From positions 3,163,030 through 3,227,029 of the forward strand of contig OZ240245.1 in the NCBI GenBank assembly GCA_965198175.1: a stretch of DNA of 64,000 nucleotides, written 5' to 3'. Source of the stretch: Candidatus Poribacteria bacterium (GTDB taxonomy: Bacteria > Poribacteria > WGA-4E > PCPOR2b). A program made the translations under genes and the position numbers. Every line of letters starts with the position of its first letter. Positions within the stretch are counted from its first letter, which is position 1. Below, one piece after another: positions 1-64,000 of this stretch. A model generated the notes under the pieces. That model made no database searches, was not told the DNA's origin, and worked only from the letters and a program-made list of their open reading frames with translations.

Positions 1-1638
1 GCTTGCCATAGCCTCTCTCGTAATGGTGAGCAGGGTGAGTGAGATTATCCCTGCGTTTCGCCAGTACCTCTGTGTCTACCAATAGTTCTAAGCGTTTATT
101 GGGGACATCCAGTTCAATCAGGTCGCTGTCCTGTACCAGCGCTAGTGTGCCTCCAACAGCCGCTTCTGGTGATACGTGCAGCACGACGGCGCCAAATGCC
201 GTTCCACTCATGCGAGCGTCCGAGATACGAACGATATCTTTGACACCAGCCTGTAGGAGTTTTTTCGGAATGGGCAGATAACCCGCTTCCGGCATTCCCG
301 GTCCACCGATGGGTCCCGCGTTCTGAAGCACCATCACGTGTTCCTTTGTGACCTGTAGGTCCGGGGCATCAATACGGTCGTGTAGGTCTTCAAGCGACTT
401 AAAAACAATCGCGGGACCTCGATGGGAAAGTAGATTGGGAGAAGCGGCAGAACGTTTGATAACGGCGCCGTTTGGCGCGAGGTTGCCAAAGAGGCAGACG
501 AGCGAACCCGCCCCGAACAGCGGTTTGTCTCTGGTTGTAATCACATCCTGCCAAGTTGGGGGTTGAGGAACCCCGGACAGGTTTTCGCCGACAGTTGTTC
601 CTAGGACAGTGAGTGCGTCTGGATGCAGAAAATCTTCCAGTGCTTTCATGACAACCGGAACCCCACCCGCCTTCCAGAAATCTTCCATATAATGCTGACC
701 GCTCGGTCTAACGTTCACCAACACCGGCGTCTCATCGCTAACCCGATTAAAATCTTCGAGACTCAGTTGAATCTTTAAGCGCCTTGCAATAGCCGTCAGG
801 TGGATGACCGCATTCGTCGAACCGCCAATCGCCATGAGGACTCTCAGTGCGTTCTCGAATGATTTCTGCGTCATTATCTTTGACGGACGCAGTTGTTTTC
901 GTATCATTGAGACAATGGTTTTGCCCGTAGCCTCTGCCTGTCGACGACGCTCCGCCATCACAGCAGGAATCGCGGCTCCGCCGGGCAGCATGATACCGAG
1001 CGCCTCTGCCATCGCTGCCATCGTACTAGCCGTTCCCATCACCATGCACGTGCCGGTACTGGCACATAGGCGACCCTCAATTTCATCGATTTCCTGCTTC
1101 CCGATTTCACCCGCGCGGTATTCTCTCCAGAATCGGCGACAATCGGTGCATGCTCCGAGCGGTTCGCCATGATAATCTCCCGTTATCATTGGCCCTGCGA
1201 CCAAACAGATTGCAGGCACATCCACACTTGCCGCACCCATCAACTGGGCGGGGACAGTCTTATCACAGCCGCCTAATAGGACGACGCCGTCCATCGGTTG
1301 GGCGCGAATCATCTCTTCTGTGTCCATCGCCATTAGGTTGCGGAACATCATGGTCGTGGGCGCCATAAACATCTCTCCGAGCGAAATTGTCGGAAATTCG
1401 ATTGGCAATCCGCCCTGAGACAATACACCCCTTTTGACCGCCTCGATTAGGTCACCGAAATTGTGATGACAACTGTTAAAGCCGCTGAAGGTGTTGATGA
1501 TTCCGACGATTGGTCGCTCAAGCTCCTCATCAGTGTACCCCATCGCCTTAAAAAACGCTTTGCGAATGTATACGCTAAACTCGGGGTCGCCGTAGTTCGT
1601 CAAGCCTTTTCTCATTCCTGTTGAACGATCTGATTCCA
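1..1638 (-). CDS. ilvD: IlvD/EDD-family dehydratase (dihydroxy-acid or sugar-acid dehydratase); start ATG at 1638, C-terminus runs past the window edge
   Basis: Reverse-strand translation from 1638 gives [21 protein letters not shown]...[28 protein letters not shown] with Fe-S cysteine motifs typical of the IlvD/EDD family. Absent from the ORF track because there is no stop in the window; the plus-strand ORFs 39-1368 are antisense artefacts. Confidence 0.75.
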
Positions 1639-1763
1639 TAGTGTCTTAGCCTTCCTTTAATCACCTATTCTGATCGCCATCGCTGAATCCGCAACCACAT
1701 GTCAGGGCAACATTAGCAGAGTGAAGACGACTCAATCAAGATCCAATTTCACAGTGTTCAACG

Positions 1764-3704
1764 TCAGTTCAACACGGGATGCCATCCCATATTATACGTT
1801 GTGATCTTTGTTACAGCGCTGATGATACTCCAGATGCCACCCATCGTATAATCTCCAAGTATCAAGCCGGCAAAGAATGGGATGGCTTTCCGATATGCCC
1901 TCAAACCGCCATACCTGAGGATTATGAACTTGAGCCACCAACTTATGAGGACTGGAACCCAGATGTAGACCATCTCTGCCGGGCTTACGCCGAGCACATA
2001 CCCCACCGGGTGGAAGGGCCACCAAAGGAACCGCATCTTCATCGCTAAGAAAAAGCCAGTGAGAACACAACCTAGCCCCATAAAACCCATCGTCGCGTAA
2101 TCTTGTCCCGTTGGAAAAGTCAACCAAGTTTGGAGGCGCTGCCCTAGACCTTCCCTTCCAACCCCCATGATGAAGGATGTTGCCGGGTTCGCTGCGCCGT
2201 GGTGATACAATATGTCGAAGTATATCAGGAAAGTCGCCGGAATCCCGACGGCAAAAGTGATAATCACCGCCCAGAACAATCTCCGAGAGTTCATGTTGAC
2301 CTGCTCACCAATCCGAAAAGCTTCGAGTTGACTTGGCATTGGATGCGCGGCCTGATCTCGATTGAGCCAATACAGAAATGAGAGAATGGTCAAGTTCCGG
2401 GGACCAAATGCCCGTGTACCCAACGATGTAACCATCGTCCGTCCAGGATCTACCCATAACAACTCATGCACAGTAACGCCGAGGCTCGCTCTAATTTTAC
2501 TTATGCCAATTGCCGTGCAGAAGTACAACAACAAGAACAGCAGCATCACCCAAATCGAGAAACTCGCTTTATACGCGAACCAGACGAAAAACAGCAGTCC
2601 CCCTGCGATGCCCAAGAGCGCGGTCCGATAAGGCATCGGTTCTTTTGAGTCATCAATGCCCCCTTTTCCGGTAAATGCTTGTGTGAACACCCGTTTGAGG
2701 TGTCTACGTCCAACCCACAACGCCAAGATTCCCAGAGCGTTCCATGCACCTTGGGCTTGTTCATCGAGATACAAATTCCGCCAGCCCATCGTGGCGCCTA
2801 AGAGTAGTTGTGTCAACTTTTTGAGGAAGTAAAAAAACCACGCGGAAAAGGCGAGATCTAGCGGCATAAAAAAGGAGAGCCCGATAACAAAAGGTTGGAA
2901 CGAAATGCGCGTATAGACCATGTAACTCCACGGCTTCTCATTGAAACTGAACCGCGTCCACCCAACCGGGACAGACGGCAGAGAGGGATACAGATTGCTC
3001 AACCCGTTCAACAAACTAATACCCGCCGCGATTCCAAAACCTATCCACATCAGCCTGTTTTTTAAGAAGGCGACAGGATCTCGGCCCATCTCCAGCGGCA
3101 TCCAAGTAATCGGATAGGTGAGCCGCTCGTGCTCGGTAAATTGCCTTCGAATAATTGTGTTAATGCAAATGAGGACAAAGAAAAGGACAAAGGTAAAAGC
3201 CGACCAATACGCGATGGGTTTAAACCAGACGCTGAGAAAATGTGGGGTGAACAATGTCGTCTCCCCGTGAAAAAAGCCGATTAGCGCCTTCTCGTCTGTT
3301 GTCGTAAACCACTCGGGAATATATCGCCAGAAGAGATTGCGCCAATCATTTTCTGCAGTGGCAAACCAGTATGGGTGGACGAGGGTTCCGACCAATTTGC
3401 TCATGGTCTGGTGTCCAGCTACGGTCGTTATCATGACAACCATGATGTAGACGACCAGGAGGTCGGAGTCCGACAGCGCGAATTTTCGAACCAATTTCCG
3501 CAGCAGAAGATTGAAGAGCGTCAGCACAAAAAACGTGAAAACGGCATTGCTGAACAGCGACATGTAATTGTGTTTTGGCCCTGTAATCAGGTCGTTTCTT
3601 CCGACCCAATAGGCGTTAGCAACGACAAAGATTAGTCCGATTACCACGGCCCGCAAGGCAATACTTCTTGACGTGTCGCTACTGATAGGCGTGGATTGAT
3701 TCAC
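1764..3704 (-). CDS. Large polytopic membrane protein (646 aa, Trp-rich, more than 12 predicted TM segments), function unknown
   Basis: Long ORF with hydrophobic segments throughout. Downstream of and probably co-transcribed with, or just after, the sulfotransferase gene. Confidence 0.55.
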   Translation of the reverse strand: MNQSTPISSDTSRSIALRAVVIGLIFVVANAYWVGRNDLITGPKHNYMSLFSNAVFTFFVLTLFNLLLRKLVRKFALSDSDLLVVYIMVVMITTVAGHQTMSKLVGTLVHPYWFATAENDWRNLFWRYIPEWFTTTDEKALIGFFHGETTLFTPHFLSVWFKPIAYWSAFTFVLFFVLICINTIIRRQFTEHERLTYPITWMPLEMGRDPVAFLKNRLMWIGFGIAAGISLLNGLSNLYPSLPSVPVGWTRFSFNEKPWSYMVYTRISFQPFVIGLSFFMPLDLAFSAWFFYFLKKLTQLLLGATMGWRNLYLDEQAQGAWNALGILALWVGRRHLKRVFTQAFTGKGGIDDSKEPMPYRTALLGIAGGLLFFVWFAYKASFSIWVMLLFLLLYFCTAIGISKIRASLGVTVHELLWVDPGRTMVTSLGTRAFGPRNLTILSFLYWLNRDQAAHPMPSQLEAFRIGEQVNMNSRRLFWAVIITFAVGIPATFLIYFDILYHHGAANPATSFIMGVGREGLGQRLQTWLTFPTGQDYATMGFMGLGCVLTGFFLAMKMRFLWWPFHPVGYVLGVSPAEMVYIWVPVLISWWLKFIILRYGGLRAYRKAIPFFAGLILGDYTMGGIWSIISAVTKITTYNMGWHPVLN

Positions 3705-3833
3705 AAATCACCTGCCTTTGAAAGTGTACTGGAGTGTGTGGAGGAGTGATGCTATGAGGGGAAAGAAAAGCAGGTTCTTCACGGTGGTATCCATGATAGC
3801 CCAACCTCATATCTGCGCCGCTGAAGTATAGAT

Positions 3834-3862
3834 ATTATATTCCTCTAGACTGACTCAGTCAA
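3834..3862 (-). promoter_or_regulatory. Near-consensus sigma70-type promoter (TTGACT-17-TATAAT on the minus strand) with a 13-bp palindrome GACTGAcTCAGTC overlapping the -35
   Basis: Minus-strand reading of 3862..3834 is TTGACTgagtcagtctagaggaaTATAAT. It sits about 120 nt upstream of the membrane-protein start at 3704. Confidence 0.4.
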
Positions 3863-3957
3863 GCGCAAAACAGTCTCGTCGGATGTAGAATGTCCAATGC
3901 TCCAAAAGGGATGATAGCTGTCTGAAAAAAACATTCCATAAGCGGAGAAAGCCTCTT

Positions 3958-4674
3958 TTAATCGTAATGGTGTGCTGCCATGGCTTCCCGAAAGAAGTCA
4001 AAGTCATGTTCTCCGGTATCCGTTTTCCAGCGACCGACCGATTCTCGCCTGACAACAATTCTCGCTAAAGGAATACCCAAAAAATCCTCAAGACACTGGA
4101 GCGTCTCTTCGTGCTTGAGGATAAAATCCTCGAATCGGATGAGGATATAGTTTTTGGGTTTCGGCGTTGATTTTACCAGTTCATATTGATACTGCCAGGA
4201 GATGGCTCGCCGCCTGCGGACGCTATTCGTCGCCGGGTAGTCCACTCCAAAATGGTGTAAGTCATCGGTGATGTGATCGCCAAGAATACAATCTCTAGGA
4301 TCTCGAATCCAGTGAATATACTTGATGTCTGGAAACATGCGTACAATCCACGGATAGACCAAGGTAGTCTCGGGTATTTTCCAACCTCTCTGCGCGGATT
4401 TACTGCTTAGAACATCCGCCAAATAGCTTTCAATTAGAGGCTTGAACTCCGCGTCAATCTCCATGGTGTGCAGCGGCGCCAAGTCCCATGACAACCCGCC
4501 GTCCCATTTAACGTGACCTCCCAACACTCGGCACGCATCGTACATGGCTTCTGGCGGAACTTTGTCGCCAGAGTGGTTCAGCGTGCTCCCCATATAAACT
4601 CCGCTAGCATACAATGTCTGTGAAATAGCGCGTGTGCCGGAGTGACCGCGTCCAATGACCGTGATTAAAGGCAT
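3958..4674 (-). CDS. Sulfotransferase-family protein
   Basis: N-terminal 5'-PSB P-loop-like motif VIGRGHSGTR and a 3'-PB-like RDPRD motif. 238 aa. Confidence 0.75.
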   Translation of the reverse strand: MPLITVIGRGHSGTRAISQTLYASGVYMGSTLNHSGDKVPPEAMYDACRVLGGHVKWDGGLSWDLAPLHTMEIDAEFKPLIESYLADVLSSKSAQRGWKIPETTLVYPWIVRMFPDIKYIHWIRDPRDCILGDHITDDLHHFGVDYPATNSVRRRRAISWQYQYELVKSTPKPKNYILIRFEDFILKHEETLQCLEDFLGIPLARIVVRRESVGRWKTDTGEHDFDFFREAMAAHHYD

Positions 4675-4987
4675 AATCCCCTCTTTTGCCTCTACGATTC
4701 AACGTTTTTGTGTTATATTATGCCCGATTATGCACTCGATTTCATCTATTTTCTTCCAAGCCTAGCAGAAGACGAGTCGGCAACTATGTTGTATTGTATG
4801 TCAGGGTTAGTGTGGTAAATATGTTACAATTATGTTATACTGAAAAAAGGACAGCGAGCTATATTACACCACACAGTATAGAAACGGCAGCGTGCGGAGG
4901 GGCTAACTTGAATTCAATTCATCGGAGTTAGTCAAATTTGCACCATCGCTCGGATAAGAGTTCTTAGAGAAATGGAGGTACACTACC

Positions 4988-5776
4988 ATGGCGCATACGT
5001 ATGATTGTGCCCCAACACTGACGGATTCACAAATACTCGAGTTCTGCAAGAAAGGATTTCTAATACTGGATGGGGTCGTTCCAGATGAAATCAATCGGCG
5101 CGTGTGTGAATACTGCGATGAACATGACGGCGATGTACCGGCAGGGGAGGATTGGTATATTGAAAACGTGACGCTGAATCCCCAAGCCGCTGGTGCGATA
5201 CGGTCTGTTTTGGGCAAAAACTTCACCTATTCTACCCAAATGGGAAATACTCGAATTCAGTGTCCTGCTGGTATGGAAGGCGGTTGGCACACTGATGGAG
5301 GCTCGTCGTACATTCCTGGACTGGATAGTCTCCAGGTGTTTTACTACCCTCAAGACACCCCCCTCGAGCTTGGTCCAACAGAGTTATTGCCCGAATCTCA
5401 TTTTCTTTTCAATTTGCAGTGCTGGATGAGGCATTACGGGAGGATCCGCGGCGCTGTCTCCACCGCCGGCAGCGCCGGTACGATTTTTCTCACCATCTAT
5501 CGTATTTGGCACCGCCGCACAGCGTCCACAGCCAGCGCTATTCGCAATCAGATGAAGTATTGGTATACGCGCACCGTTCCGCCCGATCGTGACTGGATTC
5601 GGGAACCGGACTTCGAGCCTCGGCGCGCCAAAGGTTCGCCAGCCCTTTACTACTTTCACCGGGAACACCATCGAGCAATCAACGATGCCGCCGAGCTGTT
5701 TTACTGGTTATGCGGACTTGAGGACGAATATCACTCGGTGAGCAAGAATAATTTGCCAGTCTTCTGGTCTCGGTGA
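4988..5776 (+). CDS. Phytanoyl-CoA dioxygenase (PhyH)-like Fe(II)/2-oxoglutarate oxygenase
   Basis: HTDGG (HxD) iron-binding motif with PhyH-like context. GGAGG ribosome-binding site 7 nt upstream of the ATG. Confidence 0.65.
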   Translation: MAHTYDCAPTLTDSQILEFCKKGFLILDGVVPDEINRRVCEYCDEHDGDVPAGEDWYIENVTLNPQAAGAIRSVLGKNFTYSTQMGNTRIQCPAGMEGGWHTDGGSSYIPGLDSLQVFYYPQDTPLELGPTELLPESHFLFNLQCWMRHYGRIRGAVSTAGSAGTIFLTIYRIWHRRTASTASAIRNQMKYWYTRTVPPDRDWIREPDFEPRRAKGSPALYYFHREHHRAINDAAELFYWLCGLEDEYHSVSKNNLPVFWSR

Positions 5777-5826
5777 AGCTAGCCAGCAATTAAATGTAGG
5801 TTTTTACTCAAATGGTGGAGGGGATT

Positions 5827-6585
5827 ATGAAATGTGTAATTATTGGATTGGCAGTGCTCTCGTTAGCCACTACGGCATGGGCGGGTGTGTTAAGGGACAA
5901 TTTTAACGATGGAGATGCAGATGGGTGGCGAAAGTTCGGAGGAAAAATTTTCAATTCTCAATTCGACGAAACCACTCGATGGTCTGCGGAAACGGGGAAG
6001 TTGGTTGCTAGGTCCAGAGATGCCAAGGGGTTCGCAAGCGTGTTCGGAATAGGAAATCGAACATGGAGAAATTATGAGTTTACATGCCAGTTCGAGATTA
6101 GAGATACTTTTCCTAGCGCACCGTCATCGCCAGAGGTTGGCTTTGGCTTACACTACAACAAGCCTAATGAAAAAGTGCTCAACGGTTTAGGTTTTATCGT
6201 TATCGCAAAAGATCATTTTAACTGGACGTTGGGAATTTGCCAACGATTTTGGGAGGGATTTTACCTGCGGATTCACGCAAATAACAACTATAAACTCAGA
6301 GAAAGACACCTGTATAGAGTGCGAGCTGTCGCCGAAGGTGATTTATATCGGATGTTTCTCGACGACCAGTTGGTATGTGAGTATGAAAACCCCGACGAGT
6401 TTGGGACTTCCCTTGATGCAGGGGCGGTAGTGCTAGTAGCCAAAAATTGTGAGGTTCACTTTGATGAAGTAGTGATTACAGGAGATGAGATTCCAAATGC
6501 AGACTTGAATTTTGGAGAATGGCAACTTGCTGTATCACCTCAAGCCAAGCTCACCTACACTTGGGGGCGGATAAAGAAGTTTTAA
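5827..6585 (+). CDS. Secreted DUF1080-like (laminin-G/jelly-roll, 3-keto-disaccharide hydrolase-like) protein
   Basis: Signal peptide MKCVIIGLAVLSLATTAWA, then the DNFNDGDADGW motif typical of DUF1080. Start 5827 is preferred over the ORF-track start 5812 because GGAGG sits 5 nt upstream. Confidence 0.55.
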   Translation: MKCVIIGLAVLSLATTAWAGVLRDNFNDGDADGWRKFGGKIFNSQFDETTRWSAETGKLVARSRDAKGFASVFGIGNRTWRNYEFTCQFEIRDTFPSAPSSPEVGFGLHYNKPNEKVLNGLGFIVIAKDHFNWTLGICQRFWEGFYLRIHANNNYKLRERHLYRVRAVAEGDLYRMFLDDQLVCEYENPDEFGTSLDAGAVVLVAKNCEVHFDEVVITGDEIPNADLNFGEWQLAVSPQAKLTYTWGRIKKF

Positions 6586-6756
6586 CTCTCTGACGATTTT
6601 GGATTTCTCCTACGTGTCAGTATTTTCTCACTTTCGAGATGAATCTGATACATTTTCGCATCGCCCTATCTTAGCAGTAAACGAAATAGCCTACTATCCC
6701 ACAGCACAAAAGGTTGAACACATGTACTGATTTCCTTAGACATCAAATCCGACAAT

Positions 6757-8256
6757 TTGCCGGGCGCGTCTAAAGCCACCCAATCAACCATGCAATCTTT
6801 TTCAAGTCCTGCGTTACTCAAAAATTTTCCCAATATACATCTGCTTTCTGAGCTCAATGCATTTGCTGAAAACCGAGGCATTCAGCTCTACCTTGTAGGC
6901 GGTTCGGTGCGAGATCTGCTTCTCAACCGTGAAATCACCGATCTTGATTTCGCCGTCGATCGCGATGCGATTCCGTTCGCCAAAGCGTTTGCCGATCGTA
7001 CCGGTGAAGCGTTTGTGAAATTGGAAGATCGACTGCCAACCGCGCGGGTTGTTATTCGAGAGACACGATTCACACTGGACTTTACGCAGTTTCGCGCTGA
7101 GACATTGGAAGCTGATTTGCGGTTGCGCGATTTCACGATTAACGCCATCGCTATTGATCTCTCCTCGCTCTTGACACAACCAACGGTGAAACTGATAGAT
7201 CCATGCCACGGTATCGGGGATGTGAAAGCGAAACGCTTACGCTTTCCTGACCCCCAGGTTGTGAGGGACGATCCGCTCCGGATGCTGCGTGCATATCGTC
7301 TCGCAGCCGAATTAGGGTTTGAGATGCCAGAGCCAACAATCAATCTCATCCGTCAACATAAAGAAGAACTGTCGACAGTTTCGCTTGAGCGTATCCGAGA
7401 TGAGTTCATCAAAATCTTAAATGTAAAAAATTCGGTCGTCTATCTACGCCAAATGGACGAGATACGTCTCCTTTCACAGGTGATTCCTGAAATTGAAGAC
7501 ATGCGGCGTGTGCAACAGGGCGATTATCACGGTCTCAACATCTGGGAACATTCCTTGCTCGCTATTGAGATGTTTGAGGCGAAACCGGTCCCTGATGTTT
7601 TGCAACTATACGACAGTGAAGTTCAAACATACTTGAACGGAACCATCGTCTACAGCAAGAAGCGATGCCATATCATTAAGCTGGGTTTGATGCTCCATGA
7701 TGTCGGCAAACCGGCAATGAAAACAATCAACACGGAAAATAAGGTGCGATTTCTCGATCACGAGAAGGTAGGCGCGGAGATTGCGGTCGAAATTATGAAG
7801 CGTTTACGATTAGGTAGAAAAGTGGTAAATCTGATGAATTGTCTCGTCCGGAACCATCTGCATATACAGTACCTTGTCAAATCCTTGCCGCCAACGCGCC
7901 AAGTCATGCTTCGCTTTCTAAAGAACGCAGATGAGGACTGGTTAGGAGTTATCTTGCTATCCTATGCGGATCAGCGCGCGTCACAGGGTAGACTTTGCTC
8001 CCCGGATGGAGTGTCCAAAACAGAAACAGTAATGTGCAAAATTGCAGATCTCTATTACAACGAAATCTTACCAATAGTGACACGTGGCAGACTAATCACG
8101 GGACATGACGTCATTCAAACGCTTGGGTTGAAACCGGGCATCAGAGTTGGGCGCATCTTGAAGCATATCGAAGCACTTCAGTTTGAAGGAAAAATCCATA
8201 CTCCTGAAGAAGCCCTAGTAGCTGCACAGACATTTTTAGAAGGGTGTGAAGCGTAG
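6757..8256 (+). CDS. cca: CCA tRNA nucleotidyltransferase / poly(A) polymerase-family enzyme with HD domain
   Basis: LYLVGGSVRDLLLNREITDLDFAV head-domain motif and HD motif LHDVGKP. The true start may be the internal ATG at 6790. Confidence 0.8.
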   Translation: MPGASKATQSTMQSFSSPALLKNFPNIHLLSELNAFAENRGIQLYLVGGSVRDLLLNREITDLDFAVDRDAIPFAKAFADRTGEAFVKLEDRLPTARVVIRETRFTLDFTQFRAETLEADLRLRDFTINAIAIDLSSLLTQPTVKLIDPCHGIGDVKAKRLRFPDPQVVRDDPLRMLRAYRLAAELGFEMPEPTINLIRQHKEELSTVSLERIRDEFIKILNVKNSVVYLRQMDEIRLLSQVIPEIEDMRRVQQGDYHGLNIWEHSLLAIEMFEAKPVPDVLQLYDSEVQTYLNGTIVYSKKRCHIIKLGLMLHDVGKPAMKTINTENKVRFLDHEKVGAEIAVEIMKRLRLGRKVVNLMNCLVRNHLHIQYLVKSLPPTRQVMLRFLKNADEDWLGVILLSYADQRASQGRLCSPDGVSKTETVMCKIADLYYNEILPIVTRGRLITGHDVIQTLGLKPGIRVGRILKHIEALQFEGKIHTPEEALVAAQTFLEGCEA

Positions 8257-8446
8257 CAAGGAAGCGAGGAAAAATTATCAACGGCGCTGAATCTCTCTGA
8301 AGATCGGGTTGAAGAAGTATGGAAACCGCACCTTCAGCTTGCAAAATGCTTGACCGCAAGTTTTTAGTATTCAGTCCCCTTGCCATCCGGATTGCTAGAG
8401 AGAGTTGTTACGCACCCATTGATGTTGGTTTCTTGGGGGGCGATGA

Positions 8447-9481
8447 TTGAATATGAATCGGGAACTCTGTTTAGAAGTAGCGGCGGAAGAGGCGATCCGA
8501 CTTGCACAAGAGCGCGGGGACGTAATCAGTGTCTTCGTATGCGGTTCAATCGTAAAAGAATCACCACCTGACTACGCTGATGTCGATCTCCGCGTTGTAA
8601 TTAAGGGGGATGGGTTAGAAGCCGGTTTTTTTGCGATGAAACAGGGTGTCCCGCTCGAATGGACATTCGTCCCCAAGCGACGCTTTGACGACCGTAACAC
8701 GCTATTAAACGCTTCATTTCTTGCGTTGGAACTCGCCAAGGGAACCATTATCTACGACCCGACTGGCTGGCTGGGTCAAGTGAGAGAGGACATCCATTCA
8801 GTCTGCGAACGCCCTTCATATCAGATCCAGAGAAGTCAACGTCTGCTGGATGCCGCCAAGTTGCTCTACGACGGAATTCAGGAAAACTTTGAATCCGGAG
8901 AACAGGCTCCCCTGTGGGATGTGCGCTGCACAATCTTCTGGACCGGCGAAACACCAGCACTGATGTTGAACGAAATTCCGAATCACCGCAGATTAATGGT
9001 GGAATTGAAAGATGTGGGCGTGCGCCTAAATGCTCCTGAGCTGTACCCGACGGGGATAGAAACGCTAGGTGCGGAAGGAGTCAGCACATCGGATGTCGAA
9101 ACTTTCCTAATTGATGCCCTTGATAGCATTACATATGTCAATACCGTGAGCGACACACCCCACTTCCATATCTCTTTGGACAAACGTCCATACTGGGAAC
9201 ATGGGATACGACAGATGCTAGCTGAAGGTTACCACCGCGAGGCGCTTTGGCCCATCCTGACCTTGATGAGCGCAATGCATCCGATTCTCGCTTCCGCCGA
9301 TACGCCGGAATCCTCAAGACATTACCTGCGCTGTAGACGCTTTTTGGACCGGATAGGCTTTCTATCTAGAGATGATTTTCATCAGAAGTTAATCAGACTT
9401 GGCGAGTGGATAGCGCAGGTACAACCCCTGATCGCTCGGCAAAGATTATCGCATCAAGACAGTTCGATCGTAGATGGGTGA
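8447..9481 (+). CDS. Nucleotidyltransferase-domain protein (Pol-beta superfamily) with a C-terminal domain of unknown function
   Basis: VFVCGSIVKE...DVDL pattern resembling GS-x(n)-DxD minimal nucleotidyltransferases. Confidence 0.45.
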   Translation: MNMNRELCLEVAAEEAIRLAQERGDVISVFVCGSIVKESPPDYADVDLRVVIKGDGLEAGFFAMKQGVPLEWTFVPKRRFDDRNTLLNASFLALELAKGTIIYDPTGWLGQVREDIHSVCERPSYQIQRSQRLLDAAKLLYDGIQENFESGEQAPLWDVRCTIFWTGETPALMLNEIPNHRRLMVELKDVGVRLNAPELYPTGIETLGAEGVSTSDVETFLIDALDSITYVNTVSDTPHFHISLDKRPYWEHGIRQMLAEGYHREALWPILTLMSAMHPILASADTPESSRHYLRCRRFLDRIGFLSRDDFHQKLIRLGEWIAQVQPLIARQRLSHQDSSIVDG

Positions 9482-9547
9482 AACGGATAAAGGAGGCAAA
9501 CGGTGATTGATGAGAGTTGGTATAAGCGTCCTCAGGTCACGGTTCGT

Positions 9548-11161
9548 CTACAACGGAACAATTCCCGCATATTTGACGCCGGTCAAGTACGCGATATCGC
9601 GCTTCCAAGTTGTTAGATCAGTCGCACACAGTTGATTCAGATGCGTATGCCCGCATGCGCGAGCAAGCGCCTGCATCAATTCGGTTGCCGCGCCGAGGAA
9701 GCGGTTGAGTCGGCGAGCGGCTTCATTCACAATCAGCCGGGCACGGAGGCTTTCCTTTTGTGTTGCAATTCCTACTGGGCAATTATTGGTATGACACGCA
9801 CGCATGCCGACGCATCCGATTGCCTGCATTGCAGAATTGGCGATTGCTACCCCGTCTGCACCGACGGCTAGTGCTTTTGCAAAATCAGCAGGACTCCGCA
9901 AGCCGCCCGTGGCAATCAATGTAACATCGCTGTTGCCTCTTTCGTCCAAGTATTTCCGCGCGCGCGCAATCGCTGGCATAGTTGGCACCGAAATGTTGTC
10001 TCGAAAAATAAGTGGTGCTGCGCCTGTGCCCCCTCCACGCCCGTCAAGGATGATGTAATCAACTGGGATTTGAAGGGCGGTTTCGATATCCTCCTCAATA
10101 TGTTGGGCTGATAACTTAAATCCGATCGGAATGCCTCCGGTCAGTTTACGAACTTCGCTCGCAAATCCCTTGAAGTCCTCCAAACTGTTCCAGTCCGGGA
10201 ATCGAGCCGGTGATACTGCCGGTTGTCCGGCTATGAGCCCTCGAACCTCGGCAATTCTTCCTTTCACTTTTTCCGCTGGGAGATGACCACCAGTTCCGGT
10301 TTTTGCTCCTTGTCCTCCTTTGAAGTGAAAGGCTTGAACAAGGTTGAGTTTGTCGAATGAAAAGCCGAAGCGCGCAGAAGCCAACTCGTAAAAATAACGA
10401 CTGTTTTCAGCCTGTTCCTCCGGCAGCATTCCGCCTTCACCAGAACATATCCCCGTCCCTGACATCTCTGCGCCTCGTGCTAAAGCGATCTTTGCTTCGG
10501 CGGACAATGCGCCAAAACTCATGTCCGAAACAAAAACCGGAATATCAAGCTTGAGTGGCTTTCTGGCGTTTCGACCGAGGACCAGCTCGGTTCCAACAGG
10601 GACATCATCTAGCTGGGGAAATTTGTGCAGTTGAGCAGTGATAAATTGCAGGTCATCCCAGCTAGGAAGTTCGTCCCTTTGAACACCCATCGCTGCCATC
10701 CGTCCGTGATCGCCAACCTTACTGAGCCCGTAACTCGCTAGATGACGGATGTAATCCACATAAGGCTCTTCAGACGTACCGTGTATATCCTGGTATGTCC
10801 CTTGATATTCGTCACGTTTGTATGGCTCAGGATTTTTCTTCTCCCAAGCGAGGATTTCCTCTTCATCAACCAATACTGCATCGTCCTCGATCCACGTCGT
10901 GAATTTCTCCAACCGCTCTTCATTATGATATTCGCTGATACCTGTGTCGTAACGATAATCCCAGTTGTGAACCCCACAAATTAGATTTTTTCCATCAATA
11001 TGTCCGTCTGCGAGCAGGGCTCCACGGTGCAGACATCGCCCATACAACACGGAAATATCTTCGTCGTATCTGATAATCACTAGGTCCACATCTCCGACCA
11101 ATGCATGAGCGGGTTCGCGATCCTGTAATTCACTGAATGTAGCAACGCGGATTTTTTTCAT
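9548..11161 (-). CDS. Fusion protein: N-terminal Rieske [2Fe-2S] domain plus FMN-binding glutamate-synthase domain-2 family (GltS-related) protein
   Basis: CLHRG-x16-CGVHNW matches the Rieske CxH-x15-17-CxxH pattern. The C-terminal 400 aa match the GltB FMN-domain family (GGxGxGG-like LDGRGGGTGAAP, GGLRSPADFAKALAVGADGV). Confidence 0.7.
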   Translation of the reverse strand: MKKIRVATFSELQDREPAHALVGDVDLVIIRYDEDISVLYGRCLHRGALLADGHIDGKNLICGVHNWDYRYDTGISEYHNEERLEKFTTWIEDDAVLVDEEEILAWEKKNPEPYKRDEYQGTYQDIHGTSEEPYVDYIRHLASYGLSKVGDHGRMAAMGVQRDELPSWDDLQFITAQLHKFPQLDDVPVGTELVLGRNARKPLKLDIPVFVSDMSFGALSAEAKIALARGAEMSGTGICSGEGGMLPEEQAENSRYFYELASARFGFSFDKLNLVQAFHFKGGQGAKTGTGGHLPAEKVKGRIAEVRGLIAGQPAVSPARFPDWNSLEDFKGFASEVRKLTGGIPIGFKLSAQHIEEDIETALQIPVDYIILDGRGGGTGAAPLIFRDNISVPTMPAIARARKYLDERGNSDVTLIATGGLRSPADFAKALAVGADGVAIANSAMQAIGCVGMRACHTNNCPVGIATQKESLRARLIVNEAARRLNRFLGAATELMQALARACGHTHLNQLCATDLTTWKRDIAYLTGVKYAGIVPL

Positions 11162-11359
11162 CTCTTCTCCTATTGGTCTGTTAGCTTAGGATACATAGGC
11201 ATCTTTCCAAAGCAATAACATTTGAGGTATTGCCGTACTTCCGATGTTCAACAGTTGTGCGAATGGAATCCGGTACTGTTCAATCGAAAAATGCCTTTTA
11301 CACGTTTCACAAGATATGCAGAAGGGTAATACGCCACTCGGAATCTGCGCGATAACCTA

Positions 11360-11887
11360 CTAAATTTCGAGCAGGTTATCCCATTCACAATCGAGACAGA
11401 ATAAATCCGTTTGGCTAAGATGCTGGATATTTTGACTTCTACATTGAGGGCAGGTTGGACGAGCTTTTGAGTTCAGTGGATTGGTTTGCTGACGAATATT
11501 CAGGTAGTAGGTTTTAATCTCTCCCTCGTAGCGATGTCCCCTTGGACAGCGAATCCTTCTGGTAGGATGTGTTTCGAGACGTTCAATGATTTCCCGCAAA
11601 AATGGAATGCGGCACCCACAAATCGGACAAGGGTTTGGATAGAGTTCCTTAGTAATAATCACATCGGAATTCTCTTCCCGTATTGTGACCGGCATCAAGA
11701 AATGACGCTGCAGCATCTGCCTGACATCTGCTTCCGCATTGATTGCTTGTCGAACATTCTGTTGATTTATAATTTCTTGATATGTTTCTGGGCTAAATAT
11801 AATCTGCGCTGGCGTCATTGTTCCACGCAAGCTGAACACGATATTGTGGATTCTATCGAGTGTTGATGTTGATTTTATCATACCCAC
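11360..11887 (-). CDS. Hypothetical protein with two C-terminal zinc-ribbon-like Cys pairs (CPIC...CPRGH; CPQC...CLDC)
   Basis: ORF only; cysteine spacing suggests zinc ribbons. Confidence 0.35.
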   Translation of the reverse strand: MGMIKSTSTLDRIHNIVFSLRGTMTPAQIIFSPETYQEIINQQNVRQAINAEADVRQMLQRHFLMPVTIREENSDVIITKELYPNPCPICGCRIPFLREIIERLETHPTRRIRCPRGHRYEGEIKTYYLNIRQQTNPLNSKARPTCPQCRSQNIQHLSQTDLFCLDCEWDNLLEI

Positions 11888-12082
11888 TCTCTTGCGCCCC
11901 TGTGCCTCAATAAAAAAGGGGTTCTAGCGAAAAGAATCTCGGTAAAAGTTCCGCAGTTGGACTCTATAAAGAACCGCTTTATCCACATCTTCACTCGCGG
12001 AATTTCGCCTAGTCTACCCCGACACTGACCCTACTTTTGTGGGATCAGGCATTAGTCAAACCACAATCTTGAGTTGAAGCAT

Positions 12083-12601
12083 CTATACTTTTGTTGTTTC
12101 ACCTTGTTGCAACAAATCTTCACGGCTCCGGGCGATTGGCGAAGGCTGGCTTTTCGATCTGTAAACATCAGCGGGATGGTTTCGAAGTATGAGTAAATCT
12201 GACTCGTCCTTTTCAATTCTATCGCCCTCAATTAAGTTAATCTCAATTTTTCGCATGCTCGTTGTTAGATTAACGACGACCTTGCATGGATCGTGGAGAG
12301 TAATATGCCACCCATCTGATGTTTTTTCTCGGGTGGATTTGGCTGGAACATTAATAGACTGCACTTGGTTTGTGCTGATAATAACAACACTTTCTGCCTC
12401 AACTGCCCCATTACCGTTTTGTACACCGTTTTCTTGAGCCATTGCTTTCCTCGCTAAAACTTCTGAATCGTCAATTGTTGGATACGTATCCGCACTGCCG
12501 CAAACACTTATCTTGCTAATTCTACTGGAGATTATTGTTCTTGTCAACCCTATTTTATTCTTTAAATCCGGCGGTAGAAGGCTGACGGGGTGAGAACCCA
12601 C
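12083..12601 (-). CDS. Hypothetical protein (172 aa)
   Basis: ORF only, no recognisable motif. Confidence 0.3.
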   Translation of the reverse strand: MGSHPVSLLPPDLKNKIGLTRTIISSRISKISVCGSADTYPTIDDSEVLARKAMAQENGVQNGNGAVEAESVVIISTNQVQSINVPAKSTREKTSDGWHITLHDPCKVVVNLTTSMRKIEINLIEGDRIEKDESDLLILRNHPADVYRSKSQPSPIARSREDLLQQGETTKV

Positions 12602-12690
12602 ATATCCAAGAAAGAACCGTTTAATTGGGGGGAAGATAACAATCGACTAGCTTGATTGACGGTGAGTATCGGGATGTATACTATCAAAAT

Positions 12691-13233
12691 CTACTGACTT
12701 TTCTCAGTGAAGTTGAGCGCAGCGGAATTAATGCAATAACGAAGCCCGGTCGGTGGCGGACCATCTTCAAAAATGTGACCGAGGTGCGCATCACATCGAC
12801 TGCAAAGCACTTCAGTACGGGTCATAAAGAAACTCTTATCGCTTTCAGTGCTAATCTTATCTGTCGAAATCGGCTGCCAGAAACTTGGCCAACCGGTTCC
12901 AGAGTTATACTTCGTTTCGGAACTAAAGAGTTCGCTGCCGCAACAGATGCACTGGTACACGCCTTTCCCCTTAAAATCGTGATATTCACCAGTGAACGCG
13001 CGTTCTGTTCCCTTCTTCCGTGTCACGTGATATTGCTCGGGCGTCAGCAACTGTCGCCACTCTTCCTCCGCTTTTTTGAATTTCTCAGACATCTTTACCT
13101 CTTTCTGTTCTTGTAATTCCGCGTTATTTCCCGATAGGGCTGCTTTCTCTTGCGCTTGCTTGCAGGCGAGATGGAAGCCGATTAACGAGAAGGAAATTAG
13201 CAGTAAGGTGGATTTCAATATTCTAACTATCAT
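12691..13233 (-). CDS. msrB: Peptide-methionine (R)-S-oxide reductase MsrB with an N-terminal export signal (secreted or lipoprotein form)
   Basis: YHVTRKKGTERAFTGEY, GVYQCICCG, RTEVLCSRCDAHLGHIFEDGP and RYCINSAAL are all MsrB/SelR hallmarks. GAGGAG ribosome-binding site 7 nt upstream of the internal ATG at 13233 (MIVRILK...). The hydrophobic leader ends in ...HLAC. Confidence 0.85.
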   Translation of the reverse strand: MIVRILKSTLLLISFSLIGFHLACKQAQEKAALSGNNAELQEQKEVKMSEKFKKAEEEWRQLLTPEQYHVTRKKGTERAFTGEYHDFKGKGVYQCICCGSELFSSETKYNSGTGWPSFWQPISTDKISTESDKSFFMTRTEVLCSRCDAHLGHIFEDGPPPTGLRYCINSAALNFTEKSQ

Positions 13234-13515
13234 TATGTGTCTCCTCGTACAACGACATTTAGTAAACACTTTATTATACCCCGAATCTGTAGTGAAAGTT
13301 GCATCATTACAAAGCTATATCGCAGCGAGATTATCGTGGATATTGTGGACGGATATGAATGTGAACCGCTGCGGACACGAGTGAACATCTCACAGGGCTA
13401 TAAGAATTCGCCCTGCACCGCAAAGCCTGGAATGGCATGAACCCCAAACGCCGGTTCAGCGGCGATTTGCATGTGGTGCTTTTTAATCGGCCCACAGGGA
13501 GATCGCCCGTACCGC

Positions 13516-14598
13516 TTAGCTTGTACTTCTTTTAACGATAGGAATAATCCGTTGATGGGCGCGAGGAAAGGGGAATTGATCTATATCGTCAACCGTTACC
13601 CAACGATGATCGACCGGACCGTTCAGGACCACTTCACCGGATTGGTAGTGGCAGCAAAAGACATCCACGACAATTTTGAAGTGCGTGAAAGCGTGTTTGA
13701 CGCGGGTGAGGTATTCGGTTACCTCAACGGAGAGATTAACATGTTCCTTAATTTGCCGGATACAAGCCTCTTCAGCGGTTTCCTCCTCTCCGATCTCATC
13801 ACCCGGAAATTCCCATAAACCGCCAAGTAAGCCATCAACTTTTCGCTGGGTGATGAGAATGTGTTTCTTTCTGCGCACAACGCCTACGGCAAGGCGATTT
13901 TCTGGAAGCGGTTTGGATTTGAGGCGGATTGGAAATTCTTCCTGTCGCGCGGTCCGGAATGCGCGACAAAAGGTATTCACCGGACAGAGGACACAAAGCG
14001 GAGATCTTGGGCGACAAACCGTTGCCCCTAATTCCATCATCCCTTGATTGAACGTGCCCGGCGCATCTCGATTTAACAACCGGTCTGCACTCTCGCGAAG
14101 GGTCTTGATAGAAGTTGATGCGTTGATAGGCGAATCAATGAGAAACAACCGCGCTAGGACTCGTTTTACGTTGCCATCTGTCACCGCGTAAGGCGCCTGA
14201 AATGCAATACTCTGCACAGCAGCGCCGGTATACTCTCCCACACCAGGCAATTTCCGGAAGATTGCGTAATCCGTCGGTATTTTTCCGCCGAAACCCGATA
14301 CTATCACTTTGGCGGCTTTGTGCAGGTTTCGCGCTCTAGCGTAGTAGCCTAAGCCTTCCCAAGCCTTCAACACTTCTTGAAGGTCTGCCGCAGCCAGACG
14401 GTGAATATCGGGAAACGTATCCACAAAATTCTGGTAATACTCCAACACCTTTTTAACTTGCGTCTGTTGAAGCATTACCTCAGAAACCCAGATATAGTAT
14501 GGATTTTGGGTGTCACGCCACGGTAATTTCCGATGATGTGTATCGAACCACTTCGTTAGCTTTTTCCGAAACTGTACGATTTCTTTGGGGGACATCAT
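13516..14598 (-). CDS. mutY: A/G-specific adenine DNA glycosylase MutY (HhH-GPD plus Fe-S plus NUDIX-like C-terminal domain)
   Basis: HhH-GPD motifs (LPGVGEYTGAAV), Fe-S cluster loop CxxxxxxCxxCxxxxxC (CRPRSPLCVLCPVNTFC), C-terminal MutT-like domain. Confidence 0.85.
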   Translation of the reverse strand: MMSPKEIVQFRKKLTKWFDTHHRKLPWRDTQNPYYIWVSEVMLQQTQVKKVLEYYQNFVDTFPDIHRLAAADLQEVLKAWEGLGYYARARNLHKAAKVIVSGFGGKIPTDYAIFRKLPGVGEYTGAAVQSIAFQAPYAVTDGNVKRVLARLFLIDSPINASTSIKTLRESADRLLNRDAPGTFNQGMMELGATVCRPRSPLCVLCPVNTFCRAFRTARQEEFPIRLKSKPLPENRLAVGVVRRKKHILITQRKVDGLLGGLWEFPGDEIGEEETAEEACIRQIKEHVNLSVEVTEYLTRVKHAFTHFKIVVDVFCCHYQSGEVVLNGPVDHRWVTVDDIDQFPFPRAHQRIIPIVKRSTS

Positions 14599-14902
14599 CT
14601 ACCAACAAATACTCAGTCGATGCGAAAAGACCTGTACCATAAAAACTTGAGAGTATTGTCTTATGGATAGATATATGGTCTAATTATGCTAACAGACTCG
14701 TTTTCAAGGTTGGTAACGGTTGCGTTGGTCCGGGAGAGGATTTGTCAGTTATCAACATTCATGCTCACTGGGGTGTCAGCATGGCGGCGATGTCCGCCGG
14801 CAATTTTACGCCGTGTCTCTCCTCGAAGTCCGAAACGCTTGCGTAGTCGTAATGGAATTCAGCGATGATATCCACACCCTTGTCCCTAGCAGTATTCAAA
14901 TC

Positions 14903-15995
14903 CTATCGGGCTTTTTCCCATTCTCTCAGCCGTAACCACACCTCTCCGCGATTATAATAAACCCCGACAAAAATAGGCTTCAGGTCTATTGCTTTGTTAT
15001 AATCTTCAATGGCAAGGTCAACCTCGCCTTTGCTATAGTAGGCCACTCCGCGATTGTTATAAGCAATGGAAAGCCCCGGGGTGAGTTCTATTACTTTGTT
15101 AAAATCTACAATGGCAAGGTCATACTCGCCTTTGCTGCTGTAGGCATTGCCCCGATTGTTATAGGCTTCGACAAGATCCGGTTTGAGTTGTATAGCCTTG
15201 TCAAAGTCTACGATGGCGCGGTCATAATCACCTTTGTTACGGTAAGCGGTACCGCGATTACTATAGGGATTAGCATAATCGGGTTGGAGTTCTATCGCCC
15301 TGTTACAGTCTTCAATGGCACGGTCATATTCGCGTAGTCCGCGATAGGCAGCCCCCGCGATTGTAATAGGCATCGGCAAAGTTTGGTTTGAGTTGTATCA
15401 CCGTGTTATAGTCTTTGATTGCATGATTAATCTCGCCTCTGTTGCGGTAAGCGTTGCCGCGATTGTTATAGGCTTGAGTAAGCTCCGGATTCAGTTGTAT
15501 CGCCGTGTCGTAGTCTTCAATAGCCCGGTCATAATTTCCTTTGCTCTGGTAAGCATTTCCGCGATTGCTATAGGCATCGGCACAATCGGGTTTCAATTGA
15601 ATCACTTTGGTAAAATCTTCCATGGCACGTTTAACATCACTTTGTTGACCGTAAGCTAGACCACGATTGTAATAGGCTGCGGCATGATTGGACTCTAGGT
15701 CTATCGCTGCGCCAAAATCTTCAATTGCCTTTTTAGAATCGCCTTTTTCGCCGTACGTTATGCCGCGATTGTTATAGGCTTCGGCATCATTGGGGTTGAG
15801 TGTTATTGCTCTGTTACAGTCTTCAATTGCGCGGTCAACTCCGCCCAATCTGTCGGAACTAATATGGAACTTCTTATGGACCTCGGCGTCGTCCAATTCT
15901 GGAGCTACTGCTTTGATGTCGTCTCCAATATTCCTGTTAGGTCTACCCACGAAATTGTAGGCAATGCCAACAAGTGCTGAGTTTAGTTCTGGCAT
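14903..15995 (-). CDS. TPR-repeat protein, reading frame broken by a +1 G in a G5/C5 homopolymer (plus-strand C5 at 15352-15356). The two ORF-track pieces 15324-15995 and 14903-15379 are one gene.
   Basis: Both pieces are repeated AYxNRGxAYxxKGDYDRAIxD TPR units. Removing one G joins ...DAYYNRG to AAYRGLREYDRAIEDC in perfect TPR register. Confidence 0.6.
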
Positions 15996-16243
15996 GGCTT
16001 TTTCTCCTTAACAATACGACCTTCCGTTGGTTTCATGATATCCTTTTGGAAAACAGATGTCAACCGAACTTTGAAGCGCAGATGAAACGCGCAACCTGTT
16101 TGACATTGGAAACGGAATGGAATTAGAGAGATTGGATTATAGAGGGCTGTTCTGGTGGTTTGCCTGTGGGAATCTCCACCTAATCCAGCGCTTCAGACAA
16201 TAGCCCCTCCCAGAGAAGGATTTGCAATATTTGAACAGGCTTT

Positions 16244-16324
16244 TAATCTGCGTAATCCGTTAAATCCGTAATTCAGACTGTTTTTCCCTTCCGTTCACTC
16301 AACAATCGCAATGCCTCGGACAGT
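16244..16324. repeat. Intergenic repeat element, copy A (about 80 bp, internal AATCCGT repeats)
   Basis: About 80% identical to 17164-17250. Both lie roughly 250 bp upstream of minus-strand gene starts. Confidence 0.6.
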
Positions 16325-16546
16325 TGTCTGAATCGCGTGTTTGTAAGGATTCCATGTTCGATTTGATCGTCTAAGATTTGATTGAAGGGCTTCACTCATT
16401 AGATTCGTCTAAGAGGGTAGCTATAAGGGCGGAATCTGTTACAACGTCGCAAGCAGCACCAGACTTGTCGATAGAGGTCGTTTCATATACACTTGCAGCT
16501 GCAATGTAAAGACCGCTAACCCGAATGAATGGTATACTAGTAGACT

Positions 16547-16996
16547 CTACCGCGTAACGCCAGTCCAACAGAGCATATCGGGTTTAAATACTGATTCAGC
16601 GCTATCCCAACCACTAGGCGGTAGTTCTGACGACACCTGATTACTGTATTCCTTTTCTATTGCTGCTTTGGATTCAACAGCCAATGTTGTGTACAAGTCG
16701 TACAGATCATGAGTCATCTTTGTGTAGATTTGCTCGCTCTGTATTTTGTATTTCAGCAACAACTCAGCGCACTGGGCACTCATGATGCAAGTAGTGGCAT
16801 AGACACCGGGATAGAATCTCGTATTCTCAGTAGTCTCAAGGAATTCGTAGAGTTTTTTGGCAGACTTCAACATACCAGGCAATATAACGACAGATTTTCC
16901 CTGGTGAATTATTGCTTTAGTCCGCTTCTTTCTTCTACTGATCAATCGTATTCCCTTTCCTATCCAATCTATGGTTTTGGTCTGGAAAATCATCAA
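16547..16996 (-). CDS. Hypothetical protein (149 aa); weak HEPN-like R-x5-H motif near the N-terminus
   Basis: ORF only. Confidence 0.3.
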   Translation of the reverse strand: MMIFQTKTIDWIGKGIRLISRRKKRTKAIIHQGKSVVILPGMLKSAKKLYEFLETTENTRFYPGVYATTCIMSAQCAELLLKYKIQSEQIYTKMTHDLYDLYTTLAVESKAAIEKEYSNQVSSELPPSGWDSAESVFKPDMLCWTGVTR

Positions 16997-17163
16997 TTAC
17001 ACAAATTGTAGCCGATTTACTCTAATCCGTCCTGATCGTGATTAAGGTGATCCGTCCGAATGGTCATTTGCAAATGGCAATTTCTTCGTTGTCTGAAACG
17101 CTATTGGCGCCGATTGACTAAGGGATTTCGCGGATTAAAGTTGTGCAACAGGCTGTCCGCTTC

Positions 17164-17250
17164 TAATCTGCGTCATCTGCGTCATCCGTTTAATCCGTGA
17201 TTCAGACAGTTTTTTCCGTCGTTTTCTCCACAATAGCAATGTCTACAAGG
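17164..17250. repeat. Intergenic repeat element, copy B (contains an extra 9-bp tandem CTGCGTCAT duplication)
   Basis: Aligns with 16244-16324 (taatctgcgt...aatccgt...attcagac...tttttcc...cgtt...caat.gcaatg). Confidence 0.6.
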
Positions 17251-17527
17251 GTCAAGTTTTATAATGAGTATATCACCCAATCTGCCTCATTTTCAAGTTC
17301 AAATAAATTCACGCCCGAAACGGTTCGTTTGGAGATTTAGTGTTAGGTCGATCTGTTGAAACCGTAATCTAGCAGCAACAATTAGCTAGATACGCCAATC
17401 CAGCAACACTGATTGAAAATCCTCCCCCGTGTCGAGGCAAAGACGGTTAACAGGTGCAGATTTATTACTTTGCACTATTTTAAGGGAGAGCTACTAACTA
17501 CCTTTGCAAATCCAAAAAAGAGATTCC

Positions 17528-18343
17528 TCATGAACCGGTGCTGTGATAGTGACGCATCCCGATGCGCCACAGGGCATAGCAACAAAGCAACAACGCGATA
17601 GCCACGATAGGGGCGCCGAATTGAAAGTATTTGGGCATACCGAGAAATTGGTCTTTCTCAAGCAGATGTAGGGCAGGATAGTATGTCACAAAAGCCACGG
17701 GAAGGATGAACGTCAGAAACAGTCGCACGGCGAGCGGATAGATCGAGATGGGGAACGTGGCAGCCTCTTTGCTTGCGGTGATGAGAATATCGGTGAGTTT
17801 GCCGGATTTGGTGGTCAACAGCGCAACGGTTGCACTGAGGAGCATCAGGGCAAACATGATTAAGCTACCACTCAGAACGGTGATGATTGTGAATACCCCA
17901 CGTCCAATGGTCAAACGAAGATGCGTCATGTGGAAGGCGACGCCGAAGATTGCAATACTCGTCAACAACCGTGTGACATGGTGCATTTCCACCCGGCTGG
18001 CGAGGATGTAGAACAGCGGTGGTACGGGTTTAACCAGTACAGTGTCGAGGTCCCCGCGAACGACATATCGGTCGAAATCGTCCAACTGATTCCCCAGTAA
18101 TTTCATCAAAGCGAATGCTAACGTCCCTAAGCTGTATAGAAACATGACCTCGGGCAACGTCCATCCGTTCACCGTGCGAAACTTGGCAAATAACGCCGCT
18201 AGTAAGCCGATTAGAGACGCTTCACCGGTAACGATTGCTATGCACATGAGCCCGAAGGAGAGCCGGTATTGAAGCCGAGACCGCACATAAGCACCGGCGA
18301 GAAGCAGATAAAGTTTGCTATAACGGGCGATCAGGTTGCTCAT
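17528..18343 (-). CDS. ABC-2 family transporter permease
   Basis: Six-TM hydrophobic protein, adjacent to a second permease and an ABC ATPase. Confidence 0.6.
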   Translation of the reverse strand: MSNLIARYSKLYLLLAGAYVRSRLQYRLSFGLMCIAIVTGEASLIGLLAALFAKFRTVNGWTLPEVMFLYSLGTLAFALMKLLGNQLDDFDRYVVRGDLDTVLVKPVPPLFYILASRVEMHHVTRLLTSIAIFGVAFHMTHLRLTIGRGVFTIITVLSGSLIMFALMLLSATVALLTTKSGKLTDILITASKEAATFPISIYPLAVRLFLTFILPVAFVTYYPALHLLEKDQFLGMPKYFQFGAPIVAIALLLCCYALWRIGMRHYHSTGS

Positions 18344-18344
18344 T

Positions 18345-19142
18345 CTATCCGCCTTGAATGACCAATTTTCGGAAGGCAGCTCGGTATCCTAATCGTCCAA
18401 GCCCGATTAACACAACTGCCCAGAACAATTGGATTAAAAGGGCACCGACCACAGCTTGTCCTGTATAGCGACCGACATAGATTGCTGTCGGAATATAGAT
18501 TATCGCTTGAAAGGGCAAAACCTCCGCGATCTTGGCTAGGAGTGTGGGATAAAGCTCCAGGGGCATAAAGTATCCCGAAAAAAACCAGGATATCCCCCAT
18601 ATCACGGCGAAGTAGATGCCACGTATTTCGACGAGCCAGAAAGCGAGAATCCCGATGAGAAATTCTATTCCGAACAAGATAACGTAGCCCAGAATCACAC
18701 TGACGATAAAGAATCCCACGGTCAGAATAGAGCGTGGCAGCAATAGACTCAAGCACCCATAAAACAGCAAGAATTTTGGAAGCATATTGAATAGCACCGT
18801 ATGGAACGAAGTTCCTGCACCCGTGGCAAGCAGCATTAACTGAAAGTCAACCGGCTTCATCAAATCGGTTACGACTTCGCCGGTGCGTACTTTTTCTTCA
18901 ATTACATGCGCAATCCGCAATGTAAAATGAAATGTCACCAACGTTTGCGAAACAACGATGTACGTCAGAATACCGTTAAGGTCGTACCCTTCTACTGCGG
19001 TCTGTCCGGCGTAGAGTGCCTTCCACAGATACACATAAATCAACATGAACAGCACATTGATAAACAGCTCAACCCATAGCTCAAATCGATAGGTCAGCGT
19101 TCTCTGAAAGGCTTTTGCAGTAAAGGCGAGATATTTGCTCAC
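18345..19142 (-). CDS. ABC-2 family transporter permease
   Basis: Polytopic membrane ORF separated by 2 nt from the downstream permease. Confidence 0.6.
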   Translation of the reverse strand: MSKYLAFTAKAFQRTLTYRFELWVELFINVLFMLIYVYLWKALYAGQTAVEGYDLNGILTYIVVSQTLVTFHFTLRIAHVIEEKVRTGEVVTDLMKPVDFQLMLLATGAGTSFHTVLFNMLPKFLLFYGCLSLLLPRSILTVGFFIVSVILGYVILFGIEFLIGILAFWLVEIRGIYFAVIWGISWFFSGYFMPLELYPTLLAKIAEVLPFQAIIYIPTAIYVGRYTGQAVVGALLIQLFWAVVLIGLGRLGYRAAFRKLVIQGG

Positions 19143-19151
19143 GATGAGGCG

Positions 19152-20165
19152 TTAAGTTGCGATGCCGGACTGATAAATCTGTCTCACGATTCGTTCAATC
19201 TCCGGCTCGGAAATGGTTAAATCTTGAATTTCATACTGCGCCGTTAATCGCGTTATGACTTCGGACGCTGAAATGGTGTCTCGGTCAAACGCGAGCCAGA
19301 TGCGATTTTCCTCGCGTCGAATCAGATCCACGCTCTCAATCTGAACCTCAGGATATGCCCGCGCGAGGTCCACAATGAGCATCCGCGTTCTGCCGTGGCG
19401 TTGTTTCAATTCGTCAATACTGCCGTCATAGATGATTCGACCGGTGTCAATGATCATCAGGCGCTGACAAATCTTCTCCACGTCATTGAGGTCATGGGTC
19501 GTCAGAATTACCGTCACTTGGCGTTCCGTGTTGACCTGCTCGAGAAACTGCCGAACCTGTTCTTTGGCGACGACATCCAGACCGATGGTGGGCTCGTCCA
19601 AATAGAGAATTTCGGGGTTGTGAAGCAGCGCTGCGGTCAGATCGCATCGCATCCGCTCACCAAGGCTCAGCCTCCGCACCGGCACAGACAGCAGATGATG
19701 CAGTTGTAACAATTCGCTGAAGAACGCAAGATTCTGTTTGTATGTATGCGGAGGGATCTCGTAGATGTGCTTGAGCAACTCGAAGGAGTCAATTACGGGC
19801 AAATCCCACCAGAGTTGGGTACGCTGTCCAAACACCACGCCAATCCGTCGGGTGTACTCCAGTCGATGCTGATATGGCGTCAATCCCATGACATCAATCT
19901 TGCCCGAGGTCGGTACGAGAATTCCCGTCAGCATTTTAATGGTTGTTGACTTCCCCGCACCGTTGGCACCGATGTATCCCACCAACTCTCCGCGTTCCAA
20001 GGTGAAATTCACATGGTCCACTGCCTGAATTGTGCGGTGCGTCCGCGAAAACAGACCGCCTAGACTCCGCCAAAATCCGGTACGGCGTTCGTGGACCTTG
20101 AAATGTTTGCTGAGGTGTTCAACTGTGATGATGGGCATGTTCGCGGGTGGCAGGCAGAAACTCAA
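19152..20165 (-). CDS. ABC transporter ATP-binding protein (ABC-2/DrrA-like) with C-terminal extension
   Basis: Walker A GANGAGKSTT, signature LSLGERMR, Walker B LLYLDEPT. Confidence 0.8.
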   Translation of the reverse strand: MSFCLPPANMPIITVEHLSKHFKVHERRTGFWRSLGGLFSRTHRTIQAVDHVNFTLERGELVGYIGANGAGKSTTIKMLTGILVPTSGKIDVMGLTPYQHRLEYTRRIGVVFGQRTQLWWDLPVIDSFELLKHIYEIPPHTYKQNLAFFSELLQLHHLLSVPVRRLSLGERMRCDLTAALLHNPEILYLDEPTIGLDVVAKEQVRQFLEQVNTERQVTVILTTHDLNDVEKICQRLMIIDTGRIIYDGSIDELKQRHGRTRMLIVDLARAYPEVQIESVDLIRREENRIWLAFDRDTISASEVITRLTAQYEIQDLTISEPEIERIVRQIYQSGIAT

Positions 20166-20265
20166 TACGTAGGTTTTACTGCTAGCGGAAGGATATGAAC
20201 GCTTTGCGTTACTTTAGGGCAGCACCAGACCTACCGTTACGATAGTGCGCTGAAGAAGGGGGATA

Positions 20266-20997
20266 TCAATGTCCACCTACCGTACCAATCTCGATTTCAA
20301 TCTCGTCTCGATTTCGGATACGTTCAATCATGCCGTCGCGAATGTGGACAATTCGGTCAGAAACGTCGAGCATTTTTGCGTCGTGCGTCGCCGAAATCAC
20401 CGTCACCTTTTGCCGAACGTTGAGTTCTTTAATCAGATTGATAATTTCACGCCCTGTGGTCATATCGAGATTCGCGGTAGGTTCGTCCGCCAGAATAATG
20501 GTGGGATCATTCGCCAGCGCCCTCGCGATCGCGACGCGTTGGCATTGCCCCCCCGACAACTCATCCGGTCTGTGAAGGGTCCGATCTCCCAATCCAACCA
20601 TCTTGAGGAGTTCCGAACCTTTGTCATTCCGTTCGCTCACTGACAATCCCGCGAAAATCATCGGCAAGGTCACGTTTTCAAGCGCGGTCATTACATACAG
20701 CAGGTTATAGTTTTGAAAGATGTATCCTACACGATGGCACCGGAACCAAGCAATTTGTGACATACTCAGTTGCGACATATTTTGGCGATCGATGTAGATA
20801 TTGCCACCCGTCGGGTGATCCAAGGCGCCAATCATATTGAAAAGCGTGGACTTCCCCGATCCAGACGGTCCCATCAGCGAAATGTACTCACCTCGCACGA
20901 TTTCGAGATTCACTCCGTTAAGCGCCTTCACCACATTACTACTACCCATGCGGTACTCCTTGACGACCTCTTCAGCTCTTACAACAATGTCTGCCAT
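20266..20997 (-). CDS. ABC transporter ATP-binding protein, LolD/MacB/FtsE-like
   Basis: GPSGSGKST, LSGGQCQRVAIARAL, ILADEPTANLD. Confidence 0.85.
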   Translation of the reverse strand: MADIVVRAEEVVKEYRMGSSNVVKALNGVNLEIVRGEYISLMGPSGSGKSTLFNMIGALDHPTGGNIYIDRQNMSQLSMSQIAWFRCHRVGYIFQNYNLLYVMTALENVTLPMIFAGLSVSERNDKGSELLKMVGLGDRTLHRPDELSGGQCQRVAIARALANDPTIILADEPTANLDMTTGREIINLIKELNVRQKVTVISATHDAKMLDVSDRIVHIRDGMIERIRNRDEIEIEIGTVGGH

Positions 20998-21012
20998 GGA
21001 TACCCCCCCTTT

Positions 21013-21744
21013 TTAGACCTCAGTCCGCATCGCTTCAGCAGGAGGCAGTTTCGCTGCACGCCATGCCGGAAATGCTGCGCCGATGACCGCCAATATCATG
21101 CCGAGCACGCAGCCACCAAGAATAATTAGTAGAACGCCGTATCTTACAGAACCATCGTCGCCAACCGCCGGAAAAAATGGAAAATAAAAGAATACATCCA
21201 ACCCGAAGTCTTTGAGATTCAGTAGAATCGATCCAATGCAACCTATCAAAGCCCCGACAACTGCGCCCGCTAATCCTTGGAATCCCGATTCTAACAAAAA
21301 TAACCTAACGACGAAACGATCTAATGCACCGAGACACTTCATGGTGCCAATTTCTCGGAAACGCTCTGTGACTGCCATCAGCATTGAGTTCGCAATCCCC
21401 ACCACGCAGACAATTAAGGACATCAGGATCAGCCATCTATCTTTGATGGAGATTCCGCCGGTCGACTCCTCTTCCTCAAAACTAGTAATCTGGTCGGTAC
21501 GACCGCTTGCTTTCATCGCCTCGCCAATTTCGCTATTTGCCCAGACTGACACGAGAAAAGCGATGCCCAGCGTAATGCCCGCGGTCGTGATAATCGATCT
21601 CCAAAAACGGATCATCAGACTCTGAAAACTGATACGCACCGATTCTACGAATGGGAGTTCAATCTGCTGTCCAATCTGACCTTGTTCGTGTTGTGCCAAA
21701 CTATTTCCCTCCTGATTCTTGAGTTCTCGCCGCCATTTTATCAC
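21013..21744 (-). CDS. FtsX-like ABC transporter permease (short four-TM form)
   Basis: C-terminal FtsX-domain topology. Immediately upstream of the LolD-like ATPase, with a 15-nt gap. Confidence 0.65.
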   Translation of the reverse strand: MIKWRRELKNQEGNSLAQHEQGQIGQQIELPFVESVRISFQSLMIRFWRSIITTAGITLGIAFLVSVWANSEIGEAMKASGRTDQITSFEEEESTGGISIKDRWLILMSLIVCVVGIANSMLMAVTERFREIGTMKCLGALDRFVVRLFLLESGFQGLAGAVVGALIGCIGSILLNLKDFGLDVFFYFPFFPAVGDDGSVRYGVLLIILGGCVLGMILAVIGAAFPAWRAAKLPPAEAMRTEV

Positions 21745-21882
21745 GTCAAGAAAATAAAGTCAAGCCTTACATTCTATTTCCGCCAAACCCCGGTGTCGAA
21801 GTAAAGTCAATTGGGCTTGGCACTCAACGCCGGTGGGAATGTCTCTAAAATCTCTAATGGCAGTGGTGCATTTACAATTCCG

Positions 21883-23418
21883 TCACCGTCTCCAGAAACT
21901 GCGATCCAAGCTCCGGTACTGAATTGCCTCTGAAGTGTGCTCTGCTTCGATAGTGGGGCTTTCTGCGAGATCTGCAATCGTGCGAGCCACCTTCAGTACG
22001 CGATCGTAGGCACGAGCGCTGAGTCCAAGCTGAGTGATTGCCACGCGCAGCAGTTCTTCTGCATCGGGCTGCATTCGACAGTATTCGCGGATATGCCGCG
22101 TTTCCATATTGGCATTACAGAAAATCTTAGTGTCCGCAAATCGATCATGTTGCATACCCCGCGCAGCCTGCACCCGTGTGCGGATGGTTGTGGAGGCTTC
22201 CCCTGTAAAGTCGCCGGAAAGATCTTTGTATTTGACCGCAGGCACCTCAACTTGCAGATCTATTCTGTCCAACAATGGGCCAGAGATTCGGGAGACGTAG
22301 CTCTGGATCTGTGTCGGCGTACATCGGCAGTTCCGGGTAGGATCCCCGAAGAATCCGCAGGGGCACGGGTTCATCGAAGCCACGAGCATGAAATTGGCGG
22401 GATAGGTGTAGGAAGCAGCCGCCCGGGAGATTGTCACTTGTAGGTCCTCAAGCGGTTGGCGCATAGCTTCGAGTACATTTTTGCGGAATTCAGGGAGCTC
22501 GTCGAGAAAGAGTACGCCGTTATGCGAAAGGCTCACTTCCCCGGGGCGAGGATACCTGCCGCCACCGATCAGCCCTGCGTCGGAAATCGTATGATGCGGC
22601 GATCGACAAGGGCGCGTTGCGATTAACGAAACATCACCGTGGAGCATGCCCACGATACTATGAATCTTCGTCGTTTCAAGCGCCTCTTCAAGGGTCATAT
22701 CCGGTAGAATCGTCGGAATCCGTCTGGCGACCATCGTTTTGCCAGAGCCAGGCGGACCAATCATAATTAGGTTGTGTCCGCCCGCTGTTGCAACCTCAAT
22801 TGCCCGTTTGACATGCTCCTGACCTTTGACATCTGAAAAATCGATCGTATACTCAGCGAACTGGTCAATTGCCTCCTGAATATCGTACTGAAAAGGCTGG
22901 ATGGTTTGCTCTGAATTCAGGAAATCGACCGCTTCTCGCAGAGATTCTACAGGATAAATATCCAATCCATCAACAATCGCCGCTTCCTTGGCATTGGATT
23001 TCGGCAGGATTACTCCCTTGCACTGATTCTCCTTGGCTGCAACTGCAACCGGCAGACACCCGTGTACCGACCTGACGCTTCCATCAAGCGCTAACTCTCC
23101 CAGCATCAGTGTATGCTCAAAGCAATCTGTCCGCACCTGACCAGTCGCCGCAACGACGCCGACAGCTATCGGGAGGTCGAACGCCGACCCCTCTTTCCGC
23201 ACATCAGCGGGTGCGAGATTTGCGGTTATTCGGCTGCTTGGGAAATAGAACCCCGAATTCTTAATCGCAGCGGTAACCCGTTCTCGGCTTTCCTTGACAG
23301 CGTTGTCTGGAAGCCCCACTGTGGCGAACGCGGGCAGACCGTCGGAGATGTCAATCTCCACTTTCACGATATACGCATCAATCCCCATCAGTGCACTACT
23401 CAGAACCCTAGCAAGCAT
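21883..23418 (-). CDS. comM: Mg-chelatase-like AAA+ ATPase YifB/ComM
   Basis: N-terminal Lon-like ChlI_N domain (MLARVLSSALMGIDAYIVKVE), Walker A GPPGSGKT, C-terminal Mg_chelatase_C domain. Confidence 0.85.
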   Translation of the reverse strand: MLARVLSSALMGIDAYIVKVEIDISDGLPAFATVGLPDNAVKESRERVTAAIKNSGFYFPSSRITANLAPADVRKEGSAFDLPIAVGVVAATGQVRTDCFEHTLMLGELALDGSVRSVHGCLPVAVAAKENQCKGVILPKSNAKEAAIVDGLDIYPVESLREAVDFLNSEQTIQPFQYDIQEAIDQFAEYTIDFSDVKGQEHVKRAIEVATAGGHNLIMIGPPGSGKTMVARRIPTILPDMTLEEALETTKIHSIVGMLHGDVSLIATRPCRSPHHTISDAGLIGGGRYPRPGEVSLSHNGVLFLDELPEFRKNVLEAMRQPLEDLQVTISRAAASYTYPANFMLVASMNPCPCGFFGDPTRNCRCTPTQIQSYVSRISGPLLDRIDLQVEVPAVKYKDLSGDFTGEASTTIRTRVQAARGMQHDRFADTKIFCNANMETRHIREYCRMQPDAEELLRVAITQLGLSARAYDRVLKVARTIADLAESPTIEAEHTSEAIQYRSLDRSFWRR

Positions 23419-23581
23419 ATGGCTGTCCTTAATCTATTATTCAGCGCGACTCTGAATGAGTGAAAACTTATCAATGCTATACTATAGCACAGCTTTCCGT
23501 AGAAAGCAATCCCAATCATGTTTGAATCTCAATGTCTCATGAACTGGGTCAATCGGAACGTTGCACAGCCTAGCAGTATAA

Positions 23582-23609
23582 TTGACAGTTTGCATGACAC
23601 CCGTATAAT
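23582..23609 (+). promoter_or_regulatory. Consensus sigma70-type promoter TTGACA-16-TATAAT, about 250 nt upstream of rpsF
   Basis: TTGACA at 23582-23587 and TATAAT at 23604-23609. A second candidate, TTGATA-18-TATAAT, lies at about 23720-23753. Confidence 0.35.
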
Positions 23610-23863
23610 AAATGCAGCTTCTCGTAAGGGGAGTTATGCGGGATGGGAGTCTGACGCTTTTCAATTGTGTTTTGGACGCCACGCACATTTTCTTGTCACA
23701 TCCACGAGAAAATTCAGTTGATAAAGGATAGAGAATTATGATATAATTCATTATCTTTGCTCCATAATTTATCTTATTCATTTCAATCAGGGTCAGCTGT
23801 GTTGTATACGAAGATACCGTGTTGATATGGAGCCATAAGTCCACAAAGGGAGGCATAAAAAGA

Positions 23864-24226
23864 TTGCGTCAATACGAAACGATTTTTATTGTTAATCCAA
23901 ATCTCGAAGAAGCCGAGACAAACAACGTCATCGAAGGAGTCAAAACGACCATTGAAGCCAGCGGCGGCAAGGTTTTAAGAACAGATTTATGGGGCAAGCG
24001 GAGACTTGCCTATCCGATTAAGCGCCACAACGATGGCTACTATGCGTTATACGTTTTTGAGAGCGATCCTGAATTTGTAGGTCAACTTAATACCTACTAT
24101 CGGATCGCAGAGCCAATTATTAAGTATATGGTTGTGAGTTTTGAAGGTGAGGTCAGTGAAAGTACAGATGATGTCACAATATCACGGGGCGCTAAAAACT
24201 CAGATGAAGCTGAAAAAGACTTCTGA
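23864..24226 (+). CDS. rpsF: 30S ribosomal protein S6 (probable TTG start at 23864; ORF-track ATG at 23819 is in frame upstream)
   Basis: RQYETIFIVNPNL matches the S6 N-terminus (MRHYEIVF...). GGGAGG lies 10 nt upstream of the TTG. Confidence 0.8.
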   Translation: MRQYETIFIVNPNLEEAETNNVIEGVKTTIEASGGKVLRTDLWGKRRLAYPIKRHNDGYYALYVFESDPEFVGQLNTYYRIAEPIIKYMVVSFEGEVSESTDDVTISRGAKNSDEAEKDF

Positions 24227-24283
24227 TGTAAGCCGTGCTTGATACGTTTTATGAGATCGGCTCAGACTGAAGGAGACAATATC

Positions 24284-24706
24284 ATGGCAAGTTACAACAG
24301 GGTTATCCTGATGGGAAATCTTACGCGTGATCCCGAGTTGAAGTACCTTCCGAGTGGCACAGCAGTTGCTAGATTGGGATTGGCTGTGAATCGCACTTAT
24401 ACAGACCGTCAGTCCGGCGAAAAAAAAGAGGAAGTTTGCTTTATTGACCTCAACGCTTTCGCTAAAACTGCCGAAACCATGAACGAATATCTTCAAAAAG
24501 GTAGTCCAGTGCTTGTTGAGGGACGCCTTAGATACCAAACATGGGAAACGGATGACGGACAGAGACGGAATAAACACGATGTCGTTGTTGATCGGTTTGA
24601 ATTTGTGGGTAGCCGTCAAGGTGGTCAGGACTCGCTCCGGGATGAGGGGGCGGGATACTCCGGTGCTGGTGAAGCATCACCTACAGAGGATGACATCCCG
24701 TTCTAA
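24284..24706 (+). CDS. ssb: Single-stranded DNA-binding protein
   Basis: MASYNRVILMGNLTRDPELKY OB-fold N-terminus, Gly/Gln-rich linker, acidic C-terminal tail ending DDIPF. AAGGAG ribosome-binding site. Confidence 0.9.
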   Translation: MASYNRVILMGNLTRDPELKYLPSGTAVARLGLAVNRTYTDRQSGEKKEEVCFIDLNAFAKTAETMNEYLQKGSPVLVEGRLRYQTWETDDGQRRNKHDVVVDRFEFVGSRQGGQDSLRDEGAGYSGAGEASPTEDDIPF

Positions 24707-24744
24707 CAACTCACTTTGGAAAAATTCCCGGATATCACCGAAAA

Positions 24745-24773
24745 AGCGGGCGAAGTTCATGCCCGCTTTTTCC
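24745..24773 (+). terminator. Rho-independent terminator or attenuator between ssb and rpsR
   Basis: AGCGGGC-gaagttcat-GCCCGCT stem-loop followed by TTTTT, preceded by AAAAA (bidirectional form). Confidence 0.6.
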
Positions 24774-24914
24774 ACGTCTATCATGCACCAGATTGATTGA
24801 GCCAGCGGGCTTCGCGGAATTCCACGACACAGAGTCCAGTGTCAGAAACTATGAAGGAAGGAGACGCGGTTTCCTCTGCCGCTGAAAACGGAGAGGCTTC
24901 GCCGTGGATGCTTT

Positions 24915-25151
24915 ATGGAAAATGGTCCTCGCCGGACATTTTCGGTTCGCCGGAAACGGTGCCGGCTATGTGCGGAAAAGCTTAAATCCATTGATTACAA
25001 AAATGTTACGCTGCTGAGAAATTTTATAACAGAGCGAGGGAAAATCATCCCTCGACGCGTTGTCGGCAACTGTGCAAAACATCAAAGGCAGGTAAACCGA
25101 GCAATTAAGCGGGCTCGTAATATTGCGCTTGTACCTTTCACACGACAGTAA
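24915..25151 (+). CDS. rpsR: 30S ribosomal protein S18
   Basis: [11 protein letters not shown]...[50 protein letters not shown]. Confidence 0.9.
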
Positions 25152-25357
25152 GCCGTTGTCGGAGATTCCCTGGAGATGAAATCTACATCCTCGTTTTGTC
25201 CTGCTTGAGAAGTCTGCTTCGCCCGAAGGGCGACGCGTCATACAGGATGTATTCGTCTAGGTATTGCTCATAATGCGATATGCAGCACAGTTGATGAAAG
25301 CTGAGTATCAATCTTGAATGACACAGAATAACAAGCTCAACCGAGGTAGGAATTGCT

Positions 25358-25804
25358 ATGGAGATTATTCTAAGAAAAACCGTTGAAGGGGTCGGAAATG
25401 AGGGGTCCGTTTTAAAAGTTGCTGACGGCTACGCACGCAACTATCTGATTCCAAAGCAACTTGCGGTTTTCGCAACAGAGAAGAATCGGCGTCTGCTAGA
25501 ACATGAGCGACGTGTTTTGGCCGTTCAGCATATCAAAGGGAAGCGAGAAGCCGAAATACTCGCAACCCGAATCGCAGATACGACATGTACAATTCAGAGA
25601 CGGGCGGGCGAAAGCGATCGGCTCTTTGGATCTGTGACTACCATGGATCTTTCCGAGGCGCTTTCTGCGCAATCAATTGAAATCGATCGCCGTCAGATTG
25701 AATTAGATGCGCCCATAAGAGATCTTGGCGTTTTCATGGTGTCGATCCGCCTTCATGCAGATGTCGTCGCTAACCTTCAAGTTTTCGTTGTTCGTGAAGC
25801 ATAG
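25358..25804 (+). CDS. rplI: 50S ribosomal protein L9
   Basis: MEIILRKTVEGVGNEGSVLKVADGYARNYLIPKQLAV is the L9 N-domain. Confidence 0.9.
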   Translation: MEIILRKTVEGVGNEGSVLKVADGYARNYLIPKQLAVFATEKNRRLLEHERRVLAVQHIKGKREAEILATRIADTTCTIQRRAGESDRLFGSVTTMDLSEALSAQSIEIDRRQIELDAPIRDLGVFMVSIRLHADVVANLQVFVVREA

Positions 25805-25951
25805 TTTGCGAACTGTGCAAAGATAAAATCCTGACTCTCGCCGTAGGTTTATGACGTTAATCAGTTTCTCCGATGCCTCGCTGATAGCGTTTCGACATGA
25901 TTCCGATTAAAGTCGGACGTTCAAATCAAGCCTTAATTTTTCTTTTGAGCC

Positions 25952-27283
25952 ATGCATTCTGAATCCACAGAGACCCTTCATGATAAAGAAGCGGAAGAGG
26001 CTGTTCTCGGCGCAATGATGACCGATCGAGCGGTCATCCCCCGCGTTGTATCAGCGATTGGACATACGTCGGAACCCTTTTTTACAACAGATCTTCAGCT
26101 CATTTACGCGGCGATTCTTTCAAGCTACGAGCGTAATAACAAAGTGGACCCGCTCCTCGTCGCGAATGAGCTTGAAAAGATAGATCAATTGAATCGGGCT
26201 GGCGGTGCTGTTTACTTGTACGATCTTCAGGCACAGATTGTCGAAACCGAAAGCACTGAACTCTATGCGCAGATTGTTCAAGAAAAGTGGTTGCGGCGCC
26301 AGTTGGTTCGGGCTGGTCAGCAGATCGACACACTGGCCAACGATCAAGAACGGGAACTCAGCGATGTATTGAGCCAAGCCCAAGAGGAAGTATTTCGTCT
26401 GAGTCATGCCGATGCCAGACGCAGCTCCATGTTGATTGCCCCGCTTGTTAAACAGACCCTAAAGGAGATTGAAAGTTTATATTATAAAGAAGAACAGATT
26501 CTCGGCGTCCCCACAGGCTTCTTTCATCTTGATGTAATGACATCAGGGTTGCAGCCCGGTGATTTGAGTATTATCGCGGCACGTCCCAGTATGGGCAAGT
26601 CAACTCTCGTCCTGAACATCGCCCAAAATATTGCCAGAAATAACCTCCCGGTCTTGATATTTAGCCTTGAGATGCCTGCGAGGCATGTGATTATGCGCAT
26701 GCTCGCCGCTGAGACAGGAATTGATTTTAGCCGCCTTCGCACGGGGAAGTTGACCGATGATCACTGGGAGTCCTTGACACAAGGAACAAGCAGCTTAATC
26801 TCCGCTCCAATTTTCATCAATGATGCACGAGGCTTAACCGTACAGGAATTGCGCGCCGAAGGTAGACGATTGAAAGGCGAGCGCGAAGATCTCGCCGTTA
26901 TAATCGTGGACTACTTGCAGTTGCTTAGTGGGTCCAGTAAATACTATGGACGAGTGGAAGAGATTTCTGATATTTCACGCTCTCTCAAAACCCTTGCTTG
27001 GGAGTTAGATGTTCCGATTATTGCTTGTTCCCAACTGAGCCGTGAAGTCGAAAGACGCCCGGATAAACGACCTCAACTCTCTGATCTGAGAGAATCCGGC
27101 GCAATCGAGCAAGATGCCGATGTGGTTGCTTTCTTGTATAGAGAAGACTATTATGACGATCAGACCGAAGAAGATCAGGGGCTCGCCGATCTGATTATCA
27201 AAAAGCAGCGAAATGGACCAACCGGAACGATTCAGTTGGAATTTCATAAGAAGCTGATGCGATTTTCCGATATCCCCGTTTAA
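25952..27283 (+). CDS. dnaB: Replicative DNA helicase DnaB
   Basis: N-terminal DnaB domain (EEAVLGAMM), Walker A ARPSMGKST, RecA-like C-domain. Confidence 0.9.
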   Translation: MHSESTETLHDKEAEEAVLGAMMTDRAVIPRVVSAIGHTSEPFFTTDLQLIYAAILSSYERNNKVDPLLVANELEKIDQLNRAGGAVYLYDLQAQIVETESTELYAQIVQEKWLRRQLVRAGQQIDTLANDQERELSDVLSQAQEEVFRLSHADARRSSMLIAPLVKQTLKEIESLYYKEEQILGVPTGFFHLDVMTSGLQPGDLSIIAARPSMGKSTLVLNIAQNIARNNLPVLIFSLEMPARHVIMRMLAAETGIDFSRLRTGKLTDDHWESLTQGTSSLISAPIFINDARGLTVQELRAEGRRLKGEREDLAVIIVDYLQLLSGSSKYYGRVEEISDISRSLKTLAWELDVPIIACSQLSREVERRPDKRPQLSDLRESGAIEQDADVVAFLYREDYYDDQTEEDQGLADLIIKKQRNGPTGTIQLEFHKKLMRFSDIPV

Positions 27284-27379
27284 AGCGATTAGTAGCTGTC
27301 ACTGAACCTAAATTTGGGGGAGCGCAACCCTCCACAATTCAGTATTATTCTCAACTAACGGTTGTTGATTTGAGATTTT

Positions 27380-28234
27380 ATGATACCGATTGGCAATGTC
27401 GAGGAACAATCACTCTCAACCCAAACGTGTCGTCGCTCGGTTTTAATCCGTCTTGCTGATTATGTGGGTGGTTGGATATTCAAGAAACTGTATGAAATTG
27501 GAAGCGCGGTTGCGTTTGTCTGTTCAACCCTATCTCTAATTTTCAGACGCCCATTCCAATTTAACCTGCTTGTTCGACAGTTATTGCTGGTTGGTGTTAA
27601 CTCACTGCCAGTCGTATTGGTTTCCGGAATCTTCACAGGCATGGTATTGGCGACGCAGGGGTATCACCAACTGAAGGATCTTTCAGCGGAAGGCTCTGTC
27701 GGCAGATTTGTCAGCGTATCGGTCGTTAAAGAGCTAGGTCCCATGGTCACGGCTTTTATTTTGGCAGGGCGTATCGGCGCCTCAATCACGGCAGAGCTTG
27801 GCACGATGAAGGTGACCGAGCAGATTGACGCGTTGGATGTAATGGCGACTAGCCCGGTGAAATACCTCGTTGTTCCGCGCTTTCTCGCTTGTGCAATCAT
27901 GCTTCCACTCCTGACGACGTTTTCGATTGTCTTCGGGATTGTAGGAGGGTATTTCACTGCCGTTTATATTTTACCCGTCAAAATGAACGGTAATTTTTTT
28001 TTAGAGCAGGCTCGCGCTTACATCTACATTAACAGTGTTGTTGTAAGCCTCATCAAATCATCAACGTTTGGGATGGCAATCGCGTCTGTAGGATGCTATA
28101 AGGGATTTACAATCTCTTCAGCCGGAGGTGCAGAGGGTGTCGGTAAAGCGACAACAGGTTCAGCAGTCACTTCTCTGATTGCCATTCTGATTCTGGACTT
28201 TGTTCTGAACCATGTGCTCTATACAATCTGGTGA
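27380..28234 (+). CDS. mlaE: MlaE/Ttg2B-family ABC transporter permease
   Basis: GPMVTAFILAGRIGASITAELGTMKVTEQIDAL conserved MlaE core. Confidence 0.85.
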   Translation: MIPIGNVEEQSLSTQTCRRSVLIRLADYVGGWIFKKLYEIGSAVAFVCSTLSLIFRRPFQFNLLVRQLLLVGVNSLPVVLVSGIFTGMVLATQGYHQLKDLSAEGSVGRFVSVSVVKELGPMVTAFILAGRIGASITAELGTMKVTEQIDALDVMATSPVKYLVVPRFLACAIMLPLLTTFSIVFGIVGGYFTAVYILPVKMNGNFFLEQARAYIYINSVVVSLIKSSTFGMAIASVGCYKGFTISSAGGAEGVGKATTGSAVTSLIAILILDFVLNHVLYTIW

Positions 28235-28306
28235 AAGCCAACGCTACGCGGTGCTTGTTTGTACCATGAAGTTATCAGTCCTAAGTCTGTTTCAGGTAAT
28301 GATCGA

Positions 28307-29020
28307 ATGATTCACATTGAAAATTTGTGGAAATGCTTTGGAGACAAGGAGGTTCTCAGCGGTTTGAACCTCCACATTCCTCGTGGTGAAACGTCGATTG
28401 TTATTGGGCGAAGTGGATGTGGAAAAAGCGTTTTGCTCAAGCTAGTTACCGGGCTGCTGAAGCCAGACGTTGGAGAAATCCGGATTGATGGTGAGGAGAT
28501 TTCCAACCTCAAAGATTTAAAGCGGATTCGCCGAAAGATTGGTATACTTTTCCAATCAGCGGCACTCTTTGATTCGATGACGGTTGAAGAAAATGTTGGC
28601 TTCATGCTGTCCCAACATACAAATCTCAGCAAACGAGAAATTGGGGGGATTGTCGCGGAAAAGCTCCATTTGGTCGATCTTGACGGTGTTCAGAAACTGA
28701 GACCTGCAGAACTGAGTGGGGGCATGCGAAAACGTGTCGGTCTTGCGCGTGCGATTGCATTTAATCCGGAAGTGATTCTCTATGATGAGCCGACGACCGG
28801 ATTGGACCCCATTACAGGATCCGAAATCAATCGGTTAATCCGGGACCTCCATGCGAAACTCAAGGTCACGTCGGTTGTTGTGACCCATGACATGGATAGC
28901 GCCTTCTCAGTTGGGACAAGGATGGCAATGATACACGCGGGGCAAGTTATTGCATCCGGATCTCTCGCTGAAATTCGGAAGATTGATAGCCCAATCCTGC
29001 AAGCATTTATTTCTGAGTGA
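28307..29020 (+). CDS. mlaF: MlaF-like ABC transporter ATP-binding protein
   Basis: GRSGCGKS Walker A, LSGGMRKRVGLARAI, ILYDEPTTGLDP. Start at MIHIENLW (28307) is preferred over the ORF-track start 28259. Confidence 0.85.
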   Translation: MIHIENLWKCFGDKEVLSGLNLHIPRGETSIVIGRSGCGKSVLLKLVTGLLKPDVGEIRIDGEEISNLKDLKRIRRKIGILFQSAALFDSMTVEENVGFMLSQHTNLSKREIGGIVAEKLHLVDLDGVQKLRPAELSGGMRKRVGLARAIAFNPEVILYDEPTTGLDPITGSEINRLIRDLHAKLKVTSVVVTHDMDSAFSVGTRMAMIHAGQVIASGSLAEIRKIDSPILQAFISE

Positions 29021-30612
29021 CGGCAACCGTCAGTTCAAAGGGGGCATTGGTGGCTAGATGGAATGAGCAAGTCAAGGTGGGGTTCGTCGCTGTCATCGGT
29101 CTGGCTTTACTTATCGTTTTGCTTTTCAATGCATCGAATTGGCCGTGGAGTGTAAGCGGCGACGTTTTACGCGTTCAATTTGGGACAGTCAATGACCTCC
29201 ACGTAGGCGCGGGGGTTCATTTGTCAGGTGTAAAGGTTGGCAGAATTACGGGGATTGAGCTTAAAGCGGACGAGAATAAAATTGAAATCCAAATGCGAGT
29301 CAAGGAGGCGTTTCAGCGGCTACGCCAGGGCTGTAGAGTCAGGATTGGTACAATCGGATTTGTGGGTGAAACCTACATTGACATCAGGAACGGTCCTGTC
29401 GGAAATCGGCTTCTACAACTAGAGGACCTCCCTTTGATTGGCGAAGACCCATTGAGTATCGTAGACCTCCTTGAAATCGCGGAGCAAGCTGTCACGCGCG
29501 CTACACAAGTTGCTCAGTCTACCCATACACTAATCGAATCGAATCAAACCGGCGTCAGTGAGGGGATTACAGAAATACGGGAATTGGTCAATCAAACCCG
29601 TAAGGCGCTAGAAACGGTCGTCAGAAACACGGAGAAATCCGTGGCAACCCTTAATCGGCTTGCATCAGATAATGATTCGCGCTTGCAACAAATCTTTACC
29701 CGGCTCAATCGCTTGCTCGAACAGTTGGAAAGCGATTCTCTAGCACTCAGCAGTGATGCGGGAGATATTGCACAGTCTGTGCTTAGTTTAATTGACCGCA
29801 ACTCGGGGACCGTTGACGAGATTATTGATGACTTGCACGTGAGTTCTTCCAATTTTCGAAAAACGTCCCAAAAACTTCACACGGATCTCTCCACACTGAA
29901 ATCTGAGATGTCGAGCCTTATTCTGAAAAGCAGGGAAGTTGTTGATTCTGAAGCTCCAAAGATTGACCGACTGCTAGAAAATCTTACAGCCGTCACTGAT
30001 AATTTGGATGGACTGCGCGAAAATTTCGCCCAACTGCTGGATAAAGTGCAAAGTGGAGATGGGAGCGTTGCAGCGCTGATCAGCAGGCCAGATGCGCTCA
30101 ATGAAGCACGGAGTGTGTTGCAAACGGCGGATGAAACAATTGTCGAGATCAGAGACCTGTTCCAAGCATTCAATGAAAAGTCTGAAAGATTTAAGGCTCC
30201 GGATGTGGCTTGGGATTACGAACTCCGATATGTAAGCCTCGAAGAGCACCTCCATAACGAGCTAGCGGTTCTGTTATTGCCTGCCCATAATCAGCGGTTT
30301 CGATTAGGCTTTGGCGTCCGTGAGGAAGATGTGAAGTTTGAACTTCAATACGGTTATGATTTCAACGACCATTTACGCGGGCGCTTGGGGTTCATGCGTT
30401 CAACGGTTGGGGTGGGGTTTGATGTGTGGTTACTCTCGAAAAAACTCGGTATCACTCTTGAAGGGACTCGCTTGACAGGCGAGCGACCCGAGCTCAATAC
30501 GGAATTATCATGGCGGGTTTTTCCTTATGGACATATGATAATCGGCGCGGAGAACCTGACCGATGATATCCGTTACACAGTCGGATTTCGGCTTTCAGCA
30601 AAAAAATGGTAA
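29017..30612 (+). CDS. MlaD-like MCE-domain protein with a long coiled-coil region and a beta-rich C-terminal tail (531 aa)
   Basis: N-terminal TM plus MCE domain (LSGVKVGRITGIEL...), middle region of heptad-like repeats, C-terminal 150 aa rich in alternating hydrophobic residues. Start overlaps the mlaF stop (ATGA). Confidence 0.7.
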   Translation: MTATVSSKGALVARWNEQVKVGFVAVIGLALLIVLLFNASNWPWSVSGDVLRVQFGTVNDLHVGAGVHLSGVKVGRITGIELKADENKIEIQMRVKEAFQRLRQGCRVRIGTIGFVGETYIDIRNGPVGNRLLQLEDLPLIGEDPLSIVDLLEIAEQAVTRATQVAQSTHTLIESNQTGVSEGITEIRELVNQTRKALETVVRNTEKSVATLNRLASDNDSRLQQIFTRLNRLLEQLESDSLALSSDAGDIAQSVLSLIDRNSGTVDEIIDDLHVSSSNFRKTSQKLHTDLSTLKSEMSSLILKSREVVDSEAPKIDRLLENLTAVTDNLDGLRENFAQLLDKVQSGDGSVAALISRPDALNEARSVLQTADETIVEIRDLFQAFNEKSERFKAPDVAWDYELRYVSLEEHLHNELAVLLLPAHNQRFRLGFGVREEDVKFELQYGYDFNDHLRGRLGFMRSTVGVGFDVWLLSKKLGITLEGTRLTGERPELNTELSWRVFPYGHMIIGAENLTDDIRYTVGFRLSAKKW

Positions 30613-30670
30613 CCGACTGACACGCGGCTCAATGCCAAAGACCATCAAACATCGTGCACTAATCCCTAAA

Positions 30671-32035
30671 ATGTCAAAAGAACGTCGCCAATTCGTATGT
30701 CGTGAGTGTGGTCACAGCTCAGTGAAATGGCTCGGCCGCTGTCCAGCGTGTGAGCAGTGGAATACCCTAGTAGAGGAAGTCCAGAAAACTTCACCGCCAA
30801 AGACGCCACATCGACACTTGGGTCAGCCGACGAGCCTCCCTGAGCCGATTACGCAAATCACCGCAAGTGAGGAAGATCGCCTCCTAACAGGCATTGGGGA
30901 ATTTGATCGGGTACTTGGCGGGGGATTTGTGCCGGGGTCTGTTGTGCTCATTGGCGGAGATCCAGGCATTGGAAAATCCACGCTCTTGTTACAAGCAAGT
31001 GATGCTCTTAGCCGCATCTATGGGATTGTGCTCTATGTCTCTGGCGAGGAGTCCGTCACGCAGATGAAGTTGAGGGCAAACCGTCTTGGCATTACCTCTG
31101 ATTCTCTGTATGTTTTATGTGAAAATAATCTTGAACAAATTGAAGCGCATATTGCGTCCCTTCAGCCTTATATTGTCATTATCGATTCCATTCAAGCCGT
31201 CTACGCTCCGGAAGTACAATCAGCGCCCGGCAGCATCACTCAGGTTCGTGAGAGTGCAGTCCAACTCCTGGTTACCGCTAAAAACAAGAACGTCCCAATC
31301 GTGCTCGTAGGACATGTGACAAAGGAGGGGGCTTTAGCGGGTCCTCGCGTTTTGGAACACATGGTTGATACAGTTCTTTATTTTGAGGGCGAAAGCCGGC
31401 TCATTTATCGTGTGCTGCGCGCCGTGAAAAACCGATTTGGATCGACCAACGAGATCGGTATTTTTGAAATGTTGAGCAGCGGGCTTGTTGAGGTCAAGAA
31501 CCCGTCAGCGTTATTCATTAGTGAGCGGCAGGAAAATACCTCTGGATCAGTTGTCGTATCGAGCATTGAGGGAACGCGCCCCCTACTTTTAGAACTTCAA
31601 GCTCTGGTTTCACCGGCAAGCTCTGGGATTCCGCGCAACACTGCGACAGGGGTGGACCGTCATCGCATAGCTCTGCTCATCGCTGTGCTGCAGAAACGGG
31701 TGGGGCTTGACATTGGCGGGTCAGATGTCTTTGTCAATATCACCGGTGGTATGCGGTTGGATGAACCGGGGGTTGACCTTGGTACTGCCATCGCAATCAC
31801 ATCAAACCATCGAGATATCGCCATCGATCCTCGCACTGTAATCATTGGAGAGGTCGGTTTGGGTGGGGAAGTTCGTCCCGTTTCACATATTGAGAAGCGG
31901 TTGGGAGAGGCTGCAAAACTGGGCTTTAATCGGGCAATTTTCCCCGAATACAACCGCAATAACTTGGAGTTAAAGCAAGATATTAACTTAGTTGGAGTGA
32001 AGGATCTTTATGGCGCACTCAGCGCATTACTATAA
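30671..32035 (+). CDS. radA: DNA repair protein RadA/Sms
   Basis: N-terminal C4 zinc finger CRECG...CPAC, Walker A GGDPGIGKST, KNRFG motif, Lon-protease-like C-domain. Start at MSKERRQ (30671). Confidence 0.9.
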   Translation: MSKERRQFVCRECGHSSVKWLGRCPACEQWNTLVEEVQKTSPPKTPHRHLGQPTSLPEPITQITASEEDRLLTGIGEFDRVLGGGFVPGSVVLIGGDPGIGKSTLLLQASDALSRIYGIVLYVSGEESVTQMKLRANRLGITSDSLYVLCENNLEQIEAHIASLQPYIVIIDSIQAVYAPEVQSAPGSITQVRESAVQLLVTAKNKNVPIVLVGHVTKEGALAGPRVLEHMVDTVLYFEGESRLIYRVLRAVKNRFGSTNEIGIFEMLSSGLVEVKNPSALFISERQENTSGSVVVSSIEGTRPLLLELQALVSPASSGIPRNTATGVDRHRIALLIAVLQKRVGLDIGGSDVFVNITGGMRLDEPGVDLGTAIAITSNHRDIAIDPRTVIIGEVGLGGEVRPVSHIEKRLGEAAKLGFNRAIFPEYNRNNLELKQDINLVGVKDLYGALSALL

Positions 32036-32061
32036 ACAATATCATAATCATATGAAAGTGG

Positions 32062-33108
32062 GTGACTCCGATGCAAATTTGGTTCATCCGGGCCTCCTTT
32101 ATTTTATTTGGGTTTATTTTTGGCTTTCTCACGGGAGATTTGAAGGGAGGCGGTACGGGGCTTGTCCTAGCTGCCACCTTAGTCGGTGCCGAATCATTAA
32201 TACGGCGGTCAATGTTACGGGATCTTTTCGCTTGTCTGGTCGGATTGGTATTTGGGTTGATTGTGGCTGCCCTAATGATTTATATCGTTTCCCAAACAAC
32301 CAATATCACAAACCTAGTCAAAGCCTGCATTACGCTTTTATTTGGTTATATAGGAATAATGATTATCTATCGAAGGCGAGAGGCTTTTGGCTTGTTTTCT
32401 CTAACGGCACAGGGCATACAATCCAATTCTCCGGCTTTCAAGATTCTGGATACGAGTGTTATTATTGATGGCCGAATTCGTGACATCTGCGACACGGGGT
32501 TTATTGATGGTATCGTTGTGGTTCCGCGATTTGTACTCAATGAACTGCAACATATCGCCGATTCTCCGGATCCACTTCGCCGGAACAAGGGTAGACGCGG
32601 CTTCGAGATTCTGGAGGATTTACAGCGGAATCCGAATATCAATGTTGAGATGACGGAGGACGATTTCCCCGATGTGGCAGAAGTTGATGCAAAATTGGTT
32701 CATCTCGCTCGGAAGATTCAGGCGAAAATTATCACGAACGACTTCAATTTGAATAAGGTCGCTGAACTCCAAGGTGTAACCGTTCTCAACATCAACGTGC
32801 TCGCAAATGCAATTCGCCCAATTGTCGTGGCTGGCGAAGAGATTAAGGTTCGAGTCATTCGTGAGGGCAAAGAACCGAATCAAGGCGTTGGTTATCTTGA
32901 TGACGGCACGATGGTTATTGTCGAAAACGGCAAACACTACATTGGACAGACCGTTGAAGTGGTCATTACCCAAGCTTTGCAAACCAGTGCAGGTCGAATG
33001 ATTTTTAGTCGCCGGAAGCTCGGTGAAACGGATCGTGATGAATCGGAAGGTGAGCGTTCTTATTCCCGCAGCTGGCAGCGGAAGCCGGATGGGACATCGT
33101 CGTACTAA
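32062..33108 (+). CDS. yacL: YacL-like membrane-anchored PIN plus TRAM domain protein
   Basis: N-terminal TM helices, PIN domain (ILDTSVIIDGRI...), C-terminal TRAM-like beta domain. Synteny radA-yacL-ispD-ispF-cysS as in Firmicutes. Confidence 0.65.
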   Translation: MTPMQIWFIRASFILFGFIFGFLTGDLKGGGTGLVLAATLVGAESLIRRSMLRDLFACLVGLVFGLIVAALMIYIVSQTTNITNLVKACITLLFGYIGIMIIYRRREAFGLFSLTAQGIQSNSPAFKILDTSVIIDGRIRDICDTGFIDGIVVVPRFVLNELQHIADSPDPLRRNKGRRGFEILEDLQRNPNINVEMTEDDFPDVAEVDAKLVHLARKIQAKIITNDFNLNKVAELQGVTVLNINVLANAIRPIVVAGEEIKVRVIREGKEPNQGVGYLDDGTMVIVENGKHYIGQTVEVVITQALQTSAGRMIFSRRKLGETDRDESEGERSYSRSWQRKPDGTSSY

Positions 33109-33736
33109 AAAACCGTATCTGCAACTGCTGGAAAAACCGATTCTCACGCATACGATTAGCGTCTTCGATCAAAATCCTGTTGTGGATACGATTCATGTCA
33201 TCGTCAATCCATCAGATTTTGAATTGTGCCAGTCCATTGCGATTGTCCCGTACGGTTTCCAGAAGGTTACAAATCTCATTCCCGGCGGAGAAACGCGGCA
33301 GGATTCTGTTTTCAATGGCTTGCAGTCACTTCCTAGCGATGCTGATTTTGTGATCGTGCATGATGGGGTTCGTCCTTTTGTCACTGACGATATAATCGAC
33401 TCCTGTCTTGAAGCGGCAGAGGAATGGGGGGCGGCGGTTGCTGCTGTGCCTGTCAAAGATACTATCAAGGTTGCAGATGCGGATGGGTTCATCGTTGACA
33501 CCCTGAATCGGAGCAGACTTTGGGCGGTGCAGACCCCCCAGTCCTTTAGAAAAGATTTGCTATTGAAAGCGCACCAACGCGCTCGACAGGCGAGGCTGAA
33601 CGTAACCGATGACGCTACGCTTGTCGAACAACTCGGTTTCAGGGTGAGGTTGATAGCGGGGAGCCATCGCAACTTAAAGGTTACGACCGCAGAAGACCTC
33701 CTCATCGCTGAAACGCTAAGCACCGTTGAAGATTGA
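33038..33736 (+). CDS. ispD: 2-C-methyl-D-erythritol 4-phosphate cytidylyltransferase
   Basis: VLIPAAGSGSRMG N-terminal motif. The 5' end overlaps the yacL 3' end by 71 nt. Confidence 0.85.
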   Translation: MNRKVSVLIPAAGSGSRMGHRRTKKPYLQLLEKPILTHTISVFDQNPVVDTIHVIVNPSDFELCQSIAIVPYGFQKVTNLIPGGETRQDSVFNGLQSLPSDADFVIVHDGVRPFVTDDIIDSCLEAAEEWGAAVAAVPVKDTIKVADADGFIVDTLNRSRLWAVQTPQSFRKDLLLKAHQRARQARLNVTDDATLVEQLGFRVRLIAGSHRNLKVTTAEDLLIAETLSTVED

Positions 33737-33766
33737 AGGTTGGCTGACCGTCTTCAATTCAAAGAT

Positions 33767-34240
33767 ATGCGTATCGGAATTGGCTACGATGTCCACCGGC
33801 TGGTGGAGAATCGACGATTGATTTTGGGTGGTGTTCAGATTCCCTATATACTAGGACTCTTGGGGCACTCCGACGCTGATGTATTGACACACGCGATTTG
33901 TGACGCAATATTGGGAGCAGCGGGGTTGGGCGATATTGGCGTGCACTTTCCCGATACAGATGCAGCATACGCTGATATCAATAGCCTTGTTTTATTGAAG
34001 CAGGTCAAGGTGTTAGTCGATCAGGACTACGCAGTCCAAAATGTTGACAGCACCCTTATTGCTGAACGTCCAAAGCTTGCCGCTTACATTCCCCAAATGC
34101 GCCAGCGACTTGCGGACATACTAGCGATTCCCGTCGATCGAATCAACATTAAAGCTACTACGTCGGAGGGACTCGGATTCATTGGCGAAGGGAAAGCCAT
34201 TGCCGCCCAAGCAATTGTCAGCCTAGATGTTAAGCGTTAG
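33767..34240 (+). CDS. ispF: 2-C-methyl-D-erythritol 2,4-cyclodiphosphate synthase
   Basis: [12 protein letters not shown]...[19 protein letters not shown]. Confidence 0.9.
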
Positions 34241-34311
34241 GTATTAGGATTCAGTTTCGCAGCCGCTGCAATACGTCATACTTTTCAGACAATTCCTAAA
34301 TCGGAAAGAAA

Positions 34312-35772
34312 ATGCCATTAAAGATTTATAACTCTCTTACGAGACGGTTGGAAGAATTTACGCCTTTGCAAAAGAGAAAGGTGCTGATGTATACTTGTGG
34401 TCCTACTGTCTACGATTACTTTCACATCGGTAACGCTCGCACATTCCTTGTCTCCGATGTTGTTCGTCGCTATCTCGAACATCAAGGGTACCAAGTCAAA
34501 TTGGTTCAGAATCTGACGGACATTGACGACAAGATTATCAGTCGCGCAAGTGAAAGGGATATCGACGCAAAACAGCTGGCTCAGAAATATGCCGCAGCTT
34601 ACTTTGAAGACTCACAACAGCTTGGGATTCGTCCTGCTGATGTTCATCCGAGAGCAACGGATCATGTGCCGGAGATTATCGAGTTGCTTCAGACGTTGAT
34701 TGATAAAGGTGCTGCATATCAGCGAGATGGAGATTTGTATTACCGCGTCAACCATTTCGCGGACTATGGCAAGCTTTCGAATCGAGATGCTGAGGACGTG
34801 CGCGCGGGAGCCCGGGTCGCAGTGGATAAACGGAAAGAGGATCCGCGTGATTTCGATTTATGGAAGATGGCAAAACCCGGTGAGCCGTGGTGGGATAGTC
34901 CTTGGGGACGGGGACGACCGGGATGGCATATCGAGTGCTCGGCAATGGCGATGAAGCATCTCGGCGAAACAATTGATATTCACGCAGGGGGGCAAGACCT
35001 GCAATTTCCACATCACGAGAATGAGATTGCCCAGAGCGAGTTGGCGACGGGAAAGCCGTTTGCTCGCTACTGGCTGCATGTTGCGTTCTTGAGATTCGGT
35101 GGAAGGCGAATGGGGAAATCCGAGCAGAATTTCATTCTAGTACGCGATGCCCTTCGAGAGTATTCCCCCGAAGCAATCCGTCACTTCCTAATCTCCGCTC
35201 AACATCGCCATCCACTTGATTACAACGACACGAGTTTGCAGGAATCGAGTAGCGCCATTCGGCGGTTGAACAACTGTCTGGATGACTTGAGACAATATCA
35301 AGACCGCTACCAAGAAATATCGCTTGATGAAGCTGAACTCAGTGAAGCGGAAACCGCTTTAATAAGATCTACCGATGCCATGTCTAATGAATTTGAGGTG
35401 GCAATGGATGATGATTTTAACACAGCTGGGGCAATGGGTGCGATTTTCAAATTCGTGGGCGAAGTCAACCTTTTCCTCGCTGAAACAGAGACTAACCAAT
35501 CGAATCTGGGAATAATGGTGCTTGACAACGCCTACCACAGCCTCACTGAGTTATGCGGGGTGTTGGGGATCGATTCTCAGAAAACCGTTTCCCGCAGTGA
35601 CCATACCATGTTAATGGAGCAGTTGATGGAACTCATTGTGGATGTTCGTCAAGAGGCACGGAAACGTAAAGATTGGGAAATGTCGGATAAGATTCGTGAT
35701 CGGTTAACGCAACTGAACATCGAACTGAAGGACTCCCGGGTGGGAACTACTTGGAAACATAACGATGTATAA
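34312..35772 (+). CDS. cysS: Cysteine--tRNA ligase
   Basis: HIGNAR (HIGH motif), zinc-binding Cys residues, degenerate KMSKS (RRMGKSEQN), anticodon-binding C-terminal domain. Confidence 0.9.
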   Translation: MPLKIYNSLTRRLEEFTPLQKRKVLMYTCGPTVYDYFHIGNARTFLVSDVVRRYLEHQGYQVKLVQNLTDIDDKIISRASERDIDAKQLAQKYAAAYFEDSQQLGIRPADVHPRATDHVPEIIELLQTLIDKGAAYQRDGDLYYRVNHFADYGKLSNRDAEDVRAGARVAVDKRKEDPRDFDLWKMAKPGEPWWDSPWGRGRPGWHIECSAMAMKHLGETIDIHAGGQDLQFPHHENEIAQSELATGKPFARYWLHVAFLRFGGRRMGKSEQNFILVRDALREYSPEAIRHFLISAQHRHPLDYNDTSLQESSSAIRRLNNCLDDLRQYQDRYQEISLDEAELSEAETALIRSTDAMSNEFEVAMDDDFNTAGAMGAIFKFVGEVNLFLAETETNQSNLGIMVLDNAYHSLTELCGVLGIDSQKTVSRSDHTMLMEQLMELIVDVRQEARKRKDWEMSDKIRDRLTQLNIELKDSRVGTTWKHNDV

Positions 35773-35814
35773 ATCTGCTACTCACACTAACAAAACATAA
35801 GGAGCGTGATAACG

Positions 35815-36429
35815 ATGTACCGCTTTATACCTATATTGTTGGTTTGTCTATCGAGCTGCAATATTGCTAGCAAGCTAGTGTCCAAGCAAGAAATCAGTGA
35901 AAACTATGCTCTGATGGAGGGGGTTAGGGCGACAACCCCTGAAATGATTGATGGCAATGTGAGAACCGTTGGGGAAGCAGCATTGCCTGAAGGCGCCGAA
36001 GGGGTGTTCGGAATGTCCCCCGCGACCGAAGCGCTTATCACCTTACCCGAAAAAAAGGTGATTAGCCGAATTGTGATCCATTCGAAGAACTTGAAGCAGT
36101 TTGACGTGTGGGCGGATAAGGGAAACAGAGATTGGGTGGTGCTTAAAGAGGTCAAGAGCGCCAAATCAAATCCGATCGTGCTCTCAGGGCTACGGGCGCA
36201 TTTTCCAACGGACAGAGTCCGAATCCGTGTGTTAGGTACGACGGACGACGCCGCACTACGACGCCGAGAGAGAGCACGGGGCGGCTTTCAGGCAGTGGGC
36301 TTCGGTTACAGCCGCGCGCCGGGTAAGTTTTATGAGATTGAACTCTACGGCTACAAGTCAGTTGAGGAAACCACAGTCAAACAGGAAGAAGAAGAGCGGG
36401 ATCAGGAATTGGATGATCTCTTGAAATAG
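35815..36429 (+). CDS. Lipoprotein with a discoidin/F5-8 type C-like domain (paralog 1)
   Basis: Signal plus lipobox LVCLSSC. AAGGAG ribosome-binding site 9 nt upstream of the ATG at 35815. Domain pattern ...DGNVRTVGEAA...ISRIVIHSKNLKQFDVWADKGNRDWVVLKEVK...RVRIRVLG. Confidence 0.6.
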   Translation: MYRFIPILLVCLSSCNIASKLVSKQEISENYALMEGVRATTPEMIDGNVRTVGEAALPEGAEGVFGMSPATEALITLPEKKVISRIVIHSKNLKQFDVWADKGNRDWVVLKEVKSAKSNPIVLSGLRAHFPTDRVRIRVLGTTDDAALRRRERARGGFQAVGFGYSRAPGKFYEIELYGYKSVEETTVKQEEEERDQELDDLLK

Positions 36430-36545
36430 AGTAATTCAGCAATACAACCTTGACCCTACATGTGTTAGGGATATACATTTTTTGCAACAGTTGTTCTGCT
36501 TATGCAGTAAGCAATTCGCAATTAAACTACAATAGGAGGAAAAAA

Positions 36546-37136
36546 ATGCGTTACGCGACATCCACACTGATAATTCTAACGGTAGTTTCTTCCCTCGGCT
36601 GTTTGAGTTCTTCTACCTCTTCCATCAGGTGGAGCGAGAACATCGCTATCTCTGCAACGGCGGACGATTCGAGGATAAACGATGACAATATGTATTCGGA
36701 GGGAGAAACAAGCCCGATAAGGGATGATCCGAACAATCCGGATTCATACGCGGAAGCTGATGAATACAGTCAGGCTGTCCTTCAATGGGGCAAACCGCAG
36801 CAGGTCCAACGGGTTGTTGTGAAAGCCAGAGAAGGACAACTGGAATTTTTCGAAATCCAGTACGAAGATGAGAACGGGAAATGGAAGACGGTCCGAAGTG
36901 TGAGAGACCACATGAGACCCGAATACAAATATACCAGTAAGGAACCAATTACGACTCGCAAAGTCCGCCTCAGAGTCCCACGCCGATGGGAATCCCGCCG
37001 GGTGGGGGGTGAGAAAAGAAGAACCGTGACGGATGGCGGTGCGCCGGTTGTTCGTGACCGAAAAATTCAAGAGATTGAAGTCTATTATGCTCTGCCCCTC
37101 GAAGAAGCATCTGTACCAGAAACATCTGCCCAGTGA
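36546..37136 (+). CDS. Lipoprotein with a discoidin-like domain (paralog 2)
   Basis: Signal plus lipobox SSLGCLS. AGGAGG ribosome-binding site. Same domain pattern (...VVVKAREGQLEFFEIQYEDENGKWKTVRSV...RKVRLRVP) as the upstream gene. Confidence 0.6.
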   Translation: MRYATSTLIILTVVSSLGCLSSSTSSIRWSENIAISATADDSRINDDNMYSEGETSPIRDDPNNPDSYAEADEYSQAVLQWGKPQQVQRVVVKAREGQLEFFEIQYEDENGKWKTVRSVRDHMRPEYKYTSKEPITTRKVRLRVPRRWESRRVGGEKRRTVTDGGAPVVRDRKIQEIEVYYALPLEEASVPETSAQ

Positions 37137-37145
37137 GAACCGTAG

Positions 37146-38357
37146 ATGATGTTATCTGATGAAGTGAAGAGCTTGATTCATCTCAGCATCATCCCCGGTG
37201 TTGGGAATCAAACGATTAGATGTTTGTTGGCGGCTTTTGGATCCGCTCAGAGGGCTTTGACTGCAACATCGGAGGAATTAGCTCAAATTGATGGACTGAC
37301 ACGTAATGCGCGGCAACGACTGGTCAACGGCAGGTCACGGGTCTCCTTGAATCGCGAACTTGAACTCATTCAATCTCATCAGTGCCACATCGTTACGTTT
37401 GAGGATGAAACTTATCCACCACTTCTCAAGCAGATTGATGACCCACCGCTATTACTTTATATCAAGAGGCAGTTGCCTTCGCAAGACACGTTGAGCATCG
37501 CGATCGTGGGGTCGCGGAGTCCCACCCTTTATGGGAGAACGACCTGTCATCAACTTAGCCAGCTGCTTGCAGCACGAGGGGTCACCATCGTCAGTGGGTT
37601 TGCACGCGGCATTGATACCTCCGCACACCGGGGTGCACTAGAAGCAGGCGGCCGAACAATCGCCGTGATGGGAAATGGATTGAGTCACATATACCCAGAG
37701 GAAAATCGAGACCTCGCAGATGAGATCCTCGAATCCGGCGGCGCTCTTATCTCTGAGTTCCCGATGACGGTGCCACCGATGGGAACCAACTTTCCGCTTC
37801 GAAATCGCGTCATCAGCGGTCTAACCTATGGAACTCTCGTTGTTGAAGCATCTGAACGCAGTGGATCGTTGATTACCGCTCGGCTCGCCGCTGAACAAGG
37901 ACGCGAAGTTTTTGCGGTGCCAGGACAAATATTCTCAAAGCTTTCTCAAGGTACGCACAGACTTATCAATGAGGGCGCCACGCTCATCCACTCGGTAGAC
38001 GATCTTTTTGATGGACTACCCCAGAACTATGTGGAATTGGCAGCCTCAATACCCCCATCCTCTCAAAGCCGCGATCAGGAGCCGCCCCCGCTTTCAACAA
38101 TTAGCCATCCACGCCAGTTAACGTTGGAGAATTTATCTCAGTCAGAGGATGTATTGGACGCTCCCCCGGCTCCCTCTGTACAACTGACCCCAGATGAAGG
38201 GGTAGTTCTCTCAGCAATTGATTCCCCCACCTCACACATCGATCAGATTGTTCGGGCATCGCAACTCCCGATTAACCGAGTATCCAGTATTCTCCTCACC
38301 CTTGAACTAAAAGGAGTCGTCGAGCAGTTGCCGGGCAAACAATTTGCAATAAAATAA
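37146..38357 (+). CDS. dprA: DNA processing protein DprA/Smf with an extended C-terminus
   Basis: Rossmann-like DprA core (IVSGFARGIDTSAHRGALEAGGRTIAVMGNGL...). Confidence 0.85.
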   Translation: MMLSDEVKSLIHLSIIPGVGNQTIRCLLAAFGSAQRALTATSEELAQIDGLTRNARQRLVNGRSRVSLNRELELIQSHQCHIVTFEDETYPPLLKQIDDPPLLLYIKRQLPSQDTLSIAIVGSRSPTLYGRTTCHQLSQLLAARGVTIVSGFARGIDTSAHRGALEAGGRTIAVMGNGLSHIYPEENRDLADEILESGGALISEFPMTVPPMGTNFPLRNRVISGLTYGTLVVEASERSGSLITARLAAEQGREVFAVPGQIFSKLSQGTHRLINEGATLIHSVDDLFDGLPQNYVELAASIPPSSQSRDQEPPPLSTISHPRQLTLENLSQSEDVLDAPPAPSVQLTPDEGVVLSAIDSPTSHIDQIVRASQLPINRVSSILLTLELKGVVEQLPGKQFAIK

Positions 38358-38369
38358 GAGATTGAGATT

Positions 38370-39341
38370 ATGCGCTCAAAAAATTTGGACTTTGAAAAAC
38401 CACTCATCGAGTTAGATCAACACATTGCAGACCTGAAAGCCTTTGCCGAAGCAAATCCAGAGTCGAGCATTACTGAAAATATTAGAGCTCTCGAAGTTGA
38501 TTCTAATCGATTTACCCGGCAAACCTTCCAGAAACTTACTCGGTGGAATAAAGTTTGGCTGGCGAGACATGAAGAACGCCCACAAACCCCGATATATGTC
38601 AACGCTCTCTTCGATAATCCGATTGAACTGCACGGAGACAAGCTGTATGACGACGATCGAGCGTTGACTGGCGGTCTTGCCTGGTTCGATGGGCAGCCAA
38701 TTGTCTATCTTGCCCATCAGAAGGGCACGAATCTTAAAGAGCGACAAGCGGTCAATTTTGGAATGCCCCACCCAGAGGGGTATCGCAAGGCACGGCGGTT
38801 AATGAAATTTGCTGAAAAGTTTAATCGCCCCGTAATCAGCTTTGTCGACACGCCCGCTGCTCATTTCGATAGAGGCTCGGAAGAGCGTGGACAAGCGATG
38901 GCGATTGCGGAAAATTTGGCGGAGATGTCTCGTTTACAGGTGCCAATGATTGTCGTAGTGATTGGTGAGGGAGGTAGTGGAGGAGCGATAGCCATCGCAA
39001 TGGGCGATCGGGTGCTAATGATGGAATACTCCATCTATTGCGTCGCGCCGCCAGAAGCGTGCAGCGGTATCGTGTGGAAGGACGATGGGGCGCACGCTCC
39101 TGACGCCGCAGAAGCTCTGAAACCCACCGCAGCGGATCTGCTGGAATTCGGCATTATTGATGGAATCATCCGTGAACCGATTGGTGGGGCACATCGCGAT
39201 GTCTCGTTGGCTACCAAGCGTGTCAAATCTGCGATTCGGAAACATCTGAAAGAGTTGATGCAACTCGATCTCGATGTGTTACTTCAGCAGCGATATGAAC
39301 GATACCGCAGAATAGGAATCTACGGTGAAGAAAATCTTTGA
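38370..39341 (+). CDS. accA: Acetyl-CoA carboxylase carboxyltransferase alpha subunit
   Basis: LDFEKPLIELD..., RHEERPQT..., GGAHRD motifs typical of AccA. Confidence 0.9.
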   Translation: MRSKNLDFEKPLIELDQHIADLKAFAEANPESSITENIRALEVDSNRFTRQTFQKLTRWNKVWLARHEERPQTPIYVNALFDNPIELHGDKLYDDDRALTGGLAWFDGQPIVYLAHQKGTNLKERQAVNFGMPHPEGYRKARRLMKFAEKFNRPVISFVDTPAAHFDRGSEERGQAMAIAENLAEMSRLQVPMIVVVIGEGGSGGAIAIAMGDRVLMMEYSIYCVAPPEACSGIVWKDDGAHAPDAAEALKPTAADLLEFGIIDGIIREPIGGAHRDVSLATKRVKSAIRKHLKELMQLDLDVLLQQRYERYRRIGIYGEENL

Positions 39342-39364
39342 AACGTGAGTAAGGCGGGTGTCAA

Positions 39365-40849
39365 GTGTCACACTTTAGGACGACTTCTCAATCGTTTATC
39401 GTCTCCCTTCTGATTCACCTCTTGATTGCTTTTGTCTTGGGTGTGTTTTTAGTAACTCAGACGCGAACGTTTCGTGATCTCATTGACGCAAGCATTCTGC
39501 GACCAGCTAACCCTCCTAAGCCGAAAATCCGCAAACCGATGATCAAGCCTATCACCAAGCCTACCGTTCCCACTCAATCAATGACTGCTGTCGACCGAGT
39601 GCAACCAACCCCCCGTGTCACAACAGCGGTGACCTTCAGAAGCCCTCGCGTTACCAGTGAGCAGGAAATTGAATTTTCCAATCGCCGCCTACAGCTCGAC
39701 TCACCTCCCAACCCAAACCGACCAAGGATTGTCGACCCCGATCAACCAACTACCAACCTAATCACCCATGTCAATCTCCCCGACTCCGAATCTCCAGGGG
39801 TGTTAGAATCTTCTACGTCTGTTCCGGACGGAGGCGGCAGTGTTTACCGGTTGACCCATCGTGGAATTAGCGGTGCACACCACGACATTCCGATTGGGCA
39901 GAGCCGCCACCGTATGGCATCAGGAATCCAATCCCTACTTGATGCAACTGACGCCGAGCCTTCTGCGCTCAATGCTTTGAACCGCCAGATTCGATTGGGA
40001 AATCAACTAATGGTTCCACTCAAGGCGAACGAATTAGGTGCCCGAATTTACACCGACCCCTGCACTGGTATGCCCACCGGCTATTTTCATATCTGTTATG
40101 TCCGTTTTCGCCAACGAGGCATGAATGAATTTTTTCGCGTTGATCCGACCGCCCTATACTTCTTGGTGAGATGGATGACGCATAGCACGCACATCAAGGG
40201 CAGAATCGCTGGTCGAACGCTTTTTCTTGATGACCCTGGGATCCACGAATCACCCATGCTCTATATGAATGGCACACGGGCAGCGCGCCTGCGCCCTGCA
40301 GAAAAGTGGAACCTCAGACGTTACCTCGTTGAGAAAGGCGGCTTCATCTTTGTTGATGACGACATGGGGGAAGGTAGCGCATCCGTCCGAGCTTTTGCGC
40401 GTTCTCTGCGCGCACAGTTCCGGGAGATAATCCTTCAGGCGGGTGGCAGAGAACTCACGAAGATTCCGAACGATCACCCAATCTGGAATGAACCGTTTAA
40501 GCTCGGTGGGCAACCTGCAAGTCCCAATCCCTATAGCCGACCGACCCTTCCGATGACAGCGTTTGAGTTGAACGGACGTCTCTCCGTTGTCATTAGTTAT
40601 GACGATTATAACAACGGTTGGGAAGCTCCCGGCAGGGGTATGGGCGGGATCGATTTTGTGCCTTCAATCCTACGCATGGGCGCGAATTTTATGCTCTATG
40701 CAGGGACGCATGGTAGGATTAGTGATTACACGCACTATATTCCGCCCGAGAAGTGGAGAAATGAGGATGCCCTGGAACCTGTGCCGACACGAGCGCCTCA
40801 AGCCGCTTCTATTTCAGCCGTAGACCGCCATTTGGATGGTTTCAAGTAA
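39365..40849 (+). CDS. Membrane-anchored Pro-rich protein with a C-terminal DUF4159-like (GATase1-like fold) domain
   Basis: N-terminal TM helix, Pro/Thr-rich linker, C-terminal domain with AEKWNLRRYLVEKGGFIFVDD. Family assignment from memory only. Confidence 0.4.
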   Translation: MSHFRTTSQSFIVSLLIHLLIAFVLGVFLVTQTRTFRDLIDASILRPANPPKPKIRKPMIKPITKPTVPTQSMTAVDRVQPTPRVTTAVTFRSPRVTSEQEIEFSNRRLQLDSPPNPNRPRIVDPDQPTTNLITHVNLPDSESPGVLESSTSVPDGGGSVYRLTHRGISGAHHDIPIGQSRHRMASGIQSLLDATDAEPSALNALNRQIRLGNQLMVPLKANELGARIYTDPCTGMPTGYFHICYVRFRQRGMNEFFRVDPTALYFLVRWMTHSTHIKGRIAGRTLFLDDPGIHESPMLYMNGTRAARLRPAEKWNLRRYLVEKGGFIFVDDDMGEGSASVRAFARSLRAQFREIILQAGGRELTKIPNDHPIWNEPFKLGGQPASPNPYSRPTLPMTAFELNGRLSVVISYDDYNNGWEAPGRGMGGIDFVPSILRMGANFMLYAGTHGRISDYTHYIPPEKWRNEDALEPVPTRAPQAASISAVDRHLDGFK

Positions 40850-41029
40850 CTGCGACGACCTGTAAAACTGCTATAGAATCTCCATCCGCTTCTCTCCATA
40901 TCGCTGCGACATGTAGAGTATTTCATCGCGTTCTGCAGTAAACGCTAATCTAGCTCATCCTTCTTGCTCATGTATTCTTCAGCATCATTTTTCAATTGAA
41001 CCCGCCGGAACGGTAAGAGAAGGCTAAAT

Positions 41030-41757
41030 ATGCGCATTCGTGCGCGATTCATCTGGAACTATGTCGCGATTGTCTTGGTAATATTGCCGGCAATTTCGTA
41101 ATACCTGAATCACGCTCTGAGACAGATGCTAGATGGGCGAATCACCGACGAATTAAGAGTTAAATCGAAATTGACGCGCGAGTTTCTGATTAAGCCCCTG
41201 CCAGATACGCTTGATTACAAGGCAGTAGATGCGCTGATAGACAAACTTGGAGAAGCCACCGAGGCGCGCCTGACCTTTAGCGGGGTTGATGGAACGGTGT
41301 GGGGGGAGACCGAACGGGATGGGAAATCTTAGCGCCAGATGGACAATCGCCGTAATCGTCTAGATGTACAAGACGCCTTGTCCAGTGGAAGTAGCATAGC
41401 CGATCGATACAGCACCACTATTGAAACTTCCCTGCGTTATTACGCACTGCTGGTCTTTCGCCAAAGCGAGGTGATTGGCATCTACCGGGCGGGATAGCCC
41501 ATGCGTGAGGTCAATGCTGCCCTTGCCCGTTTTAATCACGCCGTCGTATTGACAAGCGGCGTTGGACTTGTCGGCGTGATTCTTTTGAGTATCATGGCTG
41601 CGGGACGAACCGCTAAACCCATCCAGGAACTAGTTCAAACCACGAAGGCACTTTCAGAAGGCGATGTCACTGCGCGTGTGCACACTTCTACGTCCGGGGA
41701 GCTCGCACAGTTGTGCCGTCATTTCAATCATGTGGCGCATCGGGTTGAAGCGCAATC
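41030..41757 (+). pseudogene. Sensor histidine kinase (PhoR-like) N-terminal relic: TM1, periplasmic region, TM2 and HAMP only, with three in-frame stop codons
   Basis: Single frame from ATG 41030 reads MRIRARFIWNYVAIVLVILPAIS*YLNH...GKS*RQMDNRR...[65 protein letters not shown]...HVAHRVEAQ. Stops are at 41099, 41330 and 41495. The DHp and catalytic domains are absent. Confidence 0.7.
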
Positions 41758-42230
41758 CGGAAACACAACGGATTCCTGTGGTGATGTTGACAGCGAAAGG
41801 AGAGGAGGCAGATCGGATTGTTGGGCTGGAGTTGGGAGCGGACGATTACATCACCAAACCCTTCAGCCTCAGAGAAGTTGTCCTGCGGGTTCAAGCCATA
41901 CCTAGTCGCATTGCCGGCGATCGAAACGCATCTTCTACCTCAAAACTTCGTGTCAACGGATTGACAATCGATCTGGAAAAACTTCATGGCTTCAGTGAAG
42001 CGGGGTAAATCGATCTGACTTCTACTTAGTTCAAGATGCTGTCGTTATTCGTCGGGGCACCGGGCCGTGTCTTTACCCGTAGTATTTTGATGGAAGTGGT
42101 TTGGGGACAGGAGTACTACGGCGTGGATCGCACGATAGACACGCACATCAGCCGGTTGCGACGCAAATTGGGAGATTTTGGCGATCTCATTGAGACCGTG
42201 CATGGAGTCGGTTATTGGTTCAAAGTGTAG
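41754..42230 (+). pseudogene. OmpR/PhoB-family response regulator C-terminal relic (end of receiver plus winged helix) with two in-frame stops
   Basis: [37 protein letters not shown] ... IDLTST*FKMLSLFVGAPGRVFTRSILMEVVWG...GYWFKV. Stops are TAA at 42006 and TAG at 42027 (where the Glu of TxxEF is expected). Starts out of frame directly at the HAMP end of the kinase relic. Confidence 0.7.
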
Positions 42231-42242
42231 CTCCCGTCACAA

Positions 42243-42923
42243 CTATACTGAATTGTCCTTATGCTTCAAGGCGCCCGGATGCCGAATCACATCGCCTTCA
42301 ACGAGGTAATACACCTCTTCGCCGATATTTGCCGCCAAATCGCCAATCCGCTCCAAATGGCGGAAGAGCAGCAAGGTGCTGATACCAGGGCGGATGAGTT
42401 CAGGTCGCTCAATCATGTAAGTCAACAGTTCGCGCAAGGTCTGGTCGTAGATGGCGTCCACTTGCTCATCTCGTTCCCGAACCTCTTGCGCTAAGACAGC
42501 GTCGCGGTTTACAAAGGCATCAAGCGAGTCTTTCACCATCTCCTGAACAATCCCTGCGACGCGGGGCAGATCGATAAACGGTTTAACGGGTGCATCCTGC
42601 ATCAATTCAAGGCTTCGCTGCGCGATATCGACCGACTTATCCGCCATTCGCTCTAGGTCGCGGTTTATCTTCATCGCCATCGTGAGAAAACGGACATCTG
42701 ACGCTGCGGGCTGATGGAGCGCGATGAGCTGGATGCAGTATTCTTCGATCTCATTCTCAAGTGCATCGGCTTCGTCATCATCGTCAATGACAGCGTGAGC
42801 AAGTTCCACGTCGCGGTTGAGAACGGACTCTACCGCTCGGCGCAGCATATCTTCTGCCAACCCCCCGAGTCGGAGCAGTTTCTGTTGGAGTTCCTTTAAT
42901 TCGAGTTCAAAGTGGCGCTGCAT
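42243..42923 (-). CDS. phoU: Phosphate-specific transport system accessory protein PhoU
   Basis: Two PhoU repeats (...DxxxD acidic motifs). GGAGG ribosome-binding site upstream of MQRHFE. Confidence 0.85.
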   Translation of the reverse strand: MQRHFELELKELQQKLLRLGGLAEDMLRRAVESVLNRDVELAHAVIDDDDEADALENEIEEYCIQLIALHQPAASDVRFLTMAMKINRDLERMADKSVDIAQRSLELMQDAPVKPFIDLPRVAGIVQEMVKDSLDAFVNRDAVLAQEVRERDEQVDAIYDQTLRELLTYMIERPELIRPGISTLLLFRHLERIGDLAANIGEEVYYLVEGDVIRHPGALKHKDNSV

Positions 42924-43070
42924 TGTGGCACCTCCTTTCACTGGATGATTTTAGTATCGCTCATCCCGTCCATCAAGAGATTTCTGGGCTCATTAAGTGA
43001 ATGCGTGGTCGGTAATGCCTACGTGATGAATAGTCATTCAGACCGATTGCCCCCAGAAGTTTATGACCAA

Positions 43071-43850
43071 TTAACCAAACTTGCCTGTGATGTAAGCTTC
43101 CGTCCGAGAATCCCCCGGTTTGGTGAATATTTTTTCCGTAACACCGAACTCAATCAGTTCGCCGAGGTAAAGGAAAGCGGTAAAATCAGAGACGCGCGCC
43201 GCCTGCTGCATGTTGTGCGTGACGATTAGAACTGTATAGTTGTCTTTCAGTTCCAGAATCAGTTCCTCGATTTTACCCGTGGCGATTGGATCGAGAGCTG
43301 AACACGGCTCATCAAGCAACAACACCTCGGGTTCAATCGCCAAAGTCCTGGCGATGCATAGCCGCTGTTGTTGTCCACCGGAAAGTGCGTACGCGTTGTC
43401 TTTGAGCTTGTCCTTTACTTCATTCCAAAGCGCAGCCTTTTTGAGACTCTCTTCAACAATCGTGTCAAGCTCAAGACGGTTGCGGACTCCTGAAATTTTA
43501 GGACCATAAGCCACATTGTCATAGATCGATTTTGGAAACGGGTTCTGCTTCTGAAAGACCATCCCAAGCCGCAAACGCACCTCAACCGGATCGATTGCGG
43601 GAGAATAAAGATCCTCGCCTTCCAAGAGGATCTGTCCCGCCAGCTTAAAAGTGGGGATGAAGTCGTTCATCCGATTGAAGCAGCGGATGAGCGTACTCTT
43701 GCCACATCCGGATGGACCAATCAACGCGGTCACTTTGTAACGTTCAATATCAAACGAAATATCTTTCAGCGCCGGTGTTGTGCTATACCAAGCGTTGACA
43801 TTTTGCACATTCAAGATGGAGTGTACTTTTTCGGCTTGCGAGTCTTTCAT
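43071..43850 (-). CDS. pstB: Phosphate ABC transporter ATP-binding protein PstB
   Basis: [33 protein letters not shown]. Start at MKDSQAEK. Confidence 0.9.
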
Positions 43851-43857
43851 CGTTGCC

Positions 43858-44736
43858 TCACAGGTATTGTTTCTGATAACGGTTGCGCAAAAAGATAGCG
43901 AGCGCATTCAAGAGCAGCGTCACCGCCAACAGGACAACAATTCCTGCTGCGGCGTTAATGTGAAAATCTTTCTGTGGTCGGGAAACCCAATTGAATATCT
44001 GAATGGGTAACGCCGAAAATGAAGAGAGCGGGTCGTCAGGCAGAAACGGGACATAGGTCAGTGCCCCGATTGTAATCAATGGAGCGGTCTCACCAATCGC
44101 ACGGGAAATTGCAAGGATTACGCCGGTGAGAATCCCCGGAAATGCCATGGGCAAGACATGGTGACTTATCGTCTGCCAACGTGAGGCGCCTAATGCGTAT
44201 GCCGCTTCGCGGATGGTATCCGGCACTGACCGAATTGCCTCGCGAGCGGCAATTATGACAATCGGAAGCACCAGTAACACCAATGTTAACGCCCCCGCTA
44301 GAAGGCTCTTATCCAAGCGCATTGCCCTGACAAATAGTCCCAAACCTAAGAGCCCATAGATAATCGAAGGGACCCCTGCTAAATTGGCGACATTCACTTC
44401 AATGATGCGACTGATACGACTTGATTGATTTGTATATTCTTCAAGATAGATTGCGGCGCCCACACCTATCGGGACGCCAATTAACGCGGTTAGGATAATC
44501 AGGTACACACTTCCGACCAACGCCGAGAAAATTCCAGCTTCTGCCGGCTTTCGGGAGGGAAAGCTGGTGAGAAATTCCCAACCGAGTCGTGGAACTCCGT
44601 CGATTAGCGCATCAATGAGCAACGCTCCCAATGTTATAAGCGCAATCAACACGCCGATTGCTGCAACAAGCTGAAAGATTCGATCGTTCCACTTTTGTCG
44701 GTTGAGTAGCGTTTTGAGTTGCGTTCTTGAGGTCAT
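43858..44736 (-). CDS. pstA: Phosphate ABC transporter permease PstA
   Basis: EAAxALGA permease motif ([13 protein letters not shown]). Start overlaps the pstC stop (ATGA). Confidence 0.85.
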
Positions 44737-45644
44737 TCGTACCTTTCCCTAAAGCGCTGGCGCATCCGGTCGGCGAAGATGTTGAGTACAAAAGTTGAAA
44801 GAAACAGAACCATACCCACCGCAAAAATCGTTCGGTATTCAAGCGTGCCGCTCGGCGTGTCACCCAAACTGACCTGAACGATGTAGGTAGTTATCGTCTC
44901 AATGGCGACCAACGGGTTAAACGTGAGATTGGCTTTCTGGCCCGCTGCGATTGAAACCAACATCGTCTCACCGATGGCGCGCGAAACTGCGATAACAAAA
45001 GATGCCGTGATACCGGAGAACGCTGCTGGTACAACTACCCGCCAAGCTACCTGAAGACGCGAAGACCCCAACGCATAGGCTGCATCTCGCAAACTCCGTG
45101 GCACGGCAAACATCGCATCCTCGCTTAACGACGAGACCAGCGGTAAGATCATGATGCCCATTACAATGCCGGGCGAAAGCGCGTTAAACCCTTCAAGAGA
45201 AGGAATAAAACGCTGCAAAAGCGGCGTGACAAATAGCAGGGCAAAGTAGCCATAGACAATTGTGGGAACGCCAGCCAATATCTCCAAGATGGGTTTCAAC
45301 ACGCGCCGCAGCCTATCTGGCGCGTATTCGCTCAGGAAGATTGCTGTCAATATTCCTAGTGGCACCGCCATGAGCATGGCGATTAGCGACGTTAAGACAG
45401 TCCCTGACAGGAGCGGAAGCACTCCGAACCGTTTGTTGACGGAGAGCGGTGCCCACTCTGTGCCGGTTAGAAAATCGAAGACCGAAACCTCCTCGAAAAA
45501 GGCGATTGTCTCGAACAAGAGCACGCCGATGATGCCAACGGTCGTTAAAATTGAGAGCAGTCCACAAGCCAAAAGGCTCCGTTCAATGATTCGTTCAATG
45601 ATTTGCTCGATGATTCGAGATAGCTTTTTCTGCTTGGTTTTCAT
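44733..45644 (-). CDS. pstC: Phosphate ABC transporter permease PstC
   Basis: EAAxALG motif ([13 protein letters not shown]). Confidence 0.85.
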
Positions 45645-45666
45645 AGGAATCGGTCATCGCAATTGA

Positions 45667-45696
45667 GGGGTTCGATGAAAAATCGAAAGGAACCCC
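45667..45696 (-). promoter_or_regulatory. Intercistronic stem-loop between pstS and pstC (GGGGTTC ... GAACCCC, 7-bp stem, loop with an internal CGAT..ATCG palindrome)
   Basis: Perfect 7-bp inverted repeat in the 85-nt pstS-pstC spacer. Confidence 0.45.
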
Positions 45697-45729
45697 ATCG
45701 TTGTTCGACCACGAAATACTGAGAGTCCC

Positions 45730-46737
45730 TTAATTCATGTCACCGCGGAGCACGTCATCAATCGAGACACCCGTTGTCGAGCCTTTACCGCCGAAGACTG
45801 AACCGGTGACGCGGTTTTGGAAACGCTGCCGGATGAGTTGGTATGTCTCGTCCGGCAGCGGAATGTAGTCAACTTCCTCCGTCAATGTTTTCGCGTGCTT
45901 TAGATAGAACTCAACAAATCTCTCAACCTCAGGACGATCAGCGGACTGCTTGCTTACGTAAATGAAAATTGGCCTTGAGAGCGGCTGATAGGTCGCATTC
46001 TTGACCGTTTCAAGTGAGGGTACGATTGGGCCGTCGCCGTTGTCCGATTTTTCATCATCAATCGGTACGAGCTTCAGAATATCCCGATTCGCTTCGTAGT
46101 AGGCGAGTCCAAAGACCCCGAGCGCGTACCGGTCATAGGCGACCGCCTGCACAAGCACATTGTCATCTTCGCTAACGACAAAATCGCCGCGACTCGCTCC
46201 CTCTTCGCCACAGACGGCTTTCGTAAAGTAGTCATAGGAGCCAGAATCCGCCCCCGGACCAGCCAGTGAGATCTTCTTTTTGGGCCACTCAGGTCGAATC
46301 TGATTCCAATACATGATTTGTCCCTGTGACTCCGGCTCCCAAAGCTTTTTGAGTTCCGCAACGGTCAAGTAATCCACCCAATCATTTTTCGGGTTGATTG
46401 TAACCGCCAATCCGTCGAATGCCACCGGCAGTTCAATGTATTCGATGCCGTTCTTCTTGCACAATTCCACCTCGGTCGGTTTGATAGGACGCGACGCATT
46501 GGTCACGTCGGTTTCGCCCCGCCCGAATTGCTTAAACCCGCCGCCGGTTCCGGAAATACCAACAGTAACTCTGAGTTTGCGGTTTTCTTTCTGGAATTCT
46601 TCAGCCACCGCTTCGGTGATAGGGAAGACGGTGCTAGAACCATCCACTTCAATCAAATAGGAATCGTCGCCACAACCGCTGAAAAACACGCTCGACAGGA
46701 GCGCAAGTATGCCGATCCATCTGAATCGATAATACAT
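45730..46737 (-). CDS. pstS: Phosphate-binding lipoprotein PstS
   Basis: Start at [22 protein letters not shown] (lipobox) with a GAGAGGTGAG ribosome-binding site. PBP-like body ([10 protein letters not shown]). Confidence 0.85.
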
Positions 46738-46862
46738 GATAAACCACTCACCTCTCTTCCATCGGTCGAAACCGCAGAACACGATCTTTACACTAAGAAT
46801 ACTTAGGAGGCTCGCACCTCCCTGAAAATGGGTTTGCATAACACCTCCACTTCATGGACGTT

Positions 46863-46898
46863 GTAAGTGTAACACTCAGATGTTACAAATTTATGACA
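46863..46898 (-). promoter_or_regulatory. Pho-box-like direct repeats upstream of pstS (minus strand: TGTCATA-aatt-TGTAACA-tctgag-TGTTACA)
   Basis: 7-bp repeats with 4-bp spacing resemble the PhoB-binding Pho box (CTGTCATA-4-CTGTCAC), about 130-160 nt upstream of the pstS start. Confidence 0.4.
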
Positions 46899-47094
46899 TT
46901 TCTGCGACTTTGTGAAGAAAATTTTACTCTAGGGGACGGTGGATTATGCGCTACCCCGGTTCCTTCGGAACGTCCTCTCGCCCGCATGGGCGGCGATTGG
47001 GTTGTCATTCTCCAACTTTCGTTGTGGCTAGACTGTTGAGCAAAGGACATCTCAAACCGTAAGAGCGTCTTAAACCTAATGGGGGTTGCGTTGG

Positions 47095-47895
47095 CTAGCT
47101 CATGGATGTTCCACCATCGACATGGATGCTCTGACCGGTGATGTTCCGCGCCTCCTCCGATGCCAAGAACGCCACCAGGTTGCCGATATCCTCCGGCGTC
47201 TGCTCTCGCTGAAGAGGAGTGTTCTGTTTCACCCAAAGGTCGAACACCTGACGCGGCTCAAGGTCAGTGTAATCGGAATTGTCTCGCGCGACGAGCGGGG
47301 CGAGTTTCCGCCAGAACGCGGTCCAGACCAAGCCCGGACAGACCGCATTCACATTGATATTGTGGGGACCGAGATCCTTGGCTACCAATCGTGTCAGGTT
47401 CAAAAGGGCGTTTTTCGCTGCCGCATAGGCTGGCAAAACTTGTGGGTCTCGCTTTGCCGCGATGGAGGAGATGTTGATTATCTTCCCATACTTTCGTTCC
47501 ATCATATGCGGTGCAACGGCTTTGCAGAGGAAAAACGGACCTTTGACGTTGACGGCATAGTTGTCGTCCCAGTCCGCCTCGGTCTGGTTCGTGAAGGGCA
47601 GCCCTAACTGCTCGCCGAAATGTCCGGCGTTATTCACAAGGATGTCCAGGTTCCCGAACGCATTCCGCGCCTCATTCACTAAATCTTTGCAGTCATCCTC
47701 ACTCGTCACATCTGACCGAACCGCAAGTCCGCGCCGACCCGTGTCCTCTATCATTTCGACACAACGCCTCGCGGCGTCCAAGTTTATGTCCGACACAACT
47801 ATATCCGCACCTTCTCGTGCGAGGCACGCGCATATACCGCGCCCCATCCCGCCGCCACCACCGGTAACAACGGCAATTCTACCTTCTAAGCGCAT
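47095..47895 (-). CDS. SDR-family oxidoreductase (3-oxoacyl-ACP reductase-like)
   Basis: TGGGGGMG Rossmann motif, NNAG, catalytic YxxxK (YAAAK). AAGGAG ribosome-binding site before MRLEG. Confidence 0.8.
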   Translation of the reverse strand: MRLEGRIAVVTGGGGGMGRGICACLAREGADIVVSDINLDAARRCVEMIEDTGRRGLAVRSDVTSEDDCKDLVNEARNAFGNLDILVNNAGHFGEQLGLPFTNQTEADWDDNYAVNVKGPFFLCKAVAPHMMERKYGKIINISSIAAKRDPQVLPAYAAAKNALLNLTRLVAKDLGPHNINVNAVCPGLVWTAFWRKLAPLVARDNSDYTDLEPRQVFDLWVKQNTPLQREQTPEDIGNLVAFLASEEARNITGQSIHVDGGTSMS

Positions 47896-48056
47896 GTGAG
47901 GCTCCTTTCGAGAAGTTAGATGGACTAGCAATGCCCCGCACAGACAGCACGCAAAGAAACCGAGTTTTTCAAAAAAACTCGGTTTCTTCCGATTACCCCT
48001 CACTGTCGTTGAAAAAAATTACTATAGTTTCCATGATATATTTACGTTTTGACGGT

Positions 48057-48974
48057 TCAATTGAAATTACGGTCCCCATCCGATTCAACGTCAAAATCAT
48101 CGCCATTCTTTAAAAGCGCTCGAGTTCTGTCGTGGAACTCTCGATCATTATCATTTGAGATGTAATCACCGCATATTCTACGGAAGACAGCGTTCTCTAT
48201 AATGCTGTCAATGTAACCATAGTCAAGCTTGGTTCGCCGCTGAATTTCCGTTGGATCCACACCGTTTTTGTACATACCGAGTACCTCGTGCTCGACGCGT
48301 TGACGCAACATCCATTCTTTCAACTCATCTTCAGTGACGCCGGTCTCCGCAGTTATTTCATCGAAGCTTTTGCCTCGGCGCAGCATACCGTGCGCTTCGA
48401 CTTCGGCTGCTGTTTTGTTTATCACTTCTATTGCGTTTTCAATGATCTCAGATTCTGATTCTGGTGACTGCGATTCAACCAATTGCGCTTCCGCTACCGT
48501 GTCCTCGTCATGGTTGTCTTGCACGACTGCTGGGAGAGGCGGTTTGATGTTCTTGACGGCTTGATTCAGCGTTAGCAACGCTTTGGGAACGAGCGAGATT
48601 TGTTCTTTTGGGCTAAGGGATGAAATTGTAGATTCCAGATTGTCAAATGCGGCGTTCAACGCAGTCACAGACTTGGATTCGAGTTGCCGGAGGTGCTTTT
48701 CTCGTGCCGTAGCATAATTAGCCTGCATTAGCCTATATTGCTTAGCCCACTTTTCGGCGTTGTATCGGCTGTCGTTCGGGTTGACGGTGCAGATGGCTTC
48801 TTTCGCCAATCGACGGTCGGCTTTTGGATCGCCTGTAGATCGCTCCGGATATCGCTCGACAAGCGCGTCAGCGACTTCGGTTGTGCCATAGTCCTGCGCA
48901 AACATGGCGAGCCATTCAGCGAGTTCGGATTGAGTCTGGTGGTACGGGTTTTTGTAACTTCGTTTTTGTGTCAT
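48057..48974 (-). CDS. Hypothetical acidic protein (305 aa) with two HTH-like segments in the C-terminal third; divergent from dndC
   Basis: ORF only. Segments KSFDEITAETGVTEDELKEWM and VDPTEIQRRTKLDYGYIDSII look like helix-turn-helix motifs. Confidence 0.35.
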   Translation of the reverse strand: MTQKRSYKNPYHQTQSELAEWLAMFAQDYGTTEVADALVERYPERSTGDPKADRRLAKEAICTVNPNDSRYNAEKWAKQYRLMQANYATAREKHLRQLESKSVTALNAAFDNLESTISSLSPKEQISLVPKALLTLNQAVKNIKPPLPAVVQDNHDEDTVAEAQLVESQSPESESEIIENAIEVINKTAAEVEAHGMLRRGKSFDEITAETGVTEDELKEWMLRQRVEHEVLGMYKNGVDPTEIQRRTKLDYGYIDSIIENAVFRRICGDYISNDNDREFHDRTRALLKNGDDFDVESDGDRNFN

Positions 48975-49353
48975 TTTATCCTCTCTGGTGATTTAGATGG
49001 AACGTCTAGGTGATTTGTCCTTTCGACGGTTACAATAATCCTACGTTTTTCGTGTATATTATACCACATCTGAGCTGTATCATGCAGGCGTTTTATATCA
49101 ACTAATATTTAGGTATTTGAACACCGAAAGCCTCCTGGTTCAGCAGTTCATCGCCGGATAGCGTAACACCTCAATGAATCGGGTAACTAATACTTGTGCT
49201 GAGCGCATTAAAACTTTGAATGGAGATTTTCAAGCGCGTTTTGAAAAAAAAGGGGGTTGAAAGCCGTTTGAATGAATCTTTATTGAACTCGCTCTGATTT
49301 TTTGCTATACTTAAAACAACTTCAATACGAATCAACACCAAGGAGATTATCCA

Positions 49354-50775
49354 ATGGCTAAGGAGACCGATGAAAAAGCGTATTCCATTTTTAATAATCG
49401 TACCGTTGCAGACATTCATCAAGGAATCCAGGAGGTTTATCTCTCCGATTCACGTCCATGGGTAGTGGGCTATAGCGGCGGAAAGGACTCAACGACGGCG
49501 CTTCAACTGATATGGTATGCCCTCGAAGAACTTCCGCCTGAACAACGGCAAAAACCAGTTTACGTCATCACGTCCGACACGCTGGTGGAAACCCCTGTGA
49601 TTGTGGATTACATTACGAGCACCTTGGATCGAATTGAACAGGCTGCCCGAAAATCAGGGATGCCGTTTCAAACGCACATTGTCACACCGAAAACGGACGA
49701 GACGTTTTGGGTGAACCTCATCGGCAAGGGGTATGGGGCTCCGTACTCGAAATTTCGTTGGTGCACCGATCGGATGAAGATTCAGCCAGCGAATCGATTC
49801 ATACTTGAGAAAGTGGCTGACTATGGCGAAGTCGTTCTAATTCTCGGTGTTCGCAAAGGGGAGAGCACAACACGAGATCAGGTGTTGAGTTTGCATCAAA
49901 TCAAGGGGTCCCAACTTTCGCGCCATACGTCACTACCCAACGCTTTTGTGTACACGCCAATCGTCGACTTTGGTCTCAACGATGTGTGGATTTACCTGTT
50001 TCAAGTCCCCTCGCCATGGGAAAATGACAACAAGGAGTTATTTGCGCTGTATCGTAATGCAAACGCAGGGGAATGTCCGTTAGTCGTTGACGAGACGACG
50101 CCTTCTTGCGGCAATAGCCGATTCGGGTGCTGGACGTGTACCGTTGTCTCGAAAGACAGGTCAATGGAAGCGATGATTGACAACGGCGAGGATTGGATGA
50201 TGCCGTTACTCGAATTTCGGGACTTTCTCGCCTCAACGCAGGAACCGGAAAACAAGGCTAAAATTCGGGAACATCGCCGTCGTGGCGGATTTGTTAGTGA
50301 ACGAAATGGGCAGTTGGTTCGTGGACCCTATAAATTGGAGTTTTGTAAAGAACTGCTACGAAGACTTCTAGAAACACAACAGCAGGTTCGTCAGGAAGGT
50401 CCCGATCCAAACATTGAGTTAATCACTCCACCAGAGCTTGAAGAGATTCGTAGAATCTGGCGGACCGAGCGTCAAGATTGGGAGGATTGTGTACCACAGA
50501 TTTATCGAGAGGTTGTGGGCGAAAAACTCGACTGGATTGAGGATGACCTTGGGACATTCACAGCGTCCGATAAAGCGATTTTAGAAGAGCTATGTATCGA
50601 CTCGGAAATTCCTGTTACGCTCGTTGCGAAGTTACTCGACACGGAGAGGCAATTCTACGGAATGAGTCGTCGGGCGGCAATATATGACCGAATCAATGCG
50701 GTTTTTCACGAAGATTGGCGATCTGAAGGAACTGTGCTTGCCGACCTTGAAAAGGACGTGGAGAATATGAACTGA
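49354..50775 (+). CDS. dndC: DndC-like DNA-phosphorothioation PAPS-reductase-family sulfurtransferase
   Basis: YSGGKDST PP-loop, FRWCTDRMKIQP, LGVRKGESTTRD, Cys cluster CGNSRFGCWTCT. Stop overlaps the dndD start (ATGA). Confidence 0.75.
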   Translation: MAKETDEKAYSIFNNRTVADIHQGIQEVYLSDSRPWVVGYSGGKDSTTALQLIWYALEELPPEQRQKPVYVITSDTLVETPVIVDYITSTLDRIEQAARKSGMPFQTHIVTPKTDETFWVNLIGKGYGAPYSKFRWCTDRMKIQPANRFILEKVADYGEVVLILGVRKGESTTRDQVLSLHQIKGSQLSRHTSLPNAFVYTPIVDFGLNDVWIYLFQVPSPWENDNKELFALYRNANAGECPLVVDETTPSCGNSRFGCWTCTVVSKDRSMEAMIDNGEDWMMPLLEFRDFLASTQEPENKAKIREHRRRGGFVSERNGQLVRGPYKLEFCKELLRRLLETQQQVRQEGPDPNIELITPPELEEIRRIWRTERQDWEDCVPQIYREVVGEKLDWIEDDLGTFTASDKAILEELCIDSEIPVTLVAKLLDTERQFYGMSRRAAIYDRINAVFHEDWRSEGTVLADLEKDVENMN

Positions 50776-51008
50776 TGATCCTCCACCGACTCACACTCAA
50801 AGATTTTGGACTCTTTTCTGGGGAGCAGACGTTTTGTCTGACTCCGCGAATCAGATACAAGAAGCGGCGTCCTGTCATCCTCATTGGAGGCAAAAGCGGG
50901 ACAGGCAAGACAACTATACTTGAAGCTGTACGTCTCTGTTTGTACGGTCCCCGATCGTTGGGCAACCGTCAATGGGTAACCAATCCTATTCAACTGTCAC
51001 CTAATTAG
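50775..51008 (+). pseudogene. dndD: 5' stub (77 codons) of dndD (SMC-like ABC ATPase); homology ends after the Walker A region
   Basis: MILHRLTLKDFGLFSGEQTF...VILIGGKSGTGKTTILEAVRLCLYGPRSLGNR matches the DndD N-terminus, then diverges and stops 20 nt before the convergent HNH gene. Confidence 0.7.
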
Positions 51009-51028
51009 GATAGTTTTGTGTAATTAAG

Positions 51029-51946
51029 TCATTCTCGAAAAACATTTCCGCGATGCCACGCCATGGCGTCCTGCGCAGGATAAAACTTAGCTTGGTCAGG
51101 CAACTGTATTCTTTTTTTTCGGAGTTCGATGAGTACCCACTCTGACGCATGTTGGTCGTATAATTCCGGTGAAACCTTGACTCTATAAGTCTTGCTCAAC
51201 GAGATTAGTCCTCTGTCAAATGCCCAATGATGCAGCTTGCACAACGAAATCCCGTTCCGTACATCGTTATTTTGAAAGGCATGATACGGGATGATGTGGG
51301 CGGCATCGGTTGCGCTCTCTCCGTCTGTAGTGACGATACACAACTCGCAGACAGCACAAGTATAGTTGTACAGTTGCATGATTGCGCGACGGAAACCCGC
51401 TTGACGAATGCGAATTATCCTTTGGACTAGTGTCGCTGGTTGTTCCGCTACCAAAGGAAGTTTGGTCCTAGTGAATAGTGAATAGGTATATTTCCAAGTC
51501 TCCTGATTCTCCGCAATGAGATTTACCAATTCTTCCTCGAAGTCTGGAAAATAGGTTTGGATAAGCGTTTGGCGTAGCACCTCTCGACTGGCTGGATCGA
51601 CCAACAAAACAAAGAGTTCGTCATCAAGCGTCGAATGGGATACAAGTTTACGTAGACGAGATATGCTTGTGATCCGACGTGCGCTACTCAATTCCCTTTC
51701 ATACCCTGCGTTTGCATGGAGGTGCCAAAATCCAGTACTCTTTTTACCTTTTAAGTGAAAAAACGGCATAGCGATGTTAGGTTGCCGTTCGGTCACTATT
51801 GGCCAATACTTGAGGAAAGTTGCCGCTAATTCAGCACACAAGCGAATTTTGTTTTCGGAAAACTGTCCACTATCTATCAACTCTATGATCGACAAGAGAA
51901 GGACCTGCTGATGTGGTGCGGGACCATGCGCCATGTCTACATTCAA
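51029..51946 (-). CDS. HNH endonuclease-family protein (HNH_2-like) with an N-terminal domain of unknown function
   Basis: C-terminal CAVCEL...AAHIIPY...NGISLCKLHHWAFDRGLIS HNH motif. Confidence 0.65.
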   Translation of the reverse strand: MNVDMAHGPAPHQQVLLLSIIELIDSGQFSENKIRLCAELAATFLKYWPIVTERQPNIAMPFFHLKGKKSTGFWHLHANAGYERELSSARRITSISRLRKLVSHSTLDDELFVLLVDPASREVLRQTLIQTYFPDFEEELVNLIAENQETWKYTYSLFTRTKLPLVAEQPATLVQRIIRIRQAGFRRAIMQLYNYTCAVCELCIVTTDGESATDAAHIIPYHAFQNNDVRNGISLCKLHHWAFDRGLISLSKTYRVKVSPELYDQHASEWVLIELRKKRIQLPDQAKFYPAQDAMAWHRGNVFRE

Positions 51947-51976
51947 GTGACTGAATTTGTGGATATATTTTCTTAA

Positions 51977-53051
51977 GCTTAGGAGTTACGCAGTTGAGAG
52001 CAAATAGGTTATAATTTGAGCATGAATCCATCGAAATATAATGACATTGACTATATCAATTTCTTGGTTGGCACTCAGAAAAGTTACAGTTGTCTTGAGG
52101 CAGAAAAGGTTCAACCCCAAACTGATGACTCACCGGCTCATGATTCGATAACCAGACTTTTGCATCGAGATGAACCCGATACCGGCAAACTGTGGCACGA
52201 ATCAAAAAGTCAGGTGAAATTGAAATCAGGAATTCTAGTTATAGATGATTCGACCCTTAGATGAAGGATCGATCCTTCATCTGATAAACCTTATTCCCAA
52301 AAGATTGACCTAGTGACAAAACACTGGTCGGGGAAACACCATCGAGTTGTGCATGGCATTAACCTAATCACTTTGCTTTGGACGAATGGCGATAGACATA
52401 TTCCATGTGATTATCGAATCTATAACAAAGCCAAGGACGGCTTGACGAAAAATGACCATTTCCGTGCAATGCTGACGGAAGCGAAGAACCGTGGCTTTGT
52501 TCCCGAATGTCTTTGCTTTGATAGTTGGTATGCTAGCCTAGAGAATCTAAAAGCCGTCCGAGATTATGGTTGGAGATGGCTGACTCGTCTAGCTGCCAAC
52601 CGACGGGTCAGTAAAGATTATTCCGGTAATCGTCCTGTAAGTACAGTGCCGATTGAATCAACGGGTACGATTGTTCATCTTAAGGGTTATGGATTGATTT
52701 TGGTATTCAAGGTGGACACTCCAGAAGGTGACATTGAATATTGGGCAACGAACGACTTACACATGAACGAGTTAACACGTCTCAAATATACGGAATGGTC
52801 TTGGGCAATAGAAGAATATCATCGTGGCATTAAGCAATTCGTTGGCGTCGAACGGGCACAAGTGCGGTCGACTCGCACTCAAAGCAATCATATCGGTTTA
52901 GCGCTGAGAGCCTTTCTGAGAATTGAGCATTACTGTTATCATACCGGCACCAGTTGGTTTGAAGCAAAACTCTCAATTGTCAGAAAGGCTGTCCGTGATT
53001 ATTTGGTGCAGCCTCTTTTTACGCTTGAGTCAACTGCGTAACTCCTAAAGC
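51977..53051 (+). mobile_element. IS element (about 1.07 kb) with 17-bp perfect terminal inverted repeats TAGGAGTTACGCAGTTG. Its IS4/IS701-superfamily DDE transposase is interrupted by an in-frame TGA inside a 24-bp palindrome.
   Basis: Left inverted repeat at 51980-51996 and right inverted repeat (reverse complement) at 53031-53047. The transposase reads in a single frame from 52022 to 53041 except for TGA at 52262-52264. Confidence 0.7.
52259..52282. repeat. 24-bp perfect palindrome AGATGAAGGATC|GATCCTTCATCT lying in frame inside the transposase gene
   Basis: Exact reverse-complement symmetry. Removing it deletes 8 codons (R*RIDPSS) and leaves ...DDSTL-DKPYSQKIDLV... contiguous. Confidence 0.8.
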
Positions 53052-53655
53052 TATTGGTGGACATATTATCTTTATGAATCTCTGGTTATAAATCAAATAG
53101 TAGCACACCGATCGAATCGAGAAAGGGTAAACATGGCAAATTCTTTTCTAAACATAAACAAAAGAAAGGTGATTGACCAAGTGATGTCACAGACGGTGGA
53201 ATTCTCAGAACTTCATCGCTTTAACTTATCGCATTCATAAAGTAATTCGCTGGACAGGTGTTTTGGTTGCATTGTATCCTGCGAGATGAAGCTAGGTGAT
53301 TGTCAACGATTCATCTCGGCTTCCTCCAGTCGTGTGAGGTGACTAACCGCCTCACGGGACGTATTGATTGCCATAATTAGGACGTGAATCCCTGTGCCTG
53401 AGGCAACCCAGTTTCACTGTTCAGGAACTGGATTGTCGATTCTCTCACCTAGTCTTAACACTCCTAACCAAATTGAGTATCCCAATGAACCAGCGTCTGG
53501 ACAAAAGGGCGCAGGTGTTTTATTGCCTGCTTTTGTCGCTCAATCTAACAAAGGAGTGTTCACCAATGTTTATCGAATTTCCTCAGCCCGACAAGCTCAT
53601 CAACATTGACATCATCGACCGAATTGAAATCCAAACTGTTCGGTAGCGTGGAGAG

Positions 53656-53856
53656 ATGAATCACAAACTGTTGCTTTATCGCAATCATAGCTACTCGGTC
53701 GGCACTCCAAGCAGCAGCAAAAATTTCAATGGCGAAATCTGGCGATTCGTGCTGATGAAGCCACAAAACAAAGAGCAAATCTATGAGGTGTGGAATACTC
53801 TCATCGAAAACCTCGGCGAAGAAGTCGTTACCATCAATACCCCGCTTCTGGGGTAA
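53656..53856 (+). CDS. Small hypothetical ORF (66 aa) in a cassette-like cluster
   Basis: ORF with GGAGAG 3 nt before the ATG. Upstream mini-ORF at 53567 has a strong AAGGAG ribosome-binding site. Confidence 0.25.
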   Translation: MNHKLLLYRNHSYSVGTPSSSKNFNGEIWRFVLMKPQNKEQIYEVWNTLIENLGEEVVTINTPLLG

Positions 53857-53914
53857 AATCTAAGGGAGCGGCTCACGCCGTCCCCACTACTTTACAAGGA
53901 GATTTACAACGTCT

Positions 53915-54100
53915 ATGAAACTGATTATCGAGGAGCGACTCCAAGCTGTTGAAGTTGAAGTGAAGAACCTCAAAACTCACTTGGAAGCATTGCCACCCAC
54001 GCATGACGTTTCCGTTGATAATGTGCATGGTATAGTTACTGATATGGTTAATAGTATATTCGATCACGCACGAGCAATCGAACGCGGTCGTACTATATGA
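53915..54100 (+). CDS. Small hypothetical ORF (61 aa), preceded by a GC stem-loop and the CTACTTTACAAGGAGATT leader
   Basis: Leader motif at 53887-53904 and stem-loop at 53864-53885. Confidence 0.35.
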   Translation: MKLIIEERLQAVEVEVKNLKTHLEALPPTHDVSVDNVHGIVTDMVNSIFDHARAIERGRTI

Positions 54101-54174
54101 TATAACCCAGAAATGGATTAACATCTATGGACGGGGCGACTAGCTCCGCCCCCCTACTCTACAAGGAGATTGTT

Positions 54175-54417
54175 TTGATAGATACTACCACTCAGGAGGA
54201 ACTCAGATGTAAGAAGTTGATTATCGTTGGCAATAATGGCGAAGAAGTTATCTTGCGTGTTGCTACGGAGCCTGCCGTACGCGATTCACTTGATAACCAT
54301 GTGATAAGAGAGGCAATTACGCGCATTCGATTTGAAGACCACAATGGCAAAATTCAGGATATCGCATCCGTCCCTGAAGGTCAAGTCGAACTCGCATTAA
54401 GTAATCCTGTTAGCTAG
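54175..54417 (+). CDS. Small hypothetical ORF (about 80 aa from TTG 54175; ORF track gives ATG 54127), preceded by a GC stem-loop and the CTACTCTACAAGGAGATT leader
   Basis: Leader motif at 54154-54171 and stem-loop GGGGCG..CGCCCC at 54133-54152. Confidence 0.35.
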   Translation: MIDTTTQEELRCKKLIIVGNNGEEVILRVATEPAVRDSLDNHVIREAITRIRFEDHNGKIQDIASVPEGQVELALSNPVS

Positions 54418-54652
54418 ATAGGAACAGCATAAATTTGCCCATCAACTATCACAATTGACGATGGCGGTAAAGCCTTCAGCAAGTCATTATAATGGGACCC
54501 AAGTGTGCTAATTGGGTGTCCGATTGGCACACTACCTTCCTTCAACATGGGCGGCGTGTTTTTCACCAAATTACTTATAAATCGTTCTGAACCTATTTGT
54601 TTTTCGCTTTTAGTTTCCATAACTTTCACGTCACATCACACGGAGATATGTA

Positions 54653-54856
54653 ATGCTAACCAATTCTGACCTAATAAGCCAAATCGAAAGTAAGGTTATT
54701 ACATTAGAATCACTTCTTTCTGAGATTAGAGAAAACTTAGGCTGCCCTGAGTTTTTCAACAATCGAGAGGTACAATTAAAGTTGTTATTAGATAGCGTCC
54801 ATGTCAATCTTAATCAATGGTTCCGTGATAGAGATCGCCCACCCGTTTCGGATTAA
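54653..54856 (+). CDS. Small hypothetical ORF (67 aa)
   Basis: ORF with GGAG ribosome-binding site. Its 3' end overlaps the IS3 remnant. Confidence 0.25.
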   Translation: MLTNSDLISQIESKVITLESLLSEIRENLGCPEFFNNREVQLKLLLDSVHVNLNQWFRDRDRPPVSD

Positions 54857-55309
54857 CAATATGTTCTTGAGAGCGAAGCCATGCAGTCAACCGAGGCACC
54901 CCATAGAACGGCGTCTTAGTGTACTGTTCGTCTACTAGACGCATATAGAGTAAATTTTGTTGCGATTCTACTACAGGTCGGTAATAGAACGAAGACCTAG
55001 ACAACCCCAATAGTTGACATTGTCTCGACACCGACGGTGAACGACAGCCCGGTTCAACAAGTTGCCGCTTCGGTTCAACGGAGCCGTTGAGTTTTTTTTG
55101 AAGCCAGTCGAGCTCTACCTTCAACTGACCGATTTGGCGATAGAGTTCAGCGACTAGCTGTTCGTTGTCGGAATCTGCTTTTGAACGTCCGTTTGCAAAG
55201 AGTTGAGGTAATGCTTCAAGCACTTGCTTTTTCCATTGACTGACTTGATTCGGGTGGATTCCATATTCACTGGCAATGTGTTGAGCCCGTGAAATTCTTG
55301 GTTTGCCAT
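54810..55309 (-). mobile_element. IS3-family transposase remnant: OrfA with a 1-nt frameshift near the start, plus the first 60 codons of OrfB; DDE core absent
   Basis: KPRISRAQHIASEYGIHPNQVSQWKKQVLEALPQLF (OrfA HTH and leucine zipper) runs straight into LSVSRQCQLLGLSRSSFYYRP...YGVPRLTAWLRSQ (OrfB N-terminus). Confidence 0.65.
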
Positions 55310-55510
55310 GCTAACTTCCGGAAGTCCGTAGGTTGGGTTGAGAGTGTAAAATAAATGCCTAGCTAAGGCAAATGAGAGCGTCGCTAGTCACCGATGCTGT
55401 TGCCGCGCATAAAGATAGACCCAAACCCAACACCCAATCTACGTGTTAATCATCATGCGTGGGTATCACTACAGACTTGGGAGACCCAATTTGAATTGAA
55501 TCCCGAAGTC

Positions 55511-57109
55511 CTAGCGTAATGCTTCGTGTTTTTCATCAGCGTTAATCTGGAAGCGTTCTAACAGAAAATCGCGTACTCCTTGCAGTGAGGAGTTGGTTAA
55601 AATTCCATCCGGTATGATGACCGCTGCACTTCCAATGCCGGGCTTGAGGAAAGCCCAGATGCGCTCAATAAAAAGGATCTCAGTCCGTTGGTTCTTGCGA
55701 GGTTTGTTGTTCCCTGCTTTATTCATCTGATTGCCCAATTCATAATCCTCAAGATAGGGATGTTCAGATAACGACACTTTTGCGCCGAAAGGCGGGTTGG
55801 TCAAAATCAGGTCGATGGCGCCTTCTTTAAACTCATTGTTGCCGGTCCTTTCACGAATGCGGTCAAATTGTTGCAGTGCGTCCGCGCTGATGACGTTGGT
55901 GTGACCGTCGTCGTGGAGAATCATGTTCATTTTAGCGACACGAGCAATCTCTTCATTGACCTCAATTCCGAAAAGCATCGCTTTAGCGAAATCGTGCCAG
56001 TGCTTAAAACGGTCTACAGGATCGTCGTGATAATCGTTCGCCTCTTCACGCACATAGTCAAGCGCATGGAGTAGGAAACCACCAGAACCACAGGCTGGAT
56101 CTAGTACGCGTTCATGGTTTTGGGGCCGCATCATTTGGACCATGAAATCAATAATTTCCCGCGGGGTGAAATACTGACCGAAGTGGCCCTTGAAAAAGCC
56201 GTCCATAAACGTTTCAAATGCTACTCCTTTTGTATCAAGATCAGTCTTAGAGAGGTTAATGCTTTCGATATGGGAGACAATGGTGCGGAGCGTTGCGGCG
56301 TCAATCTTGATGGTATCAGTGAAAACATCAGGTTCTCTCCGCTGCTGCACCTCATAGATTGACCGGATGCGCTCCGCGAGTTTGCTACTCGGCTCGTGTG
56401 TTTTGATTTGGAATTCGTAAGGTTCTCCATTTCTACGGTTTGCCTGCTCATCGTTGATTTTGACAAAGATAATTTTACATAGTTCGCCGAAAGCCTCTGG
56501 GGGCGAGAGTTTGCCGCCTCCCCAAAGGGTCTGATGGCATTTCTTAATCGTAGAAATGAGCATTTCTTTGGAGACAGCCGAAATATCGTCTTGAGTTCCT
56601 TTCCGAAAACGGAATTCCTCTGGCTTGCCATACCGTCGCGGAAGGTCTGCAACGATATTTGCTTCACGTTCGAGAACCCCGTATCTCGGAGAGAAATCGA
56701 GAAATCGCCGTGTCTGACCTGCGACGACCCCAACAAAATTTGCGCGGAACTTTGCCCATGTTCCGTTGCCACAAGCTTGCTCAACTGCTTGATTAAATTC
56801 TGAATCGGTGATGTCATCCTGCTTGAACTCAATCACCGCGTAGGGCTGAGTCCGTTTGTCATCGTGAAAAATGACTAAATCGGCGGCGTCTCTTGGGGTG
56901 CGGTCAGGTACGGTTACTTCAACCCCAATACGGTTCGGTTCATAGCCGTAGCGGTAGACTAGTTCTGCCCAATATTCAGCTCTAACTTTCTCTTCAGGGT
57001 CAGCATATCGTTCTTTGTGGTCAATTGCAACATAGGTAATCTTTTCAGCTTTCCCCTCTCCTGAAAGGTAAGCATCTTCATTTTTTAGTGCATTTTCTAT
57101 GTAGGTCAT
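55511..57109 (-). CDS. N6-adenine DNA methyltransferase with an N-terminal HsdR_N-type PD-(D/E)xK domain (type I/IIG-like); no cognate S or R subunit nearby
   Basis: DLVIFHDD...AVIEFK nuclease-like motif, FxGxG motif-I (LDPACGSGGFLL), NPPF motif-IV (LTNPPFG). Confidence 0.75.
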   Translation of the reverse strand: MTYIENALKNEDAYLSGEGKAEKITYVAIDHKERYADPEEKVRAEYWAELVYRYGYEPNRIGVEVTVPDRTPRDAADLVIFHDDKRTQPYAVIEFKQDDITDSEFNQAVEQACGNGTWAKFRANFVGVVAGQTRRFLDFSPRYGVLEREANIVADLPRRYGKPEEFRFRKGTQDDISAVSKEMLISTIKKCHQTLWGGGKLSPPEAFGELCKIIFVKINDEQANRRNGEPYEFQIKTHEPSSKLAERIRSIYEVQQRREPDVFTDTIKIDAATLRTIVSHIESINLSKTDLDTKGVAFETFMDGFFKGHFGQYFTPREIIDFMVQMMRPQNHERVLDPACGSGGFLLHALDYVREEANDYHDDPVDRFKHWHDFAKAMLFGIEVNEEIARVAKMNMILHDDGHTNVISADALQQFDRIRERTGNNEFKEGAIDLILTNPPFGAKVSLSEHPYLEDYELGNQMNKAGNNKPRKNQRTEILFIERIWAFLKPGIGSAAVIIPDGILTNSSLQGVRDFLLERFQINADEKHEALR

Positions 57110-58094
57110 GTTATTCTCCAGTGGGAAAAAATTATTGCGTTGCAGTCGTGGGGTCTTTATTAGTCGTTCGGGATAGCGATTATCCGGCTATCAATTGGCA
57201 TTGTTGCGAAGTTTCGCCTCGTTCTCCTGTCTGAAACCATCATATAATTACCCTTAACAGAGGATAAGAGGCGCATAAGACAATCAGGATTACTCTATAC
57301 GAATAACGTCAGTAGTTTACCACATTCGACAAGTAATCTGTTACGTTTTTGCTTTAGGTGCCAAATAATTAAAGACGGGGACGGCTGTGGAAGGGTAAAA
57401 CGGCTGTCTTTTTCGTAATGATTCATCCGAGGTAACTCTGTAATGTTGGCAGTTGCAGCATACAGTTGAAAACCAATTGTCGGATATGCTATACTAGCTG
57501 AACTTGAGGTGTGACGCGCACCTGCGTATGCCTAGGGACGATATGGTCATGCTTGGGCAAACTGCGGTAAGTCATAGACCGAAAATCACACGCGATCACT
57601 TACGCGGTACATTTAGATCCTGTTTGGAAAGTATGTGGCAGAGCCATTGTTTGGCCATTTGAGGGTCAAAATCATGGGATTTTCAAGGCATTTACTCCAA
57701 AATGGTTTCTCTCGAATACGGATTTGGACTTTTCAAACAGGCTCTAAGTGTGAGTGGAAAAATCATCGTGTTCATTTTAGCGCTGATGTTGTCAATTTAT
57801 GGGGTACGAAAGTGTTAATTGCGGTCAGGTCGGCCCCACTGTTGAGGGAGGCGATGGTCGGTACGATATTGAGAATTTTGGTCTGTTCAATCCTGAAGAG
57901 GCACAAAAGGAGTACGGTCATCGTTACTATGATCGGTACAATCGTTATCATAGCACCGCGCTCGGCAACTTTTTGTTTCAGGTTCCTGAAGCGTATCAGT
58001 AGTTTTGTTTTGTGACAAAATTTATTTTGTGGGGTATTATATTTTTGGATACGACTGCTTTTCACATCCACACTTTTGACGAAAGGGGTATGTA

Positions 58095-58664
58095 ATGTTT
58101 GCACGGTATTTGTTGTGCGTTCTTTGTTTGGGTACCCTGATCAGCTGCGGTGCTGATAGGGATATTGTTGTGGAAGATGAGATTTCTGCTGACGGGAGTG
58201 ATGTGCCCGATGCCGTCTCTCCAGACAGTTATTCTGGAGATATTCCTGTGGTTACGCTTGTCACAGAGGGGCTCTGGGATGAAGAGGGGAGTCTGCAGAT
58301 TCAATTCCATTTAGAGATTGACCGGTCCCTTGAACATAATCTTTCAATATGTTTTGAACGGGTGCATTTTTCTGTTTTTGGTCATGATAATTCCGACAGG
58401 GGGTTACTGGGTATTTTACAAGGAGAAACTGAGTCCTTGAGTTTTACTTCCTATGCTCTTGCTAATAAGACTGTGTTAACGATTTTACCGGCGTCTATGC
58501 GGAAGGAGGTTGTGTTACCCTATAGGGTTTATGTTGGTCGGGATAGAGATGCTGATGAGAAAGTTAGTTTTGCTGTTCCTGTGGGGCATCAATTTAAACC
58601 GTACAAAATTGGTGACCCAGGAGAAATCATTCTCCGTCGTGGGGACATTGACGGATTTAAATGA
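58095..58664 (+). CDS. Lipoprotein of unknown function (189 aa)
   Basis: Signal plus lipobox LGTLISC. The C-terminal VPVGHQFKPYKIGDP motif is repeated out of frame at 58675-58761. Confidence 0.5.
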   Translation: MFARYLLCVLCLGTLISCGADRDIVVEDEISADGSDVPDAVSPDSYSGDIPVVTLVTEGLWDEEGSLQIQFHLEIDRSLEHNLSICFERVHFSVFGHDNSDRGLLGILQGETESLSFTSYALANKTVLTILPASMRKEVVLPYRVYVGRDRDADEKVSFAVPVGHQFKPYKIGDPGEIILRRGDIDGFK

Positions 58665-58979
58665 ATGTTCAGTAAAACACTATTTTGATATTCCTGTGGG
58701 ACACCAGTTTCAACCGTATCGGGTCGGTACTCCATCTCAGATTGTTTACGAGGGGGGATGAAGTAGACAACTGGCCTTTTTTCTCAAAGAAGACAAACAT
58801 GATTGTTTGTCTTCTTTTTGTTTTTTAACTGTGTTGATGGGGAAGGTGCCTAAAAAAATATCAATGATTCTTCCCTGCGGCAAATTTTTTCTTGTGGTAT
58901 TATATGTTTTGAATACGGTCGGCTGTTTTTTAACGTATGTTCTAAAAATGAAAGAGGGTTGTGATGTTCTGATATTAGG

Positions 58980-59489
58980 TTGTGTGTCCTTTGTTTGGGC
59001 ACCCTGATCTGCGATGTTGAGAGTTATGTTATTGAGGAGGGTGAGATGCCGCTTGATACTGATGGAGAGGTTGTTGACGCCATTGTTTCGGATAACTATT
59101 CTGGAAATATTCCTGGTGTCATGGTTGTTGCCGGTGATATTTTGGATAAAGGAGGGGATTTACGGATTCCGTACTTCCTCAAAATTGACAGACCGCTCGC
59201 ACACAACCTTGTGGTGTGTGTTGAGGTTGTCTCGATGACCCCAGTCCCAGGGTTTGGTAATATCCGTTGCCGTTCTATGAGAGTGCTAAGGGGTATTCTT
59301 TGGGGTACAACTGAGTCCCTGCTGCATTACTGGTGGATCGGTGATGGTGGTCCTGTTAAACTTCCAATAACGGTGTTACCGGCAAGCACACGGACATCTG
59401 TTCTTGATGCATACTTGGAAAAGTTTGGTGGACCTTATTGGGTTGTTATTGGCAGTAGATACATGGAAAGCACCTTAGAGCCTGTTTGA
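58980..59489 (+). pseudogene. Paralog of the 58095 lipoprotein whose N-terminus is destroyed (TGA, TAG and a 1-nt indel in the signal-peptide region)
   Basis: Nucleotide alignment of 58964-59010 with 58095-58150. The proteins share SP(D/V)SYSG(D/N)IP...L(E/K)IDR(S/P)L(E/A)HNL. Confidence 0.5.
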
Positions 59490-59571
59490 AAAAGAAAAAA
59501 GTTGTCTGAACGGTTGATGTTTACGTTTACACATTGGAGCAGTTGATTCTGAACCAATGAAAGGAGTAAAC

Positions 59572-59930
59572 ATGAACCGTAAGCGTTATCCCAGTGATTT
59601 GACCGATGCACAATGGAAGAAACTGTCCCCGTTTCTGCCAACACCCCAATCATTGGGTAGACCTCTGGTGTGTGCTGATGCCGCCTATCGGGGAGAATTA
59701 GAAGACTGGTTATATCTTGCTCATTAGTATCAACTGCAGATTGCATCTACGCTAGGGCAGCAGGAGTTTAAAGTTGTCCGGTTACGATGGATTGTTGATC
59801 GCACATTTTCTTGGTTTGGTTTCGTCGATTGACTTTGGATTATGAACGCTATCCTAGGACTGCTGAGACTATGGTGTACATCGCTTCCATTTACTTGATG
59901 CGAAACCGTATCAAATGACTTTTCAAACAA
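59572..59930 (+). mobile_element. IS5-family transposase relic: N-terminal 30 codons joined to frameshifted C-terminal about 50 codons
   Basis: MNRKRYPSDLTDAQWKKLSPFLP (IS5 N-terminus) ... RWIVDRTFSWFG ... YERYPRTAETMVYIASIYLMRNRIK (IS5 C-terminus). AAGGAG ribosome-binding site. Confidence 0.55.
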
Positions 59931-59956
59931 GCTCTAAGAATCAGAGGGACTGAATC

Positions 59957-60600
59957 TTGGCGTCATGGAATGAGTTGTACGCTGATGAAAAATATCAAGA
60001 GTTAATCCCAGAGACCGCTGTCTATCGGTTTTGCAGCATCGTGGAAGGCGCATTTGACGAAAGACCGCTGAAGTTCTGGGACCTCGGCTGCGGTGCCGGT
60101 CGACACACCGCGGCGCTTTTCCGGCTCGGTCATGATGTCTATGCTACGGACGATGCACCACGCGCAATTGATTTGACAAGACAACGGTTGGCGGATGTGA
60201 CAGATTGGCCTTGGCGCCCTAGCTGTTTTCACGGCGTGGTCAGCTGGAATGTGTTACACCACAACAGACTTGCCGCCATTGACGAAGCTGTGGCTCACAT
60301 TTACCGGTCGCTGATTCCCGGTGGAATCTTGATGGTCACACAAAATTGGACAAAGCTGATTTAGCCGGACGAGGGGTAGAAATTGAACCAGGGACATTCA
60401 TCCACGATATCGGTGACGATAGCGGCGTTCCGCACCATTACTTCAACGAGGCTGGTATCCGGGATTTGTTTGCGGACTGGGAGTTCATGGTGCTATCGGA
60501 ACAGGTGATCGCTCACTTGGAGCGCCCCGATCGGTTTTGGGAGTATACGCCATTCCCATTCACACATTGGGAGATTGTCGCGAGGAAGTTCGCGGGCTAA
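59957..60600 (+). pseudogene. Class I SAM-dependent methyltransferase split by a single-nucleotide frameshift near 60346-60351
   Basis: Motif I DLGCGAGRHT and LIPGGILMV in the first frame. The C-terminal ...GTFIHDIG... continues in the +2 frame from 60346. Confidence 0.55.
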
Positions 60601-60970
60601 CTGTGAACAGCAACTAAGAATTACACATATTTATGTAATTAAAAAAGAGTGTTAACCCCATAGTGAAGACTATCGCACTCACTATTCGTTCGCTTGATCC
60701 TTCGCTATCCGCTCAGTTGATCGCCTTTGGTGATGGGGAGGACATTTGGGGTGTGCGTCGCAATTCGGAGATCGCTCCTACTGAGCGTTGCGGGTAGGAG
60801 GAAATTCCAATTCCCGACAATACATCACAATTCTTGTATCGTTGAAAAACAGCACAGTTGCCTCCGTTGGTAGAGATTCGCTTTAAACCGTTCAACCCAA
60901 CTTCCTGACTTAGGAAAGTGTTCGCAGAGGAAGCGGTAGCAAGTAACCTGTGTCTAAATCGACTTCGTTT

Positions 60971-61651
60971 TTAGAGCAATTTTATTAACTCCGAAAGGGT
61001 GACGATTCTGGTACCAGCGTGCTCGCTGTATCTATTTCCTCGATCAATCAGAACCGCCTGAATCCCCGCCTGTTCCGCACCGTCAATGTCATTTTCAATT
61101 GAGTCACCGACCATCAATACGTCGGAGGCGGCAGCGTCAAGATCTCGCAAAACATACTCAAATGCTTTTCGGTTGGGCTTGGAGAAACCAATCTCCTCGC
61201 CAATATAGATTCTTTGAATATATCGGGACAATGCTAGAGCTGTGAATTTGGCTCTTTGACCATCGGACGGACCATTCGTAAGAATAGCGGCTTTGATGGC
61301 TTTCGCTTGTAGAACCTTCATCAGTGGTATTGTATCGCAAAATAGCTCCATTTTATGATTGGTTTCCTGCATGTAGATATGATTTAATTCAGAGGATATT
61401 TCGAGAGATGTTGCGTGGGCACCCTTCAAGACATCGGCAAACCGACGAATTCTATATTCCTCTCTGGCAATAGACCTATCGGCAAACTGGCGAAATAACA
61501 TAGGTTCTACGAGGTTGAAATGATCCCAAAATGGATCTATATCTATTCCAAGCGTTTTCAAGATTATGTTAATATGAGATTTTGCGTTTTCCTTGGCTTT
61601 CTGATAATCGCAAAGCGTATCATCTAAATCGAAAATTATGTGTTTAATCAT
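60971..61651 (-). CDS. HAD-superfamily hydrolase (copy 1)
   Basis: Motif I FDLDDTL at residues 7-13, motif III/IV ...VGDSIENDIDGA. Confidence 0.8.
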   Translation of the reverse strand: MIKHIIFDLDDTLCDYQKAKENAKSHINIILKTLGIDIDPFWDHFNLVEPMLFRQFADRSIAREEYRIRRFADVLKGAHATSLEISSELNHIYMQETNHKMELFCDTIPLMKVLQAKAIKAAILTNGPSDGQRAKFTALALSRYIQRIYIGEEIGFSKPNRKAFEYVLRDLDAAASDVLMVGDSIENDIDGAEQAGIQAVLIDRGNRYSEHAGTRIVTLSELIKLL

Positions 61652-61659
61652 GATGGATA

Positions 61660-62410
61660 ATGAAATTTAAACAAGCGAACTATGACATTCGGTGTGAATG
61701 GGGGGTACAAGGTGTCCTTGAGCTCTCCCGTACAAGCGACGTGGTCATCATTGTTGATGTTCTGTCCTTCTCTACCTGCGTCGATATTGCAACCGATAGA
61801 GATTCAACCGTCTTTCCCTATCTGTGGAAAGACGACCGCGCCCACGAATTTGCCATAGGTGTTGATGCGGAGTTAGCGGCACCGCGCGATGCGGGTCGTT
61901 TTTCCTTGTCTCCCACGTCGTTCGTCGACATTCCTCGACATTCCTCCGGGCGCCACGATTGTACTCCCTTCTCCAAATGGCGCTTCACTGAGCCTTGCCA
62001 CGGGGAACACAACTACACTTACGGGTTGTTTGAGAAATGCCTCAGCGGTTGCTAAAGCCGCGCTTCGGTTGGGGAAACGTATATCTGTCATCCCTGCTGG
62101 AGAGCGTTGGGCGGACAATAGCCTGCGTCCGAGTCTTGAGGACTGGCTCGGAGCAGGGGCTATTATCAATCAATTGAGAGGATCATTATCGCCCGAAGCT
62201 CAGGCGGCTGTGCACGTATACCGGGCAACGAGTGCTGATTTAACGCAAACGATTCGGAATTGCGGCTCTGGCGCGGAACTCATTGAAAGGGGATACGAGA
62301 CGGACGTGGCACTCGCGTCAGAGTTGGATGTGAGTTGTTGCGTTCCCGTACTCAGTGACAAAGCCTATATCAACTCGGCGAGATTGGAGCCTCATGTCTT
62401 AGGTGATTAG
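61660..62410 (+). pseudogene. ComB (2-phosphosulfolactate phosphatase)-family protein broken by a 10-bp tandem duplication (CGACATTCCT x2 at 61926-61945)
   Basis: DVVIIVDVLSFSTCV N-terminal motif. Removing one 10-bp copy joins ...SFVDIP to PGATIVLPSPNGASL in frame. Confidence 0.7.
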
Positions 62411-62462
62411 CCGCGTTTATCATGTGGTCGAAAATCTCGTTATTGCCTGCCGATCTGCGCTC

Positions 62463-62981
62463 TTAAACGAGTGGGGGTTCAAACCCCGGTGAATCCTGCG
62501 TCAGGTCTTCAACGCTTTCGGAGGTCCCCTGCATTCCCCTGCGAACTCTGAAGTTTAATTCCCACAACGCGCATTTGTTGCTATCCCAATGCAGGATTTC
62601 CATAGCATGACCATAACTCAGCCATTTATACTCCGTATGTTCATAGGATAGTTGTAACTGTTCCGCTTCGACTTTGACGGCAAAGCAGTATTCGGGAATG
62701 ACCAAGACATCGCTGCCCCATCTGAATCCGCAAACGTTTACGACGGGAATCATTGCGAACGAATCAAGTTCCATGTATTCATTGCTTGGATCGATGCCAG
62801 CTTCTTCAAGGGTCTCCCGCTTTGCGGCTTCCAATGGAGATTCACTGTTATCTCCTCCTCCCGCAATTCCCTGCCAATAGCTGCCTGTTGAGGGTTCGCG
62901 CTTGAAAAGCGCGTAAAGAATCACGCTATCCGATGTGATTCTATAAGGAAGCGCTAATACCTGAAAAGGCGCACGACTCAT
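62463..62981 (-). CDS. NUDIX hydrolase
   Basis: Nudix box GGGDNSESPLEAAKRETLEEAGI. Confidence 0.8.
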   Translation of the reverse strand: MSRAPFQVLALPYRITSDSVILYALFKREPSTGSYWQGIAGGGDNSESPLEAAKRETLEEAGIDPSNEYMELDSFAMIPVVNVCGFRWGSDVLVIPEYCFAVKVEAEQLQLSYEHTEYKWLSYGHAMEILHWDSNKCALWELNFRVRRGMQGTSESVEDLTQDSPGFEPPLV

Positions 62982-63119
62982 ACTTTTTCTCCAAGTTTTG
63001 TGAGATATTGAATTGTTTAACGTGATGGCTTAAGCGCTTTACTATCTTCCCACAGATTAACATCTCCATGGGTCAAGGCATATGGATTTGGCTATTCACG
63101 TTATTAGACATCACATGCT

Positions 63120-63240
63120 GCTCCGCTGGAGCAGAAGGCTGGAATCGGCTTACTCTATAGACATTGCACTCCGCTGGAGCGCAAGACATTGTTAGCTATG
63201 TGGGCGTAATGCGGTAAGAAGGGCTTCGCTCCAGCGGAGC
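63120..63240. repeat. Three copies of the mini-hairpin motif GCTCC-gct-GGAGC (the third copy inverted) in the NUDIX/HAD intergenic region
   Basis: 63120-63132, 63169-63180 and 63228-63240. Confidence 0.6.
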
Positions 63241-63257
63241 GGTATGTTACTCCGTTT

Positions 63258-63938
63258 TCATAGCAATTCGATTACCTCCGTAAGGGAGACGATTCTGGTA
63301 CGAGTGTAATCACTGTATCTATTTGCTCGATCAATCAGAACTGCCTGAATCCCCGCCTGTTCCGCTCCGTCAATGTCATTTTCGATTGAGTCACCCACCA
63401 TCAACACGTCGGAGGCGGCAGCGTTAAGATCTTGTGAAACGAGCTCAAATGCTTCTCGGTTAGGCTTGGAGAAACCAATCTCCTCGCTAATATAGATTCT
63501 TTGAATATACCGGGACAATCCAAGATTTTTGAATTTGGCTCTTTGACTATCGGACGGACCATTCGTTAGAATAACGGCTACGATGTTTTTCGCTCGTAAT
63601 ACTTTCATCAGTGGTATTGTATCCTCGAATAGCTCTATCTTGTGAGTGGTTTCCTGAATGTAAATATGATTTAATTCCGATGTTAGTTCGCGAAACTTCT
63701 CGTGGGAGCCTTGCAAGACATCGGCAAACCGGCGAATTCTATATTCGTCTCTGGTAATAGACCTGTCGGCAAACTGGCGGAATAACACAGGTGCTACTCG
63801 GTTGAAACGATTCCAAAATGCGTCTATGTCTATTGTAAGCGTTTTCAAGACCTCATTAATATGAGACTTTGCGTTTTCTTCGGCTTTCTGATAATCGTAA
63901 AGCGTATCATCCGCATCGAAAATTATGTGTTTAATCAT
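63258..63938 (-). CDS. HAD-superfamily hydrolase (copy 2; about 88% nucleotide identity to 60971-61651). An alternative in-frame ATG lies at 63947.
   Basis: MIKHIIFDADDTLYDY... aligns to copy 1 throughout. Confidence 0.8.
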   Translation of the reverse strand: MIKHIIFDADDTLYDYQKAEENAKSHINEVLKTLTIDIDAFWNRFNRVAPVLFRQFADRSITRDEYRIRRFADVLQGSHEKFRELTSELNHIYIQETTHKIELFEDTIPLMKVLRAKNIVAVILTNGPSDSQRAKFKNLGLSRYIQRIYISEEIGFSKPNREAFELVSQDLNAAASDVLMVGDSIENDIDGAEQAGIQAVLIDRANRYSDYTRTRIVSLTEVIELL

Positions 63939-63947
63939 AACGGTCAA

Positions 63948-64000
63948 TGAAACCGCAGCAAGCGAACTATGACATTCGGTGTGAATGGGGGGGTGTCCTT
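63948..64000 (+). CDS. 5' end of a second ComB-family gene (continues past the window edge)
   Basis: MKPQQANYDIRCEWGG... parallels MKFKQANYDIRCEWGV of 61660. Confidence 0.5.

Follow-up and report, generated by a model that had tools for sequence, protein, structure and literature searches.

Loss of the phosphate-sensing pair from genomes that keep the pst transporter has been described in marine picocyanobacteria. Su et al. 2007 (PMC1906773) reported that Prochlorococcus CCMP1375 and Synechococcus CC9311 and CC9902 have no sphR and that MIT9313 has a frame-shifted sphS, SphS/SphR being the equivalent of PhoR/PhoB. The pst transporter genes are kept in such picocyanobacteria, their Pho boxes can outlast the regulator for a time, as at CCMP1375 pstCAB, or decay later, and the loss was ascribed to the availability of phosphate in the niche (PMC1906773). 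A literature search found no account of Pho-system loss in Poribacteria.

The window analysed here is a 64,000-nucleotide (64-kb) stretch of DNA from a Candidatus Poribacteria genome. At 41030-42230 it carries a sensor kinase N-terminus (first transmembrane segment TM1, periplasmic domain, second transmembrane segment TM2 and HAMP) fused out of frame to the remnant of an OmpR/PhoB-type regulator, its C-terminal 160 codons, and the whole relic holds five in-frame stops. This is the same kind of Pho-pair loss as in picocyanobacteria: the sensor and regulator are missing or broken and pst is kept. The Poribacteria case differs in that it concerns another phylum, associated with sponges, in that the lesion appears to be a single repeat-mediated deletion fusing both genes, in that the relic is still polymorphic, with nonsense alleles reshuffled by recombination, and in that the pair was lost three times in one clade. 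To the known kind of loss it thus adds a deletion mechanism, polymorphic nonsense alleles and the three losses. Judging from the sequences compared below, this is very probably a young, non-functional relic of a Pho-type system (a PnpS/PhoR-like kinase and a PhoB-like regulator) which suffered one deletion, then drifted neutrally and had its stops recombined. The relic reveals no new mechanism. It offers, rather, a snapshot of the loss of a bacterial regulatory system, in which a repeat-mediated deletion is followed by neutral nonsense polymorphisms shuffled by recombination.

The ancestral pair and its remains

The gene order DUF4159, kinase, regulator and then convergent phoU-pstBACS is found in all genomes examined, including three closed chromosomes with identical order that were recovered in a scan of species-representative genomes with the DUF4159 neighbour protein as query. 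The same scan assigned the lineage to Candidatus Poribacteria, which are symbionts of sponges. Intact syntenic pairs are present in L003 (593-aa kinase and 228-aa regulator) and L005 (592-aa kinase and regulator of about 228 aa), and in both genomes the kinase has the architecture TM, Cache-like, HAMP, PAS, HisKA, HATPase_c. Full-length orthologues are usual across Poribacteria, and several carry the JGI label PhoR. Homologues of the kinase fragment are few: a collection of 5.8 billion proteins contains just two, both at syntenic loci. A metagenome scan with the relic peptide returned kinase-region relatives of at most 34% identity and no additional alleles, the sole exception being one 46% match restricted to the out-of-frame tail.

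The intact Poribacteria pair resembles PhoR/PhoB of E. coli, PnpS/PnpR and PhoR/PhoP-type systems in adjoining phoU-pstBACS and in the 7-4-7 Pho-box-like repeat upstream of pstS. It differs from E. coli PhoR in that the kinase has a periplasmic Cache-like domain and a HAMP domain. Among NCBIfam models, the L003 kinase passes PnpS (401.2 against a cut-off of 400) and fails phoR_proteo (303.1 against 334.2), and the L003 regulator has its top match in PhoB TIGR02154 at 250.8, below the equivalog cut-off of 296.2; even the intact proteins thus score under the cut-offs of the PhoB and phoR_proteo equivalogs. The best NCBIfam match of the regulator relic is the same PhoB model, TIGR02154. Because of these scores, the linkage to phoU-pst and the Pho-box-like site upstream of pstS, "Pho-type" seems a fair label for the ancestral pair.

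The features of the locus are as follows.

40850-41029, plus strand: spacer from the DUF4159 gene to the kinase ATG, presumably where the two-component operon once had its promoter and leader
41030-41755, plus strand: kinase relic with TM1, sCache-like periplasmic region, TM2 and HAMP; corresponds to the first 242 codons of an ancestral kinase of about 593 aa, gapless against the L003 kinase (L003 11670-13451)
41744-41755, plus strand: deletion junction, the lone surviving copy of a 12-nt repeat present twice in intact L003
41751-42230, plus strand: regulator relic, consisting of the receiver's final third, linker and winged-helix DNA-binding domain; equivalent to ancestral residues ~68-228
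41930-42242, plus strand: short recombinant tract of L001/L023 type inside an otherwise L025-type allele, source of the fourth stop in the window allele
42243-42923, minus strand: phoU, intact and convergent with the relic (Pfam PhoU 3.8e-50); protein 100% identical to that of L001, pN/pS 0
43071-43850, minus strand: pstB, intact, full-length Pfam match
43858-44736, minus strand: pstA, intact, full-length Pfam match
44733-45644, minus strand: pstC, intact, full-length Pfam match
45730-46839, minus strand: pstS, intact, full-length Pfam match; the true start is probably Met34 at 46740
46864-46906, minus strand: conserved 43-nt block upstream of pstS that holds Pho-box-like repeats (core 46882-46899)

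The kinase frame opens at ATG 41030 and encodes two hydrophobic segments separated by about 140 residues and then HAMP, interrupted by TAA at 41099, TAG at 41330 and TAG at 41495. The regulator frame, which opens at 41751, encodes the receiver end, the linker and the winged helix; it is interrupted by TAA at 42006 and TAG at 42027 and ends at its natural stop, 42228-42230. This is what an earlier note, made from the letters alone, had read at the locus, and it had proposed a search with domain models. Pfam searches of the read-through translations agree with its reading: the kinase relic matched HAMP (1.2e-11, aa 191-240) and, weakly, sCache_like in the periplasmic region, and the regulator relic matched Trans_reg_C (1.2e-23) and, in part, Response_reg (2.5e-8, confined to model positions 69-110 of 111). 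The absence of indels within either part, also noticed earlier, holds in the alignment to the intact L003 orthologue, which has zero gaps across the 723-nt kinase part and the 465-nt regulator part. The full-length domain matches and the site at 46882-46899 likewise support its description of an intact convergent phoU-pst with Pho-box-like repeats.

Of the parts of a PhoR/PhoB-type system, PAS, DHp, CA and the phospho-acceptor Asp are missing from the window copy, which therefore cannot signal. The kinase domains of the relic are limited to TM1, the periplasmic region, TM2 and HAMP, with neither HisKA nor HATPase_c. The receiver is incomplete, and the segment with the Asp (LDLMLPEVDG in L003) falls within the deleted DNA. 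No other copy of the kinase or the regulator was found within the 64-kb window by tblastn with the intact proteins. With intact syntenic orthologues, disabling lesions (a 1,377-bp deletion and five nonsense substitutions) and a neutral substitution pattern, the locus shows three properties of a unitary (non-processed) bacterial pseudogene.

The deletion, the five stops and their recombination

Deletions between short direct repeats, by slipped-strand or illegitimate recombination, are a standard route of gene loss in bacteria. The window lacks exactly the DNA between two perfect 12-nt direct repeats, GTTGAAGCGCAA, which in L003 lie at 12384 (HAMP end) and 13761 (receiver domain), 1,377 bp apart. 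Since the loss is bounded exactly by the repeats and there is no other gap relative to L003, the single deletion that had been proposed earlier is confirmed. Where the locus is intact, kinase and regulator are read in different frames, and the join is therefore out of frame. This single loss of 1,377 bp took out PAS, DHp, CA and the portion of the receiver that holds the phospho-acceptor, and so disabled kinase and regulator at once. A repeat-mediated mechanism, probably slipped-strand or illegitimate recombination, is the natural inference from these repeats. Apart from spanning two genes and leaving an out-of-frame join, nothing about the event is unusual. As in other such deletions, both Poribacteria deletions (this one and that of the sister lineage L004, described below) are bounded by exact repeats kept in the nearest intact relative, and one repeat copy is left at the junction, 12 nt in the window lineage and 8 nt in L004.

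Seven relic alleles were compared, namely those of the window, L001, L023, L024, L025, L026 and L027. Further alleles were drawn from the 90% cluster of the relic ORF, two members of which are exact fragments of the window ORF. The junction is common to all seven alleles (7/7). P0127/L023 has the deletion, yet carries Leu at all three kinase stop positions; the deletion therefore preceded those stops. The five stops and their distribution are given below.

41099-41101, plus strand: stop 1, TAA from Leu TTA by T>A; in the window, L001, L024, L025 and L026; TTA in L023 and L003
41330-41332, plus strand: stop 2, TAG from Leu TTG by T>A; only in the window, L025 and L026; TTG in L023 and L024, CTG in L001
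41495-41497, plus strand: stop 3, TAG from Leu TTG by T>A; in the window, L024, L025 and L026; TTG in L001, L023 and L027
42006-42008, plus strand: stop 4, TAA from Leu TTA by T>A; only in the window, L001 and L023; TTA in L024, L025, L026 and L027
42027-42029, plus strand: stop 5, TAG from Glu GAG by G>T; the only stop fixed in 7/7 alleles; GAG/GAA in L003, L002 and L005

The ancestral codons, as read from intact relatives, are Leu TTA/CTA, Leu TTG, Leu TTG/CTG, Leu TTA and Glu GAG/GAA, in order of position. Alignment to the intact orthologues also confirms an earlier suggestion that the stop at 42027 takes the place of a conserved Glu, that of LTSTEFKML. The number of stops is two in L023, three in L001 and L024, four in L025 and L026, and five in the window. 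Stops 1-4 are polymorphic and fail the four-gamete test; for the pair 41495 and 42006 all four combinations are present among the alleles, which therefore indicates recombination. The window allele differs from L025 at 2 positions over the 900 nt of 41030-41929 and then at 8 over the 313 nt of 41930-42242, and from L001 at 33 and then 2 positions over the same two intervals. The window has five stops because a tract of L001/L023 type with the 42006 stop recombined into an L025-type allele that already had four. The history we propose is that the deletion and the GAG>TAG change at 42027 became fixed in the sampled population, after which the relic would have drifted neutrally; four more nonsense substitutions would have arisen on separate haplotypes, where they still segregate, and homologous recombination among strains would have brought all the stops together in the window allele.

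Divergence along the locus is uneven. The window and L001 differ by 3.6% in the relic, compared with pooled synonymous divergences of about 1% in the upstream genes and about 4.4% in the pst genes. Hypermutation, that is, a relic diverging faster than neutral sites, was considered and rejected; the intermediate value is explained by mosaic haplotype ancestry. The spacer at 40850-41029 has no variable site among the alleles, compared with 4.7% variable sites in the relic, and differs from L003 by 21 substitutions and 2 indels.

Neutral decay and the alternatives

Between the window and L001, the kinase part of the relic has a pN/pS of 1.2. Over the seven alleles the coding variable sites comprise 43 non-synonymous, 17 synonymous and 4 nonsense sites (with the T/C site at 41330 reassigned). 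Random substitution on the inferred ancestor under the empirical spectrum yields 68% non-synonymous, 28% synonymous and 3.5% nonsense changes, so that the N:S among alleles is 2.5 observed against 2.4 expected, and nonsense sites number 4/64 against about 2.2 expected (Poisson P ~0.2 by our arithmetic). The N:S of 36:47 on the stem branch resembles the 25:37 of the intact L003 branch; the stem was therefore mostly under selection and the inactivation came late. Small indels occur in the intergenic spacers at 0.05-0.09 events per substitution, a rate that predicts a few in the relic; the relic has 1 per ~65 variable sites, the insertion of 1 nt after 41904 in L027, a count on the low side and not striking. 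The earlier note had found five stops with zero frameshifts an odd spectrum, pointing either to very recent inactivation or to something other than neutral decay. The first suggestion is favoured by the N:S of the stem; the second is not, given that the stops are polymorphic and recombined and that N:S is neutral. The odd spectrum is thus mostly explained by neutral decay of a young, recombining pseudogene.

A decay that is not neutral, with nonsense changes favoured or with a T>A process at T[T]R making Leu-to-stop changes unusually frequent, seems decidedly unlikely, even though it draws on the one quirk of the decay that sits badly with neutral drift, the excess of Leu TTR>TAR. T>A changes in TTR codons produced four of the five stops and G>T the fifth, so that none is a transition (0/5), and both extra stops of L004 are transversions as well. 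Of the mutational mass that creates stops, only about 12% falls to TTR>TAR, yet this route gives 4/5 stops; our arithmetic puts the nominal probability at ~1e-3, in a test made post hoc on a pattern spotted after the fact and on small samples. The T>A-type changes of the relic also lean towards T[T]R (5/14, a small number, compared with 12% of A/T sites), which could explain the Leu-to-stop pattern in part. In the window lineage alone the five stops lie above the point estimate of about 1.1 expected in a neutral phase of ~32 substitutions, a length that is derived from N:S and has a wide error (0-58 neutral stem substitutions). In its selective form, this explanation holds that nonsense changes could have been favoured because they halt synthesis of a truncated membrane sensor fragment, or because polarity stops transcription of the relic from entering convergent phoU. 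Against it, the 4 nonsense changes among 64 variable sites are not significantly over 3.5%, extra stops in a gene already dead from the deletion and the first stop are not individually selectable, L023 has a relic without any kinase stop, showing that silencing is not required, and L002 decayed without stops.

Could the relic still be partly functional? The 64-codon ORF at 42036-42230, whose product comprises most of the winged-helix domain, might act on the Pho box as a receiver-less, constitutive PhoB-like factor, or the N-terminal kinase fragment might have a role in the membrane; we regard either as highly improbable. Every allele keeps the 64-aa ORF open, gene calling predicts it with a Trans_reg_C match, and it differs at just 1 site between the window and L001; the Pho box is kept too, identical in most relic-bearing strains. 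However, the ORF is incomplete: it lies downstream of two stops and begins within helix 1, so that the effector domain is missing its N-terminal beta-sheet. ATG 42036 has no Shine-Dalgarno-like sequence ahead of it, the conserved wing Arg of GYRF is Trp in the window lineage, and in L004 the tail has acquired both a stop and a W>K change. The idea that the winged-helix tail is still constrained was rejected on its variable sites, 5 non-synonymous to 1 synonymous, and the pN/pS of the kinase part argues in the same way against a functional membrane fragment. The 64-aa "Trans_reg_C" and 68-291-aa "HAMP" ORFs annotated in these genomes are to be read as pseudogene fragments. Errors of assembly or sequencing at the junction or the stops, and readthrough of the stops by recoding or suppression, deserve hardly any credence; nothing was found in their favour. 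The junction and every stop recur in assemblies of different samples (ERZ25072076, ERZ25067264, ERZ25072670, Logan ERR13602196 and JGI 3300042672), and all stop changes are substitutions, not homopolymer indels. As to recoding, neighbouring genes terminate ordinarily at TAA and TAG, strains that are nearly identical have either a stop or a Leu codon at 4/5 of the positions, and the DNA for the catalytic and phospho-acceptor domains is gone altogether; the 64-kb window contains neither a tRNA nor a suppressor gene.

Parallel losses and the retained pst operon

Loss of the pair in the window lineage has counterparts in its relatives. The pair has been lost three times independently inside one clade, in the window lineage, in L002 and in L004. 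In L002 the decay consists of a +1-nt and a +2-nt frameshift alone, and L004 has lost 2.2 kb between 8-nt CCGGCAAT repeats and carries two stops as well. Sister lineages thus shed the same system in parallel, and the transporter operon that it targets remains under strong selection. This recurrent loss would fit relaxed selection on the sensing of phosphate starvation in the sponge-associated niche. By this evidence, the canonical Pho pair no longer serves several Poribacteria populations for sensing phosphate starvation, which bears on the handling of phosphorus inside the sponge host.

The pst-phoU operon itself is under strong purifying selection. Between the window and L001, pN/pS is 0.00-0.11 for phoU, pstB, pstA, pstC and pstS; transporter and PhoU are therefore maintained, and they are presumably expressed without the regulator of the relic. 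Upstream of pstS lies the Pho-box-like site ATGTCATAAATTTGTAAC (46882-46899, minus strand), which has 3 mismatches to the E. coli consensus; the window contains 2 such matches, compared with 0.21 expected by chance. The block that holds it is kept in the window, L003, L002, L005, L023, L024 and L025, and is precisely removed in L001 by a 43-nt deletion (window 46864-46906). From the four independent Leu TTR>TAR events in a 1.2-kb relic, and from the box that is perfectly conserved in strains without its cognate regulator, two ideas, each of them speculative and unlikely, may be put forward: that a context-specific, stop-creating T>A transversion process operates in these Poribacteria and, separately, that the conserved Pho box is used by another regulator, the 43-nt excision in L001 being a second step in the rewiring of pst.

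Across 40500-47300 there was no Rfam match. The pstS leader contains a conserved hairpin, weakly supported, with a covariation term of ~0. A weak sigma-70-like match overlaps the Pho box.

Losses of the kinase-regulator pair in sister lineages

In another lineage of Poribacteria (L004, 11583-11975), the kinase-regulator pair was lost independently of the window lineage, which makes this a second loss. The deletion, of about 2.2 kb, is bounded by 8-nt CCGGCAAT repeats and leaves a remnant in which kinase codons 1-22 are fused to the last ~105 regulator codons. This remnant carries two stops (AAG>TAG and GAA>TAA) and a W>K change. In the same genome an additional insert with repeats separates the Pho box from pstS. 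A third independent inactivation is found in L002 (10001-12583), also from a separate lineage, where the locus is full-length and its only two lesions are insertions, of +1 nt in the kinase and +2 nt in the regulator. Both proteins look normal once the frames are corrected, and this loss is therefore very recent.

All 7 of the 7 nonsense changes across the lineages are transversions. Within the window's own relic (41030-42230), 5 of the 14 T>A-type substitutions fall in a T[T>A]R context, which is favoured relative to its share of 12% of A/T sites.

The region upstream of pstS

Two features of this region, in window coordinates, are as follows:

46864-46906, minus strand: equivalent of the 43-nt Pho-box block missing in L001
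46741-46860, minus strand: region with the pstS leader of ~100 nt

The Pho-box block is unbroken and identical in the window and in two relatives with alleles of its relic, L023 and L025 (the latter from a circular 5.09-Mb contig). The close relative L001 bears the window-type relic yet lacks the block, which is taken out 5′ of pstS by an exact 43-nt deletion (~15700-15740). With the regulator already lost, this deletion may have been a second step by which control of pst was rewired.

For pstS, the start is probably Met34 (46740) and not ATG 46839, and a lipoprotein signal peptide follows Met34. The leader had no Rfam match. It contains a hairpin (46805-46822) with a T-rich tail, which is kept across divergent genomes, and covariation support for the hairpin is weak.

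Haplotypes across the relic-pst region

Over 42930-45650, and above all over 45126-45625, the window and L001 diverge in a mosaic pattern. Synonymous divergence is 1.6-8.7% in the pst genes versus ~1% upstream, with a hot spot in pstC that includes a 12-nt in-frame indel (45580-45591). Over the same 42930-45650 the window and L025 are nearly identical. These sequence comparisons indicate that the relic-pst region falls into two deep haplotype classes.

The 180-nt spacer 5′ of the relic (40850-41029) has 0 variable sites among the alleles, and the neighbouring relic 4.7%. The spacer is either part of a low-diversity upstream haplotype block or the site of a constrained element, for example a terminator of the DUF4159 gene on its left.

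Right flank and mobile elements

Synteny between the window and L001 ends at ~47.9-48.5 kb. The right flank of the window (48000-57200) resembles an island of mobile or defence type, with the following features:

49354-50775: Dnd-like PAPS-reductase protein
51029-51946: HNH endonuclease
52016-53041: DDE transposase, split
54810-55223: HTH_21 fragment, IS-type
55511-57109: N6-adenine methylase with HsdR-N domain

A DDE_Tnp_1 insertion sequence, absent from the corresponding site of the window (36430-36545), separates two F5/8 type C domain genes in L025 (1258-2277).

What the first reader, a model, noticed from the sequence alone, without database searches (positions are those of the whole stretch)
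48057..57109. Decayed defence/mobile island: dndC plus a dndD 5' stub, HNH endonuclease, IS with inverted repeats, IS3 relic, orphan HsdR_N-methyltransferase
dndC (PP-loop SGGKDST, Cys cluster) is translationally coupled (ATGA) to a gene whose first 64 residues match the DndD N-terminus including Walker A. Homology then stops and a stop codon follows at codon 77, 20 nt from a convergent HNH-endonuclease gene. No dndA, dndB or dndE is present. Downstream lie an IS about 30 bp from the HNH start, a small-ORF cluster, an IS3 OrfAB relic and a PD-(D/E)xK-fused N6-adenine methyltransferase with no S or R partner. Together this looks like a phosphorothioation module caught mid-dismantling, with replacement by an HNH nuclease. 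Whether the lone DndC still acts, for example with the HNH protein as a sulfur-related pair, is open.
Basis: partly seen in the sequence, partly recalled or inferred. Interest (0 to 1): 0.65.

Follow-up and report, generated by a model that had tools for sequence, protein, structure and literature searches.

The report
Dead phosphorothioation operon beside its killer nuclease
In this sponge-symbiont (Poribacteria) genome, a DNA-sulfur-modification operon has been cut down to dndC plus a 65-codon dndD stub, and it abuts a nuclease of the kind that cuts sulfur-modified DNA, which a transposon has itself split; the same writer-versus-reader exclusion recurs across Poribacteria.

Summary
dndC (49354-50775) is intact. 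dndD survives as 65 homologous codons. A convergent HNH gene lies 20 nt from the stub's stop. An IS701 element, an IS3 relic and an HSDR_N-N6 methyltransferase are all present.

New points:
- The HNH protein is an SBD-HNH, the family of phosphorothioate (PT)-dependent type IV restriction enzymes (ScoMcrA, EcoWI, Hga relatives). It is an antagonist of dnd, not a neutral replacement.
- The IS701 sits inside the HNH gene at codons 5-6, with a 5-bp target duplication. Two metagenome contigs preserve the empty site.
- A related contig (L083) shows the likely earlier state: dndC-dndD facing two SBD-HNH genes. A deletion of about 3.2 kb then removed dndD codons 66-685 and one nuclease gene.
- Across 56 Poribacteria dndC loci the two states exclude each other. 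None of 34 loci with intact dndE has an intact SBD-HNH gene within 10 kb, and all 22 loci with the nuclease lack dndE.
- The methyltransferase is truncated and has lost its S partner.

Best reading: a non-functional relic of a writer/reader conflict. The parts belong to known families. The population-wide pattern is new but was anticipated in the literature. A retained DndC function is not supported.

The parts
48057..48974 (-). Divergent upstream gene (305 aa) of unknown function. It belongs to a Poribacteria-specific family and is a conserved neighbour of dndC in the closest relatives.
   Evidence: No Pfam, NCBIfam, PADLOC or PHROG hit. It has 71 homologues, and every one that carries a name is from Poribacteria. 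It is syntenic in L001 and L083.
49354..50775 (+). dndC, an intact ORF of 473 aa (PP-loop ATP pyrophosphatase / sulfurtransferase of the Dnd system).
   Evidence: TIGR03183 573 bits (cut-off 290) and PADLOC DndC 672 bits. All 142 columns that are invariant among 59 DndC sequences are retained. It is 91% identical to L001 DndC.
50775..51008 (+). dndD 5' remnant. Codons 1-65 (50775-50969), including the Walker A motif, are homologous to DndD. They are followed by 12 unrelated codons and a stop.
   Evidence: DndD profiles match residues 1-65 only. Nucleotide homology to dndD in 13 relatives stops at 50969. Full-length DndD in L001 is 684 aa.
50970..51028 (.). Deletion junction. These 59 nt are the native 3' flank of the HNH gene. 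About 3.2 kb is missing here relative to L083: dndD codons 66-685, an IS3 scrap and a second SBD-HNH gene.
   Evidence: Local alignment to the stretch just downstream of HNH1 in L083. The same junction is present in L081 and L082.
51029..51979 (-). SBD-HNH gene (PT-dependent type IV restriction endonuclease family), 3' portion covering codons 6-324. The longest ORF left is 305 aa and starts at a TTG at 51946.
   Evidence: NF045808 'phosphorothioated DNA-binding restriction endonuclease' 121.8 bits, below the 180 cut-off. PF13391 HNH_2. phmmer against PDB 8H0L (SBD of Hga) gives E = 4.4e-13 over residues 2-131. The predicted fold matches 8H0L with probability 1.00 and TM 0.65. Homologues carry PF26340 DNA-SBD_ScoMcrA.
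51980..53047 (+). IS701-family insertion sequence (1068 bp) inserted into codons 5-6 of the HNH gene. The 5-bp target-site duplication AAGCT lies at 51975-51979 and 53048-53052. The transposase reading frame (52016-53041) is broken by an in-frame TGA at 52262-52264, inside a 24-nt palindrome.
   Evidence: Inverted repeats. NF049921 matches in two pieces, 57 and 294 bits. L081 and L082 run uninterrupted across the site. The sequence was read directly.
53053..53064 (-). The severed first four codons (MSTN) and native start of the SBD-HNH gene. A promoter-like site lies just upstream at 53065-53092.
   Evidence: Removing the IS and one copy of the duplication restores MSTNSLRKYIHKFSH..., as in the 324-aa orthologue P0001. 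The promoter-like hit comes, where hits were not above the chance number.
53473..54856 (.). Cluster of six small ORFs (57-96 aa) of unknown function. 53048-54110 is 100% identical to JGI contig L081.
   Evidence: No Pfam or PHROG hits. Identity to L081.
54810..55223 (-). IS3-family relic: OrfA plus the start of OrfB, with no DDE/rve domain. In-frame homology continues upstream to about 55330.
   Evidence: NF033516 64.3 bits over profile positions 48-175 of 369 (cut-off 160), and PF13276 HTH_21. Frame translation.
55511..57109 (-). HSDR_N-fused N6-adenine DNA methyltransferase, truncated at the C-terminus and lacking a specificity partner.
   Evidence: N6_Mtase matches profile positions 4-206 of 311, and PADLOC MTase_I matches 24-556 of 670. 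MAD2 scores 277 bits against a cut-off of 720. The L082 homologue is followed by a 185-aa gene and a 460-aa HsdS that the window lacks.
59957..60597 (+). Right edge of the variable island. Synteny with L083 resumes at 59935 with a Methyltransf_11 gene that is frameshifted here.
   Evidence: blastn. tblastn splits the match into residues 1-139 and 141-225 in two frames. Pfam hit.

Best explanation
The locus is the non-functional remnant of a conflict between a phosphorothioate (PT) 'writer' and a PT 'reader-killer'.

Shown:
- Poribacteria usually carry dndC-dndD-dndE followed by pbeC/pbeA restriction genes.
- In about 40% of the sampled loci the dndE/pbe part is missing and an SBD-HNH gene lies downstream instead.
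- In the window lineage a deletion of about 3.2 kb fused dndD codon 65 to the 3' flank of one SBD-HNH gene and removed a second copy.
- An IS701 then inserted at codons 5-6 of the surviving nuclease gene, cutting off its start codon and the first 15-19 residues of the SBD.
- An IS3-linked rearrangement truncated the neighbouring methyltransferase, and its S gene is gone.

Inferred from published biochemistry of ScoMcrA, EcoWI and Hga:
- SBD-HNH enzymes bind the PT sulfur and cut nearby, so an active dndCDE and an active SBD-HNH cannot coexist in one cell.
- Once PT writing is lost through loss of dndE, dndD and dndC are dispensable and free to decay.
- In a PT-free cell the nuclease would restrict PT-marked phage or DNA coming from dnd-positive neighbours in the sponge.

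The intact dndC is a young or recombination-refreshed relic.
For: Identity of the parts.

Order of events:
- L083 has dndC, a 685-aa dndD, then HNH2 and HNH1 convergent, with no dndE.
- The window, L081 and L082 share one junction.
- The 56 nt after the breakpoint align to the HNH1 3' flank in L083.
- The IS701 empty site is present in L081 and L082, and deleting the IS restores a 324-aa ORF.

Exclusion pattern:
- 34 loci with intact dndE have no intact SBD-HNH within 10 kb either side. L004 has only an upstream SBD fragment with a stop codon.
- All 22 loci with the nuclease lack dndE. Remnants of 23, 35, 51 and 73 codons survive in L035, L026, L002 and L036. Fisher p = 5e-16, not corrected for phylogeny.
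- The two states are interleaved on the DndC tree, needing at least 15 changes by parsimony.

Decay after dndE loss:
- dndD is frameshifted in L026 and L037.
- dndD is reduced to stubs of about 13, 18, 24 and 65 codons at four different junctions (L043; L025; L023/L034; window/L081/L082).
- None of the 34 intact-type loci shows dndD damage (p < 0.001).
- dndC of the sister contig L082 has a 1-nt deletion at codon 36.

Literature:
- ScoMcrA together with dnd is lethal (PMC3009677).
- SBD homologues restrict dnd clusters (PMC6224610).
- PT-dependent nucleases are rarely near dnd, and co-located clusters were predicted to be mutated (PMC7461809).
Against: - dndC shows no decay. All 142 family-invariant residues are kept, and dN/dS against relatives is 0.04-0.13.
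- dndC/dndD dN/dS in nuclease-bearing loci is no higher than in intact loci.
- All four independent dndD deletions stop short of dndC.
- These signals are weakened by two facts. The 65-codon stub, which cannot be functional, shows the same low dN/dS of 0.08-0.10. The loci are recombination mosaics.
- The loci were also ascertained with DndC as the query.
- PT-dependence of this particular nuclease is inferred from homology. It scores below the NCBIfam cut-off.
- Only 64 kb of the genome is visible, so dndD or dndE elsewhere cannot be excluded.
- The order of events (nuclease arrival versus dndE loss) is not resolved.
Confidence: 0.7

Rival explanations
1. The lone DndC is still functional. It might serve as a PP-loop/[4Fe-4S] sulfur or adenylation enzyme in another pathway, or work with DndD and DndE encoded elsewhere, and is kept by selection. 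The HNH neighbour would then be incidental or a partner.
For: The ORF is intact with a full-strength profile score. There are no substitutions at 142 invariant positions in this or any of the 21 nuclease-bearing loci in the alignment. dN/dS is 0.10 against L082 and 0.046 between L023 and L034, which share a dndD-less junction. Four independent deletions all spare dndC.
Against: The untranslatable-as-DndD stub has the same low dN/dS. Neutral junction DNA between L023 and L034 is less diverged than dndC synonymous sites (one search compared). Together these suggest that recombination and recent origin explain the signal. L082 dndC is frameshifted. No DndC activity without DndD and DndE is known (established knowledge of Dnd systems). 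The loci were found by searching with DndC, so decayed copies would have been missed. The genes are convergent and share no operon.
Confidence: 0.1
2. dndC-dndD plus SBD-HNH, sometimes with a DndB-family gene, is a functional DndE-independent PT system. The SBD would sense self-PT, following SspE/DndI-like logic. The window would then be a degraded example of a new system type.
For: 14 of 22 nuclease-bearing loci keep full-length dndC and dndD, with dN/dS like intact loci. In L041 the HNH gene lies co-directionally exactly where dndE normally sits. A DndB-family gene is in an operon with the nuclease in L023, L043 and L085. PT-sensing HNH effectors paired with dnd or ssp do exist (PMC11662687, PMC9646914).
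Against: dndD is broken or deleted in 8 of 22 such loci against 0 of 34 intact-type loci. dndE remnants show loss, not replacement. The spacing, orientation and intervening genes between dndD and the nuclease vary widely and include SMODS-SLATT, Schlafen and IS elements. Three of four sampled SBD-HNH homologues have no dnd nearby. Characterised SBD-HNH enzymes cut PT-DNA rather than sparing it (PMC7461809, PMC6224610).
Confidence: 0.1
3. This is ordinary neutral turnover of a defence island. dnd decay and the presence of the nuclease are unrelated, and both simply occupy a recombination and insertion hot spot.
For: The region has low GC, is rich in IS elements and varies between close relatives. 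Unrelated cassettes such as SMODS-SLATT, Schlafen and type I RM genes occupy the same place. Recombination mosaics are seen in both locus types. L084 has the nuclease in the same NUDIX/HAD/methyltransferase flank without any dnd gene.
Against: The two-way exclusion is perfect (0 of 34 and 22 of 22) and spread over at least 15 parsimony changes and at least 9 distinct breakpoints. No dndE-less locus lacks the nuclease.
Confidence: 0.1

Closest known systems
SBD-HNH PT-dependent type IV restriction endonucleases (ScoMcrA, SprMcrA, EcoWI) and the SBD of Hga (PDB 8H0L)
   Same: An N-terminal sulfur-binding domain followed by an HNH_2 nuclease of about 320 aa. The SBD gives E = 4.4e-13 to 8H0L, and the model's only significant fold match is 8H0L. 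The cavity residues H25/K26/L75/P76/H79 of Hga align with H/Q/M/P/H here (alignment read against PMC10602919). The CxxC...H...N...HH nuclease motif is intact.
   Different: It scores below the NCBIfam cut-off (121.8 against 180) and is only about 28-30% identical to Hga's SBD. Hga carries a PD-(D/E)XK nuclease, not an HNH. The copy in the window lacks its first 15-19 residues and its start because of the IS701. PT-dependent cleavage and sequence specificity are untested.
dndCDE(A)-pbeABCD and dndBCDE-dndFGH phosphorothioation defence systems
   Same: dndC and the dndD 5' end are orthologous to those of intact Poribacterial dndCDE-pbeC/pbeA loci. L001 shows 84-89% nucleotide identity and the same pstS-SDR flank.
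   Different: Only dndC is complete. dndD is a 65-codon stub. dndE, pbe, dndB and a cysteine desulfurase are absent from the window. It cannot be called a Dnd system.
Outlier cases of PT-dependent nucleases next to dnd clusters noted by Lutz et al. 2020 (PMC7461809)
   Same: That paper found fewer than 3.6% of predicted PT-dependent nucleases near dnd genes. It proposed that in such cases the dnd cluster is mutated or the nuclease is inactive. Here both are true.
   Different: In Poribacteria the configuration is common (22 of 56 dndC loci) and recurrent, and it always comes with dndE loss. This had not been documented in the papers I could search.
PT-sensing HNH effectors SspE and DndI
   Same: They are HNH nucleases linked to PT genes whose activity is modulated by PT (PMC9646914, PMC11662687).
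   Different: SspE and DndI use a DUF262/ParB-like NTPase domain and a tyrosine patch, not an SBD, and they need a working PT writer. No such domain is present here and the writer is broken.

Membership tests
DndC (TIGR03183) | Whole-protein score above the curated cut-off | tested here: met
   573.2 bits against a cut-off of 290.4. PADLOC DndC scores 672 bits, far above BrxP (55) and SspD (38).
DndC (TIGR03183) | PP-loop SGGKDS motif and the conserved cysteine cluster | tested here: met
   SGGKDST and the CPLVVDETTPSCGNSRFGCWTC stretch are visible in the translation. All 142 family-invariant columns are retained. Fe-S binding itself is not testable here.
DndD (TIGR03185) | Full-length SMC-like ATPase of about 650-690 aa scoring above the cut-off | tested here: not met
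   Only residues 1-65 match, at 66.8 bits against a cut-off of 245.85. Homology ends at 50969.
Dnd phosphorothioation system | dndC, dndD and dndE together (plus a cysteine desulfurase) | tested here: not met
   There is no dndE and no desulfurase in the 64-kb window, and dndD is truncated. The rest of the genome was not available.
SBD-HNH PT-dependent restriction endonuclease (NF045808; PF26340 + PF13391) | HNH_2 nuclease domain with catalytic residues | tested here: met
   PF13391 gives 1.5e-12 over residues 197-250. The invariant H217, N231, H239 and H240 and the CxxC motif are present.
SBD-HNH PT-dependent restriction endonuclease (NF045808; PF26340 + PF13391) | Sulfur-binding domain fold with a proline-centred hydrophobic cavity | tested here: met
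   phmmer to 8H0L gives E = 4.4e-13. Foldseek to 8H0L gives E = 6e-6, probability 1.0 and TM 0.65, on a model whose SBD part has pLDDT 70-84. The motifs APH(Q/K) and MPFFHL are conserved. Orthologues carry PF26340.
SBD-HNH PT-dependent restriction endonuclease (NF045808; PF26340 + PF13391) | Curated NCBIfam cut-off | tested here: not met
   121.8 bits against a cut-off of 180.
SBD-HNH PT-dependent restriction endonuclease (NF045808; PF26340 + PF13391) | Complete, uninterrupted gene | tested here: not met
   The IS701 at codons 5-6 removes the start codon. The longest remaining ORF lacks 19 residues relative to P0001.
SBD-HNH PT-dependent restriction endonuclease (NF045808; PF26340 + PF13391) | Cleavage dependent on Rp-phosphorothioate | not testable with these tools
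   This needs enzyme assays or dnd-plasmid restriction assays.
IS701 family insertion sequence | IS701 transposase, terminal inverted repeats and a target-site duplication | tested here: met
   NF049921 293.6 bits (cut-off 250). 19-nt perfect inverted repeats. 5-bp AAGCT duplication and empty sites in L081 and L082. The transposase carries an in-frame stop, so the element is probably not autonomous.
IS3 family insertion sequence | OrfAB with a DDE (rve) domain and inverted repeats | tested here: not met
   Only profile positions 48-175 of 369 match, at 64 bits against a cut-off of 160. There is no rve domain. It is a relic.
MADS MAD2 methyltransferase (NF047738) | Score above the curated cut-off | tested here: not met
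   277 bits against a cut-off of 720. It is better described as an HSDR_N-fused type I-like M subunit (PADLOC MTase_I 380 bits).
Type I-like RM methyltransferase module | Complete N6_Mtase domain with a specificity (S) partner | tested here: not met
   The N6_Mtase profile is covered only to position 206 of 311. The HsdS and the 185-aa gene present in L082 are absent from the window.

The most novel reading that the evidence does not exclude
SBD-HNH cassettes and dndE-pbe cassettes are alternative, mutually exclusive 'alleles' of one Poribacterial defence locus. They are exchanged by homologous recombination through the shared dndC-dndD arm and kept polymorphic by phages that carry, or lack, PT. 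A stronger version holds that dndC-dndD plus SBD-HNH (with or without a DndB-family protein) is a working DndE-independent PT-sensing system. Either version would make sponge Poribacteria a natural test of the untested proposal that PT-dependent nucleases limit the spread of dnd.
Probability: 0.15. Interest if true: 0.75.

Novelty: new member of a known kind. Interest (0 to 1): 0.42.

Why it matters
On its own, the window holds a dead locus: a broken PT writer, an IS-split PT-dependent nuclease and a truncated methyltransferase.

Its value is as one point in a clear comparative series. In Poribacteria, no sampled dnd locus next to an SBD-HNH gene has kept dndE, and no intact dnd locus has an intact SBD-HNH gene within 10 kb. 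This holds across many independent events.

That is genomic, natural-population support for an idea that has rested on plasmid experiments: PT readers and PT writers are incompatible, and this incompatibility shapes the patchy distribution of dnd. PMC8569181 calls the idea untested, and PMC7461809 predicted mutated clusters in co-located cases.

The locus also gives a practical warning. An intact, high-scoring dndC is not evidence of a PT-modified genome.

Tried and rejected
- Exact-sequence look-up of the window's DndC found nothing on record.
- dN/dS as a test of post-loss selection on dndC and dndD was rejected as uninformative. The non-functional dndD stub shows the same low ratio, and the flanks are recombination mosaics in both locus types. 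One all-pairs run timed out.
- I tried to detect a trans-encoded dndE in complete nuclease-bearing genomes through the contig-length column of a DndE homologue search. Only 2 of 7 positive-control chromosomes appeared, so the absence is not evidence.
- Two metagenome scans for the deletion junction found nothing, not even the JGI contig L081 that contains it. That collection evidently does not hold such contigs.
- The Pfam scan did not report an SBD domain. The local copy seems to lack PF26340, because L083 HNH2, which carries it in the precomputed table, also gave no hit. I relied on PDB sequence and fold matches instead.
- The AlphaFold model is of low confidence overall (pLDDT 54) and only the SBD part is usable.
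- Genes between dndD and the nuclease in relatives were considered as possible DndE substitutes and rejected. They are SMODS+SLATT_4, Schlafen/AlbA_2, DUF3644 and unknowns, they vary between loci, and in L034 the SMODS-SLATT pair lies upstream of dndC.
- MAD2 membership for the methyltransferase was rejected on score.
- Small ORFs at 53.4-54.9 kb and the ORFs at 58-59.5 kb have no Pfam or PHROG hits.
- The IS701 has no other copy in the window or in the fetched loci.

Full report
**Source and setting**

The window comes from a Candidatus Poribacteria (sponge symbiont) chromosome. A DndC-keyed scan of one genome per species returned 54 Poribacteria loci. The closest, L001 (OZ245030.1), is 84-89% identical in DNA across pstS, an SDR gene, the 305-aa upstream gene and dndC.

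**Check of the observation**

- dndC (49354-50775) is a bona fide DndC. It scores 573 bits on TIGR03183 (cut-off 290) and 672 bits on PADLOC DndC, against 55 bits for BrxP and 38 for SspD.
- The next ORF (50775-51008) shares one base with dndC's stop (TGATG). It matches DndD profiles only over residues 1-65, including Walker A.
- Nucleotide homology to dndD of thirteen relatives ends at exactly 50969.
- The stub's stop lies 20 nt from the stop of a convergent 305-aa HNH ORF (51029-51946).
- The IS701 element, the IS3 relic and the HSDR_N-N6_Mtase gene are all present.
- tblastn finds no dndE, pbeA/C, DndB-like or cysteine-desulfurase gene in the 64 kb.
- GC content drops to 0.41-0.49 over 48-60 kb, against 0.51-0.54 in the adjoining 44-48 kb.

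**What the HNH gene is**

It is not a generic HNH.
- NCBIfam's best hit is 'phosphorothioated DNA-binding restriction endonuclease' (NF045808, 121.8 bits, below the 180 cut-off).
- Its N-terminal 130 residues match the crystallised sulfur-binding domain of Hga (PDB 8H0L) at E = 4.4e-13.
- The only significant fold matches of a predicted model are the two chains of 8H0L (E = 6e-6, probability 1.0, TM 0.65). The model is usable only in the SBD part.
- Orthologues carry PF26340 (DNA-SBD_ScoMcrA) plus PF13391.
- The residues that form Hga's sulfur cavity (H25, K26, L75, P76, H79; PMC10602919) align with H, Q, M, P, H. The HNH catalytic residues are invariant in 37 homologues.
- This is therefore a member of the SBD-HNH family. 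Characterised members (ScoMcrA, EcoWI and others) cut PT-modified DNA and restrict dnd clusters (PMC3009677, PMC6224610, PMC7461809).

**The IS701 interrupts that gene**

- A JGI contig (L081) and an ENA contig (L082) run straight through the insertion point. Window 51979 joins 53048 with a 5-nt overlap.
- The element spans 51980-53047. It has perfect terminal inverted repeats and an AAGCT target duplication.
- Deleting it in silico restores MSTNSLRKYIHKFSHLNVDM..., the N-terminus of the 323-324-aa orthologues.
- The nuclease gene has therefore lost its start codon, its putative promoter and the first 15-19 residues, which aligns with the start of the Hga SBD construct.
- The IS transposase is itself broken by an in-frame TGA within a 24-nt palindrome.

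**History of the dndD deletion**

- L081 and L082 share the window's junction.
- L083 carries the closest HNH outside that group (74% identity). It has dndC, a full 685-aa dndD and then, 35 bp away and convergent, two SBD-HNH genes separated by an IS3 scrap. It has no dndE.
- The 56 nt after the window's breakpoint align to the stretch just downstream of the distal HNH gene in L083.
- The window lineage therefore lost about 3.2 kb: dndD codons 66-685 and the proximal nuclease gene. dndE had already gone.
- The junction is old enough to have diverged. The stub differs at 14-24% of positions among the three carriers, and L081 has a broken Walker A.
- In L082, dndC has a 1-nt deletion at codon 36. 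A homopolymer error in that assembly cannot be excluded.

**The pattern across Poribacteria**

- Of the 54 genome loci, two are too short to score.
- 34 have dndC, dndD and dndE, many of them followed by pbeC and pbeA (PADLOC).
- 18 have an SBD-HNH gene within 10 kb downstream. Adding the window, L082, L083 and L085 gives 22.
- None of the 34 intact-type loci has an intact SBD-HNH gene within 10 kb either side. L004 has only an SBD fragment with a stop codon.
- None of the 22 nuclease-bearing loci has dndE. Four retain 5' remnants of 23-73 codons. Fisher p = 5e-16, uncorrected for phylogeny.
- The two states are interleaved on a DndC tree, with at least 15 parsimony changes. The breakpoints differ, so the events are many.
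- dndD is frameshifted in L026 and L037. It is cut to stubs of about 13, 18, 24 and 65 codons at four separate junctions. None of the 34 intact-type loci shows such damage.
- Looking from the nuclease side, only one of four randomly chosen Poribacterial SBD-HNH homologues lies next to dndCD (L085). L084 has the nuclease in the same NUDIX/HAD/methyltransferase flank as the window but without dnd.

**Does the lone DndC still act?**

- For: the ORF is intact, it keeps all 142 invariant residues, and dN/dS against relatives is about 0.1. The dndD-less pair L023/L034 gives 0.046. dndC/dndD ratios are the same in nuclease-bearing and intact loci.
- Against: the 65-codon stub, which cannot be a working DndD, shows the same ratio of 0.08-0.10.
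- DNA downstream of dndD is often 95-100% identical between loci whose dndC differ by 12-20%, in both locus types.
- The window itself switches from 100% to about 80% identity with L081 inside the HNH gene.
- The low ratios therefore reflect divergence acquired while the genes were in working operons, shuffled by recombination. They do not show selection after the loss.
- With the L082 frameshift and the known dependence of PT writing on DndC, DndD and DndE, I consider a retained function unlikely (about 0.1) but not excluded.

**Rest of the island**

- The methyltransferase (55511-57109) covers only positions 4-206 of 311 of the N6_Mtase profile and 24-556 of 670 of its best PADLOC model. It fails the MAD2 cut-off.
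- Its homologue in L082 is followed by a 185-aa gene and a 460-aa HsdS. The window has an IS3 relic and unannotatable small ORFs instead.
- Synteny with L083 resumes at 59935 in a Methyltransf_11 gene that is frameshifted here.

**Mechanism**

- Shown: the identities of the parts, the deletion, the IS insertion and the exclusion pattern.
After dndE loss the remaining dnd genes decay. In a PT-free cell the nuclease would restrict PT-marked phage or DNA from dnd-positive neighbours.
- Unresolved: whether arrival of the nuclease caused dndE loss or followed it, and why the deletion end points avoid the middle of dndD and all of dndC. The latter is partly explained by ascertainment.

**Comparison with what is known, and novelty**

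- All parts belong to known families.
- Writer-reader incompatibility is established experimentally. Lutz et al. predicted that the rare nuclease genes found next to dnd would sit beside mutated clusters (PMC7461809).
- What I did not find in the searchable literature is the extent and regularity of this in Poribacteria.
- I rate the locus a new member of a known kind. The window itself is of modest interest. The comparative pattern is of greater interest.

Noticed in passing
window 52259-52282 (stop codon at 52262-52264): The IS701 transposase is a single reading frame broken only by an in-frame TGA. The stop lies within a perfect 24-nt palindrome, AGATGAAGGATCGATCCTTCATCT, which looks like an 8-codon palindromic insertion.
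   Followed up: no
window 50734-51290 compared with 51300-54110 (IS excluded); locus L081: The window is 100% identical to JGI contig L081 to the right of about 51300, but only about 80% identical to the left. A recombination breakpoint therefore lies inside the HNH gene. The C-terminal 75 residues of the window's nuclease are about 60-67% identical to every sampled homologue.
   Followed up: partly
window 59957-60597: The Methyltransf_11 gene at the right edge of the island is frameshifted near 60340 and lacks 11 residues relative to the 225-aa L083 orthologue.
   Followed up: partly
window 60971-61651 and 63258-63947: Two HAD-hydrolase paralogues both match a single gene in L083 at 77-81% nucleotide identity. 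This is a local duplication.
   Followed up: no
window 58095-58664 and 58980-59489: Two paralogous ORFs with cysteine-rich, signal-peptide-like N-termini have no Pfam or PHROG hit. The surrounding kilobase has the lowest GC (0.41) and the strongest GC skew (+0.25) in the window.
   Followed up: no
window 59477-59935: An IS4/IS5-type transposase fragment (weak DUF4096 match) is 90-91% identical to two pieces in L007.
   Followed up: no
window 48057-48974: The 305-aa gene divergent from dndC belongs to a family that appears restricted to Poribacteria (71 homologues, no domain hit). It is syntenic with dndC in L001 and L083. Its function is unknown.
   Followed up: partly
L023 12484-13773; L043 13769-15028; L085 6681-7940: A DndB-family (PF14072) gene lies directly upstream of the SBD-HNH gene and in the same direction in three related loci. 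L085 also has a GIY-YIG protein there. This may be a two- or three-gene reader module.
   Followed up: partly
L014 13488-14952 (also L016, L021, L036, L037; upstream of dndC in L034): A SMODS (PF18144) plus SLATT_4 (PF18186) gene pair occupies the gap between dndD and the nuclease gene in several loci. This shows that the site is a general defence-cassette hot spot.
   Followed up: yes
L045/L053, L030/L033, L022/L027 (about 2-10 kb downstream of dndC): In both intact-type and nuclease-type locus pairs, DNA downstream of dndD is 95-100% identical while dndC itself is only 81-88% identical. Either dndC/dndD are unusually diverse or the flanks are swept by recombination.
   Followed up: partly
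L004 8743-9240: An SBD-only fragment of the nuclease gene, with an internal stop, lies just upstream of an intact dndCDE-pbeCA cluster.
   Followed up: partly
L061 (Anaerolineae MAG) 12028-13278: The same arrangement occurs outside Poribacteria: dndC-dndD, a dndE truncated at codon 88, then a convergent SBD-HNH homologue at 37% identity.
   Followed up: no

What the first reader, a model, noticed from the sequence alone, without database searches (positions are those of the whole stretch)
52259..52282. 24-bp perfect palindrome inserted in frame in an IS transposase gene, carrying the only stop codon
AGATGAAGGATC|GATCCTTCATCT is an exact 24-bp palindrome. It contributes 8 in-frame codons (R-TGA-RIDPSS) to an otherwise continuous 340-codon DDE transposase inside an IS with perfect 17-bp inverted repeats. 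Excising it gives DDSTL-DKPYSQKIDLV, which from memory matches the conserved DDT..EKPYSKK.ELV stretch of related transposases. This looks like a discrete hairpin-forming insertion, possibly a palindromic-element footprint, a hairpin-transposon scar or a regulatory switch, rather than point decay. A bacterial SECIS-like UGA-plus-hairpin is unlikely because the UGA lies inside the stem.
Basis: partly seen in the sequence, partly recalled or inferred. Interest (0 to 1): 0.6.

Follow-up and report, generated by a model that had tools for sequence, protein, structure and literature searches.

The report
Stop-carrying palindrome marks a multiplied IS lineage
A 24-base perfect palindrome carrying a stop codon does interrupt this jumping-gene enzyme, but it is the shared hallmark of at least 25 copies that inserted at separate sites in sponge-symbiont genomes, most likely a crippled variant moved by intact relatives.

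Summary
AGATGAAGGATC|GATCCTTCATCT lies at 52259-52282, inside a 1068-bp IS701-family element (51980-53047; 18-bp inverted repeats, 5-bp target duplication AAGCT). It adds 8 in-frame codons with the only premature stop (UGA, 52262-52264).

All 15 copies without the palindrome read CCCT-A-GATAAA at this site. The window reads CCCT-T+24mer-GATAAA.

The new fact is that this is not a private scar. The identical 24-mer sits at the same position in 25 distinct IS copies, most with their own 5-bp target duplication. They come from at least seven assemblies, including at least 9 copies in one closed 5.09-Mb genome. One of those insertion sites is empty in the window, which is 99.7% identical there, so palindrome-bearing copies transposed recently.

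Intact copies share a contig with palindrome copies. Recombination has moved the palindrome onto at least four SNP backgrounds.

Two other broken alleles have also multiplied: a stop at codon 100, and a 34-nt dispersed-repeat insertion three codons downstream in a sister lineage.

Best reading: a single-origin, non-autonomous allele mobilised in trans. Leaky UGA read-through remains possible. How the palindrome arose is unresolved. Interest is moderate.

The parts
51980..53047 (+). Complete IS701-family insertion sequence, palindrome-bearing form (1068 bp; intact form is 1044 bp)
   Evidence: Inverted repeats and length. Family assignment. 99.5-99.9% identical to the copies in L002-L009.
51980..51997 (+). 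Left terminal inverted repeat, TAGGAGTTACGCAGTTGA
   Evidence: Same ends in all 40 copies compared.
53030..53047 (-). Right terminal inverted repeat
51975..51979 (.). Target-site duplication AAGCT, left copy
   Evidence: Most other copies have their own, different 5-bp duplication.
53048..53052 (.). Target-site duplication AAGCT, right copy
52022..52264 (+). N-terminal reading frame: 80 codons plus UGA. Product ends ...ILVIDDSTLR. It holds the N-terminal helices and strand beta-1 with the DD motif.
   Evidence: exact product P0135 is on record at many places. Secondary structure.
52258..52258 (+). Base that differs with the insertion: T here, C in two copies, A in all 15 copies without the palindrome. 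Leu79 stays Leu. In RNA it pairs as U.G with 52283.
52259..52282 (.). 24-bp perfect palindrome AGATGAAGGATC|GATCCTTCATCT. Its centre GGATCGATCC holds two GATC sites and one ATCGAT site.
52262..52264 (+). In-frame UGA, the only premature stop. It lies in the 5' arm of the hairpin, preceded by AGA and followed by AGG.
   Evidence: TGA is an ordinary stop in this genome (13 of 31 long ORFs).
52265..53041 (+). Rest of the transposase frame: 6 inserted codons, then codons 80-331 of the intact protein, then TAA. Open in 23 of 25 palindrome-bearing copies.
36467..36471 (.). Empty target site (single AGGGA). The 99.7%-identical closed genome ERZ25072670 carries a palindrome-bearing copy here (L005).

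Best explanation
One ancestral complex mutation replaced one base with 25 bases in a 1044-bp IS701-family element. It created a 24-28-bp perfect palindrome whose second codon is UGA.

Translation then stops after residue 80. The product is the N-terminal helical region plus strand beta-1. The rest of the Tn5-like catalytic core is cut off.

The ends of the element are untouched, so these full-length but crippled copies can still be cut and pasted by transposase made from intact sister copies in the same cell. Recombination between copies has carried the palindrome onto several sequence backgrounds.

The window's copy is one member of this multiplied, non-autonomous sublineage.

Shown: the insertion, its single form, its presence at many separate sites, recent insertion, co-residence with intact copies, and recombination.

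Inferred: mobilisation in trans, and loss of transposase function.

Unresolved: how the palindrome was first made.
For: - Same allele at many sites. 25 distinct copies carry the identical 24-mer at IS position 280-303, most with their own 5-bp target duplication. They come from seven assemblies, with at least 9 copies in one closed 5.09-Mb contig.
- Recent insertion. Window 31514-40683 matches the flanks of copy L005 at 99.7% but has the empty site.
- Single origin. All 25 have T or C before the 24-mer. All 15 copies without it have A, whatever their SNP background. No revertant was seen.
- Helpers exist. Intact copies L010-L014 and L044-L046 differ from the window type by one SNP plus the indel. 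L010 lies on the same 1.36-Mb contig as palindrome copies L002 and L015.
- Recombination. Mosaic copies exist (L019, L020, L022). All four allele combinations of the palindrome with the SNPs at positions 255 and 385 occur.
- Other broken alleles of this IS also multiply. An Arg100-to-stop allele sits at two sites with separate duplications, on a contig that also has intact copies. A sister lineage with a frame-shifting 34-nt repeat insertion at codon 83 sits at 3 or more sites.
- Location of the insertion. It falls between Leu79 and the invariant Asp80-Lys81, three to four residues after the DD motif at the end of beta-1. A read-through product is therefore likely to be impaired.
- Weak hint of relaxed constraint. 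Mutations private to palindrome copies are 6 nonsynonymous, 3 synonymous and 2 frameshifts. Shared polymorphisms are 10 nonsynonymous to 17 synonymous. This is not significant (p = 0.07-0.27).
Against: - No intact copy was found in the closed 5.09-Mb genome that holds at least 9 nearly identical palindrome copies. Exact look-ups of five intact variants (P0001, P0124, P0125, P0127, P0129) returned no place on that contig. Two more (P0126, P0133) are on record only on contigs of 46.6 kb and 1.3 kb. The search was not exhaustive: only 15 of 88 cluster members could be seen.
- Many bacterial transposases act preferentially in cis, so efficient mobilisation in trans is not a given (general knowledge, not tested here).
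- The insertion is exactly in frame. 23 of 25 palindrome copies keep the downstream frame fully open. UGA followed by A can be leaky. A self-sufficient, attenuated element is therefore not excluded.
Confidence: 0.58

Rival explanations
1. Attenuated but autonomous element. A small share of ribosomes passes the UGA. This could be near-cognate read-through giving RWRIDPSS, or peptidyl-tRNA-Arg hopping from AGA over UGA onto the adjacent AGG giving RIDPSS. The result is a little full-length transposase with a 6-8-residue loop, plus an abundant 80-residue N-terminal fragment. The arrangement would work like the OrfA/OrfAB design of IS1 and IS3, but through a stop codon rather than a frameshift.
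For: - The insertion is exactly 8 codons, and the downstream frame is intact in 23 of 25 copies.
- At least 9 near-identical copies sit in a closed genome with no intact copy found.
- The AGA-UGA-AGG context allows a one-codon hop.
- The residues just after the insertion (81-90) are a lower-confidence loop in the model.
- The T/C variant at 52258 keeps both the Leu codon and pairing with G52283 (C-G or U.G).
Against: - The insertion separates near-invariant Leu79 from invariant Asp80-Lys81, next to the catalytic DD.
- No take-off and landing codon pair would skip the 24 nt cleanly (read from the sequence).
- With UGA in the A site the hairpin must already be melted, and there is no structure at the usual distance downstream of the stop.
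- TGA is a normal stop in this genome.
- Clearly dead alleles of the same IS, one with a frameshifting 34-nt insert and one with a stop at codon 100, have also multiplied. Multiplication therefore does not require coding capacity.
- The open downstream frame can be explained by the youth of the copies and by recombination with intact ones.
Confidence: 0.2
2. The palindrome spreads mainly by gene conversion into intact copies that are already in place, and not by transposition of palindrome-bearing copies. On this view it behaves as a small selfish or drifting allele within the IS population.
For: - The palindrome is found on at least four SNP backgrounds, each with a near-identical intact counterpart.
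- Recombination breakpoints lie within 24 nt upstream and about 100 nt downstream of it.
- Mosaic copies exist.
Against: - Eight S4-type copies in one closed genome are identical or differ by one SNP, and no intact copy was found there. That would require copy-by-copy conversion of all of them.
- The L005 site is empty in a 99.7%-identical strain, so that copy arrived recently.
- From general knowledge, double-strand breaks at palindromes should favour loss of the palindrome, not gain.
Confidence: 0.12
3. The 24-mer is a copy or a footprint of a small mobile palindromic element, of the REP, RPE or miniature-transposon kind, or a scar left by excision of another transposon.
For: - A sister lineage of the same IS carries a dispersed 35-38-nt genomic repeat inserted three codons downstream, and at two further sites in the gene. 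Short mobile or templated inserts do therefore reach this gene.
- Both inserts start with TGA(A)GGATC and contain GATC.
Against: - Neither the 24-mer, its 12-nt arm (1 mismatch allowed) nor the 14-nt extended arm (2 mismatches allowed) occurs outside this IS in about 254 kb of related genomes, beyond two weak 2-mismatch matches that look like chance.
- There is no second match in the window even with 3 mismatches.
- The core 20-mer was not found in the viral or JGI metagenome collections. The JGI result is weak, because that collection also missed L001's own sequence.
- A profile of the dispersed repeat does not hit the palindrome at E up to 100.
- No target duplication flanks the 24-mer. Instead one base is replaced.
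Confidence: 0.05

Closest known systems
Non-autonomous derivatives of insertion sequences, moved in trans by an autonomous partner (MITE-type relationship)
   Same: Same terminal inverted repeats and the same 5-bp target duplication as the intact partner. No complete transposase frame. Many copies. The intact partner is present in the same contig or sample.
   Different: The element is full length (1068 against 1044 bp), not a short internal-deletion derivative. The disabling lesion is an in-frame palindromic insertion. No partner has yet been found in one closed genome.
OrfA/OrfAB expression of IS1 and IS3-family transposases by programmed -1 frameshifting
   Same: If the UGA is leaky, the element would make an abundant N-terminal fragment and a rare full-length enzyme from one message. 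This is a resemblance in how it might work, not a tested one.
   Different: There is no slippery heptamer and no frame change. The signal would be a stop codon inside a hairpin. No expression data exist. The family is IS701, Tn5-like, for which I know of no reported recoding.
Translational bypassing: phage T4 gene 60, and 'byp' inserts in yeast mitochondrial genes
   Same: A short insert in a coding sequence, a stop codon directly after the last sense codon, and a hairpin that includes the stop.
   Different: There are no matching take-off and landing codons that would skip the 24 nt. Only an AGA-to-AGG hop over the stop itself is possible. A nascent-peptide signal cannot be tested.
Rickettsia palindromic elements (RPE) inserted in frame in protein genes
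   Same: A palindromic insert, in frame, within a coding sequence.
   Different: RPEs are about 100-150 bp, occur in many unrelated genes, and are translated without a stop. This 24-mer occurs only in one IS and carries a stop.
Template-switch mutations at quasi-palindromes (complex replacement of a few bases by templated sequence)
   Same: One base is replaced by 25 in a single step, giving a perfect inverted repeat. The left flank plus left arm resembles the reverse complement of IS positions 689-708 (17 of 19 bases with one gap; 1 of 300 shuffles scores as high).
   Different: The supposed template does not match exactly. It would give a long-range inverted repeat, not a local palindrome. 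The origin remains unresolved.

Membership tests
IS701 family insertion sequence | DDE transposase matching the family profile above its curated cutoff | tested here: met
   NF049921 transpos_IS701_2: E = 1.3e-115, 386 bits against a cutoff of 250, residues 11-325 of the frame with the 24-mer removed. Pfam DDE_5 and DDE_Tnp_1 also match. The closest solved fold is Tn5 transposase.
IS701 family insertion sequence | Terminal inverted repeats and a short target-site duplication | tested here: met
   18-bp perfect inverted repeats. 5-bp duplications that differ from site to site.
Non-autonomous IS derivative (trans-mobilised) | Lacks a complete transposase frame but keeps the ends of the autonomous partner | tested here: met
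   UGA after codon 80 in all 25 copies. Ends identical to the intact copies.
Non-autonomous IS derivative (trans-mobilised) | Copies at several independent sites, with evidence of recent insertion | tested here: met
   25 distinct sites. The L005 site is empty in the window at 99.7% identity.
Non-autonomous IS derivative (trans-mobilised) | An autonomous partner in the same genome | tested here: inconclusive
   Met on contig ERZ25072076:ctg245708 (L010 together with L002 and L015) and in samples ERZ25067264 and ERZ21862620. Not found in the closed genome ERZ25072670, but only exact look-ups of known variants were possible.
Non-autonomous IS derivative (trans-mobilised) | Moves only when transposase is supplied in trans | not testable with these tools
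   Needs a transposition assay.
Programmed translational bypass (gene 60 type) | Matching take-off and landing codons flanking the skipped stretch | tested here: not met
   CUU, AGA and GAU were checked against all in-frame landing positions. No pair removes the 24 nt and stays in frame. Only AGA to AGG across the UGA is possible (sequence).
Programmed translational bypass (gene 60 type) | Stop codon right after the take-off codon, within a hairpin | tested here: met
   AGA-UGA in the 5' arm of a 12-bp stem, -16 kcal/mol.
Bacterial selenocysteine insertion (SECIS) | UGA followed by a SECIS hairpin recognised by a family model | tested here: not met
   No SECIS or other relevant Rfam match at E up to 10. 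The UGA lies inside the stem. No tRNA gene in the window.
Dispersed palindromic repeat (REP / RPE / miniature element) | Many copies at unrelated sites in the genome | tested here: not met
   Found only inside this IS, in the window and in about 254 kb of related loci. 0 hits in the viral and JGI scans. The complete host genomes were not scanned.
The 35-38-nt dispersed 'GGGATC...CTATCGC...TATTCG..TTGATC' repeat of these genomes | Sequence similarity to the repeat profile | tested here: not met
   An nhmmer profile of 14 copies finds window 60663-60722 (E = 7e-11) but not 52259-52282 at E up to 100.
Transposon excision footprint | Duplicated target bases around remnants of a known element's ends | tested here: not met
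   Intact CCCT-A-GATAAA against CCCT-T+24-GATAAA: one base is replaced and nothing is duplicated. No element with these ends was found.

The most novel reading that the evidence does not exclude
The palindrome is a recoding and attenuation module acquired by an IS701-family element. The UGA inside the hairpin is passed at low frequency, by read-through or by an AGA-to-AGG hop. Each copy then makes mostly an 80-residue end-binding fragment and a trace of active transposase. That would let this sublineage multiply on its own, for example to at least 9 copies in a closed genome where no intact copy was found. It would be the first stop-codon-based OrfA/OrfAB-like control in a Tn5-like bacterial insertion sequence.
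Probability: 0.15. Interest if true: 0.75.

Novelty: new variant of a known kind. Interest (0 to 1): 0.4.

Why it matters
This finding shows that a lesion which looks like the death of one IS copy is in fact the shared mark of a successful sublineage. Counting 'pseudogenised' transposases copy by copy would therefore misjudge which elements are still moving.

It also provides a natural test case for a long-standing question: how well can a full-length bacterial IS with a nonsense lesion be mobilised in trans, given the usual cis preference of transposases?

If the closed genome truly lacks an intact copy, the case turns into a candidate for stop-codon recoding in a Tn5-like transposase. That can be tested directly with a 60-nt reporter cassette.

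Three different broken alleles of one IS family have each multiplied: the palindrome, a dispersed-repeat insert three codons away, and a stop at codon 100. This points to unusually permissive IS dynamics in these sponge-associated genomes.

Tried and rejected
- Chance palindrome: rejected. No shuffle reached 24 bp, and intact copies lack it.
- Assembly artefact: rejected. The same 24-mer appears in long-read assemblies, short-read scaffolds and a Logan assembly from different samples.
- UGA reassigned to a sense codon: rejected. 13 of 31 long ORFs in the window end in TGA.
- SECIS or another known RNA family: no match.
- Clean ribosomal bypass of the 24 nt: no matching codon pair (sequence).
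- Reversible precise excision acting as a switch: no evidence. None of 15 intact copies has the T or C that excision would leave.
- Member of the dispersed repeat found in the sister lineage: rejected by a profile search.
- Origin by template switch from IS positions 689-708. The similarity is suggestive (17 of 19 bases; 1 of 300 shuffles). It is inexact, it does not yield a local palindrome, and it was found after looking at many alternatives. Left open.
- Selection test on mutations private to palindrome copies: too few events (p = 0.07-0.27).
- Conservation of the 24-mer itself (0 variable sites): uninformative. About one variable site would be expected at the overall density of variable sites (own estimate).
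- Two JGI metagenome scans found nothing. The second should have found L001's own sequence, so that collection evidently lacks these samples and the negative result is weak.
- The single genome-contig scan returned only one frameshifted copy with an intact site, in a Candidatus Poribacteria genome.
- Cross-mobilisation by a second IS701-like element with nearly the same 13 terminal bases (L006): noted, but its transposase is only 32% identical.

Full report
**1. What is in the window**

The 24-mer AGATGAAGGATC|GATCCTTCATCT lies at 52259-52282.
- It is the only match in the window even with three mismatches allowed.
- It is the only perfect palindrome above 14 bp. None of 100 dinucleotide shuffles reached 24 bp.

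It sits inside a 1068-bp element at 51980-53047.
- The element has 18-bp perfect inverted repeats, TAGGAGTTACGCAGTTGA.
- It is flanked by a 5-bp target duplication, AAGCT.

With the 24-mer removed, the frame encodes a 331-residue transposase.
- It matches NCBIfam IS701_2 at 386 bits against a cutoff of 250.
- It also matches Pfam DDE_5 and DDE_Tnp_1.

With the 24-mer in place the frame reads ...DDSTL-R-UGA-R-I-D-P-S-S-DKPY.... The UGA at 52262-52264 is the only premature stop. TGA is an ordinary stop in this genome: 13 of 31 long ORFs end in it.

**2. It is an insertion**

- Eleven homologues, including one 99% identical, lack the eight residues.
- The DNA of an intact copy (L001) reads GACCCT-A-GATAAACC. 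The window reads GACCCT-T-[24-mer]-GATAAACC. One base is replaced by 25, and nothing is duplicated.

**3. It is not private to this copy**

An exact look-up of the 80-residue truncated product found it at eight places:
- six on one closed 5.09-Mb circular contig (ERZ25072670:ctg256829_31x_c);
- two in other assemblies.

Two variants of that product differ at residue 4. Look-ups of these variants and of the C-terminal fragment added further places.

I compared 40 distinct copies of the element.
- 25 carry the identical 24-mer at the same position. Of these, 23 have T before it and 2 have C.
- 15 lack it, and all 15 have A at that position.
- Most copies have their own 5-bp target duplication.
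- The closed genome holds at least 9 palindrome copies.

Window 31514-40683 matches the flanks of one of those copies (L005) at 99.7%, but the window has the empty site, a single AGGGA at 36467-36471. Palindrome-bearing copies were therefore still inserting after two very close strains separated.

**4. Intact partners and recombination**

Five identical intact copies (L010-L014) and three more (L044-L046) each differ from the window type by one SNP plus the indel. L010 lies on the same 1.36-Mb contig as palindrome copies L002 and L015.

The palindrome occurs on at least four SNP backgrounds. Each has a near-identical intact counterpart.

Two observations show frequent exchange between copies:
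- mosaic copies exist;
- all four allele combinations of the palindrome with the SNPs 24 nt upstream and about 100 nt downstream occur.

The palindrome is always linked to the neighbouring base: T or C with it, A without it, on every background. This argues for one origin, and against repeated precise gain or loss.

**5. Other broken alleles of the same IS also multiply**

- An Arg100-to-stop allele sits at two sites with separate duplications, on a contig that also has intact copies.
- A search with the 80-residue fragment found many short products ending ...DDSTLDKP in sister lineages. One cluster has 55 members.
- In the DNA of those copies, CCTT-AT-TCCC at codon 83 has become CCTT-[about 36 nt]-TC.... 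This is a net gain of 34 nt, with an immediate in-frame TGA and a frameshift. In one locus the insert is a 186-nt array of three such units.
- These 1078-bp copies lie at three or more sites. One has a clear TATGA duplication.

Multiplication of coding-dead copies is therefore a general habit of this IS family in these genomes. This is the strongest argument that the palindrome copies need not code for anything.

**6. What the stop does to the protein**

An AlphaFold model of the intact protein has mean pLDDT 78.
- It places three N-terminal helices before strand beta-1 (residues 71-80, ILVIDDSTLD).
- The insertion falls between Leu79 and Asp80. Asp80 and Lys81 are invariant in 48 homologues.
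- The closest solved fold is Tn5 transposase.

Termination at the UGA therefore gives the N-terminal region plus beta-1, without the rest of the catalytic core. A read-through product would carry 6-8 extra residues three to four positions after the DD motif.

**7. Could the stop be passed?**

The RNA hairpin is real: a 12-bp stem including one U.G pair, about -16 kcal/mol. Several points argue against a programmed event:
- The UGA lies inside the 5' arm, so the stem is melted when the stop is decoded.
- No Rfam family matches.
- No codon pair allows a clean 24-nt bypass.

The AGA-UGA-AGG context would allow a one-codon hop or plain near-cognate read-through.

Points in favour of read-through:
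- the exact in-frame length;
- the open downstream frame in 23 of 25 copies;
- the closed genome without a known intact copy.

None of these is decisive. The copies are young, they recombine with intact ones, and the search of that genome was limited to exact look-ups of known variants.

Mutations private to palindrome copies look neutral: 6 nonsynonymous, 3 synonymous and 2 frameshifts, against 10 to 17 for shared polymorphisms. The numbers are too small to be significant.

**8. Origin of the palindrome**

This is unresolved.
- No other copy of the 24-mer or its arms exists in about 254 kb of related genome sequence.
- A profile of the dispersed repeat does not match it.
- The left flank plus left arm resembles the reverse complement of IS positions 689-708 (17 of 19 bases with one gap; 1 of 300 shuffles scores as high). 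In one sister copy that same segment is the site of a repeat insertion.
- The similarity is inexact, and I treat it only as a lead for a template-switch origin.
- The centre GGATCGATCC is what a filled-in GGATCC would give. That is only an observation.

**9. Host**

Three lines point to a sponge-associated, Poribacteria-like host. All are inference.
- The only hit among the species-representative genomes is a Candidatus Poribacteria genome that carries a decayed copy.
- The same dispersed repeat occurs in that genome, in the window and in the other loci.
- The short-read sample names look like sponge microbiome studies.

**10. Verdict**

- The reading 'discrete insertion, not point decay' is right.
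- The reading 'scar of one dying copy' is wrong.
- The most likely account is a single-origin, non-autonomous allele that has been carried to dozens of sites in trans and shuffled by recombination (confidence about 0.58).
- A leaky, self-sufficient, attenuated element is the main rival (about 0.2). It is also the most novel reading.

Noticed in passing
window 60663-60722 (possibly also 55121-55149); L007 6780-6850 and 9500-9600; L026, L030, L033, L047, L051: A dispersed short repeat of about 35-38 nt, consensus roughly (G)GGATCT-CTATCGCRCTC-CTATTCGNTCNNTTGATC. It often has 2-3 tandem sub-units. Several copies lie just after a terminator-like hairpin (AAAAAGGGGTGTCAACCCC). No Rfam match. Its nature and way of moving are unknown.
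   Followed up: partly
L047-L051 about 1868-1911; L052/L053 1868-2055, about 2375-2412 and about 2450-2485: The same dispersed repeat is inserted inside sister-lineage copies of this IS. At codon 83 there is either a single unit or a 186-nt array of three units. At two further places there are 35-nt inserts, both at the target AA^TCGT and in opposite orientations. This suggests site preference or microhomology-templated insertion.
   Followed up: partly
window 36467-36471: Empty target site (AGGGA) for an IS copy that is present in the 99.7%-identical closed genome ERZ25072670 (L005). This is a strain-level insertion polymorphism.
   Followed up: yes
L032 and L033, IS position 364: A second nonsense allele of the same IS (CGA to TGA at codon 100), at two sites with separate target duplications. 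An independent case of a dead copy that multiplied.
   Followed up: partly
window 49354-51946: Fragment of a DNA phosphorothioation (Dnd) island just upstream of the IS. It holds a DndC-like PAPS reductase (473 aa) and a DndD-like ATPase cut to 77 aa (50775-51008). An HNH_2 endonuclease gene lies on the other strand (51029-51946).
   Followed up: partly
window 52667-52686 compared with 52253-52271: The reverse complement of CGATTGTTCATCTTAAGGGT (IS positions 689-708) matches the palindrome's left flank plus left arm at 17 of 19 bases with one gap. Only 1 of 300 shuffles scores as high. Possible trace of a template-switch origin, or chance.
   Followed up: partly
L006 8840-9925: A second, distant IS701-like element (345-aa transposase, 32% identical) in the closed genome. 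Its terminal 13 bases (TAGGACTTACGCA) match this IS's TAGGAGTTACGCA at 12 of 13 positions.
   Followed up: partly
L048-L051 about 2250 onward: The sister-lineage IS copy is cut at the same internal position by a nested element that encodes a DDE_Tnp_ISAZ013 transposase. The same composite is seen behind at least two different left flanks.
   Followed up: no
L004 6447-10243: A MutS gene whose product carries intein-splicing and LAGLIDADG homing-endonuclease domains, according to the precomputed gene table.
   Followed up: no
Metagenome-contig collection: The gapped pattern that matches L001 (a JGI contig) exactly returned no hit. The scanned collection therefore does not hold that sample, and negative results from it are weak.
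   Followed up: yes
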